Assembly (NCBI GenBank): GCA_903881565.1
Contig: CAIRTR010000126.1
Location: forward strand, 15,385 to 79,384
Length of the DNA: 64,000 nt
Direction: 5' to 3'
Source of the DNA: Oligoflexia bacterium
GTDB taxonomy: Bacteria > Bdellovibrionota > UBA1018
Position 1 is the first letter of the stretch, and each line of letters opens with the position of its first letter. This document shows, piece after piece, positions 1-64,000 of this stretch. Under the pieces are notes generated by a model. It saw only the letters and a program-made list of their open reading frames with translations, was not told the DNA's origin and ran no database searches. A program made the position numbers and the translations under genes.

Positions 1-349
1 TAAGATTCTCGCTGCCTTCAATGTAGCGAGCCGTTCCATGGCCTTTAGGCTCTTTTCGTACGATGAACGCAGGCCAAAACAAGCCCCTTTTACGGGCCTC
101 TAGCGAGAGCGCGGTGGCCAGCGGATCTGCACCCAGTGTAAGGCCTCCGACGCCGTCCAATTGCATTTCCTTTTCTAAAATAAGGTCACAGGCGACCTCC
201 GCAATCAAAGCGGCGCCATCCGGATGTAACGTCGTGGCCTTTAGATCGATGTAGAGCGAGCTCTTTTGTCCTGAGGACAAAACAAAATCACCCTCATGAT
301 AACTCAATTTGCGAATTAAACTTGCGAGCTTTTGTGTTTTTGAATCCAT
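1..349 (-). CDS. pyrE: Orotate phosphoribosyltransferase, N-terminal 116 codons. The gene runs off the window edge and is not in the ORF track because no stop lies inside the window.
   Basis: Minus-strand translation from the ATG at 349 gives MDSKTQKLASLIRKLSYHEGDFVLSSGQKSSLYIDLKATTLHPDG...GLFWPAFIVRKEPKGHG. This matches the PyrE N-terminus (FGEFTLKSGRKSPYFFN...) and the PRPP-binding region. The start overlaps the 3' end of the upstream hydrolase gene by about 34 nt. Confidence 0.6.
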   Translation of the reverse strand, partial: MDSKTQKLASLIRKLSYHEGDFVLSSGQKSSLYIDLKATTLHPDGAALIAEVACDLILEKEMQLDGVGGLTLGADPLATALSLEARKRGLFWPAFIVRKEPKGHGTARYIEGSENL

Positions 350-1290
350 ACTTTCAAATCCTCAAATGCGAGCTCTTTACCGATTTCGTTAAAAGGCTCG
401 TGATAAAATCCTGGAAGTTGCTTAAGCATCTTGTCTTCCTGCTCAAGTGCTTTGAAAAAATCGATCGCCTTCTCTGAGTCAACGATCTTGTCCTCCATTG
501 AAACGAGGACTAAAAGCGGATATTTAAATCCCGTCTTACGAGCGGCCGTATCGGCAAGCGCCTTGCGCATTTCGGCAAACATCTTGGGCGTCACTTTGCG
601 GTGAACGAGCCGATCAGAGGTGTAGGCCTCGGCCACGGCCGGATCATGGGACAATTGTTGCGGATCCACTTCAGAGGTAAAATGCACGCGACCCCAAATA
701 TGCGAAAGCGCAAGGGCCACCGTCTTCTTGATAAAAGGAACCTGCACTTTCATCCCAATCAAGGGCGAGGAAACCGCAGCAGAGCAAATCGGAAGCTCGG
801 GATTGTTAAACAAGGTCCGGAGCACCACCAGCCCCCCCATGCTATGGCCTAAAATGTGAATCTCGGAGCGACCAAAACGCCGCTTAAGGCTATCATCCAA
901 ACGCTTCACCGTAAGCGCCACGTCTTCAACATACTGATCAAAGCGATCCACATGCCCCCTCAAGCCTTCGCTGCGACCATGGCCTCTTAAATCCAAGGTG
1001 CAAACGGCATCCACGGCAGTGGACAGGTAATGAGGAAAGTGGAGGTAGCGTCCTCCGTGTTCACCAATTCCGTGTACGATGAGCAGAATGCGGCCCGAAC
1101 TCCACTGCTCGGGATGATGGGTGACCGAAAAAAGTTGAACGTCTCCATCTTGAGAAGGAAAAGTTTCCCATTCCGTGACCCAACCTTTTGGAAGTCCCGG
1201 AAAACCTTCAGGGCGAACCGCTCCTAGATCAGCACCGTTTTGGTGTTTATCAGAGACAAGGTGACGAGGTGCTGTTTGTTTTGGGGGCAT
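316..1290 (-). CDS. alpha/beta hydrolase of the lysophospholipase / monoacylglycerol-lipase type
   Basis: 324 aa. Carries the HGxGEHxGRY oxyanion motif and the GHSMGG nucleophile elbow typical of the Hydrolase_4 family. Confidence 0.75.
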   Translation of the reverse strand: MPPKQTAPRHLVSDKHQNGADLGAVRPEGFPGLPKGWVTEWETFPSQDGDVQLFSVTHHPEQWSSGRILLIVHGIGEHGGRYLHFPHYLSTAVDAVCTLDLRGHGRSEGLRGHVDRFDQYVEDVALTVKRLDDSLKRRFGRSEIHILGHSMGGLVVLRTLFNNPELPICSAAVSSPLIGMKVQVPFIKKTVALALSHIWGRVHFTSEVDPQQLSHDPAVAEAYTSDRLVHRKVTPKMFAEMRKALADTAARKTGFKYPLLVLVSMEDKIVDSEKAIDFFKALEQEDKMLKQLPGFYHEPFNEIGKELAFEDLKVWIQKHKSSQV

Positions 1291-1317
1291 GTAAAGGGAT
1301 CTCCTTATATTTTTTCT

Positions 1318-2295
1318 TTAAATTTTCTCGATGTGCGCAATATACGCTTCAATCGATTTTCGCGCTTCATCTGAAAGTTTTTTGAACCGGCAACTGAAGC
1401 CCCACTTGTCTTCAAGCACTCTGACAATCTCTGCTTCAGCAACAAACGGCGAAATGCTCGCGCCCCCAGTCGCTCCCGCAGGCGCGCCTGCGACACTCAC
1501 GTTGAGTCTGACCCTTGCCCCCACGGGGCCCGGAAGGTGATCCGAGAGCACCTGCATTCCGCCCACACTCACGTCACGACAGATTCCGGGGGCTAGCATC
1601 ACACCGTTGGTCATCAAGACTCGAGCAACGAGGGGGCGGCGGGGCGCGCCCCTTCGTTCGTCTGACTTGGCATCTGACTTGGCATCTGACTTGGCCTCGG
1701 GCTTGGCTGCCAGTTTTTCCACGGGCTGAACGGCGGCCATTTTCAATTTCGGAAAAGCAGGTGCGCCTGAAGGCGCGGGTTTGGCAAACGGAGGCGGGGC
1801 AATCGTCTTCGCTGCCGCCGGTGCCCCAAAATCTGCCACGTCTTCCAAACGCTGCCAATCGCTCAAACCATCTCGCCACACATGGACGCGAGGATGAATC
1901 TTCTTAATCGACAAAAGCCGCATCACTTCTGCGTGTGAAAACGGCCCAAACTGAGAGTCGTTATAGAACAAAAACCAATTCGCAGTTTCCTCGGCTTCTT
2001 CGCTATGAGCTCGCGGTGGCGGAGGGGCCGCGCGAGGGGGGGCCTTCTTGACTTCAGGTCGAGACGCTTTTTTGATTTCTACCTGCACTTCTTTGGTGGG
2101 TTCCTCAGGCATCGCCACCTTGAACGCGGGCAGATCACAGATCCGCTTCCACGCCGGTTGGCCTTGCTTCCAAATGTAGTGAGCCAGGGTGATTTCGTTG
2201 GACTCGATTTTTTCGATGACTTCGGTCATCCGCAGCGGCCCAATCCAACGCTCACCTTGTGCGATATACCACTGTGGCTTTTCAGAATTTTCCAT
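1318..2295 (-). CDS. c-di-GMP-binding PilZ-domain protein with two N-terminal GYF-like (DUF4339) domains
   Basis: 325 aa. Two WY...G..GP...E domains with the DUF4339 signature. The C-terminus has RRxxxR followed by DVSVGGMQV, the classic PilZ motifs. A central A/K/P-rich linker contains (AKSD)n repeats. Confidence 0.7.
   Translation of the reverse strand: MENSEKPQWYIAQGERWIGPLRMTEVIEKIESNEITLAHYIWKQGQPAWKRICDLPAFKVAMPEEPTKEVQVEIKKASRPEVKKAPPRAAPPPPRAHSEEAEETANWFLFYNDSQFGPFSHAEVMRLLSIKKIHPRVHVWRDGLSDWQRLEDVADFGAPAAAKTIAPPPFAKPAPSGAPAFPKLKMAAVQPVEKLAAKPEAKSDAKSDAKSDERRGAPRRPLVARVLMTNGVMLAPGICRDVSVGGMQVLSDHLPGPVGARVRLNVSVAGAPAGATGGASISPFVAEAEIVRVLEDKWGFSCRFKKLSDEARKSIEAYIAHIEKI
1659..1706. repeat. 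Tandem 12-bp repeat, about 3.5 copies of CATCTGACTTGG, inside the PilZ gene
   Basis: cgtctgacttgg / catctgacttgg / catctgacttgg / cctcgggcttgg, visible directly in the sequence. It encodes AKSDAKSDAKSD on the minus strand. Confidence 0.8.
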
Positions 2296-2497
2296 ATAAA
2301 ATCAGTGTACGAGGAACATGCCGTTCACACCAGACCCCTGTCAAAGAAATTGACATTTGATCGCTTCTCAAACGCATTCGCACCAGACCCAAAAACATCA
2401 CCAAACACAACCGCTTGTTTTATAAGGACTTTATCAATTGCCGGCCCCCGTGAACTTTGGCACTTTGCTTGCGATACAAGAGTTCAGGATGGCCTAT

Positions 2498-3694
2498 ATG
2501 ATTAAGACAATGAGCAAGGAACTACTGTGTGGAGTGATGGCGCTAGCCGCGACTGCGGGCTGCGGCAAACAAGCGTTTGTCGTCACCTCGAATGTCGAAA
2601 GTCAAAAAGCTCCCGGATTCTTCACGATCGCCCCTAAAGTCGACTTCCTCCTTATTGAAGATGATACGGGTTCAATGCACGAGCCTTTAGCCAATATTCA
2701 AGCCGAAATGCCCCCTTTCCTTAGTGGTCTCGAAGCCAAGGGCTGGAACACCCATTTTGCAACGATCCCTTTGACCACCCCCCGCGCAATCTCTGAAGTC
2801 ATAGCCTCCAAACATGATGGCAACTGGGGTTCGGCGTGGACGAGTCCTTATCCAGGATCTACGATGAGCGATCCAGGAACCCTGCTGGCGTCTGTGTTTC
2901 GCACCGTCGACCAATACGACCAATTTATTACGCAAAAAACGATCACGGCAAACTCAGGCGAAGAAGCGGCGTTTGAGAACATTGCGACAAGCCTGAAAGA
3001 CTCATCCCTGACCCATACAGGGTTTTTAAGAGACGACGCCCTCCTCGTCATGATCGTCCTTGGTAATGGAGACGACACCTCTAAGGTCAAGATGTGCACT
3101 CGCAGCGATGGGTTCAAGGGCCCTTGTGAATACGTGGGCTTTCCGGAGCAAGGAACTCTTCAATCAAGCTTTGATGAATACAAGGCGAAGTTCGCCCAGG
3201 CTAAACCGTCGGCAGATCAGCTCAAATTCTTTTCCATTGTTTCAGCCAACCGAAGCACGACTTGCGCAGGCGGTAATGCCTACCCAGGCCTTCGCTACAT
3301 GCAAATGGCTAAAGAGCTAGGTGGCGCAAGTTACGACGTATGCACAGTGCCGATGAAAGCGATTTTGCAATCCTTGGCTTCTCAGCTTCAAGTCGCAAAG
3401 TATGCCTACAGAACACGTTACTTGCTCTTAGCAAGTGAGCCCAATCCCGCGACCATTGAAGTGACGAAAAACATTGCAGGTGAAACGAGCAACTCGATGG
3501 TCATCGCACAAGACGCTACAAATGGTTGGACCTACAAGGGCCAGATTGTGAGTGAAGCAACGATCGATTCACCGATTTTGATGAACGAAGCCTCAGGCTT
3601 TGCGGTTGAGCTTCACGGCGCTGCGAAGTTGCACGGTGATGACACGGCAACAGTGACATTTAAGCCTGCGGGAGCCGAGAATTCAGCGAAGTAA
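2498..3694 (+). CDS. hypothetical lipoprotein with a possible vWA-like fold
   Basis: The ORF-track ORF begins at 2438. An internal ATG at 2498 has AGGA 7 nt upstream. A signal peptide with a lipobox (LAATAGCG) follows. A DDTGSM motif resembles the vWA MIDAS motif (DxSxS). No confident family assignment. Confidence 0.5.
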   Translation: MIKTMSKELLCGVMALAATAGCGKQAFVVTSNVESQKAPGFFTIAPKVDFLLIEDDTGSMHEPLANIQAEMPPFLSGLEAKGWNTHFATIPLTTPRAISEVIASKHDGNWGSAWTSPYPGSTMSDPGTLLASVFRTVDQYDQFITQKTITANSGEEAAFENIATSLKDSSLTHTGFLRDDALLVMIVLGNGDDTSKVKMCTRSDGFKGPCEYVGFPEQGTLQSSFDEYKAKFAQAKPSADQLKFFSIVSANRSTTCAGGNAYPGLRYMQMAKELGGASYDVCTVPMKAILQSLASQLQVAKYAYRTRYLLLASEPNPATIEVTKNIAGETSNSMVIAQDATNGWTYKGQIVSEATIDSPILMNEASGFAVELHGAAKLHGDDTATVTFKPAGAENSAK

Positions 3695-3813
3695 TCCGCG
3701 ACCTGGACGCGCGAGATACCCGAGCAAACCCTTGCGCTTATCTCGCCGCAACCAACTTTTTTACTCAGGCAACATGCTCAACAAACGCGCGCCTCAAAGC
3801 CACTCGTTAATAA

Positions 3814-3851
3814 GTGGAATAGAGTGGAATTCGATTTCCACCCTATTCCAC
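3814..3851. terminator. Strong inverted repeat (16-bp arms, 6-nt loop) between two convergent genes. Possibly a bidirectional terminator or a protein-binding site.
   Basis: gtggaatagagtggaa-ttcgat-ttccaccctattccac with one mismatch in the arms. There is no U-tract, so intrinsic-terminator function is uncertain. Confidence 0.3.
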
Positions 3852-3892
3852 CCAATGCCTAACGAAACTTGACCCCGCCCCAAACCCCCGAG

Positions 3893-4549
3893 CTAAAACT
3901 TCATTTCAGGTACATCCGCCGGAATAATCAACTTCGCAGCCGTGGCTTTGCGAATATCCTCTGACGATACGCCCGGCGCGCGCTCACGCAACACAAGGCC
4001 ATCCGAAGTGACTTCGATCACAGCCAATTCACTCACAATCTTCTTCACCACACCCACGCCGGTCAAAGGCAGAGAGCAAGCTGGCAATACCTTGCTTGAT
4101 CCGTCTTTAGCGACGTGTTGCATGGCCACGATGACGTTCTTGGCGCCTGCGACCAGATCCATCGCGCCGCCCATTCCTTTGACGACCTTACCAGGAATCA
4201 TCCAATTAGCGATGCTCCCCTTTTCATCCACTTCCATCGCGCCCAATACGGTAAGATCTACATGACCGCCGCGGATCATCGCAAACGAGTCAGCGCTTGA
4301 AAAATAAGAAGCGCCCGCCATCGTCGTCACCGTTTCTTTCCCGGCGTTAATGAGGTCCGCATCGATTTCATCTTCCGAAGGATAGGGCCCAATTCCCAAA
4401 AGCCCGTTCTCACTTTGCAAAATGACGGTCATCCCTTTAGGAATATAATTCGCAACGAGCGTCGGAATCCCAATCCCCAAATTCACGTAATAGCCGTCTT
4501 TAAGTTCCTGCGCGATTCGCATCGCAATTTGTTCACGAGTAAGTGCCAT
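3893..4549 (-). CDS. scoB: 3-oxoacid CoA-transferase subunit B
   Basis: 218 aa. Full-length similarity to the ScoB/AtoA family (NLGIGIPT...SENGLLG...[15 protein letters not shown]). Confidence 0.85.
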
Positions 4550-4564
4550 GATAATTTCTCCCCC

Positions 4565-5260
4565 TCACGCCTTGCGAGTCACGCGTTTTTCGATACGCTT
4601 TTGATAGCCGGAGCCTTGAAAAATACGCTTCACGTAAATTCCAGGCACATGTACCAAGTCTGGATCCAGTTCACCCGCAGGCACCAAGTGCTCAACTTCC
4701 GCAATCGTCACACGCCCTGCAACCGCAACCAAGGGGTTGAAGTTACGCGCGGTTTTTCGGAAAACCAAGTTTCCCATCGTGTCGCCCTTCCAGGCCTTTA
4801 CGATTGAGAAATCCGCTTTGAGCGCCTTTTCCATGATGTATTTTCGGCCATCAAACTCGCGGCACTCTTTGCCTTCAGCAATCAGCGTCCCAACCCCAGT
4901 CGGTGTAAAGAAGGCCGGAATCCCCGCCCCGCCCGCGCGCAGCCGTTCGGCCAGTGTGCCTTGAGGGGTCAACTCCACTTCAAGCCGACCCGACAAAACG
5001 AGGGATTCAAACAATTTATTCTCACCCACATAACTTGAGATCATCTTCTTGACCTGGCCTGCTTGCAGCATGAGTCCAATCCCGAAATCATCTACGCCAG
5101 CGTTGTTGGAGATACAGGTCAAATTCTTCACACCCTTTGCCACCAACGCAGTAATGCAGTCTTCCGGAATCCCGCACAACCCAAATCCCCCAAGCGCAAT
5201 TAGCGCGCCATCAGGGATATCCCTTACTGCTTCGGCAGCATTTTTTACGAGTTTATTCAT
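4565..5260 (-). CDS. scoA: 3-oxoacid CoA-transferase subunit A
   Basis: The ORF-track ORF runs to 5437. The family N-terminus MNKLVKNAAEAVRDIPDGA starts at the ATG at 5260, with GGAG upstream. The rest is ScoA/AtoD-like (GGFGLCGIPE). Confidence 0.8.
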   Translation of the reverse strand: MNKLVKNAAEAVRDIPDGALIALGGFGLCGIPEDCITALVAKGVKNLTCISNNAGVDDFGIGLMLQAGQVKKMISSYVGENKLFESLVLSGRLEVELTPQGTLAERLRAGGAGIPAFFTPTGVGTLIAEGKECREFDGRKYIMEKALKADFSIVKAWKGDTMGNLVFRKTARNFNPLVAVAGRVTIAEVEHLVPAGELDPDLVHVPGIYVKRIFQGSGYQKRIEKRVTRKA

Positions 5261-5274
5261 GATGCACTCCCCAA

Positions 5275-6462
5275 TTAAAGGCGTTCCAAACAGATCGCTG
5301 TGGCTTCGCCGCCACCGATGCAAATTCCGGCCATGCCCTTTTTCACATTGCGATCCTTCATCGCGGACAACAATGTAATCAAGATACGTGCGCCGCTGGC
5401 GCCGATCGGATGGCCCAACGAGATCGCGCCACCCCAAACATTCAATTTGTCAGAAGGCAACTCAAGCTCGCGCTGTGCCGCAAGCGCCACCACTGCAAAC
5501 GCTTCGTTCACTTCAAAAAGGTCCACATCCTTCATTGTCCAGCCGGCCTTCGCTACGGCGCTCTTCATCGCCTGTGCAGGAGCCGTTGTGAACCAGACTG
5601 GATCTTGTGCATGCCATCCCGTGCTCACCACACGTGCCAAAGGTTTCAAACCAAGCGCACGCGCCTTCTCGCCTGACATCAACACCAAAGCTGCCGCGCC
5701 GTCATTAATGGTCGAAGCATTGGCAGCCGTCACGGTGCCGGTTTTATCAAACGCTGGTTTCAAACTAGGAATCTTATCCAACTGGCCCTTCATCGGGCCT
5801 TCATCAAGCTCCACACGTATGATATCGCCTTTTTTGCCCGCGATTTCGACAACGGCGATTTCGTCTTTAAATTTCCCGGCTTTTTGCGCTTCTTGGGAGC
5901 GCTTGAAACTTTGAATGGCGTAATCGTCCTGCTCCTTACGCGTGAAGTTCTTTTCACGAGCGCAAAGCTCCGCGCAATTGCCCATGTGTTGATTGTTGTA
6001 CGGATCCCACAACCCGTCGTTGATCATGGAGTCCACCATATTTTGGTGACCCATGCGGAACCCGTTTCGTGCGCCCTGCAAAAGGTAAGGAGAGTTACTC
6101 ATGCTCTCCATGCCGCCGGCCACGACGACGTCGCTATCGCCGCACAGAATGGATTGGGTGGCGAGCATCACGGCTTTCATTCCACTGCCGCAAACTTTAT
6201 TAATGGTGAGAGCGGGAGTGGCTTTTGAAATCCCGGCGTAAATAGCCGCTTGTCTTGCCGGAGCCTGCCCCACGCCCGCGGTCAACACGTTGCCCATGAT
6301 CACTTCAGAAACCTGATCCACACCGACGCCAGCGCGCTTAAGGGCCGCTTCAATGGCCACGGCGCCAAGTTTAGGTGCGCTCAAAGCAGCCAGTGCGCCT
6401 TGAAAACTTCCGATAGGGGTACGAGCAAATCCTACGATCACGACTTCTTTGTGTTGCGACAT
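5275..6462 (-). CDS. acetyl-CoA C-acetyltransferase (thiolase II)
   Basis: 395 aa. Thiolase signatures are present (VVIVGFARTPIGSF, active-site Cys region VNKVCGSGMKAV, C-terminal GGGEATAICLERL). Confidence 0.9.
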   Translation of the reverse strand: MSQHKEVVIVGFARTPIGSFQGALAALSAPKLGAVAIEAALKRAGVGVDQVSEVIMGNVLTAGVGQAPARQAAIYAGISKATPALTINKVCGSGMKAVMLATQSILCGDSDVVVAGGMESMSNSPYLLQGARNGFRMGHQNMVDSMINDGLWDPYNNQHMGNCAELCAREKNFTRKEQDDYAIQSFKRSQEAQKAGKFKDEIAVVEIAGKKGDIIRVELDEGPMKGQLDKIPSLKPAFDKTGTVTAANASTINDGAAALVLMSGEKARALGLKPLARVVSTGWHAQDPVWFTTAPAQAMKSAVAKAGWTMKDVDLFEVNEAFAVVALAAQRELELPSDKLNVWGGAISLGHPIGASGARILITLLSAMKDRNVKKGMAGICIGGGEATAICLERL

Positions 6463-6545
6463 TCGGGGTCTCCCTGATTTAGAGTTAAAAAAACTTTAAT
6501 GAGCAGGAACTTGAAACAATTCCCGCAACAGATTAATAACTCCCT

Positions 6546-7664
6546 ATGTTGACCTTCGCTACAAGAAACATTAAAAAGTGGATCCCAACCTCGCTCGCGC
6601 TCACGATGGGTTTTGCCGGGGCGCTCCAAAATACGCCCGCAGTGTACGCCGCGCCCCCTCCTCCGGCCCAACTCCCTGATTTGGTCGAAAAAATCCTACC
6701 CGGCGTAGTTAACGTGAGCTCAACGACGATCATGAGTACCCGGGCATACGGGATGGATGACTTCATGCGCTACTGGGGAATCCCTCAAGAACGCAAGCAA
6801 ACATCCCTTGGCACTGGCTTTATTATCGATAAAGACGGCTATATCCTGACGAACAATCACGTCGTCGCCCACGCCACCGAAGTGCTGGTGACCCTGCTCG
6901 ATAAACGCCAGTTTCGGGCGAAAATCATTGGCAAAGACGAAAAGATGGATGTTGCCCTATTGCAAATTCGAGACAAACTCAAACAGGTCCCTGCGGATCT
7001 AAGCCCCGTGCCGCTTGGCGATTCAGAAGCGGTAAGAATTGCGGAATCCGTTTTTGCCGTCGGCAACCCGTTTGGCCTTCAGCACACCGTAACACTGGGG
7101 ATCATCAGCGCGAAGAATCGAACCATTGGACAAGGACCGTTTGATAATTTCCTTCAAACCGACGCTTCGATCAATCCCGGCAACAGCGGCGGCCCCTTAT
7201 TTAATATCCGTGGAGAAGTCATCGGAATCAACACCGTCATCTTCTCAAAGACAGGTCAAAGTGGCGGCTTAGGATTTGCGATCCCCGTAAACGAAGCCAA
7301 AAGCCTGATCCCGGATCTCAAACGCTATGGGCGTGTGCCCAGGCCTTGGATTGGCGTGCTTGCGGAGCGCATGAGCCCCCAGCTTCAACAGTATTATAAC
7401 CTGCCCACCGATACCGGCGTGCTCCTCTATAACTTGATTGAAGGCGGCCCCGCAGACCAAGCCGGCATCAGGCAGGGCGACATTGTAACCGCTGTAGACG
7501 GCACGCTGACAAAAGAGCCCAACGAAGTGGAACGCGCCTTGGTCAAGCATAAGCCCACCGAAACAGCCGTTTTGAAGATCCAGCGCGGCAGAAAAACCCT
7601 AGAAATCAAAATAAAACTTGAAGAACTTCCCAAATTGGAGAATCTCCCTCCTGGTATTCTTTAA
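6546..7664 (+). CDS. periplasmic serine endoprotease of the DegP/HtrA family (trypsin-like domain plus PDZ)
   Basis: 372 aa with a signal peptide. Catalytic motifs TNNHVV and GNSGGPL are present, followed by a C-terminal PDZ region. Confidence 0.85.
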   Translation: MLTFATRNIKKWIPTSLALTMGFAGALQNTPAVYAAPPPPAQLPDLVEKILPGVVNVSSTTIMSTRAYGMDDFMRYWGIPQERKQTSLGTGFIIDKDGYILTNNHVVAHATEVLVTLLDKRQFRAKIIGKDEKMDVALLQIRDKLKQVPADLSPVPLGDSEAVRIAESVFAVGNPFGLQHTVTLGIISAKNRTIGQGPFDNFLQTDASINPGNSGGPLFNIRGEVIGINTVIFSKTGQSGGLGFAIPVNEAKSLIPDLKRYGRVPRPWIGVLAERMSPQLQQYYNLPTDTGVLLYNLIEGGPADQAGIRQGDIVTAVDGTLTKEPNEVERALVKHKPTETAVLKIQRGRKTLEIKIKLEELPKLENLPPGIL

Positions 7665-7679
7665 CGAAAGGTCACTGCC

Positions 7680-8273
7680 ATGGAACGACGCCACCGAACC
7701 GTATCTAAAGCCAGTCCACTCCCCATCGATTTTCGCAAGATGGTTGCAGAGGTTTTCACGACCAACTTCGATGCAGGCCTAAAGCTGCTTCAGAAGATCA
7801 AAGCGGGAAAGCGCCACTTTGAAGTCCGCGGCGATATTTTTGCCGACGAAGTGATGCTCTGTATTTCTCTAGGAACTTCAGGCCACGTTTCCGCTACGAG
7901 CGTTTACGCGAGCTGCGATTTTGACCCTAAGGCGAGCGCGCCAAAAATTGAAGACGTCTTAGGCGCCTGTGTGGATGCGGTGGGCTCCGTTTATATGGAA
8001 CTCTTGGATCCTGAAAATCCCAAGCGCATTGAGCAGATCGCCCAAGAGTCTTTGGCGGCACTTCAGGACATTCCGTACGAGTGGACATCCATGAAAGTCG
8101 ATCGCCATAAAGTTTTTGTCCGAGTCGATAAAACCAATCCTGCGCTGGATGAGCTCGCGGATCAGTGGCTCAAAAAACACGACCCTAAACACAAGGATCT
8201 GGAAAAAGAAGAGCAAGAAGAGGTCGAATCCCTGTTTGTGACGGGACCGAAGGGCAAGAAACAGCTGCACTAG
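7680..8273 (+). CDS. hypothetical protein
   Basis: 197 aa, no recognisable motif. Acidic C-terminus. Confidence 0.4.
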   Translation: MERRHRTVSKASPLPIDFRKMVAEVFTTNFDAGLKLLQKIKAGKRHFEVRGDIFADEVMLCISLGTSGHVSATSVYASCDFDPKASAPKIEDVLGACVDAVGSVYMELLDPENPKRIEQIAQESLAALQDIPYEWTSMKVDRHKVFVRVDKTNPALDELADQWLKKHDPKHKDLEKEEQEEVESLFVTGPKGKKQLH

Positions 8274-8417
8274 AAAAAAACGCCGTTAAGTCCCAAAAAA
8301 AAACCCTCTAATGTACTTTATTGCCTATTAAAAAACAAAATGGGGCTGCAATTAGACATTAAAAATGACTCACTTCTAGAATTCGTTTCCAGAACCTCAT
8401 CGTTAGAAAACAAACAG

Positions 8418-8512
8418 AACCACTGCCAATCGACAAACCATGATTTACAGTGGTTTTGGAGTATACGACGAAAACCACTGCAAATCGCTAAATCGTGATT
8501 TGCAGTGGTTTT
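8418..8512. repeat. Two tandem copies of an approximately 40-bp hairpin element with core ACCACTGCAAATCG
   Basis: Copy 1 (8418-8456): aaccactgccaatcg...tgatttacagtggtt, an imperfect palindrome. Copy 2 (8471-8512): aaaaccactgcaaatc-gctaaatcgt-gatttgcagtggtttt, a 16-bp perfect stem. Both lie in the 400-bp intergenic region upstream of the PHP gene. Confidence 0.6.
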
Positions 8513-8620
8513 CATAAATGCTGCCATTCTAAGGACTCGCCCCGGTGAACCACCCCACCGAGAGGCGATAGAAGCGTATTTTTACAAGCTCATTCGATTT
8601 GAGTATCTTTTGGCCCTAAT

Positions 8621-8638
8621 CCTAACCCACTCCTGACA
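8621..8638 (+). promoter_or_regulatory. Candidate Pho box: 7-bp direct repeats with a 4-bp spacer (CCTAACC-cact-CCTGACA), 37-54 nt upstream of the PHP gene start
   Basis: The same 7-4-7 architecture and near-identical half-sites recur upstream of pstS and in the ppk/PAP2 divergent region. The E. coli Pho box has the same 7-4-7 layout (CTGTCAT-N4-CTGTCAT). Confidence 0.45.
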
Positions 8639-8674
8639 CACAAATCCCAAAATTTCCCCTAATCTCTAATAATC

Positions 8675-9487
8675 ATGAAGCAGCTGGTGCTTGGAGATTT
8701 TCACATCCATTCGACGTTCAGTGACGGCAAACTCACGATCCCTGAGATTGTCGACCTCTACGGTTCATTAGGTTTTGGCGCAATTGCAATCACGGACCAC
8801 CTCTGCGAAAGCCATTCGATGATCGGAAAAGCAGCCCGCTACATTGGCCACACGCTGACGCCTGCGAGCTTTCCTCTTTATATTGAAATCCTCAAATCCG
8901 AAGCCGACCGAGCCATGAAGCAATACCAGATGGTGGTCATCCCAGGAGTTGAGATCTCCAAGAACTCCATCTCCAATCACCGATCCGCCCACATTTTGGC
9001 GCTTGGAATCACGCAGTGGATTTCTGCCGACAAAGACGCTTTAGAGATTGTCCGAGAAATTAAATCCCTCGGCGGGCTATCCGTAGCCGCCCATCCTGTT
9101 TGGACTCGAAAACGTGAGAAACAATCCTATCACCTCTGGGACCGAAGAGAAGAACTTAAATCAGAGATCGACGCTTGGGAAGTCGCCAGTGGCCCCTACT
9201 TCTTTGATGAGGTTCTCCACAGTGGGCTTCCCATGATCGCAAGCAGCGATCTTCATCACAGAAATCAAATCACGTCTTGGAAATCCGTCCTTCATTGCAA
9301 GCGGACCCAAGCCGATGTGTTCATGGCAATCCGTAATCAGGAGCTGTCATTTCAATTCTATCAGGAGGTGAACAATGACTACCCTCGCTCTACTAATGCT
9401 CCTCATTTGGTTCGTAGCCCTAACTCTGACACTTTACGGAACAGCCCTCACAATCAGGGCGATGAATTGCCAACCCCCGCACCTTGA
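8675..9487 (+). CDS. PHP-domain (polymerase/histidinol-phosphatase-like) metal-dependent phosphoesterase
   Basis: 270 aa. N-terminal GDFHIHSTFSDG and ITDH motifs are typical of PHP. The 3' end overlaps the next gene by about 113 nt in another frame. Confidence 0.7.
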   Translation: MKQLVLGDFHIHSTFSDGKLTIPEIVDLYGSLGFGAIAITDHLCESHSMIGKAARYIGHTLTPASFPLYIEILKSEADRAMKQYQMVVIPGVEISKNSISNHRSAHILALGITQWISADKDALEIVREIKSLGGLSVAAHPVWTRKREKQSYHLWDRREELKSEIDAWEVASGPYFFDEVLHSGLPMIASSDLHHRNQITSWKSVLHCKRTQADVFMAIRNQELSFQFYQEVNNDYPRSTNAPHLVRSPNSDTLRNSPHNQGDELPTPAP

Positions 9488-10535
9488 CGCTCCTTTTGGA
9501 CTTTTCCCCGTCTCCATTCTAAAACCCTTAAAAGGCGCAGAAAATGGGATAAAGGAAAACATTCGAAGCTTCTTTGATCTCGATTACCCTCACTTTGAAC
9601 TTCTTTTTTCCATCGCAGAAAATTCTGACCCCGCAAAACATCTTGTCCGTGAACTGATACAGCAATACCCACACGTCAAAGCGAAACTTATCGTAGGCCA
9701 GATTGAAGCAGGCCCCAATCCTAAGGTAAATAACCTCATCAAAAGTTACGAGGCCGCAAGCCATGACCTCATCCTAATTAGTGATAGCAATATCCGCGTA
9801 GAAGCAAACTACCTCAAGCGCCTAGTCGCGCATCTGGATAACGGCGTGGGCGTGATCACGGCAATCGTTGCCGGACGCAATGCTGAGACGTTTGGAGGCA
9901 AACTCGAATCGACCTATCTCAATACTTTTTATGCGCGATGGATGGTTCTTGCCGCTAGATTTGGCAATCCCTGTGTGGTTGGTAAATCCATGCTCTTTAG
10001 TCGCAAAACGGCTGAGCGATTCGGGGGAATCAAAACCCTTGCTAGGTATCTTGCAGAGGATTACATGACGGGCGTTGCGATGTTAAGGCTTGGCCTGCGA
10101 GTCATCATCATGAGTGACCCAGTTCCCCAATTTATTGGGAGTTATCCCATGAGAGATTTTTGGAGTCGACATCTGCGCTGGGGGCGAATCCGAAAATCTC
10201 AAGCAGAGCTCGCTTTTGCTATCGAGCCGCTCTTTGGCTGCTTTGTATCTGGAATTGCAGGATCCTGGGCTACTTCACAACTATTCGATTGCAGCTGGGC
10301 CCCAGTCCTTTTCTTGCATCTTGTCTTCTGGTGCATCAACGATCTTATCCTCCAAATGCGCATTGGCAAGGAACTTAGCCTTTCAGCACCGCTCATGTGG
10401 CTCACTCGTGAAACTCTCTCCTTTCCGATGTGGCTTCATATTGCGCTTGGAAAAACGGTAATGTGGAGAGGGCGAAAATTGGTTTTGCAACCCGGTGGAC
10501 TTTTGGATCCCAAGTGGGGCCAAGCTGATGCGTGA
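9375..10535 (+). CDS. membrane GT2-family glycosyltransferase, like ceramide glucosyltransferase (GT21) or HpnI
   Basis: 386 aa. AGGAGG lies 7 nt upstream of the ATG at 9375. Has an N-terminal TM helix, a catalytic region ending in the RHLRWGRIR ((Q/R)xxRW) motif, and several C-terminal TM helices. Confidence 0.65.
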   Translation: MTTLALLMLLIWFVALTLTLYGTALTIRAMNCQPPHLDAPFGLFPVSILKPLKGAENGIKENIRSFFDLDYPHFELLFSIAENSDPAKHLVRELIQQYPHVKAKLIVGQIEAGPNPKVNNLIKSYEAASHDLILISDSNIRVEANYLKRLVAHLDNGVGVITAIVAGRNAETFGGKLESTYLNTFYARWMVLAARFGNPCVVGKSMLFSRKTAERFGGIKTLARYLAEDYMTGVAMLRLGLRVIIMSDPVPQFIGSYPMRDFWSRHLRWGRIRKSQAELAFAIEPLFGCFVSGIAGSWATSQLFDCSWAPVLFLHLVFWCINDLILQMRIGKELSLSAPLMWLTRETLSFPMWLHIALGKTVMWRGRKLVLQPGGLLDPKWGQADA

Positions 10536-11829
10536 ATTTCTCTGGGGAGCTGCTACGAGTAGTCACCAGATTGAAGGCTACAACGACAAAAATGATTGGT
10601 GGGAATGGGAATTAAAGGGCAACATCGAGGGCAATGCGAGATCGGGCGCTGCGACAGATCACCTGAATCGGTTTCGCGAGGACATAAAACTTGCCGCAGA
10701 CCTAGGACTAAACAGTTACCGCTTTTCAATCGAATGGTCACGACTGGAGCCCCAAGAAGGCCAATGGAGCGATGAGGCCTTTGGGTGGTACAAAGATCTG
10801 CTTTCGGAGTGTGAGAAGCATAAACTAAAGCCTATGCTCACGCTGCACCATTTTACTTCACCTAATTGGTTCGCAAAAAGGGGCGGATTCACAGCTCCTG
10901 ATGCGCCCAACTATTTTTGCGAATTTGTAAAACGAGTCATTCACGAATTAGGCCCCAGAATCCCACTATGGTGCACCTTTAATGAGCCCATGGTTTTACT
11001 AGTCGGTTCCTATTTGGGCAAATTCATGCCTCCTGCCGAGTTCTCACCTCTTAAGTTTTCACAGGCTTGCCAGGGCATCCTTAAATCCCATCAGCAAGCC
11101 TACGAACTCATTCACAACCAACCTCTTCGCAGCGGACCCTGGAAAGATAACCCGATCCAAGTTGGGATCGCGCATAACCTCATTGATTTTTATGCCGACC
11201 GCCACTGGCATCCTCTTGAGCTACTTTTTACCAAACTTCTTCGCAAGTTTTATAACCAAGCGTGGCTTGATGCGATCACAGGAGGAGCGATCAACTTTCG
11301 AATTCCCGGCTTCATCCCTGGCCCAAAACCTGCCGTGAGCATCACCCCAAAAGGATGTGCCGACTTTATTGGAATCAATTATTATACCAAGGCCTACGTC
11401 AAGTGGCGCCCCAGAGACAAAGCGGAGGGAATCTCGCCCGATTTTCCTGTAGGTATTGCATTTTCCAGAAGAAAAGAACCCACCTCAGAAGTGGGATGGG
11501 CAATACATCCCAAAGGACTGGGACGAATGCTTCGGTTTGCATCACACTACAAACTGCCAATCTACATCACTGAAAATGGAATTGCAGATAAGGTAGACAA
11601 AATGCGCGAAGCCTATCTCACATCACACTTAGCCCAGGTCACTCTCGCCATTGAAGGGGGAATTGATGTTCGGGGCTATTACCACTGGTCACTTCTGGAT
11701 AACTTCGAATGGATCAAGGGCTTTGGCCCGCGGTTTGGGCTGTACGAAGTCAACTATGAAACTTTTGAAAGAAAACTTCGAAACTCAGGCAAGTTTTTGA
11801 AGAAAACTATTCTTGAATCTTCGAAATAG
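10528..11829 (+). CDS. GH1 family beta-glucosidase
   Basis: The N-terminus MREFLWGAATSSHQIEG is present, with the acid/base motif TFNEP and the nucleophile motif ITENG. The ORF-track start at 10495 is probably too early. The ATG at 10528 overlaps the GT2 stop by 8 nt. Confidence 0.85.
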   Translation: MREFLWGAATSSHQIEGYNDKNDWWEWELKGNIEGNARSGAATDHLNRFREDIKLAADLGLNSYRFSIEWSRLEPQEGQWSDEAFGWYKDLLSECEKHKLKPMLTLHHFTSPNWFAKRGGFTAPDAPNYFCEFVKRVIHELGPRIPLWCTFNEPMVLLVGSYLGKFMPPAEFSPLKFSQACQGILKSHQQAYELIHNQPLRSGPWKDNPIQVGIAHNLIDFYADRHWHPLELLFTKLLRKFYNQAWLDAITGGAINFRIPGFIPGPKPAVSITPKGCADFIGINYYTKAYVKWRPRDKAEGISPDFPVGIAFSRRKEPTSEVGWAIHPKGLGRMLRFASHYKLPIYITENGIADKVDKMREAYLTSHLAQVTLAIEGGIDVRGYYHWSLLDNFEWIKGFGPRFGLYEVNYETFERKLRNSGKFLKKTILESSK

Positions 11830-11898
11830 ACGTCGAGCAAAACCAAAGCCTGTAAAGGCTTGCTGCGACAAATTTAGTCTGCTATCAAAGGTTTACCC

Positions 11899-13398
11899 AT
11901 GAGAATCGCAATCATCGACTTAGGCACCAATTCAGTTCGTTTCGACATTCATCAGCTGGGGCCCAAGAAGAAGTCGACTCGCCTCCTTCATCGTGAAAAA
12001 ATCATGATCCGACTGGGCCAGGGTGTTTTTACCAAGGGCCAGTTAGATCCGGCTGCGATCCATCGTACGACGCACGCTTTTTCAACGTTTAAGAAGATTT
12101 GCGATGAATTCTTGGTCAACCGCATTATCGCGCTCGGAACAAGTGCATTGCGCGAGGCCACCGATGCTCCGAAGCTTGTGGCCCATATTCGTAAATCAAC
12201 CGGGATCGACGTTCGAGTTATTTCAGGTTCTGAAGAGGCTAAACTCATTGCCCAGGGCATACTCGGAAATATGAAAATGAGAGCGGGCAAAACCGCCTTA
12301 ATTGACATTGGCGGCGGGAGCACAGAAGTCAGTATCATTCACAAAAAGAAGATCCTATTTTGCGAAAGTTTTCCATTAGGCACAGCACGTCTGCAGCAAG
12401 TTTTCCTGAAAGTCAGTCCTCCCCCGCCCGAAGCCATTGGCGAATTGCGCCAATTTATTCGAAATACCTTATTTTCGAAATTCTCTGGTGTACAAATACC
12501 CAAGGTTTCAAAATCCATTGGATCCAGTGGTACGATCAAGGCTTTGGCCCGCATTGAAAAAAAGACGACAGGAGCAAAAACCCTCAAAGCCAAAAACGTC
12601 CAAACTCAGGTCAAAAAAATAAGTCGCATGAACACGACCCAACTTTTGGAGTTGCCGGGACTTGAAGCGAAACGCGTTGACATGATTCTTGCCGGCACGA
12701 TTCTTCTCGAAGAATGTTTGGCGATCTTTGGAATAAAAGAAGTGCTCCCAACGGATTACTGCCTTCGAGATGGCATACTGCTTGAGCAAATTGAGTTGGC
12801 GAAACGCCATATGACCTCCCGCATCGCCTTGCACTTGCCGGATCTGATCGAAAAAGCGAGAAAACTCGGCGGAAAAGAGGCCAATCTAAAATGGGCCAGC
12901 GAGAATGCAAAACTGCTTTTTACTCGATTGCGTCCACTGCATAAACTTGATCAAAACTCGTGTCTCTACCTCCAGGCAGCTGCAGTGCTGCGCAACAGTG
13001 GAAAAGCCGTTTCGTTTGCGGGCCACCCAGAGCACTCCTACTACATCGTCAAGAATGCGAACTTCCCCTTTGTAGAGAGCTGGGAATCCGAACTTGTGGC
13101 GCAACTCTGCCGGCATCATGGCCACGCAAAAATTGAATCAAAAGCCATTCCCTTTGCTAGGGAGAAATCTCGAAGGAATACTTTCCTGAAACTTCTTGGA
13201 ATTTTGAGTTTGCTCGACACCCTAGACAGAGACCCTACCAACCCTCCCCAAATTAAGAGAGTTGTTGTAAAGAAACACGCAGTTCATGTCACATTTACAA
13301 AAGGCTCTCCCTCGAATCTTGAATTTTTTAGAGCCGAGAGCCGAAAACAACTTTTTCAACAGATTTTTGATCGCGAACTGGTCCTGGCTCGAAACTAA
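11899..13398 (+). CDS. ppx: exopolyphosphatase / pppGpp phosphohydrolase (Ppx/GppA family)
   Basis: 499 aa. N-terminal IAIIDLGTNSVRFDI and the ASKHA-fold motifs are present. Confidence 0.85.
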   Translation: MRIAIIDLGTNSVRFDIHQLGPKKKSTRLLHREKIMIRLGQGVFTKGQLDPAAIHRTTHAFSTFKKICDEFLVNRIIALGTSALREATDAPKLVAHIRKSTGIDVRVISGSEEAKLIAQGILGNMKMRAGKTALIDIGGGSTEVSIIHKKKILFCESFPLGTARLQQVFLKVSPPPPEAIGELRQFIRNTLFSKFSGVQIPKVSKSIGSSGTIKALARIEKKTTGAKTLKAKNVQTQVKKISRMNTTQLLELPGLEAKRVDMILAGTILLEECLAIFGIKEVLPTDYCLRDGILLEQIELAKRHMTSRIALHLPDLIEKARKLGGKEANLKWASENAKLLFTRLRPLHKLDQNSCLYLQAAAVLRNSGKAVSFAGHPEHSYYIVKNANFPFVESWESELVAQLCRHHGHAKIESKAIPFAREKSRRNTFLKLLGILSLLDTLDRDPTNPPQIKRVVVKKHAVHVTFTKGSPSNLEFFRAESRKQLFQQIFDRELVLARN

Positions 13399-13892
13399 AA
13401 CTTCTGAATAATTTCAGAAAGCTTGAGGAGATCTGCACCCCCCTCAAATCTCGCCCATGCGCCTTTTTTCAGCTCGACTCTCTCACCCGTTATTCGCTCC
13501 ATAAAAGCCGGGATCCAATCTCCATGAGAACATGCAACAACGACTTGCGCCCGAAAATTCTTAAACGCTTTTAAAAACTCATCCACCTTCTTGTCAATTG
13601 GCTCACCTTCACTCAGGCACTGCAGTTCTTTGATCCGCCCCCGATCGTCTGCCACAAACGGCAACAGCGTCTCAAGGCACCTCTTTTTTGGACTGCTTAG
13701 GAACAGGCAATCTTTCAAACTTGGAAATGTTGAATGAAAGTATTTCGCCGCCTTCAGCGCCTGCTTTCGCCCCTTTGCGCTTAGGCCGTTATCAAATGCA
13801 CTCCCCATCTCTTTATCGCGATGGGCATGTCGAACGATTATTAAGGTTCTATTTGATTTCAAGGGGCGTCCCCGCATATTCTTGCTCCGCAA
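13395..13892 (-). CDS. histidine-phosphatase superfamily protein, similar to the phosphohistidine phosphatase SixA
   Basis: 165 aa. Catalytic RHAHR(D) motif near the N-terminus. It overlaps ppx and ppk1 by a few nt at each end. Confidence 0.6.
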   Translation of the reverse strand: MRSKNMRGRPLKSNRTLIIVRHAHRDKEMGSAFDNGLSAKGRKQALKAAKYFHSTFPSLKDCLFLSSPKKRCLETLLPFVADDRGRIKELQCLSEGEPIDKKVDEFLKAFKNFRAQVVVACSHGDWIPAFMERITGERVELKKGAWARFEGGADLLKLSEIIQKF

Positions 13893-15975
13893 GTTCAGCG
13901 AAAAAAAACTGTGATCTCAAGGAACCCCCCGCCTGTTTTTGGTCAAGGGCACGCCAATGGCCATCAAAGCCTAGCTCCTTAGCCTTGACCCGATCATTCA
14001 TATAAGCAGGGAGCAATACCCCCGATATATAGCGATAAAGTCTTTCATCCAAAACGGGAAAAGCAAGCTCGAGTCTTGAAAAAAAGTTCCGAGGCATCCA
14101 ATCAGCGCTCGATAGGTAAAGTGCTTTTGAATTTTCAAAAAAATAAATTCGACTATGTTCTAAGAATCGATCCACGATACTCACGACACGAATATTCTCG
14201 CTTAACTTTTTCGCCCCAGGGACAAGGGCACAGGCTCCCCGAACGATCAGATCCACTTTAACCCCAGCTGATGACGCCTCATAGAGCTTCACAATCACTG
14301 CATGATCGACCAAAGTATTTACTTTTCCCACTATCCGGGCTGTTTTTCCCGCCTTTGCCGCAGTAATCTCCGCGTCGATTAATTGCAAAATTCTTCGATG
14401 AAGCTTAGCCGGAGCCGGCACAAGCCGTTTGAAAGTTTGGGGAACCTCCCCCTTTGCGACCGTATCGAAAAATTTGAGAGCGTCTTCGCCAATTTCGGGG
14501 TTAGCCGTTAAAATAGCAAGATCGGTATATTGTCTTGCGGTAATGGAGTTATAATTGCCCGTCGAAAGATGCGTGTAGAGCCTCACTCCACCTTCTTCTT
14601 TTCGTGAAACGAGAGCAATTTTGGCGTGAAGCTTAAGCTTTCCAAAGCCAAAAACGACTTCGATCCCCGCGTTTCGAAGCTCCTCGGCCAACCGTAAATT
14701 ATTGAGCTCATCAAACCGCGCCCGAAGTTCAATAACAACTCGAATCTTTTTACGCCCTGCCACTGACTTTAGCGCATCAATCACAGGAGACAACGCATCG
14801 ACTCGATAAACAGTTTGTTGAATCATACTCACGTCACTGTCCGCGCAAGCCTGACGAATCCAATTCACATAGGCATCAAACGAGTCATAGGGGTGATGCA
14901 AGAGCAGATCTCTCTTCTTAAGACTCTCAAATATTTTGTCATCAATGCGAAACTCTCTAGGCACCAGGCCCTTAATCGGAGCATGCAGTAATTCACGCTT
15001 CTTCAAGATCGATTCGGGAATCGTATTTAAAACAGACCAAAGTCCATTCAAACATAACGTTGCAGGCGTCTGAAAAATCTGCTGAGGACTCAGCCTCAGT
15101 GCCTTTTTCAAAAGCTCCTCAAAATGAGGAACCTTTACCCCTCGATGTTGAATTCGCACCGGACGACCTCGATCACGTTTTCTAAGACTGGAAAGCACCA
15201 CATCGGGAACGGATTCAGTGTCTTCCTCCTCAAGATCCACACTCAAGTCCGCATCGCGAGTAAACCGGAGAATTGAGATCTCCTCTTTTAGTCCAAAGGC
15301 TGCAGGAAGAAACTCCTGAAGTAAATGATCCAAAAAGAAAAAATAAACGCATGGTTCATTTTTGCTGTCACTACTCTGTGCCGTGAGAACACTTTTTAAC
15401 TTCTTAGGGATTCGAACAAACGAGCCAGCAGGAAAAACTGCTGCGAGCTGCAAATTATCAATCAATCCAATTTGCGCGGCACTCACCGCTTCTGGAGCGG
15501 ACAATTCGGGGAAAACGGTTTCGTAAAAGGCTTGTTTGGCCAAAGCGTAATAAGAATCAGTCTCACTGAGACTTGTCACAAAATGAAGGTGAAACCTGGA
15601 CAGCTCACGACTCAGGCTCTCAAGGGTTTGCGCTTGCTGCTGCTGAAACCGATTCATTTTGCCAAGAATGACCGAGCGAATGCGCCTAAGACGCCTCAGT
15701 TGCTTTTGTTCTCCGCGCCTAAGAGCGGTTGAAATGGAACGCCCCAGCGAGGCCATCCGGATCATAAAGAATTCGTCCAAGTTTGATGAAGTGATTGAAA
15801 GAAACTTCACCCGCTCAAGCAAAGGATTTTCTTTGAGGTTAGCCTCAGCCAAGACACGCGAATTAAACTCAAGCCAACTCAAATCCCTATGGATGAAGGG
15901 TTGAGCAGCATCAAGCAACATCGGCCGCAATTTGGGAGCAGGAGTAAACGAATCCATATCTGTACCGTGGCTCAT
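13849..15975 (-). CDS. ppk: polyphosphate kinase 1
   Basis: 708 aa. N-terminal RDLSWLEFNSRVLAEA, and two PLD-like HxK(x)4D regions (KLHAKIALV). Full-length PPK1 architecture. Confidence 0.9.
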   Translation of the reverse strand: MSHGTDMDSFTPAPKLRPMLLDAAQPFIHRDLSWLEFNSRVLAEANLKENPLLERVKFLSITSSNLDEFFMIRMASLGRSISTALRRGEQKQLRRLRRIRSVILGKMNRFQQQQAQTLESLSRELSRFHLHFVTSLSETDSYYALAKQAFYETVFPELSAPEAVSAAQIGLIDNLQLAAVFPAGSFVRIPKKLKSVLTAQSSDSKNEPCVYFFFLDHLLQEFLPAAFGLKEEISILRFTRDADLSVDLEEEDTESVPDVVLSSLRKRDRGRPVRIQHRGVKVPHFEELLKKALRLSPQQIFQTPATLCLNGLWSVLNTIPESILKKRELLHAPIKGLVPREFRIDDKIFESLKKRDLLLHHPYDSFDAYVNWIRQACADSDVSMIQQTVYRVDALSPVIDALKSVAGRKKIRVVIELRARFDELNNLRLAEELRNAGIEVVFGFGKLKLHAKIALVSRKEEGGVRLYTHLSTGNYNSITARQYTDLAILTANPEIGEDALKFFDTVAKGEVPQTFKRLVPAPAKLHRRILQLIDAEITAAKAGKTARIVGKVNTLVDHAVIVKLYEASSAGVKVDLIVRGACALVPGAKKLSENIRVVSIVDRFLEHSRIYFFENSKALYLSSADWMPRNFFSRLELAFPVLDERLYRYISGVLLPAYMNDRVKAKELGFDGHWRALDQKQAGGSLRSQFFFAELAEQEYAGTPLEIK

Positions 15976-16016
15976 TGAATCATAAGCGGGGTGTTTGCGC
16001 CATCTTTATACAAATT

Positions 16017-16072
16017 CCTAACCCAATCCTAACAAAGCAACTCTAGGAAAAATTCTTAACCAAGTCCTGACA
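16017..16072 (+). promoter_or_regulatory. Two candidate Pho boxes in the divergent ppk1 / PAP2 intergenic region
   Basis: CCTAACC-caat-CCTAACA at 16017-16034 and CTTAACC-aagt-CCTGACA at 16055-16072, each 7-4-7. The second pair ends 38 nt upstream of the PAP2 ATG. The first begins 42 nt from the ppk1 ATG on the opposite strand. Confidence 0.45.
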
Positions 16073-16109
16073 CTGAAACACAAATGATCTTGCTAAAATC
16101 TAACTCAAG

Positions 16110-16625
16110 ATGAGCGCAATAACCAGAACTCTTGAAAGCATTTTCTATCTCGATCAAATCAGCCTCCGGTGGATCGCCAGCCGAAGGCATCCCCTCACTG
16201 ATCGACTCATGCGAGGTTTTACTCATGCCGGAGACTGGCAAAGTTGGACGGTCCTCATTCTTGCATCCTTCCTAGCAGGTGAACCCTTTCGCCATATCGC
16301 AATTCAAATTACACCCAAACTTCTGCTCACCTTAGCCCTCTGTTACGCCATCAAGGCAATCTCAAGACGTCCAAGGCCTGTGAAATCAATGCAGGGGTTT
16401 TCTTCGCTACTTAAGGATCCCGACCCCTATTCTTTTCCCTCCTCGCACTCCGCTTGTGCGTGGCTCGTATGCATGAGCCTTGCCCTCATGTTTGGAGGAG
16501 GATGGAGTTTATTGTGCCTCTATGCAGCGGCTATCAGTTATTCGCGCGTTCATGTTGGTGCACATTACCCGCTTGATGTGCTGATCGGGAGCGCATTGGG
16601 AATCCTCATTGCTTCGATCTTTTAA
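16110..16625 (+). CDS. PAP2-family membrane phosphatase (undecaprenyl-diphosphatase / PgpB-like)
   Basis: 171 aa, multi-TM. Acid-phosphatase motifs KxxxxxRP (AISRRPRP), PSSHS and SRVHVGAHY are present. Confidence 0.7.
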   Translation: MSAITRTLESIFYLDQISLRWIASRRHPLTDRLMRGFTHAGDWQSWTVLILASFLAGEPFRHIAIQITPKLLLTLALCYAIKAISRRPRPVKSMQGFSSLLKDPDPYSFPSSHSACAWLVCMSLALMFGGGWSLLCLYAAAISYSRVHVGAHYPLDVLIGSALGILIASIF

Positions 16626-16747
16626 TCCGCATCCCACGTCAAAAATTCATCTACCCGATATCCATTCACGATCTATTCACATAAGCAAAGCCGTTCACTT
16701 GTAGCACCCCCATTATCTAGTAATTCTTCTTACAAAATTCATTGCCA

Positions 16748-16763
16748 CCCCCCCCCCCCGGGG
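16748..16763. repeat. Homopolymeric C12 tract followed by G4, about 60 nt upstream of the Cys-rich protein gene
   Basis: attgccaCCCCCCCCCCCCGGGGatt, seen directly. Length is in the range prone to slipped-strand variation. Confidence 0.85.
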
Positions 16764-16822
16764 ATTACCATTTAAACTCACCACGCATCCTATTTAACAA
16801 CAACTCTCAAGGAGGAGTACAA

Positions 16823-17194
16823 ATGTTCAAAAAGTGCATTCTATTAGTTGGATCAATTGCGTTTATTTTTCAGGTTCAAGCCTATGCCGGTGAATGTGTT
16901 CTCTCCATCACCCGCGATGCGTGCCCCGGAAAAGACAAAGAATCTTTTGCCAAGTGTGATGGCAAAGCATCCTGCGATGAATCCAAAAAAACCGGTAGTG
17001 CTGAGGCTTGCGCAAAAGAAGCCATAAAAGCATGCCAAAACAAGCGGCTTGATGTGACCAAAAACAAAACCATCACCGCAAAATTTGGTGGCGCAGCGGT
17101 CGAAGGTGGCAAGGACTTTTGTAAGGACAAAGTCGAAGGCCTCTTTGATCCCGAAAAAGACTTCCCTCATCGCGGCAAAGCTGACTGCAAGTAA
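16823..17194 (+). CDS. small secreted cysteine- and lysine-rich protein of unknown function
   Basis: The ORF-track ORF starts at 16742. GGAGGAG lies 6 nt upstream of the ATG at 16823. Signal peptide [22 protein letters not shown]. The mature protein is about 100 aa with roughly 9 Cys and no known domain. Confidence 0.5.
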
Positions 17195-17226
17195 GAGCCT
17201 CATTAACTAAAGAAGGTGGAGACGAT

Positions 17227-18819
17227 ATGTTAGAAAAATTCGGAATCTGGTTGGATCGGTTTCCAATGAAATCGAAACTGGTCGCCTCCACCTCTTTGTT
17301 CCTTTTGACAACCGTGACGGTGGGTGTGGTGAGCCAGATCGTGATTCGCTCACTTACAAAGTCAGTCTATAGCCTTTCTTCCTCATCGGCCTCAGCCGAT
17401 TGGTTGTCCCAAGCTTCAATCACGAAGCCCGAGATAATTCAAAACCTCTGGATCGCGTCATTTGACTATGATGCGGGGAAAAAAACTTCGGCTTCATCCA
17501 TTAAGGACATTAAGACTTCGAGCGAAAACTTTGCAGACGCATTTCAAAAGTACGCCGTCGAAGCCCCCCTCAATCCCAAAGAAAAAGAATTGTACGATAA
17601 GCTAGAGAAGACCTGGGCCCCCATTAATCTCAAGATAAAGAACCTAACCGAGGCGCTCACCGAAGCCAAACTAAGCCGCGCGGAGATGAGTAAGCAAGTC
17701 GCCACCTTAAGTGACGAATGCCTTGGATTAAGCGATATCCTGTCGGAACTTGGGACGATCGTGAAGCAAAAGGGGACTGAGGCAGCGAATCAAGCTGCAG
17801 CACTTCAAAAGAAGAACTCGATCTTTGCCATCCTCATTGCAATCCTTGCCCTGGCCGTTGCAGCACTTTCATTTGGCATCGTTTCCAAGATTTCTCGCTG
17901 GCTGGGAGATATCGCAAAACGCCTTGTGCGTGAAGCCCAAGAAGTCGCCTCCGCATCAACCAGCATCTCGGCCTCAGCTGAAAAGCTTTCATCTGGCTCA
18001 ACTGAGCAAAGCGCAGCAGTTCAAGAAACGGTTTCGTCTCTTGAAGAAGTAGGCTCTATGATCGAGAAAAACGCTGATAACTCCAATCGCTCAAAAGAGC
18101 GCTCTGAGGAATGCTCTAAAGCTGCATGCCAAGGAAAAGTAGCCGTAGAAAAAGTCATTCTCGCGATGGACGAAATCAATCGAAGTAACAGCGAGATCAT
18201 TGAACAAGTCAAGAAGGGCAATCAAGAAATTTCAGACATCGTAAAGGTTATCGCTGAAATCGACACCAAGACCAAGGTCATCAACGACATCGTCTTCCAA
18301 ACCAAACTCCTGTCCTTCAACGCATCAGTTGAAGCAGCGAGAGCGGGAGATCACGGCAAGGGTTTCGCAGTCGTCGCTGAAGAAGTTGGGAAACTAGCCC
18401 AAATGAGCGGAAATGCCGCCAAAGACATTTCGGAAATGCTGGACGCCAGCATCAAGAAGGTTGAATCTATCGTTACGGGCAATCGTTCTAGAGTTGATCA
18501 ATTTATCGTTTTGGGACGCCAAAAAGTCGACGCGGGTATACAGACCGCAAAAGATTGCGGGAGTGTTCTTGAGAACATTGTCATGAATGTGGACGAGGTC
18601 AACAATATGATCTCGGAGATCGCGATCGCCACCAAAGAGCAGGCATTGGGCGTAGGTCAAATAAAGCAGGCCATGAATCAGATTGAGCAGGCAACCGTTC
18701 AGAGCGCTGATGTTTCACATCAGTCTGCAACAATGGCAAAACAACTGACCGGGCAATCGGAGAATTTGAAAACAATCGTTAGCGATTTAGAATCACTCGT
18801 TAACGGACAATCGGAATAA
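17227..18819 (+). CDS. methyl-accepting chemotaxis protein
   Basis: 530 aa. Has an N-terminal TM helix, a periplasmic region, a second TM helix, a HAMP-like region, and the highly conserved MCP signalling domain ([26 protein letters not shown]). Confidence 0.85.
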
Positions 18820-18835
18820 CGATCGCCTGGGGTTT

Positions 18836-20626
18836 TTAACCCAACGCCCCCGGAAACCGACACACAAAACTCGCCCCCTGCCCCACCGTACTCTCAACCC
18901 ACACGGCGCCGCCGTGGCGTTGCATGATGTGTTTGACAATGGCAAGCCCTAGTCCCGTTCCCCCTAACTCACGAGAGCGGGCTTTATCGACTCGGTAAAA
19001 GCGCTCAAAAAGCCTTTCATGATGCTCTGGAGGGATCCCGGGTCCTGAATCAGAAACCTTCAATAGGACTTCATTTGAAGGCGTCCTCTCCCAACTCAAA
19101 CTAATCTGTCCTCCCGAGGGAGTGTATTTGGCGGCGTTGTCCAGGAGATTAACCAGCACTTGCTCCAAGCGAGTGGCATCAGCGTAAACATTTGAAACAC
19201 CGGCGTGTAAAATGACATTTTGCTTTTTAGTTTCAAAAGCACCGCTTAACTGTTTAAGCACCCGGGCACTGATTTCTTCAGTACTCAATTCAATCCTCTG
19301 CAAATTATCCGCATTGGCATCTAAAGAAGACAGATCTAGCAGATCATTGATCAGACTCATCAGGCGCGCCGTATTGCGACTGATCACTTCAACAAATTCC
19401 TTGGAGATCGCCCGCCCCTGCCCAATGTCCTGCTCCAGGGTGTCCGTATAACCCTTAATCGCCGTCAGAGGAGTACGAAGTTCATGAGAAACGTTAGCCA
19501 CAAAATCGATTCGAATTTGTTCAGCCTTTTTTAAGGCCGTCACATCATGAAACACCCCAACGGCGCCGTAGACTCCTCCAATTGTACTTCTACGCAGGGG
19601 CGCCACCGACAGTGAGAAGAATTTTTGCCCTTCACTATGAGCAAAAGCATGCGCGCTGATCGCGGTATTCTTCCCCCCTTTCAAAGCCGCCCGAAAGGCA
19701 TCAAGTACTTCAGGATCCCGAAAAAGTTCCCAAAGCCTGGCGTTGCCAGTCCGCAGCACCGCCTGCCCACCAAAAAGCACGGCAAAACGGCTATTATAAA
19801 AAAGCGGCGTTCCCTCCAAATCGACAGCAATGATCGCATCCGATATGGCACTCATGAGAGTCGCTTGCTCTTCGCGCTCGCGATTGAGGTTCTCAGCTTT
19901 GGCTTCTAGATCACGTCGAATATCCTCAAGCGATGAATCCAGTTCAGATAATTCCCCAAAGGAGTCTTCTTCAAACTCCTGCTCACTTGCTTGATGATGA
20001 GCTACATTCTCAGCTTTGAGCAAAATGCGCCCCAACGGTAATGCCAATTTTCGCCCCGACCATAGCGCAAAGCCACCCAGAACGAGCGCAATCAAAACCA
20101 AAAATCCAATCAACGACGAATCCAAAATCTGAAGGCTCGCAATGAGATTTGAAAGTGGGATGGCTCCTCTTAGAAACACGCCCTTGCTTTTTACATTCAG
20201 CGCTCCATAAAGCATGTTCTCGCTTAGGGTCTCACTATAGCGAACGCTCTGCCCAAATCCAGATGTAGAACCAAGCGCAGCCTGTACTTCAGTCCTACCC
20301 AGATGATTCTCCATGGTTTGCACTTGATGGTGCGAATCACAAAGGACTAAGCCACTTGACGCAATAAGTGTGAGACGAAAAGAAGAATCATGAGAATGAG
20401 TCGCGCACCATGACGGGGTAACATTCGCGGGCAAATCCCCGGGTAGATCTTGAGTCAAACTCTTCAAAGTGACATGAAGCTGGGACTCGACTTGAGCGAT
20501 AAACTGCTGCTTGTAAAAATAGCGGGCAGCAACCCCCGAAGCGGCAACCGCCACAAGAACGAGAAGGGCTTGAATCAGGACAATTCGTGAAAACAGCCGC
20601 CAGGGAAATCTCTTTGGAATTGTCAT
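18836..20626 (-). CDS. phoR: phosphate-regulon sensor histidine kinase
   Basis: 596 aa. Two TM helices, a PAS-like region, the HisKA H-box SHELRTPLTAI and HATPase_c motifs. It sits immediately downstream of phoB. Confidence 0.8.
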   Translation of the reverse strand: MTIPKRFPWRLFSRIVLIQALLVLVAVAASGVAARYFYKQQFIAQVESQLHVTLKSLTQDLPGDLPANVTPSWCATHSHDSSFRLTLIASSGLVLCDSHHQVQTMENHLGRTEVQAALGSTSGFGQSVRYSETLSENMLYGALNVKSKGVFLRGAIPLSNLIASLQILDSSLIGFLVLIALVLGGFALWSGRKLALPLGRILLKAENVAHHQASEQEFEEDSFGELSELDSSLEDIRRDLEAKAENLNREREEQATLMSAISDAIIAVDLEGTPLFYNSRFAVLFGGQAVLRTGNARLWELFRDPEVLDAFRAALKGGKNTAISAHAFAHSEGQKFFSLSVAPLRRSTIGGVYGAVGVFHDVTALKKAEQIRIDFVANVSHELRTPLTAIKGYTDTLEQDIGQGRAISKEFVEVISRNTARLMSLINDLLDLSSLDANADNLQRIELSTEEISARVLKQLSGAFETKKQNVILHAGVSNVYADATRLEQVLVNLLDNAAKYTPSGGQISLSWERTPSNEVLLKVSDSGPGIPPEHHERLFERFYRVDKARSRELGGTGLGLAIVKHIMQRHGGAVWVESTVGQGASFVCRFPGALG

Positions 20627-20633
20627 ATGACGC

Positions 20634-21317
20634 TCACTCGGCCTTCACGCGATAGCCCACGCCTCGAATCGTCTCAATGATTTCGGCACACACTCCCAGT
20701 TTTTTTCGCAAACCAAAAACATGGGTATCCACGGTACGATCCGTCACACTGACTCCCTCGCCCTGCACGTGTTCAATTAGTTTATCGCGCGAAAGGACCC
20801 GACCCCGATTCTCTAGGAGCGCCACAAGAAGCTTAAATTCAGACGTCGTGAGCTGAATTTCTTCAGTCGCACACCATACTTTATGCTCGCCTAAACTCAC
20901 TTTAAGGTCTCCAATACTAAATCCCGCAGCCGTAGATCCCCTAGCGGCCATGGAGACCTCCTGAGTCCTTCTTAGCAGCGCCTTTACTCGCGCCAGAAAC
21001 ACAGCGATTTCAAATGGCTTGGTGACATAATCATCCGCACCCGACTCAAGGCCTCGAACAATATCAGCCGAATCCGCGCGTGCAGTGACCATGAGAATAG
21101 GCAGCTTTCCTGAAAAGGCCTTGCAGAGTTCCAATCCCGAGATTCCGGGAAGCATCCAATCTAATATAGCCAGTTCAAATTTGCCTTCAGAAAAAAGCTT
21201 AAGGCCCAACTCCCCGTTTTCGGCCCCCACTGCATCAAAGCCCTCACGCTTAAGATGCATGAGCATCAGCGTTCGAATGTCCGCTTCGTCTTCGACAACC
21301 AGAATTCGAGCGTTCAT
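20634..21317 (-). CDS. phoB: phosphate-regulon response regulator of the OmpR/PhoB family
   Basis: 227 aa. Receiver domain (ILVVEDE...D) plus a winged-helix domain. Located between phoU and phoR. Confidence 0.85.
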   Translation of the reverse strand: MNARILVVEDEADIRTLMLMHLKREGFDAVGAENGELGLKLFSEGKFELAILDWMLPGISGLELCKAFSGKLPILMVTARADSADIVRGLESGADDYVTKPFEIAVFLARVKALLRRTQEVSMAARGSTAAGFSIGDLKVSLGEHKVWCATEEIQLTTSEFKLLVALLENRGRVLSRDKLIEHVQGEGVSVTDRTVDTHVFGLRKKLGVCAEIIETIRGVGYRVKAE

Positions 21318-22006
21318 TTTGACTCCAACGCCTTTTTGATTGTCTGCATACTCCCCGAATGCCTAATATCTTCGCCTGTGATCGCAAAAACCACGTCCTC
21401 TGCAATATTGGTCGCGTGATCCCCAAGGCGCTCTAAGTTTCTCGCGATCAAGATGAGGGTTAGGCCCTGCTCAATCATTTCGGGTTGATCCTTCAAATGC
21501 TCCAGTACATCCCTGAAAATCTTATTCTTAAGAGCATCCACTTTATCATCACGACTCAGAACCTCGCGTGCCAGCCCCTCATCGGTCTTTACAAATGAAT
21601 CAATTGCAGCCCTTACCATGACACGCACTTCTTCAGCCATCACCGGTAAATCAATGAGCGGCTTAAGAGGCAGACCTCTTAAATAGCGATCACTATTATA
21701 AGCGATATTTTCAGCCTGATCGCCCATCCGCTCTAAATCCGTGTTGATCTTGATAATTGCAACAATTAGCCTGAGATCGGCAGCCAGGGGCTGCTGAAGG
21801 GCCAATAGCTTCAGACAGGAATTATCCACCGCTTTATGAGCTAGATTCACCTTCTTTTCCATCTCATGAACATGCGCAATCTTGGTCAGATCCCGTTTCT
21901 GAAGCGCCTGAGTCGCATCATCAATCGCGCGCTCCACCAGCCCCGCCATCGCCACCAACTGTTCTTTTAACTCTCTTAAGGAAACATCAAAATGCCGTTC
22001 CATCAC
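21314..22006 (-). CDS. phoU: phosphate signalling complex protein PhoU
   Basis: 230 aa. Two PhoU repeats, each with a DxxERxxD motif ([30 protein letters not shown]). Confidence 0.85.
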
Positions 22007-22761
22007 CCAAACCTCCCCGTAATGTATCGCTCCGTTCTTTGGTCCTTGGGAGCAGTAAATAGTTCTGACGTCTCACCGTACTCAATCATTTCACCTAAAA
22101 GAAAAAAGGCCGTCTTATCTGAAATCCGCGCGGCCTGCTGCATATTATGTGTCACAATCACGATCGTGACTGTTTTCTTAAGCTCTGTCATGAGTTCTTC
22201 GATCTTCGCCGTCGAAATCGGATCCAGCGCGCTCGTGGGCTCATCCATAAGCAAAACAGAGGGCTCCACGGCCAAAGCGCGCGCAATGCAGAGTCGCTGT
22301 TGCTGTCCCCCTGAGAGACTCGTGCCTTGTGAGTTTAACTTATCCTTCACTTCTTCCCATAGGGCCGCAAGCTTTAGGCTGCGCTCAACGGTCTCACGAA
22401 GGATGGCCCCCCGTCTCACTCCTGCCAATTTTAAACCAATTGCAACGTTATCAAAGATTGAGAGCGAGGGAAAAGGATTGGGTTTTTGAAAGACCATCCC
22501 GATCTTGCGACGAATGGCCACGGGATCAACATCGGAGGCATAAATATCATGCCCTTGAAGCAAGACTTTACCCGTGGCTGAGGCCTCCGCCACTTCTTCA
22601 TGCAATCGATTGAGGCATCGAATAAACGTTGATTTGCCACAACCCGAAGGCCCGATGATCGCCGACACCGTGAATTCATCAAAATCCATTTGAATGTTTT
22701 TCAGAACCTGAGTTGACCCAAATGAAGCACTGAGATTTTGAGTTGAAAGCAAAGAATACAT
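22003..22761 (-). CDS. pstB: phosphate ABC transporter ATP-binding protein
   Basis: 252 aa. Walker [13 protein letters not shown] signature LSGGQQQRL, Walker B LLMDEP. Confidence 0.9.
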
Positions 22762-23657
22762 TAGTTTCCACCCTGTTTTTTTGAATTCCCGCCAGAATTA
22801 AATACCACTCGAGTCAACAAATTCATAGCAAACACGAGCATCACCAGGAGCAGGGCTCCCGCCCATGCCTGCCGATGCCAATCGTCATAAGGACTAATGG
22901 CGTACGTGTAGATTTGAACAGGGAGAGATGCAATCGGTTGATCCAATCCGCTTTGCCAAAAGCGATTATTAAAAGCGGTAAATAAAAGAGGTGCGGTTTC
23001 ACCCGAGACTCTCGCAATTGAGAGCATGATGCCCGTCGTGATCGGCCCGCGACTCCCCTTGAGAATAATCCACAAAATAACTTTCCACCGAGGGAGCCCC
23101 AAAGCCAAGCCCGCCTCCCGAATGTGCTCGGGGATCATTCTAAGAAGCTCCTCAGTCGTCCGACAAACCGTCGGGATCATCAAGATCCCAAGAGCCAGGC
23201 CTCCCGCAACGGCTGAGAATCTCCTCATGGTTATAACCACAAGCGCGTAAACAAAAAGCCCCACAATAATTGAAGGAATACTCGAAAGCATGTCCGCACT
23301 AAAGCGCACAACGCCAGCGAACCTGCCCCGCCCTTGCTTTCCCCCGTATTCGGACAAATACAACGCAACCGATACGCCCCAGGGGATCCCAATCAATGAG
23401 GCCAACGCGACCAACGTACAAGTGCCCAAAAGTGCATTGGCCATCCCACCGCCGATCTCACCCACAGGCTTCGGAACCGCGGTAAAAAACTCCCAATTAA
23501 GCGCAGAATACCCTTGCGCCACGACATAGCCAAAAACACTAAAGAGGGGAAAAATCGCGAGGGTAGCAGCCAACACCAAAAGCCCACACATCAAGGCATT
23601 GATGGCTTTTCTTTTTCGGTAACTGCGAAAAATGTAGTCTGCAAAATGCCGCTGCAT
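22761..23657 (-). CDS. pstA: phosphate ABC transporter permease PstA
   Basis: 298 aa. Polytopic membrane protein with the ABC permease EAA-like loop. Position in the pst operon supports the call. Confidence 0.85.
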
Positions 23658-24622
23658 TATTTAGCGCCTCCAGGCGAATTGGAAGGAGCGCCCCAACGAA
23701 AGCCCCGAGAAATAAATAATCGAGCAAGGCTGTTGATGACGAACGTCACCGCAAAAAGCAAAAGCCCGACTTCAACAAGTGCTGCAACATGAACGTCACT
23801 GGTCGCCTCGGCATACTCATTGGCGATGATACTGGCCATCGTCGATCCAGGCGCAAACAAAGAGGCGGAAACCTCATGGCGATTGCCAATAAGCATCGTG
23901 ACCGCCATCGTCTCCCCCAACGCTCGTCCCAAACCTAAAATCACGGCGCCGATGATTCCGCGCCTTGCACTTTGTAAAACAGATAATCGCATCATCTCCC
24001 AGCGAGTCGAGCCCAGAGCCAATGCCGCCTCACGCTGCACGCGAGGGATTGCATTGAAGATCTCGCGCGAAATACTTGAGATCGTCGGCGTAATCATGAT
24101 GGCCAGAATAATCCCCGCAGCCAACATCCCTACCCCGTAAGGAGCGCCCTGAAAAAATGGCAAAAAACCCATAGTTTTGGCCAAAAAAGGCTCCACCGTC
24201 GTCCTGAGCCAAGGCGCCAGGACGAAGATTCCCCATAAGCCATAAACCACACTCGGAATCGCAGCCAGCATCTCGACAAGAAATCCCACAACCCGCCCCA
24301 CTCGCGTGGGGGCAATCTCGGTCAGAAACAAGGCGACGCCCACACTCAAAGGCGTTGAGATGAGTATAGCAATAAAAGAAGAAACCACGGTTCCGTAGAC
24401 CACGGGAAGCGCGCCATAAACGTCATTAACCGGATCCCAAACAGAGGTCGTGACAAAACTCCAGCCCTGCTTGTGAATCACGGGCAAAGCGTTGCGGAAA
24501 AGATAGTAGGCTATAGAAACGAGAAGCAAAACTAAGGCGACCGAGGGCACCTTCAAAATGAAGGCAAACACTCGATCGCCTAAGTGAACTTCACGTTTTT
24601 TTCTATTTAGCTTGAATCTCAT
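23657..24622 (-). CDS. pstC: phosphate ABC transporter permease PstC
   Basis: 321 aa membrane permease. The ORF start overlaps the pstS 3' end by about 20 nt, so the true start may lie slightly downstream. Confidence 0.8.
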   Translation of the reverse strand: MRFKLNRKKREVHLGDRVFAFILKVPSVALVLLLVSIAYYLFRNALPVIHKQGWSFVTTSVWDPVNDVYGALPVVYGTVVSSFIAILISTPLSVGVALFLTEIAPTRVGRVVGFLVEMLAAIPSVVYGLWGIFVLAPWLRTTVEPFLAKTMGFLPFFQGAPYGVGMLAAGIILAIMITPTISSISREIFNAIPRVQREAALALGSTRWEMMRLSVLQSARRGIIGAVILGLGRALGETMAVTMLIGNRHEVSASLFAPGSTMASIIANEYAEATSDVHVAALVEVGLLLFAVTFVINSLARLFISRGFRWGAPSNSPGGAK

Positions 24623-25631
24623 TAATCTTGGCCTCTACCTTGCTCAGCATGGCTTTGGGCAGTGGCGCGTAGAACAGAGGTTCAGCACTCGCTTGTCCCT
24701 CTTTGATAGCCCAATGCAGAAATTTCACAATTTTTGCCCCTTTATCCTTAAACTGCTCTGGAGCCATTGTCTTATAGACCAGCAAATAAGTGAAGCCGCT
24801 TATTGGATAAGAATCCTTGCCCTCAGCGTCGGTAATGGAAACGCGGAAATCAGCAGGCATAGATTTCAATGATCCTGCTGCAGCAGCGCTCACACTTTTC
24901 GTATTAGGTTCCACCACACTTCCGGCCTTGTTCTTCACCCAAGCGTAAGTGAGCTGATTGTTCTTGGCGTAAATCAACTCGACGTATCCAATCGCACCGG
25001 GCGTTTGTTTTACGAGACCCGTGACGCCTTCATTGCCTTTTCCCCCTAAACCCACAGGCCAATTAACGGCCGTTCCCGCTCCCACTTTGGTTTTCCATTC
25101 GGGACTGACTTTCGCTAGATAATCGGTGAAAATTCCAGAAGTGCCACTCCCATCCGAGCGATGCACGACGAGGACCGCGTCCTCTGGCAGTTTCAAGCCG
25201 GGATTAAGTGTCACAAGCTTAGGGTCGTTCCACTTGGTGATTTTTCCCAAAAATATTTCTGAAACGATCTCAGCACTCAACTTAAGCCCCGTTGCAAGTC
25301 CCGGGACGTTATAAGTCAAAACGACGGCGCCCAAGACCGTTGGAATATGAACAACCGGAATCGAAGACTTGCTCAACTGCTCATCCGTCATCGGAGAATC
25401 GGTTGCACCAAAATCCACGGTTTTTTCCAAAAACTGGCGAATGCCCCCACCGCTACCGATAGACTGATAATTGATCTGGGTTTCAGGATCGATCTTTTGA
25501 TAATCCGAGAACCATTTTGAATACAGAGGATAGGGAAAGGTTGCCCCCGCGCCGTTGATCATATTTGCCGCAAAGGCGGATGTGCCCAGCGAGAAAGCGA
25601 GTGTCAGAACCAATGCACTAAATTTTTTCAT
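24603..25631 (-). CDS. pstS: phosphate-binding periplasmic protein PstS
   Basis: 342 aa with a signal peptide. PBP superfamily (GAGATFPYPLYSKW, SDGSGTSG). Confidence 0.85.
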   Translation of the reverse strand: MKKFSALVLTLAFSLGTSAFAANMINGAGATFPYPLYSKWFSDYQKIDPETQINYQSIGSGGGIRQFLEKTVDFGATDSPMTDEQLSKSSIPVVHIPTVLGAVVLTYNVPGLATGLKLSAEIVSEIFLGKITKWNDPKLVTLNPGLKLPEDAVLVVHRSDGSGTSGIFTDYLAKVSPEWKTKVGAGTAVNWPVGLGGKGNEGVTGLVKQTPGAIGYVELIYAKNNQLTYAWVKNKAGSVVEPNTKSVSAAAAGSLKSMPADFRVSITDAEGKDSYPISGFTYLLVYKTMAPEQFKDKGAKIVKFLHWAIKEGQASAEPLFYAPLPKAMLSKVEAKINEIQAK

Positions 25632-25682
25632 AAAGCCTCCATTTTGTTTGGCCTGATTCTATCGCAATAGAGGGCTTTCGTT

Positions 25683-25700
25683 TGTCAGGATTGTGTTAGG
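25683..25700 (-). promoter_or_regulatory. Candidate Pho box 52 nt upstream of pstS. On the minus strand it reads CCTAACA-caat-CCTGACA.
   Basis: It is the reverse complement of tgtcagg-attg-tgttagg. A TAGAAT -10-like hexamer lies between the box and the pstS ATG. Confidence 0.5.
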
Positions 25701-25705
25701 AACTG

Positions 25706-26155
25706 CTAATTCGGGTATTTTCCCTCAATATAGTCTCGAAGCATCCGGTTTTCATGTGCGTGTTCATGGATCAAGGATTTGATCACATCGCCGATGGAGA
25801 CCAACCCCACCATCACGCCGCTCTGCATGACAGGGAGGTGGCGAACTCGGTTCTTCGTCATGGTCGACATAACATAAGAGAGATCGTCACTTGGAAATGC
25901 AATAATCAGATCCTTACTCATCACATCAGCGACCAGCAAACTCTCAAGCTTTGAGCCCCCTTTTTGGGTCGCCCGAAGGATATCCCGTTCGGTGACGATT
26001 CCGACCGGGTACTCTCCTGATTTTTCTGCCACGACCACCAATGCGCCGATATTGCGTTTTATAAGCATCTCGATGGCATCAGCCACTCGTGCTCCCGATA
26101 GAATCGTAACGACATCGCTTCCCTTGGTTTTTAAGAGATCTTTGACATGAGGCAT
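25706..26155 (-). CDS. CBS-domain pair protein
   Basis: 149 aa. Two CBS motifs (the HLPV and GLVSIGDV regions). Confidence 0.7.
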   Translation of the reverse strand: MPHVKDLLKTKGSDVVTILSGARVADAIEMLIKRNIGALVVVAEKSGEYPVGIVTERDILRATQKGGSKLESLLVADVMSKDLIIAFPSDDLSYVMSTMTKNRVRHLPVMQSGVMVGLVSIGDVIKSLIHEHAHENRMLRDYIEGKYPN

Positions 26156-26199
26156 AGTGCCTCACTAAAGTGCAAGAACGGTGCGCACTGGATCGAGCG

Positions 26200-27660
26200 C
26201 TAACGAGCGAGGGGCTGATACATCGCCAAGGCTTTAAGCCTGCGCGAACTATGCTCTACGATCGGCTCAATGGGCTCATGAAGCGCGCGCCCTTTTAGAT
26301 GAGCGCGCTCCGGCAACCATTGTTTCAAATAGACGCCATCACGATCAAATTTTCGACTCTGAAGAGTCGGGTTAAAGATTCGAAAATAAGGCTGAGGATC
26401 ACACCCAGTCGAGGCCGCCCATTGCCAACCCCCGTTATTGGCGGCCAAATCTCCATCCAAAAGCTGCTCCATAAAATACCGCTCGCCCCAACGCCAATCA
26501 ATGAGCAGGTCTTTGGTCAGAAACGAAGCGACAATCATCCGCACCCGATTATGCATCCAACCCGTTTGTCTAAGCTGCCGCATTCCCGCATCGACGATGG
26601 GGTAGCCAGTGCGGCCTTCTTTCCAGGCTTCAAAAAGATCCTCTCGATTCTCCCATTTGATGTTGCGGTATTTTTCCAAAAAAGCCTGATTCTCAACCCA
26701 GGGGCAATGCCACAGGATGTGAATGTAAAACTCACGCCAGACGAGTTGTTTTAAGAATTGGGTAGCGCCCATCTTTTGGGGAACCGCTTTAAAACGGGCA
26801 TTTTCGAGTCCGAGCATCGCAATCACCTGAGCAGACGTGAGCGATCCGTTCTTCAAATACATACTCAGCTGTGACGTTCCCGAGACACCCGGAAAATCTC
26901 GCTGGTCACTATAATCATCAAGCTCGTCATCAAACTCATCAAGCAAGGCAAGAGCTGCTTTAGAGCCCGCTTTGGGGATCGGAACACTCACCTGCTTTGA
27001 ATTCTTTGCTCTAAAATGCTCAAGTCGATCAGCATAAATGTCCGTTACTCCCAAAAGATCACGCCAACGGAGTCCAAAATGCGTTTGCTTAGCTTCAGCC
27101 GGGCAAACCCGCCCCCGAATCTCCCTACGCCCCAACAGCTCAAACCACTTGCGCGCAAACGGAGAATACACCTGATAAAAGGACTTTTCACCACTCTCCT
27201 TTTTCAACTCATGAGGTTCTATGACTAAGTGATCCCGCTCCGTGTGAACCTCCACGCCCCAACCGTGCACCAACATTTCGCTAACCCCCTCATCACGCGC
27301 ACGCGCAAAGGGTTCATAATCACGATTGAAACTCACGACCGAAGGCTTGCCCTTCTTTGATTTTTTAAGCTGCGTGAGCAGCGCCGAAAAACCCTTTTTT
27401 GGAATTTCATCCAAGACGAGCAAATCGCCCCCCAAGGCGCGCAACTCCTCACGCAAGGCCTCCAGCGTATTTAGGAGAAACGCAAATCGATTGGGCGAAA
27501 AATCGGGCCGCGATAAAAATGTCGAATCAACAAAAAAGATCCCCACGACTTTTCCTCCATTGCGTGCGAGGTTCCACTCCAAGGCGGGATTGCCCAAGAC
27601 TCTTAAATCACGACGAAACCAATGAATGCCATAGCCACCCATAACCGGCCCCCCCTCCAT
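26200..27660 (-). CDS. phrB: deoxyribodipyrimidine photolyase (CPD photolyase / cryptochrome family)
   Basis: 486 aa. N-terminal photolyase alpha/beta domain (IHWFRRDLR) and the FAD-binding signature DGDLAANNGGWQWAASTG. The start abuts the stop of the upstream ybgA-like gene. Confidence 0.85.
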   Translation of the reverse strand: MEGGPVMGGYGIHWFRRDLRVLGNPALEWNLARNGGKVVGIFFVDSTFLSRPDFSPNRFAFLLNTLEALREELRALGGDLLVLDEIPKKGFSALLTQLKKSKKGKPSVVSFNRDYEPFARARDEGVSEMLVHGWGVEVHTERDHLVIEPHELKKESGEKSFYQVYSPFARKWFELLGRREIRGRVCPAEAKQTHFGLRWRDLLGVTDIYADRLEHFRAKNSKQVSVPIPKAGSKAALALLDEFDDELDDYSDQRDFPGVSGTSQLSMYLKNGSLTSAQVIAMLGLENARFKAVPQKMGATQFLKQLVWREFYIHILWHCPWVENQAFLEKYRNIKWENREDLFEAWKEGRTGYPIVDAGMRQLRQTGWMHNRVRMIVASFLTKDLLIDWRWGERYFMEQLLDGDLAANNGGWQWAASTGCDPQPYFRIFNPTLQSRKFDRDGVYLKQWLPERAHLKGRALHEPIEPIVEHSSRRLKALAMYQPLAR

Positions 27661-28599
27661 CTACAAACGAATATGCGCGCCCAGTGCCCGGGGATAGGGC
27701 GCAAAAAAGAGCTGCTCCTGCAGATACGCGATCTCAAATTTTTGAATCAGGTGATTCGCAAGAGTCAGTGGCGCAATAAAAGGCAATTCCCCTTTGAGAT
27801 ACTCCTTAATTGACTCTCGCAACTGCTTGCGATCCGTCTCATCGGCCTTGCCCCGCAAATATCCCATAGCATGCTCAAGCACGTTGGTTCGGGTCTTGGC
27901 GGTAGGCATAACCGCCAGAGCCTCCATGAAAAGCACCGAATACTTTTCCAAGACCTCCCGCACGGATAGACCTTCGGGATTTGCAACAATCCGACCCAAG
28001 CGAGAGTAGTGACGAGGACTATGCTCCATCAAGATCAGCTTGTGCTTTTTGTGCAGGTCCTGAATGGCACTCAACTTTATGCGCAGGGGAGCTTCGGGAG
28101 TAAGCGCCCTGAGGCGAGAATAGGCAAAAATCTGATTTAAAAAATTCTCACGCTGCTCCGAATCCATCAGTCGCCCTTCTTCAATCATCGGCAGAAGAGG
28201 ATAGGATTCACACATCGCTTTTGCAAAAAAGCCTTGCCCCGTCTTATTCGGAATGCCTTTGGCCGAATAATCCTTCACCCGCTCCAACCCACAGCTGGGC
28301 GAGTCCTTTTTTAAAATAAACCCATCTAGGCCTGCGGCAGTCTGAGCGAGTTTAATAAAGCACGATGTCGCTTTTTCACTCAAATCCAACTTCGTACTCG
28401 GTTGCACAAGCCTTCCCTGATTCAATCGGAGCGTGGGACGCGGAACCCCCAATCCCAAAGAAACCTCGGGACAAAAAGGAACAAGCTTTGCGTGCTTGCC
28501 CAAAATATCCGTAATCCAAGGCTGACGCTTGTGATCGCCGTTGAAGCGTACGGCATGACCTAAGAGACAAGCGCTCACTCCGACTTGAGGTTTACTCAT
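27661..28599 (-). CDS. DUF523 + DUF1722 fusion protein (YbgA-like, TudS-type Fe-S family)
   Basis: 312 aa. The N-terminus VGVSACLLG...FCPEV matches the DUF523 Cys pattern. E. coli ybgA is likewise co-operonic with phr. Confidence 0.7.
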   Translation of the reverse strand: MSKPQVGVSACLLGHAVRFNGDHKRQPWITDILGKHAKLVPFCPEVSLGLGVPRPTLRLNQGRLVQPSTKLDLSEKATSCFIKLAQTAAGLDGFILKKDSPSCGLERVKDYSAKGIPNKTGQGFFAKAMCESYPLLPMIEEGRLMDSEQRENFLNQIFAYSRLRALTPEAPLRIKLSAIQDLHKKHKLILMEHSPRHYSRLGRIVANPEGLSVREVLEKYSVLFMEALAVMPTAKTRTNVLEHAMGYLRGKADETDRKQLRESIKEYLKGELPFIAPLTLANHLIQKFEIAYLQEQLFFAPYPRALGAHIRL

Positions 28600-29966
28600 C
28601 TCTTGAAAATCTCCGCGACTTTGTTTCGCCTATAGGAGAAAATCCGATTGATATCTCTCCTTACAAAATACCCCAGCGCGGCTTTCCCGAGCAGCCCACC
28701 CGGAATCTGATATTCGACGTCGTCATGAACGAGCGTTCCCCCGGGAACTTCTTCAAAACGATGCGTGTGGTGCCACTTTGAGTAAGGGCCCTTGAGCTGC
28801 GTATCCATGAATTCGTGCCCGGGGGCCCATCTTTCGATGCGAGAGCGCCAATGCAGGGGCAATCCATGAATGCGCAGCCGGTAATCGATTTCAGTCTGAT
28901 CTTGGATTTGGAGCGTGGAGACTTTCAAAATATGAAAATCCAGCCAAGGCGGTGTCAGCTCCTCCAGATTCTTAGCCTCACTGAAAAACTCAAAAACCTC
29001 ACTCAAAGGTCGGGCCACAAATTGAGAAGCCGAGAACTTTTCTTCATTAGGGTTATCCACCGAGTATATCTCAGCCAATGCCGAATCGAGAGTGGGATAC
29101 AAAAATGTAAAACCGCAACCCAGAGTGCGCTCCGGCATCACCTTTTGGCTCGCCAGCAGAAGCTGTGACATTTCGCCCAGGGCTACACGAAGAATTGAAG
29201 CGGGCGTTTTCAAAATAGGAAAAAGCATCGAAGGAACCCCGATGGCGCGCGCATAGGCTTTGGTAAAATCCTTGTTCGTCACGGGCTCGGGCGAAACCAA
29301 GTTAAACGCGCCTCTTATTTCGTTTGTAAGCGCATAACTAAAGAAACGAACTTCATCCTCCAGATGAATCCAGCTCATCCATTGATGGCCAGATCCCAAA
29401 ACCACGGGCTGCATCTTCTCCAAGGCGCCCCCACCCTGCCCCAGCACCACGCCGGTCCTTAACAAAACCACGCGAACTCCCAAGCGTTCAGCTTCCAGCG
29501 TCTGGGCCTCCCACTGTGCAGTCACATCGGCTAAGAATCCATCTCCCGAGGCGCTCAGCTCTGTAAGCACCTCGTCGCCGCGATCACCGTAAAGTCCGAT
29601 GGCTGAAGCACATAGCATGGTCTTGGGACGAGTCTCTGGGCTGAGCAAAGCCAAGGCTTCAACGATCTGCCGGGTCCCCACCACGCGCGAATCCAAAATT
29701 CTTTTCTTAACCGGCTTACTCCAGCGTCGAGCGGCGATCGGCTCGCCTGCTAGATGAATGATGGCGTCAACGCCTTTGAGCATTTCACTAAGCTCATTGA
29801 TCGGGGTTTTTCCAGGTATCCAAAGATGCGCCTTGCACGGCAAGTCTTTTGCACTCGCGCTCTCGGGGTTTCGCACAAGCGCCGTGAGCTGATGCCCCTC
29901 GCGCACGAGTTCCAGAATGGCAGCTTGGCCGATAAAACCTGTGGCACCCGTGATTACGCATTTCAT
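28596..29966 (-). CDS. NAD-dependent epimerase/dehydratase of the YfcH type (TIGR01777-like) with a C-terminal SRPBCC-like extension
   Basis: 456 aa. Begins with the Rossmann motif ITGATGFIG. The C-terminal 150 aa or so, beyond the usual DUF1731 end, resemble a cyclase/dehydrase (SRPBCC) fold. This is a low-confidence domain call. Confidence 0.65.
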   Translation of the reverse strand: MKCVITGATGFIGQAAILELVREGHQLTALVRNPESASAKDLPCKAHLWIPGKTPINELSEMLKGVDAIIHLAGEPIAARRWSKPVKKRILDSRVVGTRQIVEALALLSPETRPKTMLCASAIGLYGDRGDEVLTELSASGDGFLADVTAQWEAQTLEAERLGVRVVLLRTGVVLGQGGGALEKMQPVVLGSGHQWMSWIHLEDEVRFFSYALTNEIRGAFNLVSPEPVTNKDFTKAYARAIGVPSMLFPILKTPASILRVALGEMSQLLLASQKVMPERTLGCGFTFLYPTLDSALAEIYSVDNPNEEKFSASQFVARPLSEVFEFFSEAKNLEELTPPWLDFHILKVSTLQIQDQTEIDYRLRIHGLPLHWRSRIERWAPGHEFMDTQLKGPYSKWHHTHRFEEVPGGTLVHDDVEYQIPGGLLGKAALGYFVRRDINRIFSYRRNKVAEIFKR

Positions 29967-29982
29967 AAAAACCTCCTGTTTT

Positions 29983-30035
29983 ATCTAATCATAGTCTAAC
30001 ACCTTGTCTCTTATTTGTCTAACTTCTGTCACATT
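29983..30035 (+). promoter_or_regulatory. Five tandem direct repeats with 11-bp periodicity (core TGTCT/TGTCA) in the divergent regulator/photolyase-operon intergenic region. Candidate CarH-type operator.
   Basis: tATCTaatca tAGTCTaacacc tTGTCTctta tTTGTCTaac tTCTGTCAcat. Cores fall at 29983, 29994, 30006, 30017 and 30028. The reverse complement of TGTCTA is TAGACA, which fits the T-nn-ACA half-site recalled for CarH operators. Confidence 0.45.
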
Positions 30036-30041
30036 AGAAGT

Positions 30042-30069
30042 TTGACAAAATCGACACAAATGATATGAT
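30042..30069 (+). promoter_or_regulatory. sigma70-like promoter TTGACA-16 nt-TATGAT. It would give a leaderless or near-leaderless mRNA for the carH-like gene, whose ATG is 8 nt after the -10.
   Basis: Consensus -35 at 30042-30047 and -10 at 30064-30069, read directly. The operator repeats abut the -35. Confidence 0.5.
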
Positions 30070-30077
30070 CTCAGTGC

Positions 30078-31079
30078 ATGCAAAAGCGACTCACTGCCTC
30101 TCCCCTGGCCCAGGGCCTCTCCGTCAAAGCCGTCTCCCTTTTTACAGGACTTACGGCGCATACCCTCAGGGCCTGGGAAAGAAGGTATGCACTCATTAAG
30201 CCACGGCGAACCCCAACGGGCCGCCGGATCTACACGATGGCAGATGTCGAAAAACTAAAACTCTTAGGCAGCCTCACCCAGCAAGGTCATTCCATCGGAA
30301 ATCTCGTGCAGCATTCACTCAAGGATCTCGAGAAACTCGCAAGGCAAACACAAGACGCGAGCCGCGAGCTCAACGCAGGAATCATCGCCGAGCACGCCAC
30401 TCATTCAGACACCGCCGCCTCTGTCAGCGTCATTATTGGCGCTCTACGTTCCATGAACCTTGAAGCACTGGATCGCCACATTCTCAAAGCGCGACTCTCC
30501 GCGCCCGCCCGAGTTTTTGCGCTGGAGATCATCAGCCCCCTGCTCAGCGAAGTGGGCGCGCTTGTCGCACGTCATGAACTCGACATCGCGCAAGAGCATG
30601 GACTCTCCGTGATTCTCAGAACTCACTTAGGAGAAGTCCTGGCGCAGATGCAAAGAACCACACAAGGCGAGAATCTCGAATCCAAATCGCTTCCCAGGTT
30701 TTTGTTCTCAACGCCCGAAGGTGACCTTCATGAATTTGGAATCCTCTTAGCCGCGATCCTCGCAGGCAGCCGAGGATTAAGCTTCAGCTACTTAGGCCCC
30801 AATATGCCTGCCGAAAACCTGGCAAAAGCTGCGGCAACGACCGGGGCAAAGATTATCGTCCTAGGCTCTGTTCCTGCTGATGACCGCAGACTTGCCATGC
30901 CCCTTCGAAAATATATCGAAGTCCTCTCCCAAAGTCTCTCGAAGGTCGCTTATGGCACTTCAATTTGGATCGGGGGATCCTGCAGCTTTGATCTCCAAAA
31001 GGAAAAATTAAAATGCCCCACAAAACAGCTGAAATCGCTGAGCGATTTTGACCAGGAGCTTGAAAAGCTCACCGAGTAA
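30078..31079 (+). CDS. MerR-family HTH regulator with a C-terminal cobalamin-binding domain. Candidate CarH/LitR-type B12-dependent photoreceptor.
   Basis: 333 aa. N-terminal MerR HTH (LSVKAVSLFTGLTAHTLRAWERRY). The C-terminus has the canonical B12-binding DxHxxG motif (DLHEFG) followed by SxL (SFSYL) and GG (IWIGG) motifs. Confidence 0.65.
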   Translation: MQKRLTASPLAQGLSVKAVSLFTGLTAHTLRAWERRYALIKPRRTPTGRRIYTMADVEKLKLLGSLTQQGHSIGNLVQHSLKDLEKLARQTQDASRELNAGIIAEHATHSDTAASVSVIIGALRSMNLEALDRHILKARLSAPARVFALEIISPLLSEVGALVARHELDIAQEHGLSVILRTHLGEVLAQMQRTTQGENLESKSLPRFLFSTPEGDLHEFGILLAAILAGSRGLSFSYLGPNMPAENLAKAAATTGAKIIVLGSVPADDRRLAMPLRKYIEVLSQSLSKVAYGTSIWIGGSCSFDLQKEKLKCPTKQLKSLSDFDQELEKLTE

Positions 31080-32982
31080 AATCCACGTCAAAGGTTTCCT
31101 GAAGCCGCTTGCGCACCATATAGTTCACCACAAACGCCATACACGTCGGAGTAAAAGCCTTGATCCCGGCAACGGCCTCGCCCTCTTGCCCGGTCCGAAT
31201 GGCGCGAGCGACCGCAGAAGAATCCGCGATTGTGATCACTTTAGGGACCATTCCAGCCTTCTTACTCTCCGTCATGCGTTTGAAAAACAAATCCATGCGA
31301 TCCCTGATGAGGCCAAACTCTTTTGTCGTAACAGCGATATTCGGATCTGATTCGGTATTCTGCGCATGAGATCCATGAGGACCATATTCACGATCATGGC
31401 TCTTGGAGCGCTCCCAGGAGATCGGCTCCACCAATCCCCCATGTCCCTCTGAAACAAAGACATCAAGATCAATATCCAGGAGATACCCCTTCTTCTTGTC
31501 TTGCGCAGGAAAATAGTCCGCAAGCGGAGCGGGAGGAGTTGATTTCTGCCTCACTTCAAACATCTGCTCACCGCTGGAGTTCTTAAATGTTTCCACCCGC
31601 TCCTCATTGTTGCAATCCACGATCTGAAAGCGCGAGGGCGCTAGAACCTTCACCGTTCCCGCCTGAAGTTCATCCGGCGTAAATGTAGGAATATTCCAAT
31701 CCCCCTGTGGTGCGTCTTTTGCGGCCATTTCAAACCCCAACTCTTCGCTCCCTTTTGTTCCGCGCTCAATAAAATTAAAAGCAAGTGCGGCAGGCTTGCT
31801 CGTCCCATCTGCCTGCTTCACATACTGAGTTCGAGGCAACTCCTTGGACCAGGGGGGCATGCACATGATAAAATCACCACTCGAAACTCCGGTAGCCTGG
31901 GACGCCGCAAGGGGTTGGGCAATGTGATGTACCGACTTTCGAATCTGCATTTCGAGTTCCGCTCGAATCTGCAATTCGGGTTGGGCGGCAATACGAGCCA
32001 CGAGACTTTGTCTTTCAGGAGCCGTCAAGACCGCGCTCGCATTGATTTTCTCAACGAGAAACCGAGACAACTCCCCTTCGGACTTAAGCAGCGCCTGATG
32101 TGTCTCCTTGAAATCCAGCACATGAGAAGACCAATGCCCATGCGTGTGGGTATGGACGTCCCCCATATCCGTATGAGTGTCTGCATGAAAAACCGTAAGT
32201 CCTTCGGCCGGTACGTTGCCCTTTTGCTGCTCCTTCGCCCAGTAGTAGTAAGATGCATTGTGATCATTCACGTTATAGACCGGAATCTTTTTTGACGAGG
32301 CACTCAGATTAGCGCGATTTTCGCCATCGTAGAACGACGACCACACCGAATAGGCGTTCCGCAAGACCGCACAGTCTTCGTCCGTGAGATTGGGCTTTTT
32401 CCAATAGTGATCAAACAGATCTTCGAAAAAACCGGCGAACGTTCCTTTTATTCGCGAGTTACGAAGTGGCGACGAGGTCGAAAGGCACTGTGTGACTTTT
32501 TCAAGCCCCCGAAGAAGGGCTTGGTTTTTTGCATCTTTTGCCAGATCGCGGGTCGCCACGGCCAGGTCCAGCTTAAAAACACAGAACTCGGAGTCGCGCG
32601 CGGATCCAAAATATTTGTCGTAGACGCCCTGTAGTTGCTGTTTAATCTCGAGGAAATCTTTTTGATCTTTTACCGCCGTCTCAGAAACCAGCTGCTCCTG
32701 CTGGCTTTTCAAATATTTAAGAGTGTGCTTGGCATTTTCCATGCGATCTTTATGAGCTTCAATCACTTTGGGATCTTCTAGGCAGGGAATTCTAGCCCCG
32801 TGCACGCTTTCGAAACTCTTAAGCTCACTTGCGATGGTGTCGCGATACGCCCGAGAATTGAAGACGGAGATTTCGCGAGCGTTTGGATCATAACCCAGGG
32901 GCTCTGAGGCCAAGGAAAAAGACTCGCTGGCTACGAGCGAAAATGTCGAAAGTGTGATGACAAGCGGTGCGACAAATCTCAT
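31069..32982 (-). CDS. secreted hypothetical protein, possibly arginase/deacetylase-fold (UPF0489-like)
   Basis: 637 aa with a signal peptide. Has a His-rich cluster FHADTHTDMGDVHTHTHGH and a later DIDLDVF, resembling arginase-fold metal-site motifs (DAHxD, SxDxDxxDP). Weak assignment. Confidence 0.4.
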   Translation of the reverse strand: MRFVAPLVITLSTFSLVASESFSLASEPLGYDPNAREISVFNSRAYRDTIASELKSFESVHGARIPCLEDPKVIEAHKDRMENAKHTLKYLKSQQEQLVSETAVKDQKDFLEIKQQLQGVYDKYFGSARDSEFCVFKLDLAVATRDLAKDAKNQALLRGLEKVTQCLSTSSPLRNSRIKGTFAGFFEDLFDHYWKKPNLTDEDCAVLRNAYSVWSSFYDGENRANLSASSKKIPVYNVNDHNASYYYWAKEQQKGNVPAEGLTVFHADTHTDMGDVHTHTHGHWSSHVLDFKETHQALLKSEGELSRFLVEKINASAVLTAPERQSLVARIAAQPELQIRAELEMQIRKSVHHIAQPLAASQATGVSSGDFIMCMPPWSKELPRTQYVKQADGTSKPAALAFNFIERGTKGSEELGFEMAAKDAPQGDWNIPTFTPDELQAGTVKVLAPSRFQIVDCNNEERVETFKNSSGEQMFEVRQKSTPPAPLADYFPAQDKKKGYLLDIDLDVFVSEGHGGLVEPISWERSKSHDREYGPHGSHAQNTESDPNIAVTTKEFGLIRDRMDLFFKRMTESKKAGMVPKVITIADSSAVARAIRTGQEGEAVAGIKAFTPTCMAFVVNYMVRKRLQETFDVDFTR

Positions 32983-33141
32983 GCGCGAGGGCTCCCTTTA
33001 ATAAGGATAACACAGCTCGTGCGCCGTGAGCAGATTCCCAACTCGTCGCGCGACAGGAGTGGTTGCGCTATTCGCAACACATCGAAATTAATAGGAATTT
33101 AAACACACCATCTGAACAACCACATCGATCAGGCCCGCCCC

Positions 33142-33528
33142 TCACTCCAGCAGCTCAATCTCATACCCATCCGGGTCATCGACAAAAGCCATCGCGCCCT
33201 TTTTGCTCGGCGTGAGACCCGGACCCCAGCTCAAATCATAGCCATGGGCTTTGAGGCGCTCACGTACTTTTTCAACAGACTCCACTCGATAAGCCATGTG
33301 GCCATAGCCATCGCCACGCACATATTCAGTCACGCCCCAATTGTGGGTCAGTTCCAGAAGCGCCGAATCATCGCCCCCACCCTCCGGTGACGCGCTCAAA
33401 AAAACGAGGGTAAACTTCTCTTCTGGAAAATCATTGCGCTTAACCACCCGAAAACCCAAGCCTTGAGTATAGAAGTGCAGTGACTTCTCAAGGTCTGTAA
33501 CTCGAATCATCGTATGGAGATATTGCAT
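33142..33528 (-). CDS. gloA: lactoylglutathione lyase (glyoxalase I, VOC family)
   Basis: 128 aa. N-terminal HTMIRVTDLEKSLHFYT and C-terminal GYEIELLE. Confidence 0.8.
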   Translation of the reverse strand: MQYLHTMIRVTDLEKSLHFYTQGLGFRVVKRNDFPEEKFTLVFLSASPEGGGDDSALLELTHNWGVTEYVRGDGYGHMAYRVESVEKVRERLKAHGYDLSWGPGLTPSKKGAMAFVDDPDGYEIELLE

Positions 33529-33551
33529 GAGGGCACCGCCAGACTTAAAGA

Positions 33552-34391
33552 CTAGAAGCCGTCCCCGTCATCATCAAAGTCGCGCTTAATCGAATCAATC
33601 AGCGAATCCACGGACTCGCCCTCGACGTCAAAGTCTTCTGCGTTTTCATCCAGATCAAGATCGTGAATGACTTTGGAAAACTCTTTTTCCGAGGCCAAAT
33701 CTCCACGAATCGCTTCGATATAACGATCCGGATATTTTGCGACAAGCTCTTCGATATACTGATTGAGTTTGCCTTCTTTTAGAATCAGTTCTTTACGCTT
33801 AATCTTTTTCCAATTCTTGATGTAATGAAGTCGGCAATATCCGTGCGTGGTCGCCAATCCTTCACAAGCCACTTCACGGCAAACACTCTCGTCAGACGCG
33901 TAATCTGCGCCAGATCTTTTGCCCGTCTTAAAGCCTAATGCGCTTTTCCCTTTTCCCTTGGCTTGAACCCTCAAAAGGGGCGCAGCTGGCAAAACAGGAG
34001 CAACCACAACGGCCTTTTTGGTCGGTTTTTCTGAAGCTTTAACTTTTTCGACAACCGCGGCCTTCGGAGTAGGCACTGCCTTACCTGTCGCAAGTTTAGC
34101 AATCTTTGCATCTGCTTTTGGCGCTTTTGGCGCCTTCGCAACTTCTTTAATCGGCTTGGCCGGTTTTTTCTTTCCACCGAAAAGTGCGTCTTTGATCGAA
34201 CTTAAAGTGGAGGGCTTTTCTTTAACCTTCGAGACTTTCGGGGCCTTTGCGGCTTTAGCGGCCTTCACGGGCAACGCTTTTTTAGCGGGAGCACTCTTGT
34301 GTTGAGCGCCCTTCTTGAGGGGCTTTGCAGCCTTGGCTCCCATATGAGCTGTTTTTTTCTTTTGAGTCGCACCTTTTTTCGAAGCCGGCAT
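33552..34391 (-). CDS. histone-H1-like lysine/alanine/proline-rich basic protein with a Cys-containing motif and an acidic C-terminal tail
   Basis: 279 aa. The N-terminal 170 aa or so is low-complexity K/A/P-rich (AKKALPVKAAKAAKAPKV...), like the eukaryotic H1 tail or the Hc1/AlgP proteins. This is followed by C-x4-C-x9-C-x2-H (CREVACEGLATTHGYCRLH) and a DE-rich tail. Confidence 0.5.
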   Translation of the reverse strand: MPASKKGATQKKKTAHMGAKAAKPLKKGAQHKSAPAKKALPVKAAKAAKAPKVSKVKEKPSTLSSIKDALFGGKKKPAKPIKEVAKAPKAPKADAKIAKLATGKAVPTPKAAVVEKVKASEKPTKKAVVVAPVLPAAPLLRVQAKGKGKSALGFKTGKRSGADYASDESVCREVACEGLATTHGYCRLHYIKNWKKIKRKELILKEGKLNQYIEELVAKYPDRYIEAIRGDLASEKEFSKVIHDLDLDENAEDFDVEGESVDSLIDSIKRDFDDDGDGF

Positions 34392-34426
34392 TCCTTAGTC
34401 TCCCATCTTTGTGGTACCTTAGGTAG

Positions 34427-35515
34427 GTGCCACACCGCAAAAACGACGTCAACATCAAACATCACTCACCAGGCTTTGTCGACCTTCACTTTCACGGCGG
34501 CTTTGGCGTGGATTTGATGCGCGCCGATGAGGATGACCTGAACCGCCTGGCCCAGCACCTCGCAAAAGCGGGCGTTTCTGGGTTCTGCCTCTCCACCCTT
34601 TCGGAGCATCCCAAACAACTCCTCGAAGCCGTGACCCGCCTAGGCCGCTGGACAAGCGAAGTGCACGAACAGCGCAAACTCCCATCTGCCCTCCCCTTAG
34701 GAATCCACCTTGAAGGCCCATTTTTAAGCCCCTCTTTTGCTGGCGCCCATCCTGGAAAAACGATCAGGCGCGCTACCTTGAACGAACTCGAAGCCCTCCG
34801 AATCGCATCGTTGGGGATGATCCGCATGATCACGCTTGCGCCTGAGGAGATTCCTCCAAAGCTCCTCACGCCCCTTTGCCGCTGGGCACTCAAACACAAG
34901 ATCAAGCTGTTTGCGGGCCACACAGCTGCAACAACTGAACAAGCGCACCACGCATTTGAAGCGGGGTTTTCGGGGGTCACACACGCTTGGAACGCCATGA
35001 AGTTTCATCACCGCTCGCCTGGGCTCATGGGCGCCGCCCTGGGAAACGAGGCCGTTTACCTCGAGCTGATCGCCGATCAGATTCACGTTTCCAAAGAGAC
35101 CTTGGCTTGGAGCCTAGCCCTGCACCCCAAACACCTGAGTTACTTTGTTTCGGATGCGGCCCCTTGCGCAAATCACCGCCAAAGCTGTTCATTTGATACC
35201 CTCCAAGTGGCAAACACAAAAAACCAGGGAGGGGGATTTTCCGCCCGGATTAGCGACGGCCCCCTCAAAGGGACTTTGGCCGGCGGGGGCGAACTCCTCC
35301 CCCAGAGTTTCCTACGCTGGGTGCAGGCTTGCTCGCCTGGGTCGGCTCAGGAAAATATGAAATTCCTTAGGAATTTTCTCCCCCAGGTTACCCAAAACCC
35401 CCTGCGCGCCCTGACTCTCCCGCCTCGGAGCCTCAAGCACTGCCTCAAGAAAAGACTCGAGTGGCAGATTTTTTCGAAAGGGAAACTAGCCTTTTTCGTT
35501 GACTCACCGAGGTAA
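34427..35515 (+). CDS. amidohydrolase-superfamily enzyme, N-acetylglucosamine-6-phosphate deacetylase-like
   Basis: 362 aa. N-terminal metal-binding motif GFVDLHFHGGFGVDLM, as in NagA. Confidence 0.6.
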   Translation: MPHRKNDVNIKHHSPGFVDLHFHGGFGVDLMRADEDDLNRLAQHLAKAGVSGFCLSTLSEHPKQLLEAVTRLGRWTSEVHEQRKLPSALPLGIHLEGPFLSPSFAGAHPGKTIRRATLNELEALRIASLGMIRMITLAPEEIPPKLLTPLCRWALKHKIKLFAGHTAATTEQAHHAFEAGFSGVTHAWNAMKFHHRSPGLMGAALGNEAVYLELIADQIHVSKETLAWSLALHPKHLSYFVSDAAPCANHRQSCSFDTLQVANTKNQGGGFSARISDGPLKGTLAGGGELLPQSFLRWVQACSPGSAQENMKFLRNFLPQVTQNPLRALTLPPRSLKHCLKKRLEWQIFSKGKLAFFVDSPR

Positions 35516-35542
35516 GGCCGTTAAGGTCGCCGGACTGAACTT

Positions 35543-36217
35543 ATGAAAGTATTTTTACGCGAAATCAATGAAAACGGAACCGACCTCCACTTCACCCACG
35601 AAGAACCTTGGGTATTGGAGTCCATTAAGCGTGTCGATGAAACATCGCACGACGACGCATCCGCCCTTGATCTCTCTTCTTTGCGCTCAAATTTGCACGC
35701 AAATGCCGCTCATATTGACAAGAATCTTGGCAGCCGTGAAGCGCGCGTCTCTTTCAATATTCGCATGGTCGATGAAGTCGTCTTGGCCAATGGAAAACTC
35801 TCAACGCACTTGAACCTTTTATGCAGTCGTTGTGGCTCCCCGTTTGAGTTTGGTTGCGATGCTACAATTTCGGCGCTTTTTTGCAAAGACCCCGTCATGG
35901 CGGGTGTGGGCTACTTGAATCAAAGTGGCAAACCCTCCGGGCAAATTCAGGGTTTTGCACGCCACGCTCACGATATGGCCGCCGGCGAGCCGGGCCAGGA
36001 TCTCGACATTACTTATATTACCCAAGATTTTATTGATTTAGGGGAACTACTCACCGAGCAAGTTCAACTCCAAGTCCCCTTTCAGCCCCTTTGTACCGAG
36101 GAGTGCAAAGGCCTGTGCGTCACCTGTGGAACTGATCTGAATTCAGGTCGATGCGGATGCGCGAAAATTCAAAAGTCCTCACCATTCACAGCTTTAAAGG
36201 ATTTAAAGCTTTCTTAA
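35543..36217 (+). CDS. yceD: YceD/DUF177 family protein (large-subunit ribosomal assembly-associated, precedes rpmF)
   Basis: 224 aa. C-terminal Cys pairs (CTEECKGLCVTCGTDLNSGRCGC) and conserved synteny directly upstream of rpmF. Confidence 0.8.
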   Translation: MKVFLREINENGTDLHFTHEEPWVLESIKRVDETSHDDASALDLSSLRSNLHANAAHIDKNLGSREARVSFNIRMVDEVVLANGKLSTHLNLLCSRCGSPFEFGCDATISALFCKDPVMAGVGYLNQSGKPSGQIQGFARHAHDMAAGEPGQDLDITYITQDFIDLGELLTEQVQLQVPFQPLCTEECKGLCVTCGTDLNSGRCGCAKIQKSSPFTALKDLKLS

Positions 36218-36241
36218 GAACAGTTCACAAGGAGAATTTCA

Positions 36242-36445
36242 ATGGCAACCCCGAAGAAAAAAGTATCTCGCAGTCGCAGAAACATGCGTCGTTTCGCCGC
36301 GGGCAATCAACTCGATAAGCCGACGACGACAACCTGCCCAGCCTGCAGTGAACCGACTCGTCCTCATCGCATCTGCAATTGTGGCTTTTATGCCGGGAAA
36401 GCCGTATTGCCCGCTCGCCACGTGGAGGAGCCGGCTCAAAAATAA
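36242..36445 (+). CDS. rpmF: 50S ribosomal protein L32
   Basis: 67 aa. MATPKKKVSRSRRNMRR... with the C-terminal CxxC...C pattern typical of L32. Confidence 0.85.
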   Translation: MATPKKKVSRSRRNMRRFAAGNQLDKPTTTTCPACSEPTRPHRICNCGFYAGKAVLPARHVEEPAQK

Positions 36446-37465
36446 ATGGGCTCCGCTCGTTTTGCTTCGCGAATTTCAGGGATCGGATCTCACTTTCCCT
36501 CGCGCAAAGTCACCAACCTAGACCTTGCTCAAATGTATCCCTCATTGGAAACCTCCGATGAGTGGATTCGCGAACGTACGGGAATTTCCGAGCGCCGGAT
36601 CGCTGTGCCCGGAAAGCTTGAGGACCGAAACTCCTCACTCGCCTGCCAAGCTGCACTCCGAGCGCTGGAAATGGCTGGAAAAAAGGCCTCAGACCTTGAT
36701 CAAATCCTCGTCGCCACCTGCACGCCCGACACCCTGATCCCCTCTACTGCGTGTTGGCTCCAACAAAAACTGGGTGCGACCCGTGCGTGGACGATGGATA
36801 TTAATGCCGCCTGCAGCGGCTTTGTTTACGCGCTAGCGACGGCCGATCAATTCATTCAAAACGGCCAAATCAAAACTTCGCTCGTGGTAGGCTCCGACGT
36901 CTTGAGTGCATTCACGAACTGGGATGACCGATCTTCGTGCATTCTTTTTGGTGACGGAGCAGGCGCGGTGATTGTCGAGCAAACGGCGGCGGATTCGCCT
37001 CAGAGACTCCTTTCGCATCACCTGCACTCCGATGGCTCGCTTTGGGATCTGTTTCACATCGAAGCGGGGGGCTCAAATCTCCCGGGCAACCCGGATGTGT
37101 ACGCGGGCAAGCTTGATAAGATGCAAATGAAGGGGCGCGAAATTTTCAAATCCGCAGTGCGAACGCTGGCAGACTACGCGGTGATGGCTCTTGAAGAAAA
37201 CGGATTGAGCGTTTCAGATCTGGATTGGTTTGTGCCTCATCAAGCTAATTTGCGCATCATTGAAGCCGTGGCAAAACGCCTGGGTTTTCCAATGTCCAAA
37301 GTACTCTTGAACATTGATCGCTTCGGCAACACTTCGTCCGCAACCATTCCCACTGCCTTGGATGAAGCCGTTCGTGATCACCGCGTAAAACCGGGACAAC
37401 TGGTTCTGCTCGATGCCTTTGGCGCGGGCTTGACCACAGGCTCATTGCTCTTGCGATGGGGATAG
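36446..37465 (+). CDS. fabH: 3-oxoacyl-ACP synthase III
   Basis: 339 aa. Active-site Cys motif NAACSGF, with conserved His/Asn regions near the C-terminus. Confidence 0.9.
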   Translation: MGSARFASRISGIGSHFPSRKVTNLDLAQMYPSLETSDEWIRERTGISERRIAVPGKLEDRNSSLACQAALRALEMAGKKASDLDQILVATCTPDTLIPSTACWLQQKLGATRAWTMDINAACSGFVYALATADQFIQNGQIKTSLVVGSDVLSAFTNWDDRSSCILFGDGAGAVIVEQTAADSPQRLLSHHLHSDGSLWDLFHIEAGGSNLPGNPDVYAGKLDKMQMKGREIFKSAVRTLADYAVMALEENGLSVSDLDWFVPHQANLRIIEAVAKRLGFPMSKVLLNIDRFGNTSSATIPTALDEAVRDHRVKPGQLVLLDAFGAGLTTGSLLLRWG

Positions 37466-37481
37466 GAACTGGAGCACTCAT

Positions 37482-38510
37482 ATGACAAAGACGGCAGCCG
37501 TTTTTCCAGGACAAGGATCGCAGCAAGTCGGAATGGGTCGCGATCTTTATGAAAATTTCAGAGTCGCCCGCGAGGTTTTTGAAGAAGCCTCGGATGCAAT
37601 TAGTGTGAATCTCAAAAAACTTTGTTTCGATGGCCCTGAATCTGACTTGACCCTCACGGAAAACACCCAGCCCACCTTGCTCACTGTCAGTGTGGCCGCG
37701 TTTCGCGTGCTTCAAGCCGAGCGCGAATTTAAACCGCAAGTCGTCGCAGGCCATTCTTTGGGTGAGTATTCGGCCCTGGTTTGCGCAGGCTCAATCAGCC
37801 TTTCAACCGCAGTGACTTGGGTGCGTGCGCGGGGACAAGCCATGCAACTAGCCGTCCCCAAAGGGCAAGGCGGCATGGCTGTTGTGTTAAATCTTGATGA
37901 CGCAAAAGTCGGTGCACTCTGCACTCAGGCGCTTGCGATTGCTCGCGAAAAACGAGCTCACGGCGAGGCCCCCGAAATGGAAGTCGATCTCGCTTTAGAA
38001 CCTGCCAACTTCAATGCCCCGGGGCAGGTTGCGATTTCTGGCTCTAAAGACGCGGTGGATGAAGCGATCAAACTCGTAAGCACCGATCCTCAAAATCTTT
38101 TCAAGGGCGCCAAAGTCCTTGCACTTCCTGTAAGCGCACCTTTTCATTGCTCGCTAATGGCCCCTGCAAAAGATAAAATGGCGGATATTTTTGCAAAAAC
38201 TTTGCCCGAGCATGCCCCTCGTGCGCTTCTCATCCCCTACGTTCCCAACGTCACGGCCAGGATTAACAAGGAGCACTCGCTGGTTTTGGAGTTCCTGACC
38301 TCTCAGGTGACCCATCCCGTATTGTGGAAACAATCAATCGCCACCCTTCTTGAATCAGGCTTTGATACCTTTGTCGAATGCGGCTCCGGCCGAGTCTTGA
38401 CGGGATTGACGAAACGAATTGCCCCCAAAGCCATCGCCCCTGCAGAGGCTCCGAGACTTTTTGCCGTCGGCGATACCGAAGGCCTCAAGGCATTGGCCAA
38501 GAACATTTGA
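37482..38510 (+). CDS. fabD: malonyl-CoA:ACP transacylase
   Basis: 342 aa. FPGQGSQ and GHSLGEYSAL motifs. Confidence 0.9.
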   Translation: MTKTAAVFPGQGSQQVGMGRDLYENFRVAREVFEEASDAISVNLKKLCFDGPESDLTLTENTQPTLLTVSVAAFRVLQAEREFKPQVVAGHSLGEYSALVCAGSISLSTAVTWVRARGQAMQLAVPKGQGGMAVVLNLDDAKVGALCTQALAIAREKRAHGEAPEMEVDLALEPANFNAPGQVAISGSKDAVDEAIKLVSTDPQNLFKGAKVLALPVSAPFHCSLMAPAKDKMADIFAKTLPEHAPRALLIPYVPNVTARINKEHSLVLEFLTSQVTHPVLWKQSIATLLESGFDTFVECGSGRVLTGLTKRIAPKAIAPAEAPRLFAVGDTEGLKALAKNI

Positions 38511-38556
38511 AGGAATCAAAACCAGGAAAAAATCCAGGACATTAACGGGACATAAT

Positions 38557-39309
38557 ATGATGGAAAATCAAATCGACAACTCTAAACCCAGCGCACTCAT
38601 TACCGGTGCATCACGCGGGATCGGCTCCAGCGTTGCCCTAAGACTGGCCCGCGAGGGGTTTCACGTCTTCATCAACTTTTCATCGCGCGAAGATCTTGCC
38701 CGCGGCGTCTGCGAAGGCATTCGGTCATTCGGGGGTTCAGCCGAATTGTTGCGTTTCGATGTCTCCTCGTCTGAAGAAGTGGATAAGGCCTTTGAGAGCC
38801 TTAAAGATCGTAGACTCGCGGTGCTTGTCAATAACGCCGGCATCAATAAGGATGGCTTGCTTGCCCGACTCAAAGACGAAGACCTCGAGCATACCTTAGA
38901 TGTGGACCTTAAGGGCGCCATCTACTGTACACGCGCTGCGTCACGCCTCATGATGCGGGCACGGTTTGGGAGCATTATTCAAATCGGCTCGGTTATTGGT
39001 GAAATGGGAAATGCCGGACAAAGCGCCTACGCAGCCGCAAAATCCGGGTTGATCGGATTCTCCAAGAGCGTCGCCCGGGAGCTGGCGAGCCGAAACGTCC
39101 GCGTCAATGTTGTAAACCCAGGATATATCAAGACCGAGATGACTGGGGCCTTGACGGATGACCAAAAAGAGGCGATTCTGCGCAGCATCCCGCTAGGATT
39201 TTTTGGGGAGGGAGAGGACGTCGCGTCGTTAGTCGCGTTTCTTGCATCCCCTGGGAGCCGCTATGTCACCGGTCAAGTGATCGGGATCAACGGCGGAATG
39301 TACATGTAA
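38557..39309 (+). CDS. fabG: 3-oxoacyl-ACP reductase
   Basis: The ORF-track ORF starts at 38419. The family N-terminus MMENQ...ALITGASRGIGS starts at the ATG at 38557. SDR motifs NAG and YxxxK are present. Confidence 0.9.
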   Translation: MMENQIDNSKPSALITGASRGIGSSVALRLAREGFHVFINFSSREDLARGVCEGIRSFGGSAELLRFDVSSSEEVDKAFESLKDRRLAVLVNNAGINKDGLLARLKDEDLEHTLDVDLKGAIYCTRAASRLMMRARFGSIIQIGSVIGEMGNAGQSAYAAAKSGLIGFSKSVARELASRNVRVNVVNPGYIKTEMTGALTDDQKEAILRSIPLGFFGEGEDVASLVAFLASPGSRYVTGQVIGINGGMYM

Positions 39310-39352
39310 ACTACGTTTAAACTACCTGTAGTTTAAACGTAGTTTACATGTA
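39301..39352. repeat. Perfect 52-bp palindrome (25-bp arms, 2-nt centre) overlapping the fabG stop codon
   Basis: tacatgtaaactacgtttaaactac-ct-gtagtttaaacgtagtttacatgta. The arms are exactly reverse-complementary, AT-rich, and contain two PmeI-like GTTTAAAC sites. Confidence 0.85.
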
Positions 39353-39408
39353 GTTTGAGACAAAGAATTAGAGATTAAGCTTAGAGAACAAGAAGGAGAG
39401 CAACGCTC

Positions 39409-39651
39409 ATGTCAGCATCAGTCGAAGAAAGAGTTCGAACCATTATTTGTGATCAACTTGCCGTGGAACCTGAAAAGGTTGTTCAAACCTCATCCTTCAT
39501 CGATGATTTAGGTGCAGACAGTCTTGATATCGTCGAGCTCGTCATGACGATGGAAGAAGAGTTTGATCTCGACATTCCAGATGAAGATGCCGAAAAGATG
39601 AAAACGGTTGGCGATGTAGTTAAATACATCACCTCCAAAGCAACCGCTTAA
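39409..39651 (+). CDS. acpP: acyl carrier protein
   Basis: 80 aa. Phosphopantetheine attachment motif [14 protein letters not shown]. Confidence 0.9.
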
Positions 39652-39669
39652 TTTTAGCGGTCTTTCCCC

Positions 39670-40995
39670 ATGCCTTCTCAATCTTCTCGCCGTGTCGTGA
39701 TCACGGGCTTAGGCGCCGTGACTCCGCTTGGCCTTAATGCATCCGAAACTTGGGAAAACGCGATCCAAGGAAAAAGCGGCATAAGCGCCATCACGCTTTT
39801 TGAAACCACCCCAGATTGCCCCGTACGCATCGCGGGTGAGGTTCATGGTTTTGAAGTCGGACGTGCCATGGGCCCGTTTCATCCAAGGGGAAAAGACGCC
39901 CCAGCCGTTACTCAACCTGCAAATTCAAAAGAAGCCAGACGCGTCGGACGTTTTGTTCATCTTGCGCTTGCCGCAGGTCTTGAAGCGTATGGAGATTCGG
40001 GGCTCGATCTTTGCCGCTCAAGTATAGCGCCCGAGCGCATTGGCGTGAACATCGGTGTAGGCATGGGCGGACTGCCAGAAATCGAAGAGGTCCACAATGA
40101 CTTCTTGGCCAAGGGGTATAAGCGAGTCACGCCATTTTTTATTCCACAAGTGATCCCCAATATGGCTTCAGGCCAACTCAGTATTTTGCTCAATCTACGC
40201 GGACCCAATCTCTGCAATGTCACCGCCTGTACTTCAAGTGCACACAGCCTGGGCGAATCGCTGGAATTAATTCGCCGAGGCACGGCAGACATCATGCTTG
40301 CAGGCGGCGCAGAAGCGGTCGTGTGCAAACTCGGCATTGCGGGCTTCGCCTCCATGCGCGCGCTCTCCGTACGAAACAATGAACCGACTCGTGCCTCACG
40401 CCCTTTTGATATCGGGCGCGATGGATTTGTGATGGGTGAAGGCTCCGTGGTGATGGTGCTCGAAGAGTTTGAACATGCACGGCGCAGAGGAGCAAAAATT
40501 TACGCTGAACTTGTGGGTTATGGGATGTCAGGAGACGCCTATCACATGACCTCGCCCTCATCTGAGGGCGAAGGCGGCGGACGCTCTATGAGCATGGCGC
40601 TGGGAGATGCCGGGCTTACGCCTGATCAAATCGGTTACGTCAACGCGCACGGGACTTCAACCCCAGCAGGGGACGCCGAAGAAGCAACCGCAATTGCAAA
40701 AGTAGTGGGAAGTGGGACCAGGAGTGATGGTCCACTGCTGGTGAGTTCCACTAAATCAATGACAGGACATTTACTAGGAGCAGCGGGCGCATTAGAGGCC
40801 ATGTTCTGCATAAACGCGTTAAGGTACGGGATTATTCCGCCCACCATTAACCTTGAGCAGCTGGACCCAGCGGTGGCTCACTTAGGTTTGGATTTTACGG
40901 CCAACACGGCCCGTGAGAAGAAAATTTCAGCGGCGCTTTCCAATAGTTTCGGCTTTGGCGGCACCAACGCGACTCTTGCCTTCAAGCGGGTTTAA
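39670..40995 (+). CDS. fabF: 3-oxoacyl-ACP synthase II
   Basis: 441 aa. Conserved His and Lys regions of KAS I/II (YVNAHGTSTPAGD, NSFGFGGTNA). Confidence 0.85.
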   Translation: MPSQSSRRVVITGLGAVTPLGLNASETWENAIQGKSGISAITLFETTPDCPVRIAGEVHGFEVGRAMGPFHPRGKDAPAVTQPANSKEARRVGRFVHLALAAGLEAYGDSGLDLCRSSIAPERIGVNIGVGMGGLPEIEEVHNDFLAKGYKRVTPFFIPQVIPNMASGQLSILLNLRGPNLCNVTACTSSAHSLGESLELIRRGTADIMLAGGAEAVVCKLGIAGFASMRALSVRNNEPTRASRPFDIGRDGFVMGEGSVVMVLEEFEHARRRGAKIYAELVGYGMSGDAYHMTSPSSEGEGGGRSMSMALGDAGLTPDQIGYVNAHGTSTPAGDAEEATAIAKVVGSGTRSDGPLLVSSTKSMTGHLLGAAGALEAMFCINALRYGIIPPTINLEQLDPAVAHLGLDFTANTAREKKISAALSNSFGFGGTNATLAFKRV

Positions 40996-41007
40996 GCTCA
41001 TAATCCG

Positions 41008-41469
41008 GTGACTATGCCGAAGAATCCAAAATCCAAGATTTTGATCGCCTCTGATCACGCAGGCCTTGAGCTCAAAAAAGCCCTTCAAGAATCGCTTACC
41101 GATTGGCAATGGGAGGATTTGGGTCCGATCAACGATGACAGTGTTGACTACCCGGACTTTGCAGAACCCTTGGCCAATAGAGTGCAGCAAGACGGGGTTC
41201 GAGGAATTCTCATCTGCGGAAGCGGAATCGGAATGTCGATTGCCGCAAACAAAGTCGCAGGCGTTAGAGCCGCAGTCGTTGAAAACCCCGTGGCTGCCCG
41301 ACTTTCGCGCGAGCATAATGATGTTAACGTTTTGTGCTTAGGTTCGCGTTTCATCGCTCCCGCGTATGGCGTGGAGATCGCACGCGTCTGGCTTGAAACT
41401 CCGTTTTCCAATGATCCGCGCCACCAGAGACGAAATGCCAAAGTGGCGGCGCTTGAAAAAAAGAAGTAG
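41008..41469 (+). CDS. rpiB: ribose-5-phosphate isomerase B
   Basis: 153 aa. ASDHAGLELK...ICGSGIGMSIAANK, RpiB/LacAB family. Confidence 0.85.
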   Translation: MTMPKNPKSKILIASDHAGLELKKALQESLTDWQWEDLGPINDDSVDYPDFAEPLANRVQQDGVRGILICGSGIGMSIAANKVAGVRAAVVENPVAARLSREHNDVNVLCLGSRFIAPAYGVEIARVWLETPFSNDPRHQRRNAKVAALEKKK

Positions 41470-41510
41470 AAAAGAAAAAATAGCCAAAAGAAATACAAAG
41501 GAAAAAACCC

Positions 41511-42779
41511 ATGTCCCAACTCAATCTTGATTTTAATCAGTCACTCGCCAACGCTGACTCTGATATTTTTTCGGTCATTGGACGTGAAGCGCGCAGGCAG
41601 GATGAAGGCGTGGAGCTCATTGCTTCGGAAAATTATGTGAGCCGTGCGGTCTTGGACGCGCAGGGATCGGTGCTCACCAATAAATACGCTGAAGGCTATC
41701 CGGGCAAGCGCTACTACGGCGGCTGTGAATTCGTGGATCAGGCTGAAGCGCTTGCAATCTCCAGGGCGTGCAAACTCTTCTCAGCCGAGGCCGCAAACGT
41801 ACAACCTCATTCAGGCTCGCAGGCCAATATGGCCGTTTATATGAGCCTCCTGAACCCAGGCGATACGCTCATGGGAATGAGTCTCTCTCACGGCGGACAT
41901 CTCACCCACGGCAGCCCCGTGAACTTCAGCGGAAAACTTTACAAAGTTGTGAGCTATGGGCTTCACCCCGAGACGCATCGGATCGACTTTAACTTGGTTC
42001 GTGAACTTGCGCTTAAAGAAAAACCCAAAGTCATCGTCGCGGGGGCCAGCGCCTACCCTCGGACAATTGATTTTCAAACATTCTCCGAAATCGCCAAAGA
42101 AGTCGGCGCTTCATTCGTCGTGGACATGGCCCATATTGCGGGTCTCGTTGCAGCGGGGCTGCACCCCTCACCGATTCCGTTTGCCACCTATACCACCTCG
42201 ACCACGCACAAAACGTTGCGGGGGCCGCGCGGAGGCTTGATCCTTTCATCGAGCGAGCGAATCAAAGCCGTGAATTCGCAGATTTTCCCAGGCATTCAAG
42301 GCGGACCACTGATGCACGTGATCGCGGCCAAAGCCGTCGCCTTTGGCGAAGCGCTGAAACCTTCGTTTATCACTTATCAAAAACAAGTCGTGGAAAACGC
42401 CCGCACTCTTGCAAACGAGCTCACCCAGCACGGAGTGAAACTCGTCACCGATGGAACCGACAACCATCTGATGCTCGTGAATCTTCCGGAAACTGGCGAC
42501 GGCAGTGTCTCGGGCAAAGACGCCGAAACCTGGCTTGATTTGGCCGGGATCACGGTGAACAAGAATACGATTCCCAATGAAAAAAGAAGCCCCTTTGTCA
42601 CTAGCGGAATCCGGATCGGCGTTCCTGCCGTCACGACGCGCGGCTTTGGTACTTCGGAGATGAAACTACTTGCGGGCTGGATTCACCAAGTTTTAGAGAG
42701 TCGCGGCGACGAAAAGGTCTTGAACAAGGTGCATGCTCAGGTCAAGGAACTGTGCCGGCAGTTCAAGCTGTATACTTGA
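41511..42779 (+). CDS. glyA: serine hydroxymethyltransferase
   Basis: 422 aa. PLP-lysine region [14 protein letters not shown], with highly conserved SHMT sequence throughout. Confidence 0.9.
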
Positions 42780-42780
42780 A

Positions 42781-43548
42781 TTAGTGAGCGATTGTCGCAC
42801 CTGCGTCCTTCGGCAGTGGTACGGGATCGTTAGGGCCACGCAAAGCCTCAGGCGCAACACCTAAGTCCTTCTCAGCGTTTTGAGCGTTTCGAGGCGATTG
42901 CGCGCGTTTAGCATAAACGCCATCCCCATTGACCCTGTCCTTAATTTTCTGAAAAACTCCATCTAGCCCCTCATAATGGCCTTTGAGTTGTTCGGTGCGC
43001 ACAGCCCGCATCGCACGGGCGTGCTCTTTGTCTTTTTCTCTTAAGATATAAACATCCAAAGGAATTGTCGATTTATCGCGCGGATCAAAAACATTGATAT
43101 CGCGTGAATAATAATATCCTCGAAGTTCTACCTCTGCATTTTTGCCGTCTGGCGTTCTGATATACGATCGACCCCCGCCACTGGCCCAGTTCGCTAGGAG
43201 TTCGATATTGGCATTAGGCCTTGCTAGCGCCCTTTTGAAGGCATCTGCATCTTCTTGATCGACCATGACCAGTTTTCGAAATGGAGGTTGATTGGGGGCT
43301 TGCGAGTTTACCCCCAAAATGATGACTTTGGGATCATCCGAATCGCGTTCAACCGAGGTAACTGTCCCCCGGTCCGTGGGTTTGAGGCCGTCGTATTGAG
43401 CGGAGTATGGGGCGAATTGGACGAGCGTTTGTCTTGATACTGGTTTCGCTTTGGGCTCTTCTGCGCCTGCGGGAAAAGACACGAGATAGATCCCGAAATA
43501 GACTCCAAGAATTCCAGCCCACAACAGTGCACACTTTGAATAAGTCAT
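42781..43548 (-). CDS. hypothetical exported protein
   Basis: 255 aa, N-terminal signal or anchor, no recognisable domain. Confidence 0.4.
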   Translation of the reverse strand: MTYSKCALLWAGILGVYFGIYLVSFPAGAEEPKAKPVSRQTLVQFAPYSAQYDGLKPTDRGTVTSVERDSDDPKVIILGVNSQAPNQPPFRKLVMVDQEDADAFKRALARPNANIELLANWASGGGRSYIRTPDGKNAEVELRGYYYSRDINVFDPRDKSTIPLDVYILREKDKEHARAMRAVRTEQLKGHYEGLDGVFQKIKDRVNGDGVYAKRAQSPRNAQNAEKDLGVAPEALRGPNDPVPLPKDAGATIAH

Positions 43549-43709
43549 CTCAAGAGTAGTTTCTCACGAAGCGATATCCCTGTCGCTGGGCAAGAATTGC
43601 CGTCATAACGTCCTCGAGGAAACCTCTCTCAAATCCGAATAACGAACGAAGAAGTCTGCAACTGCTTAATATTTAAGACTATAAATACCGTATTGAAACT
43701 GTCAACTAA

Positions 43710-44474
43710 GTGAGGTATAACGCCCTCCAGCAAAGGAAGCAATCAATGGCAATCAAGTTTTCAAATTTTCGCAAAAGCAGTCTCAAACAAAGACCCATTC
43801 TCGCAACTTCTCTCGTTCTGCTGGTTCTGAGTTTTTCGCAAATCGTTCGCGCAAACACACCAGAGAATCTGACCCAAAAATGGCAGCAAGAAAAAACAAG
43901 AATTTCGATACGACAAAAACTCCTCTACCGTTTCTATCTAGACCACTTCGAAGTGCGGCGTGAACTGACCCGAGACCTGGACGCTATTGATACCGCAGAT
44001 CTTATTAGAGGTGCCCAGCTCCTCACCAGCGCACTCGTTACGGGTGGCGGCGCTATCTATATCGGCGGTGAAGCGTATCTTGTCGGAACAATTCCCTCCT
44101 TTGTCTTTTTGGGCGCAGGAGGGAATGCGGCCGCAGGCGCCCTAGGGTCTCATACTCCGATCAAGGAAAATGAGCCGTACTTCATTCAAGAGAACCCCTC
44201 CCTTTGCCGTGGTGAGATCTCTGAAGAATGCCTGAATCTATTTTCGGCCGCTTTTGAGAAGATCCAGGCCGATTATGAAAAAGCTGAAACCGAAGTGTCT
44301 CACTCCATCAGCCAGCAAATCACCGCGATTGGAGACCCGGGCAACGGCTATTTTGTTTCAACCGACAAACTCAATCGAACGATCCAACTCCAGCTCTACC
44401 GAGTCGAGGCCATCGCAAAATTAAATCTGCTTGAATCCGTGGAACTCGAGAAGCTCTTGGAAAAGATGTACTGA
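43710..44474 (+). CDS. hypothetical exported protein
   Basis: 254 aa. A hydrophobic segment follows a basic N-terminus. No recognisable domain. The true start is uncertain. Confidence 0.35.
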   Translation: MRYNALQQRKQSMAIKFSNFRKSSLKQRPILATSLVLLVLSFSQIVRANTPENLTQKWQQEKTRISIRQKLLYRFYLDHFEVRRELTRDLDAIDTADLIRGAQLLTSALVTGGGAIYIGGEAYLVGTIPSFVFLGAGGNAAAGALGSHTPIKENEPYFIQENPSLCRGEISEECLNLFSAAFEKIQADYEKAETEVSHSISQQITAIGDPGNGYFVSTDKLNRTIQLQLYRVEAIAKLNLLESVELEKLLEKMY

Positions 44475-44489
44475 CAAAATGCAACGGGC

Positions 44490-45827
44490 TTACCACCTCA
44501 GCGCAGGATCGACCCAAGGCTCCACATACGAATGAAGTCCTCCCGTAGGCTGCGTCCCCAGCACCCGATAAGGGTCGTCAGCGACATCCAACATATAGAG
44601 GCAAGGATTGAGATTGTCTTGAAACACTTTATCAATCACTTTCGCGCCAGGATAAAACCCTCCCCCACTCCAGCCATCAGAGGGTGAGAGTTCAAAGGTA
44701 AAAGCAAATATTCCGTGTGCGCCGTACGCCCAATCCGTCGTATCGCCGCTGGCGATATACAAGGAGCTGGATTGCTCTGGCGTATATCCGTTCCACTTAG
44801 CCATCGTCGTGGCCATCTTAGTGAACACGTCATGATCGCGCGTGTTTTCAATCGGATTATACTTATGCCCCCAGGGATAAAGGATCAATTCACTGTAACT
44901 ATGAAACGTGAGCAAAACTTTTGTATTCAAATGCGCGTCCACAAAGTCGCGCACCGCCTGAGTCTCAGGTTCTGAAAAAGCGGTTTTCCCTTTGAACACA
45001 TCGCTCGTAGCGTCCGAAGAGGAACCACCGGTCCCCCACTTGAAACCATAGTTGCGATTCAAATCGACGCCAAAAACTCCACTGCCGTTATCCCGTCGAT
45101 TCTTACGCCAGGAACGGTAGCTTCCTGAAGCAATATCCCACTCCGCACCATCGGGATTCACCATGGGGATCACCCAGATATCGCGCGAATCCAAAAGCGC
45201 CGCGATCTTTGGATCCTTGCGATTGGTGAGCAAATACTCCGCCAGCATCAGAGGCACTTCAAGACTCAAATGCTCCCGCGCGTGATGGTTGCCCATGAAG
45301 ATGGCGCCAGGCTTCCCACTCACGCCACTGGCAAGCGCCTCGGGAGTCGTATTGATATGAAAGGCCCACAGGTCGCGCCCCTCAACCGATTTGCCAATGC
45401 TTTGAATTCGCGTGATGTCCGGATTCTTGGCATTGAGATCTTGAAGGGCTGCAAGCGCTTCTTGATAGTTATGAAAACGCGCATCTTGTGAGGGAAAATC
45501 AAGCAAGTGTGCGGGTGTATGGGAGAGCACTTTGAAGTGAGCGGCCTTGACCCGCGCGAGAACCGAAGGGCTTGCAAAACCCCAGACGCTATCGGAGCGT
45601 AAAGACTCGATGCTCACACCGAGATCCGCAAGCCGTGAGCGCGCTTCTTTGGTCGAGGCCCCAATTTGGACAAAAGCCTGCTCCGCAGAAGCCACGCCAG
45701 GCGAAGCCCCTCCTACGTCGCTTGCATTGGCGTAGCTAACAGCCTGAACCGAGCTACCGGCCGCGAGAAGAATTGAGGTAATAAAAAGCGTGCGGGTTTT
45801 CCGCGAGAGTGCATTCCGTAGCAACAT
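44490..45827 (-). CDS. secreted M14-family zinc carboxypeptidase
   Basis: 445 aa with a signal peptide. Zinc-binding HxxE (GNHHAREH) and downstream His/Glu positions are typical of the M14 family, which includes gamma-D-Glu-mDAP peptidases. Confidence 0.65.
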   Translation of the reverse strand: MLLRNALSRKTRTLFITSILLAAGSSVQAVSYANASDVGGASPGVASAEQAFVQIGASTKEARSRLADLGVSIESLRSDSVWGFASPSVLARVKAAHFKVLSHTPAHLLDFPSQDARFHNYQEALAALQDLNAKNPDITRIQSIGKSVEGRDLWAFHINTTPEALASGVSGKPGAIFMGNHHAREHLSLEVPLMLAEYLLTNRKDPKIAALLDSRDIWVIPMVNPDGAEWDIASGSYRSWRKNRRDNGSGVFGVDLNRNYGFKWGTGGSSSDATSDVFKGKTAFSEPETQAVRDFVDAHLNTKVLLTFHSYSELILYPWGHKYNPIENTRDHDVFTKMATTMAKWNGYTPEQSSSLYIASGDTTDWAYGAHGIFAFTFELSPSDGWSGGGFYPGAKVIDKVFQDNLNPCLYMLDVADDPYRVLGTQPTGGLHSYVEPWVDPALRW

Positions 45828-45959
45828 GAGAAGTCTCCTTCATGAGAGTTCTGGGACATGAGATTTCTAAAAATGATTTAGATACGGCTTCAGTCTAACA
45901 CCCAGGCCCAGTTGCACAAGATGGGCCCGAAAATAAAGCCGTTCACTCTACTCTATGAC

Positions 45960-48122
45960 TTAATTCATCGGCTCAGGACCATGCTCCGTCTTCAGCTGCG
46001 CCCAGAGGGTGGCTCGCAAAGTTTCCATTTTACGATCCCACTTTGCCCAGTCCAATTCACCCGAAAGGTCTTGGCGTACATGCACTTGCGATTCGTCCCA
46101 AAGCCTGACCAGCGCCCAAAGCTCGCTCGGGTTTACGCTCTGCGCCCCCCCGCCTTCAATGGACTTTATATGCCCATTTTCAGGCCAAAACGTTTCCAAG
46201 AAGGTCCATCCTGACTTTAAACTCAGCTTCAACACCGGCATTTGGGAGCGTTCATAGGCCCGAACCAAAGCGCGAAGACCCCAGATATTCGAAGACAGCG
46301 TCCGAGAGTTCGCTTGAGGGACATCCAACCGGTCGTAGAACCCACCGTCTGGGGCTTGCCCCTTGGCCGACATTTCTAAGGCCCCAACTTGCAAGGCATC
46401 GCCCAGCTTTGGAAGCACGGCAAGCAACTCAGCCGGCACGGCCGGATCATCACCTAATGTTGAATCCAACTCCGAAGCGGCAAGCAGCATCTTTGATACT
46501 CCACGCACCGACACACCCACCGGATCACGACCCGAGAGCCGCACGATCTCGTGAAACAAGACGCCCAGTGCCCCTTGTGCACTCCCAGGATCAGTCATCT
46601 CGACGTGCCCCTGCTGAGGTGCAATCAGATTTTTCAAAGCCCCTGCGAGAAGTCCGACCGCGAGCATTCGTCCATCACTTGGAAAAAGAATCGGGCTGGA
46701 TGCTTCGAGAATTTTTTCAAGTTGATCTGCGCCGCCAAAATGCTCCCAAAATGGCGTTCCGGGGCGAGTCAGCTTTAAAAAATCCAGCGACATCATCACC
46801 AGGTCCGCAACATCTCCGATGGCTTCATAAGGAGAGGAGCCGGGAGTGGCCTTTGGAATTCCCCTGGGCCCCATCATGAAAAGCGAAGGGAAAACGCGAA
46901 AGGCAGTAGGATGCGCTTCAGACGTCGGATCGTAGGCAGCAAAATCCCAAGGTGAAAACGAAAAGTCACCCGCCGATCCCTGCGCGCCCCAACCGCCAAA
47001 ATTGCCGGTTAAAAGTGGAGGGGCTTTTTCAGGATGTGAGAAATCCGCACCACCCCCTTGCGCAAATTCGATTCGCCCGCCCCGAATCACCGCCTCTTCG
47101 CCCCCATTGAGCACCAAAAGCTTATTGGCGGCTGAATAAAAGAGCGCGCCCGAGAGACCGCGCATTTTTGGGTCATCAGAACCCACAAGAAGCGCGGCAA
47201 GGCCCATGTCGGCGCGAACGCTCGAAGTATATTCCTTGAGACTTAGTTTTCCAAAGGAGGTGGGATCTAACTCAATCAAAGGCGTATGATCGGACCAGAT
47301 CGGATCCTCCTCGCCTTTGAACTTTTGAGAAACAAGCGCAGGAAAACCCGCAATTCGGCCTGCAATTTCATCTAAAAATCCCACTCTGAAAAGCGGGGGG
47401 AACTTCTTGGAAAATTCACGGCCCACTTGCTCCAGCACTTTGGGATCGCGACGGGCAGCCATCAGTTGTTCTTTGGCGGCGTTGAAAATGACTTTCCTTG
47501 CCTTGCAATTACTCGGTTCCAACCATGAATGGCCGCAGGTCAACTTGACCCAGGCTTTCGAAAATATACTGGGACTTTTAATTTTATCGGACTCGTCTAA
47601 TTCGCACTGCGGAGATTTTCCAGCCGCAATTTTCTTGGCCAGACAAAGTCCAATTTGATCAGCCGTCTCTTTTTGATCGGCCGGAACGGTCCCATTGACA
47701 ATGTTCGAGATCAGCCCTTCATCAAAGAGGGTTTCAAGATGAATCCGTTTCACCTCTTTTTCAAAATTCTCCTGATACGATTTTGCGTAAGCGGCGGGAT
47801 AAATATCCCCCATCTTCTGATTGAGCACGACGCCTAAAAAGGGAGCGGTTTTAATTTCGATGCTGCCTTCTGAAAAGGGCGCGGACAGTGGTCCAAGCGA
47901 TCCGCCTTTTCGGTAAGAACGCAAAAGGTTCGCGGCAAAGGCCTGCCGTTCTGTTGCACTCTCTCCCTTGGATTCAGGGTGAAGTCGCGCGTCTTCTAAA
48001 ATTCGATTCAACACCTCGCGCGCTTCACTCACGGAAACGCGAAGGTCATAGCCAAACGCCAAACTTGAAGCCAAAAACAGCGAAAATAGAGTGAAAAGGG
48101 GTAGAACCTGATATTTTTTCAT
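45960..48122 (-). CDS. large secreted hypothetical protein (720 aa)
   Basis: Has a signal peptide and is Gly/Ala-rich. No confident family. A possible all-alpha, glycosidase-like fold is only a guess. Confidence 0.4.
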   Translation of the reverse strand: MKKYQVLPLFTLFSLFLASSLAFGYDLRVSVSEAREVLNRILEDARLHPESKGESATERQAFAANLLRSYRKGGSLGPLSAPFSEGSIEIKTAPFLGVVLNQKMGDIYPAAYAKSYQENFEKEVKRIHLETLFDEGLISNIVNGTVPADQKETADQIGLCLAKKIAAGKSPQCELDESDKIKSPSIFSKAWVKLTCGHSWLEPSNCKARKVIFNAAKEQLMAARRDPKVLEQVGREFSKKFPPLFRVGFLDEIAGRIAGFPALVSQKFKGEEDPIWSDHTPLIELDPTSFGKLSLKEYTSSVRADMGLAALLVGSDDPKMRGLSGALFYSAANKLLVLNGGEEAVIRGGRIEFAQGGGADFSHPEKAPPLLTGNFGGWGAQGSAGDFSFSPWDFAAYDPTSEAHPTAFRVFPSLFMMGPRGIPKATPGSSPYEAIGDVADLVMMSLDFLKLTRPGTPFWEHFGGADQLEKILEASSPILFPSDGRMLAVGLLAGALKNLIAPQQGHVEMTDPGSAQGALGVLFHEIVRLSGRDPVGVSVRGVSKMLLAASELDSTLGDDPAVPAELLAVLPKLGDALQVGALEMSAKGQAPDGGFYDRLDVPQANSRTLSSNIWGLRALVRAYERSQMPVLKLSLKSGWTFLETFWPENGHIKSIEGGGAQSVNPSELWALVRLWDESQVHVRQDLSGELDWAKWDRKMETLRATLWAQLKTEHGPEPMN

Positions 48123-48299
48123 AACTCTTGAGCGCGCTCCTTCGTGACGCGTATTGTTATCACATTGCGACGCGCATGGCCATGAGCTTTTCGCAATAAT
48201 CAGAGAATGTTTTTTCCATAGGACCAGGTGAATTCGCTATTGACGCGGCGCGTATAATATGAGAAATACTGACCTGCGAATTTAACCGGAGAACTCGAG

Positions 48300-49649
48300 A
48301 TGCCCCCCCAGAACAGCGCCCGCAGAATTTTGACTGCTGCAGCATTAAGTCTTGGATTTTCCACGTCTTTATTCGCCGAAAGCGCTGCCGTGCTGCCTGA
48401 GGGGCGCTCCCGGATGACCTTCGTCTATGCGCAAGCCACCGGAATTACACAGACTTTCGATAATGACGGCAACATCCAAGGCCTAACCAAAGACTATAAT
48501 TTTGAGCTCAGTTCCTCGAAACTTAAGGACTTTGACTCTCGCCTCTCCAAGCTCGTTAACTTCTTAAATGCGACGGGTAAACGCTACGATACAAAGGTGC
48601 GTGAAAACGGCTTTTTCGGTATCACCCAGGATCCCACAGCCCCCCTGCTTGGGGATGCGCTCTCCTTGGGATATCTTAACGTCGGCGTCGAAGCCCAACG
48701 CCAAGAAGGAGTAGTCTCTCTTCAACATGGCGTGACCGATCAACTTACCGTTGCCATCATCGTCCCCACCCTTCGAACAAAAGTACACGTCACCCACTCG
48801 ATCACGGGAAACAACACGGCCAACGACATTTACAACGGATTTGTTTCAAACAACGCAGGCGTCTTACCTGATCTGCGAGACGCCCTGAATCTGGTCCGCA
48901 ACTTATCGGATGAAACTTTTCAATCCGTGCTTACCGATAAAGGATACGCGCGCGTTGAAGACTGGCAAGGCACAGGGTTAGGAGATATTCAGCTCCTCTC
49001 ACGCTACAATTGGCTAAAACTAGGAGCGGACAAAGATGTCCCGACCCAACCCGCAACATTCTTAGCGTCGTTTCAGGCCACCACGACCGCGCCTACGGGC
49101 AAGACCAAAGACCCTTCTGTTCTTACCCAAACCGATTTTGGGCAAGGATCTTGGGACACGGGCATCGCCCATATCATTAATGTGACCCCGTGGAACTGGA
49201 TCACGCTCTCGCAAGGAGTTCATTACACCCAACCCCTCTTTGGTCACAGGCTCCTTCGGGTCCGGGCAACTCCAGACGCCTTCATCCCTGATGCAGCCGA
49301 CGAAGAAGACGTCATTCAAAAATTAGGGACAAAAGAATCGCTCACTCTCGGCGGAGAACTTCATCTGACTTCATCACTAAGTTTAAGCTCAGATTACGAA
49401 TGGGCTTGGAAGCAACAAGATCGCTATACAGGCTCCAAAACAGATCGAGACTACACGTATCTCTCCGAAAAAACCGATACCTACACTGAAACGTTTGTCG
49501 TCGGGGTTTCGTTTTCAACCATCCCTGCGTTCTTAAAAAATGATTTCCCGCTGCCGCTTCAAATGGGCATCACAATCAATCTCCCTCACGTCGGTCGCAA
49601 TACGACGCTTGCGCCTTATGGGATGGCTGAATTGTCGATGGTGTTCTAG
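48300..49649 (+). CDS. putative outer-membrane beta-barrel protein
   Basis: 449 aa. Signal peptide, alternating amphipathic strands, and a C-terminal aromatic residue (…LSMVF), as seen in OMPs. Confidence 0.45.
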   Translation: MPPQNSARRILTAAALSLGFSTSLFAESAAVLPEGRSRMTFVYAQATGITQTFDNDGNIQGLTKDYNFELSSSKLKDFDSRLSKLVNFLNATGKRYDTKVRENGFFGITQDPTAPLLGDALSLGYLNVGVEAQRQEGVVSLQHGVTDQLTVAIIVPTLRTKVHVTHSITGNNTANDIYNGFVSNNAGVLPDLRDALNLVRNLSDETFQSVLTDKGYARVEDWQGTGLGDIQLLSRYNWLKLGADKDVPTQPATFLASFQATTTAPTGKTKDPSVLTQTDFGQGSWDTGIAHIINVTPWNWITLSQGVHYTQPLFGHRLLRVRATPDAFIPDAADEEDVIQKLGTKESLTLGGELHLTSSLSLSSDYEWAWKQQDRYTGSKTDRDYTYLSEKTDTYTETFVVGVSFSTIPAFLKNDFPLPLQMGITINLPHVGRNTTLAPYGMAELSMVF

Positions 49650-50266
49650 GTAAACCGCTGCCAAACAGCAGCCACGATCCACACAAAACCGATCAAGGCC
49701 GCAAAAGCCGCATAAGCCTCGTAAGCTTTGTTTTTCATCGTGATCGAATACGAGTACGCGCGATGCGTTCGATCGGGATTTACGAGGTCTAACTCTGTGG
49801 CCTTCGGTGGCAACACACGAGGGACAAACCGAGGCACCAACTTGCAATAATGCACATACGGCTCGCCAAAAATCCGCTGCAACTTCTCTTCTTCATCCAA
49901 AATAATATAATGATAAATGACGGCAAAGAGCGCAGAGCTCACCCCGAATAGCACATAATTCTCAATGGCAAGGGCCGTCCCGATGGCCATGAGAAACGTT
50001 CCCAGATAAAGAGGGTTCCGCACGAACGCATAGGGCCCGCCCACGGCAGGGCGCGAATCCTTGCGTAAGTATCCGCTCGCCCAAAAACGAATCGTGGCTC
50101 CGATGAAACAAACGCCGATCCCGGGCCATGAAGGAAAATGCCGAGCCGACAAGACGAGCGCAATCCCAAAAATCCAAGCCAACAGAATCCGGGTTTTCCC
50201 CCGAATGGCGGATCTAAAGTGGGCGTTCCAACTTTGTTTTTGACCAAGATTACCTTGTACGTCCAT
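49646..50266 (-). CDS. isoprenylcysteine carboxyl methyltransferase / phospholipid methyltransferase family membrane protein
   Basis: 206 aa, multi-TM. RNPLYLG motif and a C-terminal EE…L region typical of the ICMT/PEMT family. Confidence 0.55.
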   Translation of the reverse strand: MDVQGNLGQKQSWNAHFRSAIRGKTRILLAWIFGIALVLSARHFPSWPGIGVCFIGATIRFWASGYLRKDSRPAVGGPYAFVRNPLYLGTFLMAIGTALAIENYVLFGVSSALFAVIYHYIILDEEEKLQRIFGEPYVHYCKLVPRFVPRVLPPKATELDLVNPDRTHRAYSYSITMKNKAYEAYAAFAALIGFVWIVAAVWQRFT

Positions 50267-50300
50267 GTTTTACCTTTACGATTTACCTTTATATCTATCG

Positions 50301-50777
50301 TTATGATTTATCTGGCGACGTCGCAATTGCGAACTTATCGGCCCCCGCTTTTCGCGCATGATCCATGACTTCGATAGCCGCTCCCAGGAAAGCCTGCTTA
50401 TCGCCCTCCAAGATCACAAGGCGAGATTTCATTTTCTTAAACGTCTCGCGCAAAACGCTCTCAAATGCAACATAATCTCCAGAAGAAACGGACGTGTTAT
50501 TCACTCGAAGCGCCCCACCGGGAAGTAAAGTCACGACCAAGCCCTCGGGCTGAGCTTGCGCGGTCGCATTGCTGGCCGCTGGCAAATTCACATCGACGCC
50601 CAGCTGGGACATCACGGAACTGGTCACCATAAAAATAATCAAAAGGACCAAGAAAATATCAGTCAAAGGCGTGATATTAATTTCGGCGAAAATAGCACCC
50701 TCGCCGCCCGAATCGTCCGAAGAAGTGGGCTTAATTGCCATTTCCGGAGCTTTCCGAGCTTTCAATAAGTTCCACAA
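50301..50777 (-). CDS. exbD: biopolymer transport protein ExbD/TolR
   Basis: 158 aa with a single N-terminal TM helix (EINITPLTDIFLVLLIIFMV). Confidence 0.75.
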   Translation of the reverse strand: MWNLLKARKAPEMAIKPTSSDDSGGEGAIFAEINITPLTDIFLVLLIIFMVTSSVMSQLGVDVNLPAASNATAQAQPEGLVVTLLPGGALRVNNTSVSSGDYVAFESVLRETFKKMKSRLVILEGDKQAFLGAAIEVMDHARKAGADKFAIATSPDKS

Positions 50778-51417
50778 GCTCTTCGGCCTGCAGCTTGATA
50801 ATCAGCACGAACCGACTCAATCGCGTCTGGAAAGCGTTGTACGACATGACGGCGATCACCGCGACGATAATTCCTGCAGCAGTCGCAATGAGGGATTCTG
50901 AGATCCCCGAAGCCACCACGGCAAACCCGCCCGATCCCGTCTTTGCCATTTCTTGAAAAGAGCGCAAAATCCCAATAACCGTTCCAAAAAGTCCGATAAA
51001 CGGCGAGGCACTTCCGATTGTTCCCAAGACCCAAAGGCTCCCCTTCAACTCTTGGTTAACCAACTGCCGTCTGCGCTCCATCGCTTCTTGCCAGCGCTGC
51101 CTGAGTCTTTGGTCTTTTGAATTTAGGCGTTCAAGGGCGATACTCACCAATGACGCCGTGGGGAGGCTCTTGTTTTCCCGACATAAACGCTCCAAAGCTT
51201 CGCGATCGTTTCTCAAAAGAAGGTTCATCGCATTCAAATGAAACGCGTGTAAAGTGTGACCCAATCTTCGATAGTTCCAGAGTCGCTCAAAAATAACGCC
51301 CCAGGAAAGCAGCGAACACAAAAGCAGCGGGTACATGGCAAAACCGCCACTCCGAATCATATCCCAGATACTTTGCGATGCGAGACTCGACATAGTGCTT
51401 GCCAGGCTATCGAGCAC
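50731..51417 (-). CDS. exbB: MotA/TolQ/ExbB proton-channel protein
   Basis: 228 aa with three TM helices. The conserved C-terminal region is GLFGTVIGI. Confidence 0.75.
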   Translation of the reverse strand: MLDSLASTMSSLASQSIWDMIRSGGFAMYPLLLCSLLSWGVIFERLWNYRRLGHTLHAFHLNAMNLLLRNDREALERLCRENKSLPTASLVSIALERLNSKDQRLRQRWQEAMERRRQLVNQELKGSLWVLGTIGSASPFIGLFGTVIGILRSFQEMAKTGSGGFAVVASGISESLIATAAGIIVAVIAVMSYNAFQTRLSRFVLIIKLQAEELVELIESSESSGNGN

Positions 51418-51454
51418 TCCTTAGTATGTCAACCGAGGAGTAGGGCAACCCCGC

Positions 51455-52468
51455 ATGTCAAAACGAACTCGACTCATGGCTTCTTTCGTCATTTTTCCAA
51501 TGCTCGCTACGCTTTGCGGATGCCTGGAAAACACGCCATTTTCCTCCAGTACATCCTCCAATATCTCTGGCAATATCTCTGGCAAAAAACCCGGCAGTTC
51601 TTTTTTTAAATTTGACTACAAAACGGTAACGCGAATAAGCATCGCACGAAACGATCCCACCACGGGAGAGCCTTTTTCGGCGCAGGTCGAACGAAGCAAG
51701 TCTGGAGCCGACACTTATTCCTGGCAAATCGTTTCCCAAGAATTAACGGATCGCCTGGCCTACTCCAATTTTGTTGAGCACCTCCTGGACACCTTAAGCA
51801 CCCTTCAAATCCAAGACGAGGCGCCCAACGGGCCGCTCGAATCTTACGGTCTAACCCCCCCCCACTTTGCGATTCGATTCAGCACCGAAAGCCCTGAAAA
51901 AGTGGGTTCGCAGACCGAATTCGAAATTCACCTGGGGTCCGGCGACGAAACGCTGTTTGCCTATGACCCCCGTGAGCCTAAAGCCATTTTTCGGGTCCAT
52001 GGGGCGCTGATCGGGATGCTAAATCATTTACGTAACTTTGAAACCCTTCGAAGAAAAACCCTGCTGACTTTTGAATCAGACGACATTGACGAAATCGAAT
52101 TTTGGAAGGGGTCAAAAAAGACGCTGCACATTGAGCGACACGGAGAGACGTGGAAATCAATGGCGTCGGCAGGCTCCGAGAAAACCTCCCCGGTGTTTAA
52201 AAAAGACATTCAGGCCTACCTTGAGCGAATCACGCACCTCCAGATCCAGAAGTTTCCCGATGATCCTACCTGGGAAAAAGCTGCGATGGAAACTCTGAAA
52301 AACTCACCCCAGTTCAGGATTGTCTTCAAGGATCGCAAAAACATGCCTACCGAGCTTAGAGCGAGCTTTCAGCCTCACTCAAAAATCTTGACCGCCTCTT
52401 TGAGTTCCCGGGCAGGTTCCGTGTTTGTAATTCCGCAAGAGGTCACTAAAGACCTTAATGGCCCTTGA
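51455..52468 (+). CDS. hypothetical lipoprotein
   Basis: 337 aa. Signal peptide with a lipobox-like LATLCGC. Contains a duplicated SGNISGNISG. No confident family. Confidence 0.4.
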   Translation: MSKRTRLMASFVIFPMLATLCGCLENTPFSSSTSSNISGNISGKKPGSSFFKFDYKTVTRISIARNDPTTGEPFSAQVERSKSGADTYSWQIVSQELTDRLAYSNFVEHLLDTLSTLQIQDEAPNGPLESYGLTPPHFAIRFSTESPEKVGSQTEFEIHLGSGDETLFAYDPREPKAIFRVHGALIGMLNHLRNFETLRRKTLLTFESDDIDEIEFWKGSKKTLHIERHGETWKSMASAGSEKTSPVFKKDIQAYLERITHLQIQKFPDDPTWEKAAMETLKNSPQFRIVFKDRKNMPTELRASFQPHSKILTASLSSRAGSVFVIPQEVTKDLNGP

Positions 52469-52503
52469 AACCGCCAGGCCCTGAGTGTTACTCTAAGTTC
52501 AGG

Positions 52504-53274
52504 ATGCTACCCATTTACGTAAAAGGATCTCTCGAGTTCACATTTGAAGGGCATTTTCATACCTACGATAAGCAAAATCTGTCTGCCTACGGCGTCAGCG
52601 GTCTGCAATGGGGAGAGTTAGATCCAGAGCGTCATTTTTCAAAAAAACTCAAGGTCACCGTTAAACTAGACACTCCTGAGCCCTTTACCTTCACGGCCGA
52701 GGCTCAGATCATTCGAGAAGCCACTCAAGTTTCGGAACACATGGGACTAAAATTCAGTTTGGCCCCCGAACAAGCAAAAAGAGTGAACGCCTTGATTGCG
52801 AAATATGGGTTTTTCCCTACCGAATATATTCGCAAATACCCAAGAATCCCCTCCCTTTCCGTGATTCAAACTTTTCCGCTACGCGTCCAGGCGACCACAC
52901 TGGTGACTGCCACGAAAGCCAATCCTAAAGTTAAACCCGTTGATCATATATTTGATGTCGGAAACCTGAGCCCGAACGGCATTCTTTTGTCCACGGAAAG
53001 CCTACCCGCACAAACTCTGATGCCCGGACAACGCCTTCTGCTACGAATGGAACCTCGCGGCTGGTTTCCCGTCGGAATCGAAATGGAAGGCGTCATCTGC
53101 CGCGTGGTCGACGACATCAACACCCGCAATGGAAATATCATTCGCTACATCGGGATCAAATTCACCAAAGTGGATGAAATAAATAAAACGATTTTCCTGG
53201 ATCTCCTCAAAGACATCCTCGAGCGCCTCAAAACACTTTCGCCTGAGACCAAAAATGAGCGCAGGAGAGTCTAG
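52504..53274 (+). CDS. PilZ-domain protein, possibly a tandem PilZ of the YcgR type
   Basis: The ORF-track ORF begins at a TTG at 52465; the first ATG is at 52504. The C-terminal half has a DVGNLSPNGILLST PilZ-like motif. An upstream RxxxR equivalent is weak. Confidence 0.45.
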   Translation: MLPIYVKGSLEFTFEGHFHTYDKQNLSAYGVSGLQWGELDPERHFSKKLKVTVKLDTPEPFTFTAEAQIIREATQVSEHMGLKFSLAPEQAKRVNALIAKYGFFPTEYIRKYPRIPSLSVIQTFPLRVQATTLVTATKANPKVKPVDHIFDVGNLSPNGILLSTESLPAQTLMPGQRLLLRMEPRGWFPVGIEMEGVICRVVDDINTRNGNIIRYIGIKFTKVDEINKTIFLDLLKDILERLKTLSPETKNERRRV

Positions 53275-53956
53275 CGTGATTAAAGCCATCTTTTTTGACC
53301 TGGATGGAACGATTATCGACACCGAACCCGCTGCAGGCAGAGCTATTGAAAAATGCTTTGAAAAAGCCGGAATCAAACTCAAAGCGGGCGACGCAGACTT
53401 CATCACCGGGCGAACCTGGGAGTCCGCGTTTGAGTATTTATTTTCAGTTTACGCCGTCCCCTTTCCTCATGAAAGACTTAAAGAGAACGTGCTGCGCACC
53501 TATCGCCAGGAACTTCAGCGCGAACTCCCCCAGGTCGCCGGGAGTGCTGAGGCCGTAAAAAGTCTGGCCGCAAAATTTCCCTTAGCCCTTGTCAGTGGCT
53601 CTACCCGCTCTGATATTCTGTGGGCGCTGGATCATTTGAAAATCAGGCACTGCTTCAAGACCGTCGTCGGAGCCGAAGACTATCCAAACAGCAAACCCTC
53701 ACCCGACCCCTATCTCACCGCGATGAAAGAACTCGGAATAAATCCAGGACAAGGACTCGCCTTTGAAGACTCCCTTGCCGGGATCACCTCCGCTAACGCA
53801 GCGGGACTATATGTCGTGGCGATTTCATCAACGAATCACCTGGGTCAGGATACGACGCAAGCTCAAGCCAAGATCAAGGACTTGCAGGGGATTACTCCTA
53901 AATGGATTGAGGAATTTTCTTCCGGAAATCTCAAACCCATGCCATCCTACGGCTAA
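53255..53956 (+). CDS. HAD-superfamily hydrolase (beta-phosphoglucomutase / phosphatase subfamily IA)
   Basis: 233 aa. Motif I FFDLDGTIIDT. Motifs II and III are consistent with HAD-IA. Confidence 0.75.
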   Translation: MSAGESSVIKAIFFDLDGTIIDTEPAAGRAIEKCFEKAGIKLKAGDADFITGRTWESAFEYLFSVYAVPFPHERLKENVLRTYRQELQRELPQVAGSAEAVKSLAAKFPLALVSGSTRSDILWALDHLKIRHCFKTVVGAEDYPNSKPSPDPYLTAMKELGINPGQGLAFEDSLAGITSANAAGLYVVAISSTNHLGQDTTQAQAKIKDLQGITPKWIEEFSSGNLKPMPSYG

Positions 53957-53985
53957 ACCTGTAGGCTAATAAAGGAGATCCTATC

Positions 53986-54465
53986 GTGAAATCGTTTCGA
54001 AATATTTTCGTTCTTATTGCATCAATGTTAACTCTCGTTTCATGCTTTGAAAAAGACAAGGCACCTGAAACCGCTGCCGCACCAGCTGCTACGGCAGAAG
54101 CTCAAAAAGGAGCGCCCGTGACCCAAGCTCAAACCGGAAATCCTGAACTCAAAAGTGAAGACCTCAAAGTCGGCACCGGGGCTGAAGCCGTGACGGGTAA
54201 AACCGTCTCCGTTCATTATACGGGCTGGCTCACGGATGGCAAAAAATTTGATTCTTCTTTGGACCGCAAAGAACCTTTCAAATTTCCACTCGGCGCAGGA
54301 CAAGTCATTCAAGGCTGGGACAAAGGCGTCGTCGGTATGAAAGTCGGCGGGAAACGTAAACTGACGATCCCTTCTGAAATGGGCTATGGCGCACAAGGCG
54401 CGGGCGGCGTGATTCCGGCTAACGCTACTTTGGTATTTGAAGTTGAACTTTTGGGGGTAGAATAA
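53986..54465 (+). CDS. FKBP-type peptidyl-prolyl cis-trans isomerase lipoprotein
   Basis: 159 aa. Lipobox LTLVSC. The FKBP domain includes [18 protein letters not shown]…[20 protein letters not shown]…GYG. Confidence 0.8.
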
Positions 54466-54466
54466 A

Positions 54467-54706
54467 ATGTCCGAAGCAGAAGCACCAAAAAATGAATGTC
54501 TTGTAGTGGCATCAAAAGTGAAGAATTACATTCGCGAAAGCTCGCAGCTCAACACTTCGGCTGCCGTGATGGATATTCTTTCGGCTCAGGTTAAATCCCT
54601 GTGCGATAAAGCCGTCGAAAATGCAAAAAAAGACGGAAGAAAAACGGTGATGGACCGAGATTTTCCCGGCTTTGGAGGCAGTGAAGAACCCGCCGCTTCT
54701 TGCTAA
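54467..54706 (+). CDS. histone-fold DNA-binding protein (archaeal HMf-like / bacterial histone)
   Basis: 79 aa. It aligns by eye to archaeal HMfB: LVVASKVKNYIRE with LPIAPIGRIIKDA, and CDKAVENAKKDGRKTVMDRDF with ASEAIKLARHAGRKTIKAEDI. The alpha3 helix looks truncated, as reported for Bdellovibrio histones. It starts 2 nt after the FKBP stop and is followed by a strong terminator. Confidence 0.65.
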   Translation: MSEAEAPKNECLVVASKVKNYIRESSQLNTSAAVMDILSAQVKSLCDKAVENAKKDGRKTVMDRDFPGFGGSEEPAASC

Positions 54707-54715
54707 ATGAATTGT

Positions 54716-54752
54716 GACCCGTTCCGGGATTCCGGGACGGGTCTTTTTTTTT
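54716..54752 (+). terminator. Rho-independent terminator after the histone-fold gene
   Basis: gacccgttccgg-gat-tccgggacgggtc followed by T9, read directly from the sequence. Confidence 0.75.
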
Positions 54753-54782
54753 GCGGTTTCTTTAAAACTCACCCAAAATCTC

Positions 54783-55826
54783 ATGACCTTTACCTTAATT
54801 CTCTTCATCACCGTCGCCGTTTTGTTTGACTTCATGAACGGCTTCAACGACAGCGCCAATATCGTTTCAACGATGATCTCCTCTCGCGCGCTTTCTCCCC
54901 GGCAAGCCCTCACCATCACGGCCATCGCTGAATTTATCGGGCCCTTTTTATTTGGGGTGGCGGTTGCTAAAACGATTGGTTCCGGTGTCCTTACCTTGCC
55001 CTCTGACGCTGCCACAGCCCTGCCCCTGATTCTCTCCTCCCTCGTGGCAGCCGTGTGCTGGAACATCCTGACGTGGCACTCTGGCATACCGTCAAGTTCC
55101 TCCCATGCGCTCATTGGCGGACTGCTCGGCGCTGCGATCTCGCACAGTACCATTGTTCACCTGGAAAAAGGGATCGTGACGTTGCAGGATTTTTACAGTA
55201 TTTTTGAAGTTGTCAAAATTTCAGGCCTCATCAAAATCGTGACCTCGCTGCTTATTTCTCCGGCTGTGGGATTTATTGCGGGATTTTTACTCCTCAAGCT
55301 TTTTCGTTTTCTAGCGCGAGGCTCTAGCCCCGCGATCAATGTATTTTTCAAAAAAGGCCAAATCATAACTGCCGTCGGTCTTGCGCTCTCTCATGGCACC
55401 AACGACGCGCAAAAGACGATGGGGATCATCACCATGGGACTCTTGGCTACGGGCCAGATCCATGAGTTTCAGGTGCCCATGTGGGTCGTCGCTTTGAGTG
55501 CAAGCGCCATCGCTTTAGGAACCTCCGTGGGTGGCTGGAGACTCATTCGCACTCTTGGCTCCGGATTCTTTAGAATTCGTCCCATCGATGGGTTTTCCAC
55601 CCAAATTGGCTCAGGCTTGGTGATTGTTTGCGCCTCTCTCTTAGGCGGTCCCGTGAGCACCACACAAGTGGTGTCCACCGCCATCATGGGGGTGGGAAGC
55701 GCGGACCGGATGTCGAAAGTCCGCTGGGGCGTGAGCAAGCAAATCATTATTACTTGGATTATTACCATTCCCTGCACTTCGGTTCTTGCAGGGCTACTCT
55801 ATCTTGCAATGAGGAAAACACTATGA
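54783..55826 (+). CDS. inorganic phosphate transporter of the PiT family
   Basis: The family N-terminus MTFTLILFITVAVLFDFMNGFNDSAN (GxNDxAN signature) starts at the ATG at 54783, not the ORF-track start at 54714. A second GTNDAQK repeat is present. Confidence 0.8.
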   Translation: MTFTLILFITVAVLFDFMNGFNDSANIVSTMISSRALSPRQALTITAIAEFIGPFLFGVAVAKTIGSGVLTLPSDAATALPLILSSLVAAVCWNILTWHSGIPSSSSHALIGGLLGAAISHSTIVHLEKGIVTLQDFYSIFEVVKISGLIKIVTSLLISPAVGFIAGFLLLKLFRFLARGSSPAINVFFKKGQIITAVGLALSHGTNDAQKTMGIITMGLLATGQIHEFQVPMWVVALSASAIALGTSVGGWRLIRTLGSGFFRIRPIDGFSTQIGSGLVIVCASLLGGPVSTTQVVSTAIMGVGSADRMSKVRWGVSKQIIITWIITIPCTSVLAGLLYLAMRKTL

Positions 55827-56452
55827 GTTGGTTCAATGATTTTCTAAAACCCCGAAAAGACAATTTTCGCGAATACCTGATTCAACAAGCGCAAATCGGA
55901 GTCGTGGGACTTGAGGGCCTGGTCGCCTATATGAAGAACCCGACCCCCGAAAACGAAGAGCGCGTGAATCGGGCCGAAAAAGATGGCGACGAAGTCAGGC
56001 GTATTCTCATCGATGATTTGTCCCGCACCTTTGTCACCCCCATTGACCGCGAAGATATCTTCAAACTTTCGCGCGCCGTGGATGATTTGCTGGATTATGC
56101 CCACTCCACCGTGGACGAAATGGTCGTTTTAAATGTGAGTCCCACCGAACATCTCGTCAGCATGGCCACCATGCTGCTTGAAGCTTCGCGGGAAATTCTA
56201 TTGGCCCTCCAACGCATTGAGCGTCACCCGGCGGTCGCCAGCGAGCATGCTCGCAAAGCCAAGCGTTTTGAGAACAACGTCGAAAAAACCTATCGCAAAG
56301 CCATTGCGGAGCTCTTTACCGAAACTGAAAACGCACCCGAAATCGTGCGCATGTTAAAGAAGCGTGAAGTCTACCGGCATCTTTCCAATGCGGCGGACAG
56401 AGCGGATGAGGCGGCGAACATTATCGCGGATATCGTGGTTAAAACGACATGA
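55823..56452 (+). CDS. DUF47 / PhoU-like PiT accessory protein (TIGR00153 family)
   Basis: GAGG-N8-ATG at 55823 overlaps the pit stop (ATGA). The ORF-track ORF extends upstream in an overlapping frame. The sequence is helical and PhoU-like, and this family is typically pit-adjacent. Confidence 0.7.
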   Translation: MSWFNDFLKPRKDNFREYLIQQAQIGVVGLEGLVAYMKNPTPENEERVNRAEKDGDEVRRILIDDLSRTFVTPIDREDIFKLSRAVDDLLDYAHSTVDEMVVLNVSPTEHLVSMATMLLEASREILLALQRIERHPAVASEHARKAKRFENNVEKTYRKAIAELFTETENAPEIVRMLKKREVYRHLSNAADRADEAANIIADIVVKTT

Positions 56453-56910
56453 ATCACGCGGTCAATCCAAAGATCGCTGAGTGGATTCGCAGCGAGGCTC
56501 ATAACCTCTTAGCCCCCCCTCCCCTAGCTCTCGCGATTTTCGGCTCTTTCGCTAGAGGTGACCAGGGACCCGATAGTGACCTAGATATATTGCTTGTATG
56601 CGATGAGATCGGACGCAGCCCCTCCCTCCGATCTAAATGGTTTTTCCCCTTAAGCAAGAAGTTGCGTGAGCAAACTCAATTCCCTGAGCTTCCAAAGGCG
56701 ATTTCACCCCTGATTTTAAGTTCTCAAGGATGGCAAGATGCCCTCCATCTGCAACTCTCTCTATGCACAGAGGCTTGTGTTTTGTTGGATTCTGGGTTGC
56801 TCAGTTCGACATTTGCAAGTGCGCAGGAACTCATTCGCAAAGGCGAATGGAAAAGGGTTCCAACACCCGATCACGGCTTCTTTTGGATCCCTAAGGATAA
56901 AATCGCATGA
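56449..56910 (+). CDS. minimal nucleotidyltransferase (MNT) antitoxin of a HEPN/MNT module
   Basis: 153 aa. GSFARGDQGPDSDLDILLV, the Pol-beta-type NTase motif GS-x9-DxD. Overlaps the upstream stop (ATGA). Confidence 0.75.
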   Translation: MNHAVNPKIAEWIRSEAHNLLAPPPLALAIFGSFARGDQGPDSDLDILLVCDEIGRSPSLRSKWFFPLSKKLREQTQFPELPKAISPLILSSQGWQDALHLQLSLCTEACVLLDSGLLSSTFASAQELIRKGEWKRVPTPDHGFFWIPKDKIA

Positions 56911-57278
56911 CGCCTTCACAGAAAACCCGGGCTGATTATTTGCACCGCTCGGCAATCCGGGTTGCGCTTGAAGCCAAGGAAAATGCAGTAAAAAAAGAGT
57001 TCGATCGAGTCATCCGAAAGACGCACGAGGCACTCGAACTTTTGTTTAAGGGGCTTTTAATTGAACAAGGTATAGAACCCGCCAAAACTCATGATCTAAG
57101 TCAACTCTACCAGCGAATTGCCAATCCAAAATTTCAACTTCAGGAAGATGATCTTACCTTCCTGACGGAACAACGCATCCCTGCGTTCTATGGCGCGCCC
57201 GATTTTGTCCCAGACGAAGATTATAGCGATGAAGATTGTAGCCGCTGCTTGTCTTTGCTGGCTGCTGCGGGGCTTTAA
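56907..57278 (+). CDS. HEPN-domain toxin of the HEPN/MNT module
   Basis: 123 aa, all-alpha. R-x5-H (RVIRKTHEA) fits the HEPN Rx4-6H motif. A 4-nt overlap with the MNT gene is the typical TA gene arrangement. Confidence 0.65.
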   Translation: MTPSQKTRADYLHRSAIRVALEAKENAVKKEFDRVIRKTHEALELLFKGLLIEQGIEPAKTHDLSQLYQRIANPKFQLQEDDLTFLTEQRIPAFYGAPDFVPDEDYSDEDCSRCLSLLAAAGL

Positions 57279-57847
57279 TACCGAAAACAGCCCACCCAAT
57301 GATCATTCACCATCCCCACGGCTTGCATGTGAGCATAGATGATCGTGGACCCCACGAACTTAAACCCACGCTTCTTCAAATCCTTGCTGAAAGCGTCTGA
57401 CTCAGGAGTGGTTGCCGGTATATCTCCCAGGCCGCGACGTCGATTAACAATCGGCGCGCCCTTCACAAAACTCCAACCATAAGCATCAAATGAGCCAAAT
57501 TCTTTTTGGACTTTTATGAACGCCTGGGCGTTTGTGATCGCGGATCTGATCTTAAGCTGGTTGCGAATAATCCCAGGATCCTTCATGAGTCGCTGCACAT
57601 CGCGCTCCCCAAGGCGCGCGACTTTTTCAACTTTAAAATCACAGAAGGCCTTGCGATACCCCTGCCGCCTTTTCAAAATCGTAAACCAACTCAAGCCCGC
57701 TTGCGCCCCTTCTAAGATAAGAAACTCAAAGAGTTTACGATCGTCATGAACAGGAACGCCCCATTCTTCATCATGATACTTGATGTAAAGAGGATCTGAG
57801 AGGCACCAGCGGCAGCGTTTAAGATCAATTCGTTTTTTTGTGGCCAT
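57275..57847 (-). CDS. tag: DNA-3-methyladenine glycosylase I
   Basis: The ORF-track ORF extends to 58030. The family N-terminus MATKKRIDLKRCRWCLSDPLYIKYHDEEWGVP (Zn-binding CxxC) starts at the ATG at 57847. The downstream motif is LILEGAQAGLSW. Confidence 0.8.
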   Translation of the reverse strand: MATKKRIDLKRCRWCLSDPLYIKYHDEEWGVPVHDDRKLFEFLILEGAQAGLSWFTILKRRQGYRKAFCDFKVEKVARLGERDVQRLMKDPGIIRNQLKIRSAITNAQAFIKVQKEFGSFDAYGWSFVKGAPIVNRRRGLGDIPATTPESDAFSKDLKKRGFKFVGSTIIYAHMQAVGMVNDHWVGCFRY

Positions 57848-58114
57848 GCGTCTCTTAACCTTTCCGATTGCCTTGATAGATTGGGTCCAAATTACAAAAG
57901 CGTCAACCTTTTCAACGCCAGTGCAGAAACTCTCGGTGAGAGCTGTCGGGGACACCCTCTCTGGGGCCCGTTCAATCGGTGTCGGCAAATATTTTCTGAA
58001 AAACGAATACGACGCTCTACATATTCTCACCCTAACAGCTGGGCAGACGGAACTTTGAACGACACCCGAGCCTCCCCGGGCTAAATCGCGCCACAGGCAG
58101 ACAGTTAAACGATA

Positions 58115-58143
58115 TTGACATCGATAACGATCTCGTTTAACAT
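58115..58143 (+). promoter_or_regulatory. sigma70-like promoter TTGACA-17-TAACAT for vapBC, embedded in a 9-bp inverted repeat (GTTAAACGA…TCGTTTAAC). It would give a leaderless or near-leaderless transcript, with the ATG 6 nt after the -10.
   Basis: Read directly from the sequence. The inverted repeat spanning the -35 and spacer is the kind of operator bound by antitoxin-toxin complexes. Confidence 0.45.
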
Positions 58144-58149
58144 GTATCC

Positions 58150-58362
58150 ATGACAGTCAAAGTCTCTCCCAAGTACCAAGTCGTCATCCCCGAAGCAGTC
58201 CGAACTGCCCTGGGCATTCGCGCTGGATCTCAAATCGAAGTGATCGCCAAAGGGAAAGTGGCTTACCTCGTGCCTCTTCAAAGTCTTGAAGACTTGCAGA
58301 CCGAACTTGCAAATAGTTTGAACAATAAAAACCTTCGTGAAAAGAAGGACCGCGCGTTGTGA
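58150..58362 (+). CDS. vapB: AbrB/MazE/SpoVT-family antitoxin (VapB-like)
   Basis: 70 aa. MTVKVSPKYQVVIPEAVRTALGIRAGSQIEV has the swapped-hairpin beta-barrel signature. Overlaps vapC by 4 nt. Confidence 0.7.
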   Translation: MTVKVSPKYQVVIPEAVRTALGIRAGSQIEVIAKGKVAYLVPLQSLEDLQTELANSLNNKNLREKKDRAL

Positions 58363-58739
58363 GCTTGTGCTTCGTCTTGGATTCTTCAGTTTGGATTGAA
58401 CTGCTCAATAAAGGCCCACTCCTCAAGGAATGCACAAAAGTCCTGAAGAATGCTCAGCGAATTATCGTACCTACTCTCGTTCTTTTCGAGGTTTATAAGA
58501 AAATAGCCGCGTGCCACACAGAAGACCAGGCCCTCTCCGCAATCGCACTTTTGAGTCAACACGAGGTGATGGACATGACTCGTGAAATCGCATTAGCCGC
58601 AGCTGACCTCTCGCTCCAAAAGCGATTAGCGATGGCCGATAGCATTGTCCTTGCACATGCGCAACAGAGCGGAGCCGTACTTGTTACCCTGGACAATGAT
58701 TTTGTGGGCATTTCAGATACCCAGGTTATTCGAGGCTAA
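58359..58739 (+). CDS. vapC: PIN-domain ribonuclease toxin VapC
   Basis: 126 aa. Acidic PIN residues are present (LDSSVWIE…, …LAMADSIVLAHA…, TLDNDF). Confidence 0.75.
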   Translation: MSLCFVLDSSVWIELLNKGPLLKECTKVLKNAQRIIVPTLVLFEVYKKIAACHTEDQALSAIALLSQHEVMDMTREIALAAADLSLQKRLAMADSIVLAHAQQSGAVLVTLDNDFVGISDTQVIRG

Positions 58740-58745
58740 TAAAAG

Positions 58746-59921
58746 CTAGACGTAATCCCCGCGCTTGATCTTCTCCAAGATAATCTTCTCAGGCATGATC
58801 GGATCCCTGGGATCAACAGTAAAATAAGCCTGCTGCTCACAACGACGTTTATGCGTCAGCAACCATTTTAAGATCGCGGCCAATCCTTTGTTACGCTTAT
58901 CTTTGAAGAACGGATCGTTCGCGAGCGCATCCGAGGCCTTTTTCAGAGCGCGCACTTCTTGAGCGTCGTTTTCTTTTACCGGATAATCGGCCAGATCGTA
59001 CTTCTTAATATCTTCGGGCAACACGCCCAGGAACTTCACATCGGGCGCGCTAAAATCCGAGTTTCGAATCAAGCTTGAGGCCGAACCGGCCTTCAGGGTT
59101 CTGAAAATGTTCTGCATGGTGTACGCGTCGAGATCCCCCCAGAAAAAGAGCGGGATTTTGAGCTGATCTTGAATCGTCTTACTCCAGGCGCGCACGGCGT
59201 TTGAAGGAACCCCCCCCGAACCAATGAGAATACAATTGTTGCGCTTCGTAAACCCGTTGACGACCAACGTATTGGCCGTACCTTCGGATTCAATAATGAT
59301 GGCGAAATCAATTTTCTTTTTAGCCGTGAGCTTCAACTTCTGCGGCCTATTTTTGGGCTGAAAGGGTGAAGTCCCCATCTTGGACAAATCAATCACAGCC
59401 TTCTCACCATCGGACATCGTCTCGGTGACGATCAAATGCTGAGAATAGGTCTGCCCGCCACGATCGTTGGCGTAGCAATTAAACTCTTCGCGATAACACT
59501 CCAGCATCTCACAGATGAAGTCGATGATCTCATCGGACTCATCTTGCGAACCAAAGTCCAAAGGCCTAAGGCTCGGATTATGCTTAATTTCCCCTTTGGA
59601 CATGTAGTACAATTCGCGTTTCGTATTAACGGCGCCGGTTTCAATGTTTCGCAGCAGAATCTCAAGGAGGAAAATTGCTCGCGACATCTTCTTCACCGAA
59701 CTCACATTGAGCTCGGTCGCCACTTTTTTAGGACCTGGCGTGAGATAACCCACCTTAAAATCATAGCGTGAGTTATCCAGCGAACACTTGGTCGCCCTCA
59801 GCACCGGGCGCTTTGCTTTTTCGAGATCCGCTAAAAGCAGGCTGCACATCTCACGGCTTAAATTTGGAATACTATCTTCGGATTTATGCGACTTATTGGA
59901 TCGCGATGATTCAAGAGCCAT
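58746..59921 (-). CDS. type IIB DNA topoisomerase subunit A (Top6A/Spo11 homologue) with a winged-helix and a Toprim domain
   Basis: 391 aa. The catalytic-Tyr motif RELYYMS fits Top6A (R-E-[IL]-Y-Y). The Toprim acidic residues are in IIIESEGT and GDLDAYT (DxD). It lies 5 nt downstream of the Top6B gene. Confidence 0.8.
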   Translation of the reverse strand: MALESSRSNKSHKSEDSIPNLSREMCSLLLADLEKAKRPVLRATKCSLDNSRYDFKVGYLTPGPKKVATELNVSSVKKMSRAIFLLEILLRNIETGAVNTKRELYYMSKGEIKHNPSLRPLDFGSQDESDEIIDFICEMLECYREEFNCYANDRGGQTYSQHLIVTETMSDGEKAVIDLSKMGTSPFQPKNRPQKLKLTAKKKIDFAIIIESEGTANTLVVNGFTKRNNCILIGSGGVPSNAVRAWSKTIQDQLKIPLFFWGDLDAYTMQNIFRTLKAGSASSLIRNSDFSAPDVKFLGVLPEDIKKYDLADYPVKENDAQEVRALKKASDALANDPFFKDKRNKGLAAILKWLLTHKRRCEQQAYFTVDPRDPIMPEKIILEKIKRGDYV

Positions 59922-59926
59922 GAATT

Positions 59927-61714
59927 TTATTTCCCCTTAGCCTTTTTTGAGACTTTTTTCTTGGATTCTTTTGCGGATTCTTTTTTGCCCTTTTTAACAG
60001 GCTTATCTTCAGAACCCTCCAACTCCTCAGCGCCTTCTGAGTCTGGCCCCTCCGATGGCGCCGGCGGCGGCGGAAGTGATGGCGCCTCCGTGACCTTCGC
60101 AGCCTCGAGCAGCGCGTGCGCTTTATCAAGTTCCTGTTGAGTCGCGTGAGCGTCGCGTCCAAGCAACTTCAACAACCCCTCTTCGGCGCGTTTTTTGCGC
60201 GCTTCTGATGCCGAAGTTATCCTGCACAACCCCTCCACCAAAATCGGCCCAAACTGCTCGATGTGGCGAATCTTCTCTTCCAGCTCGTTCGCCTTGACTT
60301 CGCGACGGATATGCTTAGAGAGCCGTTGCCCGGCTTGAATCAAGGCTCGGCGAATCTCTTCAACGAGTTCGTCTGATCCATCAATCGTTTCTTTAGAGGC
60401 ATTCTTAAACTTGATGAACGGCGAGACCACGCTCACCGCCATAATATAGGGACCTAAGGGGAGCCCATCTTTGGGTTGCGCAAGACCATAGGCACGCCAA
60501 TTTACGGACTCAATGGCGTGAACAATGGCGCAAGCGGATTTATCAAACTGCAACGGCACTCGGTTGGCAAAGCGCAAAATCTGCGCGGGCGTTTCATGCT
60601 CCTGCGCTTTTTCTTCAAGCCGAGCCACCGCCACTTCAATCTGCACGGGTTTGAAATCACAAATCGTAGGTTTACGAGAAACCACCGCGAAAAAATCCAC
60701 GGCGCCCAATCGCTTGATACTCTTAGCCAGCGTTTCTTCGCCAACCGAAAGCACCGACTTCGTCGAAGGCGCCATGAGCTTCAGATTTTGGAGGGCAATA
60801 AAAAGTTCCTTAAAATCCGCGTCGCCGATCGCGTCCACCGATTTATCCAGCACGCCTCTCTTGATCCCGGCCTTCACCAGGTCATTCAAAACACCTTCAT
60901 GAATCCGGGAAAATCCCTTCTTGAGCCAGGCTTCGATTTTGACTCGCCCAAATAAATGGGAGTGGGACATGAACTCTCCCAGCTTCATCGTATGCGGGTG
61001 CGGCGCCGTGGCTTCAGGGAGTTCCGGGATCGCATCACTCACTCGCGTAACGGTATGGGGCTCAAGCTCGGGCAACTTATAATGCAAGGTCAGATGAGGA
61101 TTCACGAGCGCGGTGCCATTCAAATAATTAAGCAAACCCGCATCGCCATTAAGCTGAACGCGACCATCCACCAAGAACTCAACGGATGTGCCATGAGGCC
61201 TGTCCCAATCAATGGTTTCTTTTTCTTTAAGGTGTCCCCGATTATTTTTGATATCGACTTCAACCAGACAGGACATCGCTTTGCGCATCGACTCAGTTTT
61301 CGTAATCACTCTTGCGCCCACGGCACTGGTCAATTGCGCCCAAGTCGTCGCCGCTGAAATCCCGATCCCTTGCTGTCCACGGGAGCAGCGACCCTTGCCA
61401 AATTTTGAGGAGGCCAAATACTCGCCAAACACTTTGGGGACGTCATCCACGTCGATCCCAGGCCCGTTGTCTACGACGCGAATTCGAATCTGATCCGCAT
61501 TCTTAAGAGATCCCTGCCCCACTTTTTCAACGAGAACAGAAACCTCAGGGAGAATTCCCGACTCTTCGCAGGCATCAAGCGCGTTATCGACCGATTCTTT
61601 TAAGGTCGTCAACACCGCTTTCGTTTGTGAAGAGAAGCCGACTTGTTGTAAGTTTTTTGAGAAATATTCCGCCGTACTACTCGAGGTAATTTTTGCATTT
61701 GCCTTGCTTGCCAT
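59927..61714 (-). CDS. type IIB DNA topoisomerase subunit B (Top6B homologue), a GHKL/Bergerat-fold ATPase with a transducer domain and a K-rich C-terminal tail
   Basis: 595 aa. N-box ESVDNALDACEE, G1 box VVDNGPGI, G2 box SRGQQGIGIS. Overall length and order match Top6B. The last 50 aa or so are P-, E- and K-rich (KKGKKESAKESKKKVSKKAKGK). Confidence 0.8.
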   Translation of the reverse strand: MASKANAKITSSSTAEYFSKNLQQVGFSSQTKAVLTTLKESVDNALDACEESGILPEVSVLVEKVGQGSLKNADQIRIRVVDNGPGIDVDDVPKVFGEYLASSKFGKGRCSRGQQGIGISAATTWAQLTSAVGARVITKTESMRKAMSCLVEVDIKNNRGHLKEKETIDWDRPHGTSVEFLVDGRVQLNGDAGLLNYLNGTALVNPHLTLHYKLPELEPHTVTRVSDAIPELPEATAPHPHTMKLGEFMSHSHLFGRVKIEAWLKKGFSRIHEGVLNDLVKAGIKRGVLDKSVDAIGDADFKELFIALQNLKLMAPSTKSVLSVGEETLAKSIKRLGAVDFFAVVSRKPTICDFKPVQIEVAVARLEEKAQEHETPAQILRFANRVPLQFDKSACAIVHAIESVNWRAYGLAQPKDGLPLGPYIMAVSVVSPFIKFKNASKETIDGSDELVEEIRRALIQAGQRLSKHIRREVKANELEEKIRHIEQFGPILVEGLCRITSASEARKKRAEEGLLKLLGRDAHATQQELDKAHALLEAAKVTEAPSLPPPPAPSEGPDSEGAEELEGSEDKPVKKGKKESAKESKKKVSKKAKGK

Positions 61715-61747
61715 GGGGCTGATTCAAACAGACAAAGGGGTGGTATG

Positions 61748-62785
61748 TCAATGAACGTCAGAGGGAGATTGGTCAGGACCCAAAAGAATTTCGAGCGTCA
61801 CGACAAAAAGCGCCGCGACAATAGGGCCCAAAAAAATCCCCATGAAACCCAGAGTCTGTATGCCCCCTAATGCGGCAATAAAAGCGAGCATCGGGTGAAG
61901 GTTGGCCGAGCCTCGCAAGAACATCGGACGAATCAAATTATCAATCGCGGTAATGAAAAAAGAAGCAATCAGAAGTGCCACTGCAGCCCCTGTCCGACCC
62001 TCAATAAATTGTTGAGCCGCCACCCCCAAGGTTACCGGCGCGCTCCCCACCACAGGGATAAACGAGGAAACAAAAACCAACAGGGCAATCAAAAACACAT
62101 TGGGAGTCCCCGTCGAAACACAAACAATCGATTCAAGAACAGCTTGAATGCCCCCTGATACGATGGAGGCCAAAATCACGGATCGGCAAGTTCCCGCCAA
62201 AACATCCAGCAGTCGCTCGGTTTCACGCGCACTGAAAACCGAATTGCTGCGAAAAAAACTCACCAGCCGCGGACCATCTGCCAGGAAAAAATAGAGACTC
62301 ACTACCGTCACCGCAAACCCCATGGCCATCCCGGGAAGCTGTGTCACCAGCGCGCCCAACATATCGGCAAGTTTAACGCCAACACTTCGAGTCAGTTCCT
62401 GCGCGGTTTCGATGAAACTTTCTTTATCTACCGGGAGCCAGGAGCTCGAAATATCAATCATCTGCTGAATTCGGGGCGTATTCATCAATGCTTCAACCCA
62501 GCTTCCACCTGACCTTGGGGTATCTTTCCAGGCTTGCAATTCATGCACGCCCGATTTAGCGCCAAAAAAGAGAAGCGACGCACTTGGAAAAAGAATCAGG
62601 AGTGTAATACTGGACGTCAAAAGTGCGGAACCGGTGGCGCGGGAAATTTTGAAGCGAGACATCCAATCCAAAGTGGAAAGAAACAAGACTGCAAGAACAG
62701 CTCCCATAATAACGGGAATAATGAGCGGTGATCCTACATAGAGGAAAAGACAAAGCACGACTACGGCGAAAAGCTTGCGTTGCAT
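61748..62785 (-). CDS. AI-2E family transporter (PerM/YhhT/UPF0118)
   Basis: 345 aa with about eight TM helices. Typical AI-2E topology and a Gly-rich C-terminal helix. Confidence 0.65.
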   Translation of the reverse strand: MQRKLFAVVVLCLFLYVGSPLIIPVIMGAVLAVLFLSTLDWMSRFKISRATGSALLTSSITLLILFPSASLLFFGAKSGVHELQAWKDTPRSGGSWVEALMNTPRIQQMIDISSSWLPVDKESFIETAQELTRSVGVKLADMLGALVTQLPGMAMGFAVTVVSLYFFLADGPRLVSFFRSNSVFSARETERLLDVLAGTCRSVILASIVSGGIQAVLESIVCVSTGTPNVFLIALLVFVSSFIPVVGSAPVTLGVAAQQFIEGRTGAAVALLIASFFITAIDNLIRPMFLRGSANLHPMLAFIAALGGIQTLGFMGIFLGPIVAALFVVTLEILLGPDQSPSDVH

Positions 62786-62840
62786 CGAAGACCTATCCTA
62801 GCTTAGGGATTGCCAGGGAACAAGATCGGAGTTAGTCTTT

Positions 62841-62866
62841 GTTTACTTGGGTTTACTTGGGTTTGC
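62841..62866. repeat. Tandem 10-bp direct repeat (GTTTACTTGG, two full copies plus a partial one) in a divergent promoter region
   Basis: gtttacttgg gtttacttgg gtttgc, seen directly. About 27 nt upstream of the 62893 gene start. Confidence 0.8.
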
Positions 62867-62892
62867 AGTTAGACGATAACAGGAGGGTCATC

Positions 62893-63540
62893 ATGTTCTC
62901 AAAATATAGCCACTTAGGTTTCGTTTTTCTTTTTGCTCTTTGCATTAATTCCACTCAGGTAAAAGCGGCTGCAGGTACAGACGACACGCCCCCTGAAGAA
63001 ACAGTCATGGCGCACGTTGCCACGTCTTATCCTGAAAACTACACCGGTCTCATCACGGTTCAATGGGAAGGCGAAGCTCTCAGGAGCAAAATTGCCCGCT
63101 TTGTTTTTTCAGATAGTCGAAATACCCACATCGTTTACACCCCTGAAGATCTTAACAAAGGTGTCATTCTGGTACATACCCTTGGAAAAGACATCCTCTT
63201 CATCAAAGGGACAACCTTTTCGGCCGAGGTGGGCGGGCCCATGGTCCTTACGTTCTCCAAAACTTTTTTTGCCAACGACCAGAGAACGGTGACCTTCGAC
63301 TTCGTTCGCACGAATCGGCAGCCTCCTGAAGAGGGCCGCGAAGAGTCTCCGACTTGGGTTCTCCAAACGGATGACCGCGAGGGTCATGACCCCTTTGACT
63401 CACTTTTCATCGAAGTCTACAAGAAGCTCGGGATCCCAAGCGGGGTTTCGAAAATACAACTTATTGATCGAGGGAGCCTGATCCGAAATTATGATCCCCA
63501 AAATCTTCCCAGAGTGGGACGCCTCCGCCGCCGCCGATAA
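62893..63540 (+). CDS. hypothetical secreted protein
   Basis: AGGAGGG lies 6 nt upstream of the ATG at 62893. The ORF-track start at 62839 is probably too early. Signal peptide MFSKYSHLGFVFLFALCINSTQVKA. The C-terminus is Arg-rich (RLRRRR). Confidence 0.45.
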   Translation: MFSKYSHLGFVFLFALCINSTQVKAAAGTDDTPPEETVMAHVATSYPENYTGLITVQWEGEALRSKIARFVFSDSRNTHIVYTPEDLNKGVILVHTLGKDILFIKGTTFSAEVGGPMVLTFSKTFFANDQRTVTFDFVRTNRQPPEEGREESPTWVLQTDDREGHDPFDSLFIEVYKKLGIPSGVSKIQLIDRGSLIRNYDPQNLPRVGRLRRRR

Positions 63541-63665
63541 TCAGTCACAAGTGCCGGCCGTCAATTTTTTGACCCCCAACGGCCCCAACCTTCTTCACTC
63601 GAGCAAGCTTCGGGATTGTGCCCGAAAACGGCTATGCTACACTTCAAAAAAGGATAACGAACCCT

Positions 63666-64000
63666 ATGGCACGCGCTACCCCAATTGATCAAGAAAGCCC
63701 TTTTTCGCTCGATGAACTTTTCTTTTCCCGAACGGATACCCGAGGCATCATCATCTCGGGAAACGAAGTTTTTGTCCGTGTCAGCAAACACCCAAGAACA
63801 ACGCTTATTGGGAGTCCCCACAATATCATCCGCCACCCGGACATGCCCAAGGCCGTGTTTTTCCTTCTCTGGAAAACCATTCAGGCCGGACGCCCCCTTT
63901 GCGCTTATGTAAAGAATATGGCCGCTGATGGCTCCTTCTACTGGGTTTTTGCTTCCATATTTCCGATTGAAGAGGGTTATCTTTCGATACGAATCAAACA
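63666..64000 (+). CDS. PAS-domain sensor, N-terminal part, like the Aer/aerotaxis-receptor PAS. It is truncated by the window end and absent from the ORF track.
   Basis: Translation from the ATG at 63666: MARATPIDQESPFSLDELFFSRTDTRGIIISGNEVFVRVSKHPRTTLIGSPHNIIRHPDMPKAVFFLLWKTIQAGRPLCAYVKNMAADGSFYWVFASIFP… It matches the Aer-type PAS signature (RHPDMP…LW…G.P…VKN…G..YWV). Confidence 0.55.
   Translation, partial: MARATPIDQESPFSLDELFFSRTDTRGIIISGNEVFVRVSKHPRTTLIGSPHNIIRHPDMPKAVFFLLWKTIQAGRPLCAYVKNMAADGSFYWVFASIFPIEEGYLSIRIK

Follow-up and report, generated by a model that had tools for sequence, protein, structure and literature searches.

Organization of the top6 locus

The 64-kb window (the whole stretch of DNA analyzed here) carries on its minus strand two adjacent genes, top6B and top6A, for the two subunits of a putative DNA topoisomerase VI (Topo VI) (Table 1). 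The coordinates and lengths given for both genes in a preliminary description of this DNA were exact on recheck, as were the motifs that it listed: ESVDNALDA (residues 40 to 48), DNGPGI (82 to 87), and GQQGIG (113 to 118) in Top6B and RELYYMS (102 to 108) with the Toprim residues E211 and D263-x-D265 in Top6A. The start codon of top6A lies 5 nt past the stop codon of top6B, and the sequence AAGGGGA is present ahead of it, within the 3' end of top6B, which suggests that the two genes are coupled in translation. The rest of the window is ordinary chromosome, with genes such as ppk and ppx and those for a photolyase, an MCP, and a histidine kinase. Its five open reading frames of at least 590 aa encode PPK, the histidine kinase, a protein with a weak UPF0489 match, an unidentified protein, and Top6B; no type IIA topoisomerase gene was found within the 64 kb.

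Table 1. Features at and around the top6 genes (positions in the window)
Feature	Position	Strand	Description
FKBP gene	53986-54465	+	Convergent to top6A
Bd0055-type bacterial histone gene	54467-54706	+	Convergent to top6A; matches 8cmp and 8fvx at E ~1e-15
Genome-specific insertion block	54714-58739	.	Pit (PHO4), PhoU_div, MNT, HEPN, tag, VapB, VapC; between the histone gene and top6A
MNT	56449-56910		Pfam
HEPN	56907-57278		Pfam
tag, 3-methyladenine glycosylase (Adenine_glyco)	57275-58030		Pfam
MazE-type antitoxin (VapB)	58150-58362		Pfam
PIN (VapC)	58359-58739		Pfam
top6A	58746-59921	-	391 aa; winged-helix/5Y-CAP with catalytic Tyr, and Toprim
top6B	59927-61714	-	595 aa; GHKL ATPase, H2TH region, transducer, C-terminal helix, low-complexity tail
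Top6B tail codons (residues ~545-595)	59930-60082	-	Acidic/proline-rich linker, then lysine-rich end (KPVKKGKKESAKESKKKVSKKAKGK); read from the translation
AI-2E family transporter gene	61748-62785	-	345 aa; Pfam AI-2E_transport, 122.9 bits
Candidate sigma-70-like promoter	62873-62902	-	TTGAGA-18-TATCGT, extended TG, 9/12 matches; upstream of the AI-2E/top6B/top6A run; consensus match only

Identification of the Top6A and Top6B subunits

Top6A exceeds the Pfam cutoffs for both of its domains, with 54.6 bits for TP6A_N (cutoff, 26) and 118.8 bits for TOP6A-Spo11_Toprim (cutoff, 24.1). The NCBIfam model NF003335 matches the protein over its full length with 397.9 bits, 26 bits short of the equivalog cutoff of 424, and the other NCBIfam subfamily models give at most 159 bits. 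The closest solved structure is that of M. jannaschii Top6A (PDB ID 1d3y; 113.6 bits), in which chain positions 31, 35, 129, 181, and 183 correspond, by position count, to R102, Y106, E211, D263, and D265. These are presumably R99, Y103, E197, D249, and D251 of the M. jannaschii protein, provided that the first residue of the construct is residue 69. All five residues are invariant across 71 Top6A homologs of the clade. The TP6A_N score and the alignment of R102 and Y106 identify a winged-helix (5Y-CAP) domain with the catalytic tyrosine and its partner arginine, and the Toprim score together with the alignment of E211, D263, and D265 identifies the Mg2+ ligands E...DxD.

The preliminary description had considered that the catalytic tyrosine might prove not to be aligned or that the 391-aa protein might belong to another Toprim family, such as JetD/MksG. 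The tyrosine is aligned, and the JetD/MksG identity was rejected: JetD models yielded only partial Toprim matches of 13 to 17 bits, whereas the Top6A models of Pfam scored 119 and 55 bits and that of NCBIfam 398 bits. No SMC-like or kleisin genes (jetABC/mksBEF) were found near the pair.

For Top6B, HATPase_c gives 39.4 bits (Pfam; cutoff, 26.4), Topo-VIb_trans gives 152 bits over the whole model (positions 1 to 159; Pfam; cutoff, 24), and the NCBIfam equivalog PRK04184 gives 502 bits (cutoff, 274). The ATPase thus scores as Top6B and not as a MORC or HSP90 protein, the alternative that had been raised for this subunit. Its closest solved structure is that of M. mazei Top6B (2q2e_B; 299 bits), to which it aligns without a break over residues 7 to 485; the S. 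shibatae protein (2zbk_B) matches over residues 5 to 520 with 183 bits. E40, N44, D82, and K441 correspond, by position count in the alignment, to S. shibatae E38, N42, D76, and K427, and these four residues, together with G84, G86, and G113 to G118, are invariant in 77 homologs of the clade. HATPase_c, E40, N44, D82, and the glycine-rich lid identify the GHKL/Bergerat ATP-binding fold, while Topo-VIb_trans and the alignment of K441 to K427 identify a transducer with its switch lysine, the residue that contacts the gamma-phosphate of ATP. The H2TH domain, which is absent from type IIA enzymes, lies between the GHKL domain and the transducer; in Top6B, it would correspond to residues ~236 to 315, a region through which the HMMER alignments to 2q2e_B and 2zbk_B are unbroken. 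With the Pfam Topo VI models passed and the catalytic residues aligned with those of the archaeal structures, profile and alignment evidence confirms the earlier claim that the pair encodes a complete type IIB topoisomerase.

The C terminus of Top6B ends in a low-complexity tail, the final 30 residues of which include 13 lysines and arginines versus 5 aspartates and glutamates. The tail is too short for the Ig-like C-terminal domain of M. mazei Top6B, and the alignment to 2q2e_B does not extend past residue 485. A tail reaching at least 55 aa past the conserved GLxKLLGRD motif is present in 38 of 78 Top6B proteins of the clade, 33 of which end net-basic (about 40% of the clade); the remaining proteins end about 45 to 60 aa beyond residue 500. 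The lysine-rich tail, previously described as unusual for archaeal Top6B, is real and has no archaeal counterpart, but other members of the clade carry such a tail too. It is probably an accessory tether that binds DNA nonspecifically, analogous to the basic tails at the C terminus of actinobacterial topoisomerase I. Its acidic-then-lysine-rich arrangement makes it a candidate DNA-binding element that could easily be tested.

Conservation and composition of the pair

A search of species-representative genomes located 513 sites that encode Top6 relatives. The best 80 of these 513 loci (L001 to L080), on which all synteny counts are based, show 62 to 84% identity and come nearly all from uncultured Bdellovibrionota/Oligoflexia. 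In 79 of these 80 loci, top6B and top6A are adjacent, the remaining locus being too short to show the arrangement. Orthologs more than 80% identical are already labeled "DNA topoisomerase VI" in public records. Between orthologs, pN is 0.12 to 0.22 against a saturated pS of ~0.8, so that dN/dS is at most about 0.05; the pair is under strong purifying selection. Topo VI had been presented as only sporadic in bacteria, which is true overall but misleading for this lineage, since a large clade of Bdellovibrionota retains the pair.

Outside the clade, the identity of Top6B is at most 39%, the nearest nonclade relatives standing at ~35 to 39% in a search of 50%-identity representatives. Methanolinea is among the representative clusters matched by this search. 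The outgroup comparison covered the gene context of the two nearest outgroups and the ranking of scores against the solved archaeal structures.

The comparison of GC and codon usage that had been proposed was run against 33 genes of the window, with GC, GC3, and codon-usage distance as measures. The codon-usage distance is 0.100 for top6B and 0.152 for top6A, against a window background of 0.110 ± 0.021; top6A thus lies about 2 SD off the window mean, and top6B gives no signal. The composition of the pair is native, and a compositional island was rejected on the same three measures.

Gene neighborhood

The AI-2E transporter gene that had been noted beside the pair has the same orientation and precedes top6B by 33 nt; it is possibly cotranscribed with top6B and top6A. 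A homolog is present upstream of top6B in 22 of the best 80 of 513 loci, directly adjacent in ~10, and the proximity of the two genes is local synteny. A sigma-70-like promoter is predicted ahead of this run (Table 1); since the region contains seven such sites where 4.2 ± 1.8 would be expected, it constitutes weak evidence.

Downstream, the MNT/HEPN, vapBC, and tag genes are present where the preliminary description placed them, vapC and top6A being convergent with only 6 nt between their stops (58739 and 58746). However, the accessory or defense island that was read from this bracketing by toxin-antitoxin (TA) modules does not survive comparison: Pit, PhoU, MNT, HEPN, tag, VapB, and VapC are found by tblastn (E ≤ 1e-5) in none of the best 80 of 513 loci, so that the argument from context fails. 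In relatives, the slot between top6A and the histone gene holds variable, mostly metabolic content (globin, HD, AstB, ABC-F, kinase, and methyltransferase genes). In the window, this variable slot has received a local insertion, the TA modules, tag, and Pit/PhoU, which is unrelated to the enzyme and no part of it.

On the other side of the slot, the histone-fold gene reported to lie ~4 kb away is separated from the end of top6A by 4.0 kb; its product matches the structures of B. bacteriovorus Bd0055/HBb. Among the best 80 of 513 loci, an FKBP gene lies downstream of top6A in 27 and a histone gene in 17, at distances of -6 nt to 6.7 kb, and a jackhmmer search of all open reading frames of these 80 loci found no histones beyond the 17 from tblastn. 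Sixteen of the 17 histone-linked loci fall among L001 to L034, and in the tier of 62 to 72% identity (L035 to L080), there is no linkage except in L074. FKBP and the histone are conserved downstream neighbors of the operon in close relatives.

Interpretation of the locus

The pair is very probably a chromosomal, vertically inherited housekeeping Topo VI of uncultured Bdellovibrionota, orthologous to Bd2864/Bd2865 of B. bacteriovorus. Of the two readings offered previously, that of a housekeeping decatenase is supported by the adjacency of the genes in 79 of the best 80 of 513 loci, the invariant catalytic residues, and the native composition; the identity of the enzyme was upheld as well, whereas co-option for defense or plasmid maintenance was not. 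We infer the orthology through Pseudobdellovibrionaceae MAG loci (L059 to L073), whose Top6B and Top6A are 65 to 69% and 74 to 79% identical, respectively, to the window proteins. B. bacteriovorus is known to encode Topo VI (PMC11318664; PMC11302465), and this locus therefore represents a correct annotation rather than a discovery.

A mechanism can be proposed from homology to archaeal enzymes of known structure. Two subunits of each kind, Top6B and Top6A, would assemble into an A2B2 heterotetramer. ATP binding would cause the GHKL domains to dimerize and the T-segment to be captured, and the transducer, with its switch lysine K441, would pass the signal to the Top6A dimer. Y106 and the Toprim Mg2+ site (E211, D263, and D265) would then cut both strands of the G-segment with a 2-nt stagger, and the T-segment would pass through the break.

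The enzyme is most likely the main decatenase and positive-supercoil relaxase of the cell, alongside gyrase. Bacteria with Topo VI all have gyrase, and only those of the Pseudomonadota and Terrabacteria have ParC/ParE (PMC11302465). The text of Allen and Maxwell (2024) thereby implies the absence of Topo IV from B. bacteriovorus (PMC11302465), and we extend their statement on Topo VI bacteria outside these two groups to the phylum; Topo VI would substitute for Topo IV. An E. coli parE ts mutant is reported to be complemented by the Topo VI of M. mazei (unpublished data cited in PMC11302465). Within Bdellovibrionota, Topo VI is not sporadic but a strongly conserved core gene, present in hundreds of genomes at species level, and this conservation lends support to the view that it stands in for Topo IV in the phylum. 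The literature searched contained no enzymology of any bacterial Topo VI, which makes this clade a reasonable source of enzyme.

In addition to its housekeeping role, Topo VI could be functionally coupled to chromatin made of the Bd0055-type histone, for example by resolving the topology of histone-coated DNA, on which the lysine-rich tail would help. The conserved downstream neighbor of the operon in the closest relatives is indeed a bacterial histone gene (0 to 6.7 kb from top6A in 17 of the best 80 of 513 loci, with FKBP in 27), and this proximity persists despite repeated insertions into the slot; moreover, a separate family, the "IHF histones" of Omnitrophota and others, has been drawn beside Topo VI-like genes (Fig. 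7 of PMC11390915). We nonetheless consider such a coupling unlikely. The top6A and histone genes are convergent and therefore not cotranscribed, and nearly all loci in which they are linked (16 of 17, within L001 to L034) belong to the closest relatives, as plain synteny inertia predicts. In B. bacteriovorus HD100, the linkage is absent by locus tag, Bd0055 and Bd2864/5 being far apart (PMC11318664). Since top6 and the histone are both probably phylum-wide, their co-occurrence is uninformative.

It is very improbable that a "chromatin island" of Topo VI and histone was recently transferred from archaea into this genome. Topo VI is archaeal in origin, and its nearest solved relatives are euryarchaeal (M. 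jannaschii for Top6A, M. mazei for Top6B), but the identity of at most 39% outside the clade leaves no recent donor, and synonymous divergence is saturated in a clade that comprises hundreds of species-level genomes. In the window, just 4 kb separate the histone gene from top6A, and in several relatives the two are directly adjacent; however, its product is of the bacterial Bd0055 type, its B. bacteriovorus counterpart lies far from Bd2864/5 by locus tag (PMC11318664), and neither GC and GC3 nor codon usage is foreign. If Topo VI was transferred at all, this was an ancient event that dates to the base of the clade or earlier, and the proposed lateral acquisition of "archaeal-like chromatin genes" can be kept only in that form.

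Least probable of all, and rejected after the PADLOC and synteny comparisons, is a Topo VI-derived module that belongs to an accessory island and was co-opted together with the neighboring TA systems for defense or for plasmid or chromosome maintenance: although MNT/HEPN and VapBC both lie within 2.3 kb of the pair, with vapC ending next to top6A, and PADLOC gives a weak match of MNT to the candidate defense models PDC-S09 and faint JetD matches of the Top6A Toprim (Top6B has no match in PADLOC), no TA, tag, or Pit gene accompanies the conserved pair in any of the best 80 of 513 loci, JetD scores at most 17 bits against 398 bits for the NCBIfam model, and strong purifying selection and native composition oppose co-option.

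Comparison with known systems

Topo VIII/mini-A and JetD (Wadjet) share Toprim and winged-helix ancestry with Top6A, but their genes reside on plasmids or in defense loci, and the H2TH/Topo VI transducer signature is missing from them. The window pair is distinguished from JetD by its scores, JetD models giving at most 17 bits and Topo VI models 55 to 502 bits.

In Myxococcota, a Topo VI (Polyangiaceae MAG locus L085) is also encoded by an operon with the B gene ahead of the A gene, among housekeeping genes (sucCD and ndk), yet its Top6B is 37% and its Top6A only 24% identical to the window proteins. Indeed, this Top6A is less similar to the window Top6A than is that of M. jannaschii, in line with the separate bacterial Topo VI clusters proposed by Allen and Maxwell (PMC11302465).

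The archaeal enzymes (1d3y, 2q2e, and 2zbk) share the domain order and every catalytic residue with the window pair. Compared with M. mazei Top6B, the window protein lacks the Ig-like C-terminal domain and instead has a 50-aa low-complexity, acidic-then-basic tail.

Finally, the Topo VI of B. bacteriovorus (Bd2864/Bd2865) is the same two-gene type IIB enzyme in the same phylum. In contrast to Bdellovibrio, the lineage of the window is uncultured and Oligoflexia-like, and its Top6B bears the long lysine-rich tail found in about 40% of the clade.

Identity and organization of the topoisomerase pair

Judged by its sequence, the top6B-top6A pair encodes a genuine and intact Topo VI with a housekeeping role in an uncultured Bdellovibrionota bacterium. 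Both subunits exceed the Pfam gathering thresholds, Top6A with TP6A_N (54.6 bits) and TOP6A-Spo11_Toprim (118.8 bits) and Top6B with HATPase_c (39.4 bits) and the full Topo-VIb_trans model (152 bits). Top6B scores 502 bits on the NCBIfam equivalog PRK04184 (cut-off, 274), and Top6A matches NF003335 over its full length with 397.9 bits, 26 bits below the model cut-off. The nearest solved structures are Methanocaldococcus jannaschii Top6A (1d3y, 113.6 bits) and Methanosarcina mazei Top6B (2q2e_B, 299 bits, unbroken over residues 7 to 485); S. shibatae Top6B gives 183 bits. Counting positions through the structure alignments, Top6A R102, Y106, E211, D263, and D265 align with 1d3y chain positions 31, 35, 129, 181, and 183, which, presuming that the construct begins at residue 69, are M. 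jannaschii R99, Y103, E197, D249, and D251. Likewise, Top6B E40, N44, D82, and K441 correspond to S. shibatae E38, N42, D76, and K427. The complete type IIB topoisomerase proposed in the preliminary description is thus borne out by Pfam, NCBIfam, and structure alignments alike: profile scores and catalytic-residue alignments place Top6A outside the non-topoisomerase Toprim families, with its tyrosine aligned, and Top6B apart from MORC- or HSP90-like ATPases.

The ORF coordinates proposed earlier for both subunits match the ORF list exactly, the quoted motifs are all present (ESVDNALDA at 40-48, DNGPGI at 82-87, and GQQGIG at 113-118 in Top6B; RELYYMS at 102-108, E211, and D263-L-D265 in Top6A), and domain matches recover the named neighbors.

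Features of the topoisomerase region (window coordinates)
Feature	Position	Strand	Remarks
top6B	59927-61714	-	595-aa ORF
top6A	58746-59921	-	391-aa ORF
AI-2E transporter gene	61748-62785	-	345 aa; upstream of top6B/top6A, same strand
MNT (NTP_transf_2) + HEPN	56449-57278		Domain matches
tag (Adenine_glyco)	57275-58030		Domain match
MazE-type antitoxin + PIN toxin	58150-58739		Domain matches
Histone-fold gene	54467-54706		Weak in Pfam; matches Bd0055/HBb structures

Only 5 nt separate the top6B stop from the top6A ATG, and AAGGGGA lies inside the end of top6B, which suggests translational coupling. The AI-2E stop lies 33 nt from the top6B start, no convincing terminator was found between the three genes, and a sigma-70-like sequence (62902-62873; a consensus match only) lies upstream of the AI-2E gene.

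Conservation and descent

Searching 5.8 billion proteins gave 2,613 matches; the best 120 all share 79 to 84% identity with Top6A, and those that carry a name are called "DNA topoisomerase VI" and come from Bdellovibrionales, Oligoflexia, or Bdellovibrionota MAGs. Top6B relatives occur in 513 stretches (one genome per species), the best 80 of which show 62 to 82% identity and come nearly all from Bdellovibrionota-type MAGs. In 79 of these 80 loci top6A follows top6B; the exception, L022, stops about 260 bp past the Top6B match. Across near-full-length homologues (71 of Top6A, 77 of Top6B), the nine catalytic residues aligned to solved structures are invariant. By Nei-Gojobori counting relative to the window genes, pN is 0.12 to 0.22 and pS is saturated at about 0.8, with dN/dS at most about 0.05. 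GC and GC3 are near those of 33 other window genes, codon-usage distances are 0.100 (top6B) and 0.152 (top6A) versus 0.110 ± 0.021 for those genes, and gene content is that of an ordinary chromosome (ppk, ppx, photolyase, MCP, histidine kinase). Among library representatives clustered at 50% identity, those inside the clade match Top6B at 51 to 74% and those beyond it at 39% or less, an abrupt drop. Together, the adjacency, invariance, purifying counts, composition, and identity gap indicate, at the sequence level, that top6B/top6A is a core gene pair that is old and vertically inherited rather than a sporadic recent acquisition.

The nearest outside representatives include a Methanolinea cluster and a Polyangiaceae MAG (L085), whose B-then-A operon adjoins sucCD and ndk. 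The Polyangiaceae Top6A is 24% identical to that of the window, below the similarity of M. jannaschii Top6A, which fits the bacterial Top6A cluster located near Methanococcales (Allen & Maxwell 2024, PMC11302465).

Five near-identical Bdellovibrionota-type operons (L029, L049, L054, L055, and L058; 69 to 72% Top6B identity) carry WWE3, Nitrospiraceae/Nitrospira, Lysobacteraceae, or Nitrosovibrio MAG labels; wrong binning or labelling, not transfer, is the probable cause. Outside the clade, the closest protein resembling Top6B (P0129, L083 8001-9659; 39% identity, 552 aa) lies among RuvC, DEAD helicase, RecA/Rad51, DnaB, and numerous ORFs lacking a Pfam match, flanks resembling a phage or MGE replication/recombination module. 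The 391-aa ORF just upstream has no Top6A homology (BLASTP E=0.18) and no Pfam match, and P0129 may be a solitary ATPase of the Top6B type, carried by a mobile element.

Genomic neighborhood

The preliminary description gave weight to the toxin-antitoxin neighbors and allowed for co-option in defence or plasmid maintenance. The slot between the histone gene and top6A (54714-58739) does hold Pit/PhoU_div, MNT/HEPN, tag, and VapBC, with vapC ending 6 nt from the top6A stop. However, Pit, PhoU_div, MNT, HEPN, tag, VapB, and VapC have matches in none of the best 80 of 513 related loci, and the slot in relatives contains unrelated genes (Bac_globin, HD domain, AstB, ABC-F, histidine kinase, methyltransferase, ThiF). 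The "defence-island" setting is therefore accidental, particular to this genome, and uninformative on topoisomerase function. PADLOC yields only partial JetD Toprim matches of 13 to 17 bits for Top6A and none for Top6B. Neither co-option nor the weight given to the toxin-antitoxin neighbors is supported by these comparisons. Conserved neighbors are the AI-2E transporter upstream (22/80) and, downstream and convergent to top6A, FKBP (27/80), a HAD hydrolase, and a Bd0055-type histone (17/80).

Slot size in relatives ranges from 0 to 6.7 kb, with Bac_globin often adjoining the histone. Phosphate and polyphosphate genes are numerous in the window, with ppk1 and Ppx/GppA genes near each other (11899-15975) and the Pit/PhoU_div pair at 54714-56452. 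ORFs 45960-48122(-) (720 aa) and 48300-49649(+) (449 aa) lack any Pfam match at E≤1e-5.

The window histone matches Bd0055/HBb structures 8cmp and 8fvx (E of about 1e-15). Across loci having both genes, it lies -6 nt to 6.7 kb from the top6A end. In the closest relatives (L001, L004, L019, L030, and others) it is the immediate convergent neighbor, overlapping top6A by 6 nt in L030 and 171 nt away in L019; the 4-kb separation in the window (54706 versus 58746) is due to inserted genes. FKBP directly precedes the histone gene in the window (53986-54706) and closest relatives. The literature searched contains no description of this synteny; Topo VI-like genes are drawn, without comment, beside the operons of "IHF histones" from other phyla (Schwab et al. 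2024, PMC11390915).

The Top6B tail and relation to known Topo VI enzymes

After the conserved GLxKLLGRD... helix, window Top6B extends by 74 aa, ending in an acidic, proline-rich stretch and then KPVKKGKKESAKESKKKVSKKAKGK. Extensions of 55 aa or more occur in 38 of 78 clade proteins (33 of the 38 net-basic at the end), members of the more distant Pseudobdellovibrionaceae tier among them; the remaining clade proteins stop soon after the helix. The tail thus reads as a recurrent, low-complexity feature of variable length in the bacterial clade. Actinobacterial Topo I carries lysine-rich tails, and by analogy we infer that the Top6B tail could act as a non-specific DNA tether. The solved archaeal Topo VI enzymes have no equivalent of this tail, which is also distinct from the Ig-like CTD of M. 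mazei Top6B, a domain reported absent from bacterial Top6B (Allen & Maxwell 2024, PMC11302465).

Topo VI is listed for 17 bacterial families, Pseudobdellovibrionaceae included, and every one of them also has gyrase; ParC and ParE are confined to the families from Pseudomonadota and Terrabacteria, and Topo VI was proposed to act as the decatenase in the absence of Topo IV (Allen & Maxwell 2024, PMC11302465). The window enzyme would probably serve as the cell's decatenase and relaxase of positive supercoils, alongside gyrase. Topo VI of this kind is already known and annotated in public data, and our additions are modest: lineage-wide conservation, the K-rich tail, and histone synteny. In Bdellovibrio bacteriovorus, Topo VI (Bd2864, with Bd2865) is an unusual feature of chromosome biology beside the histone (FEMS review, PMC11318664).
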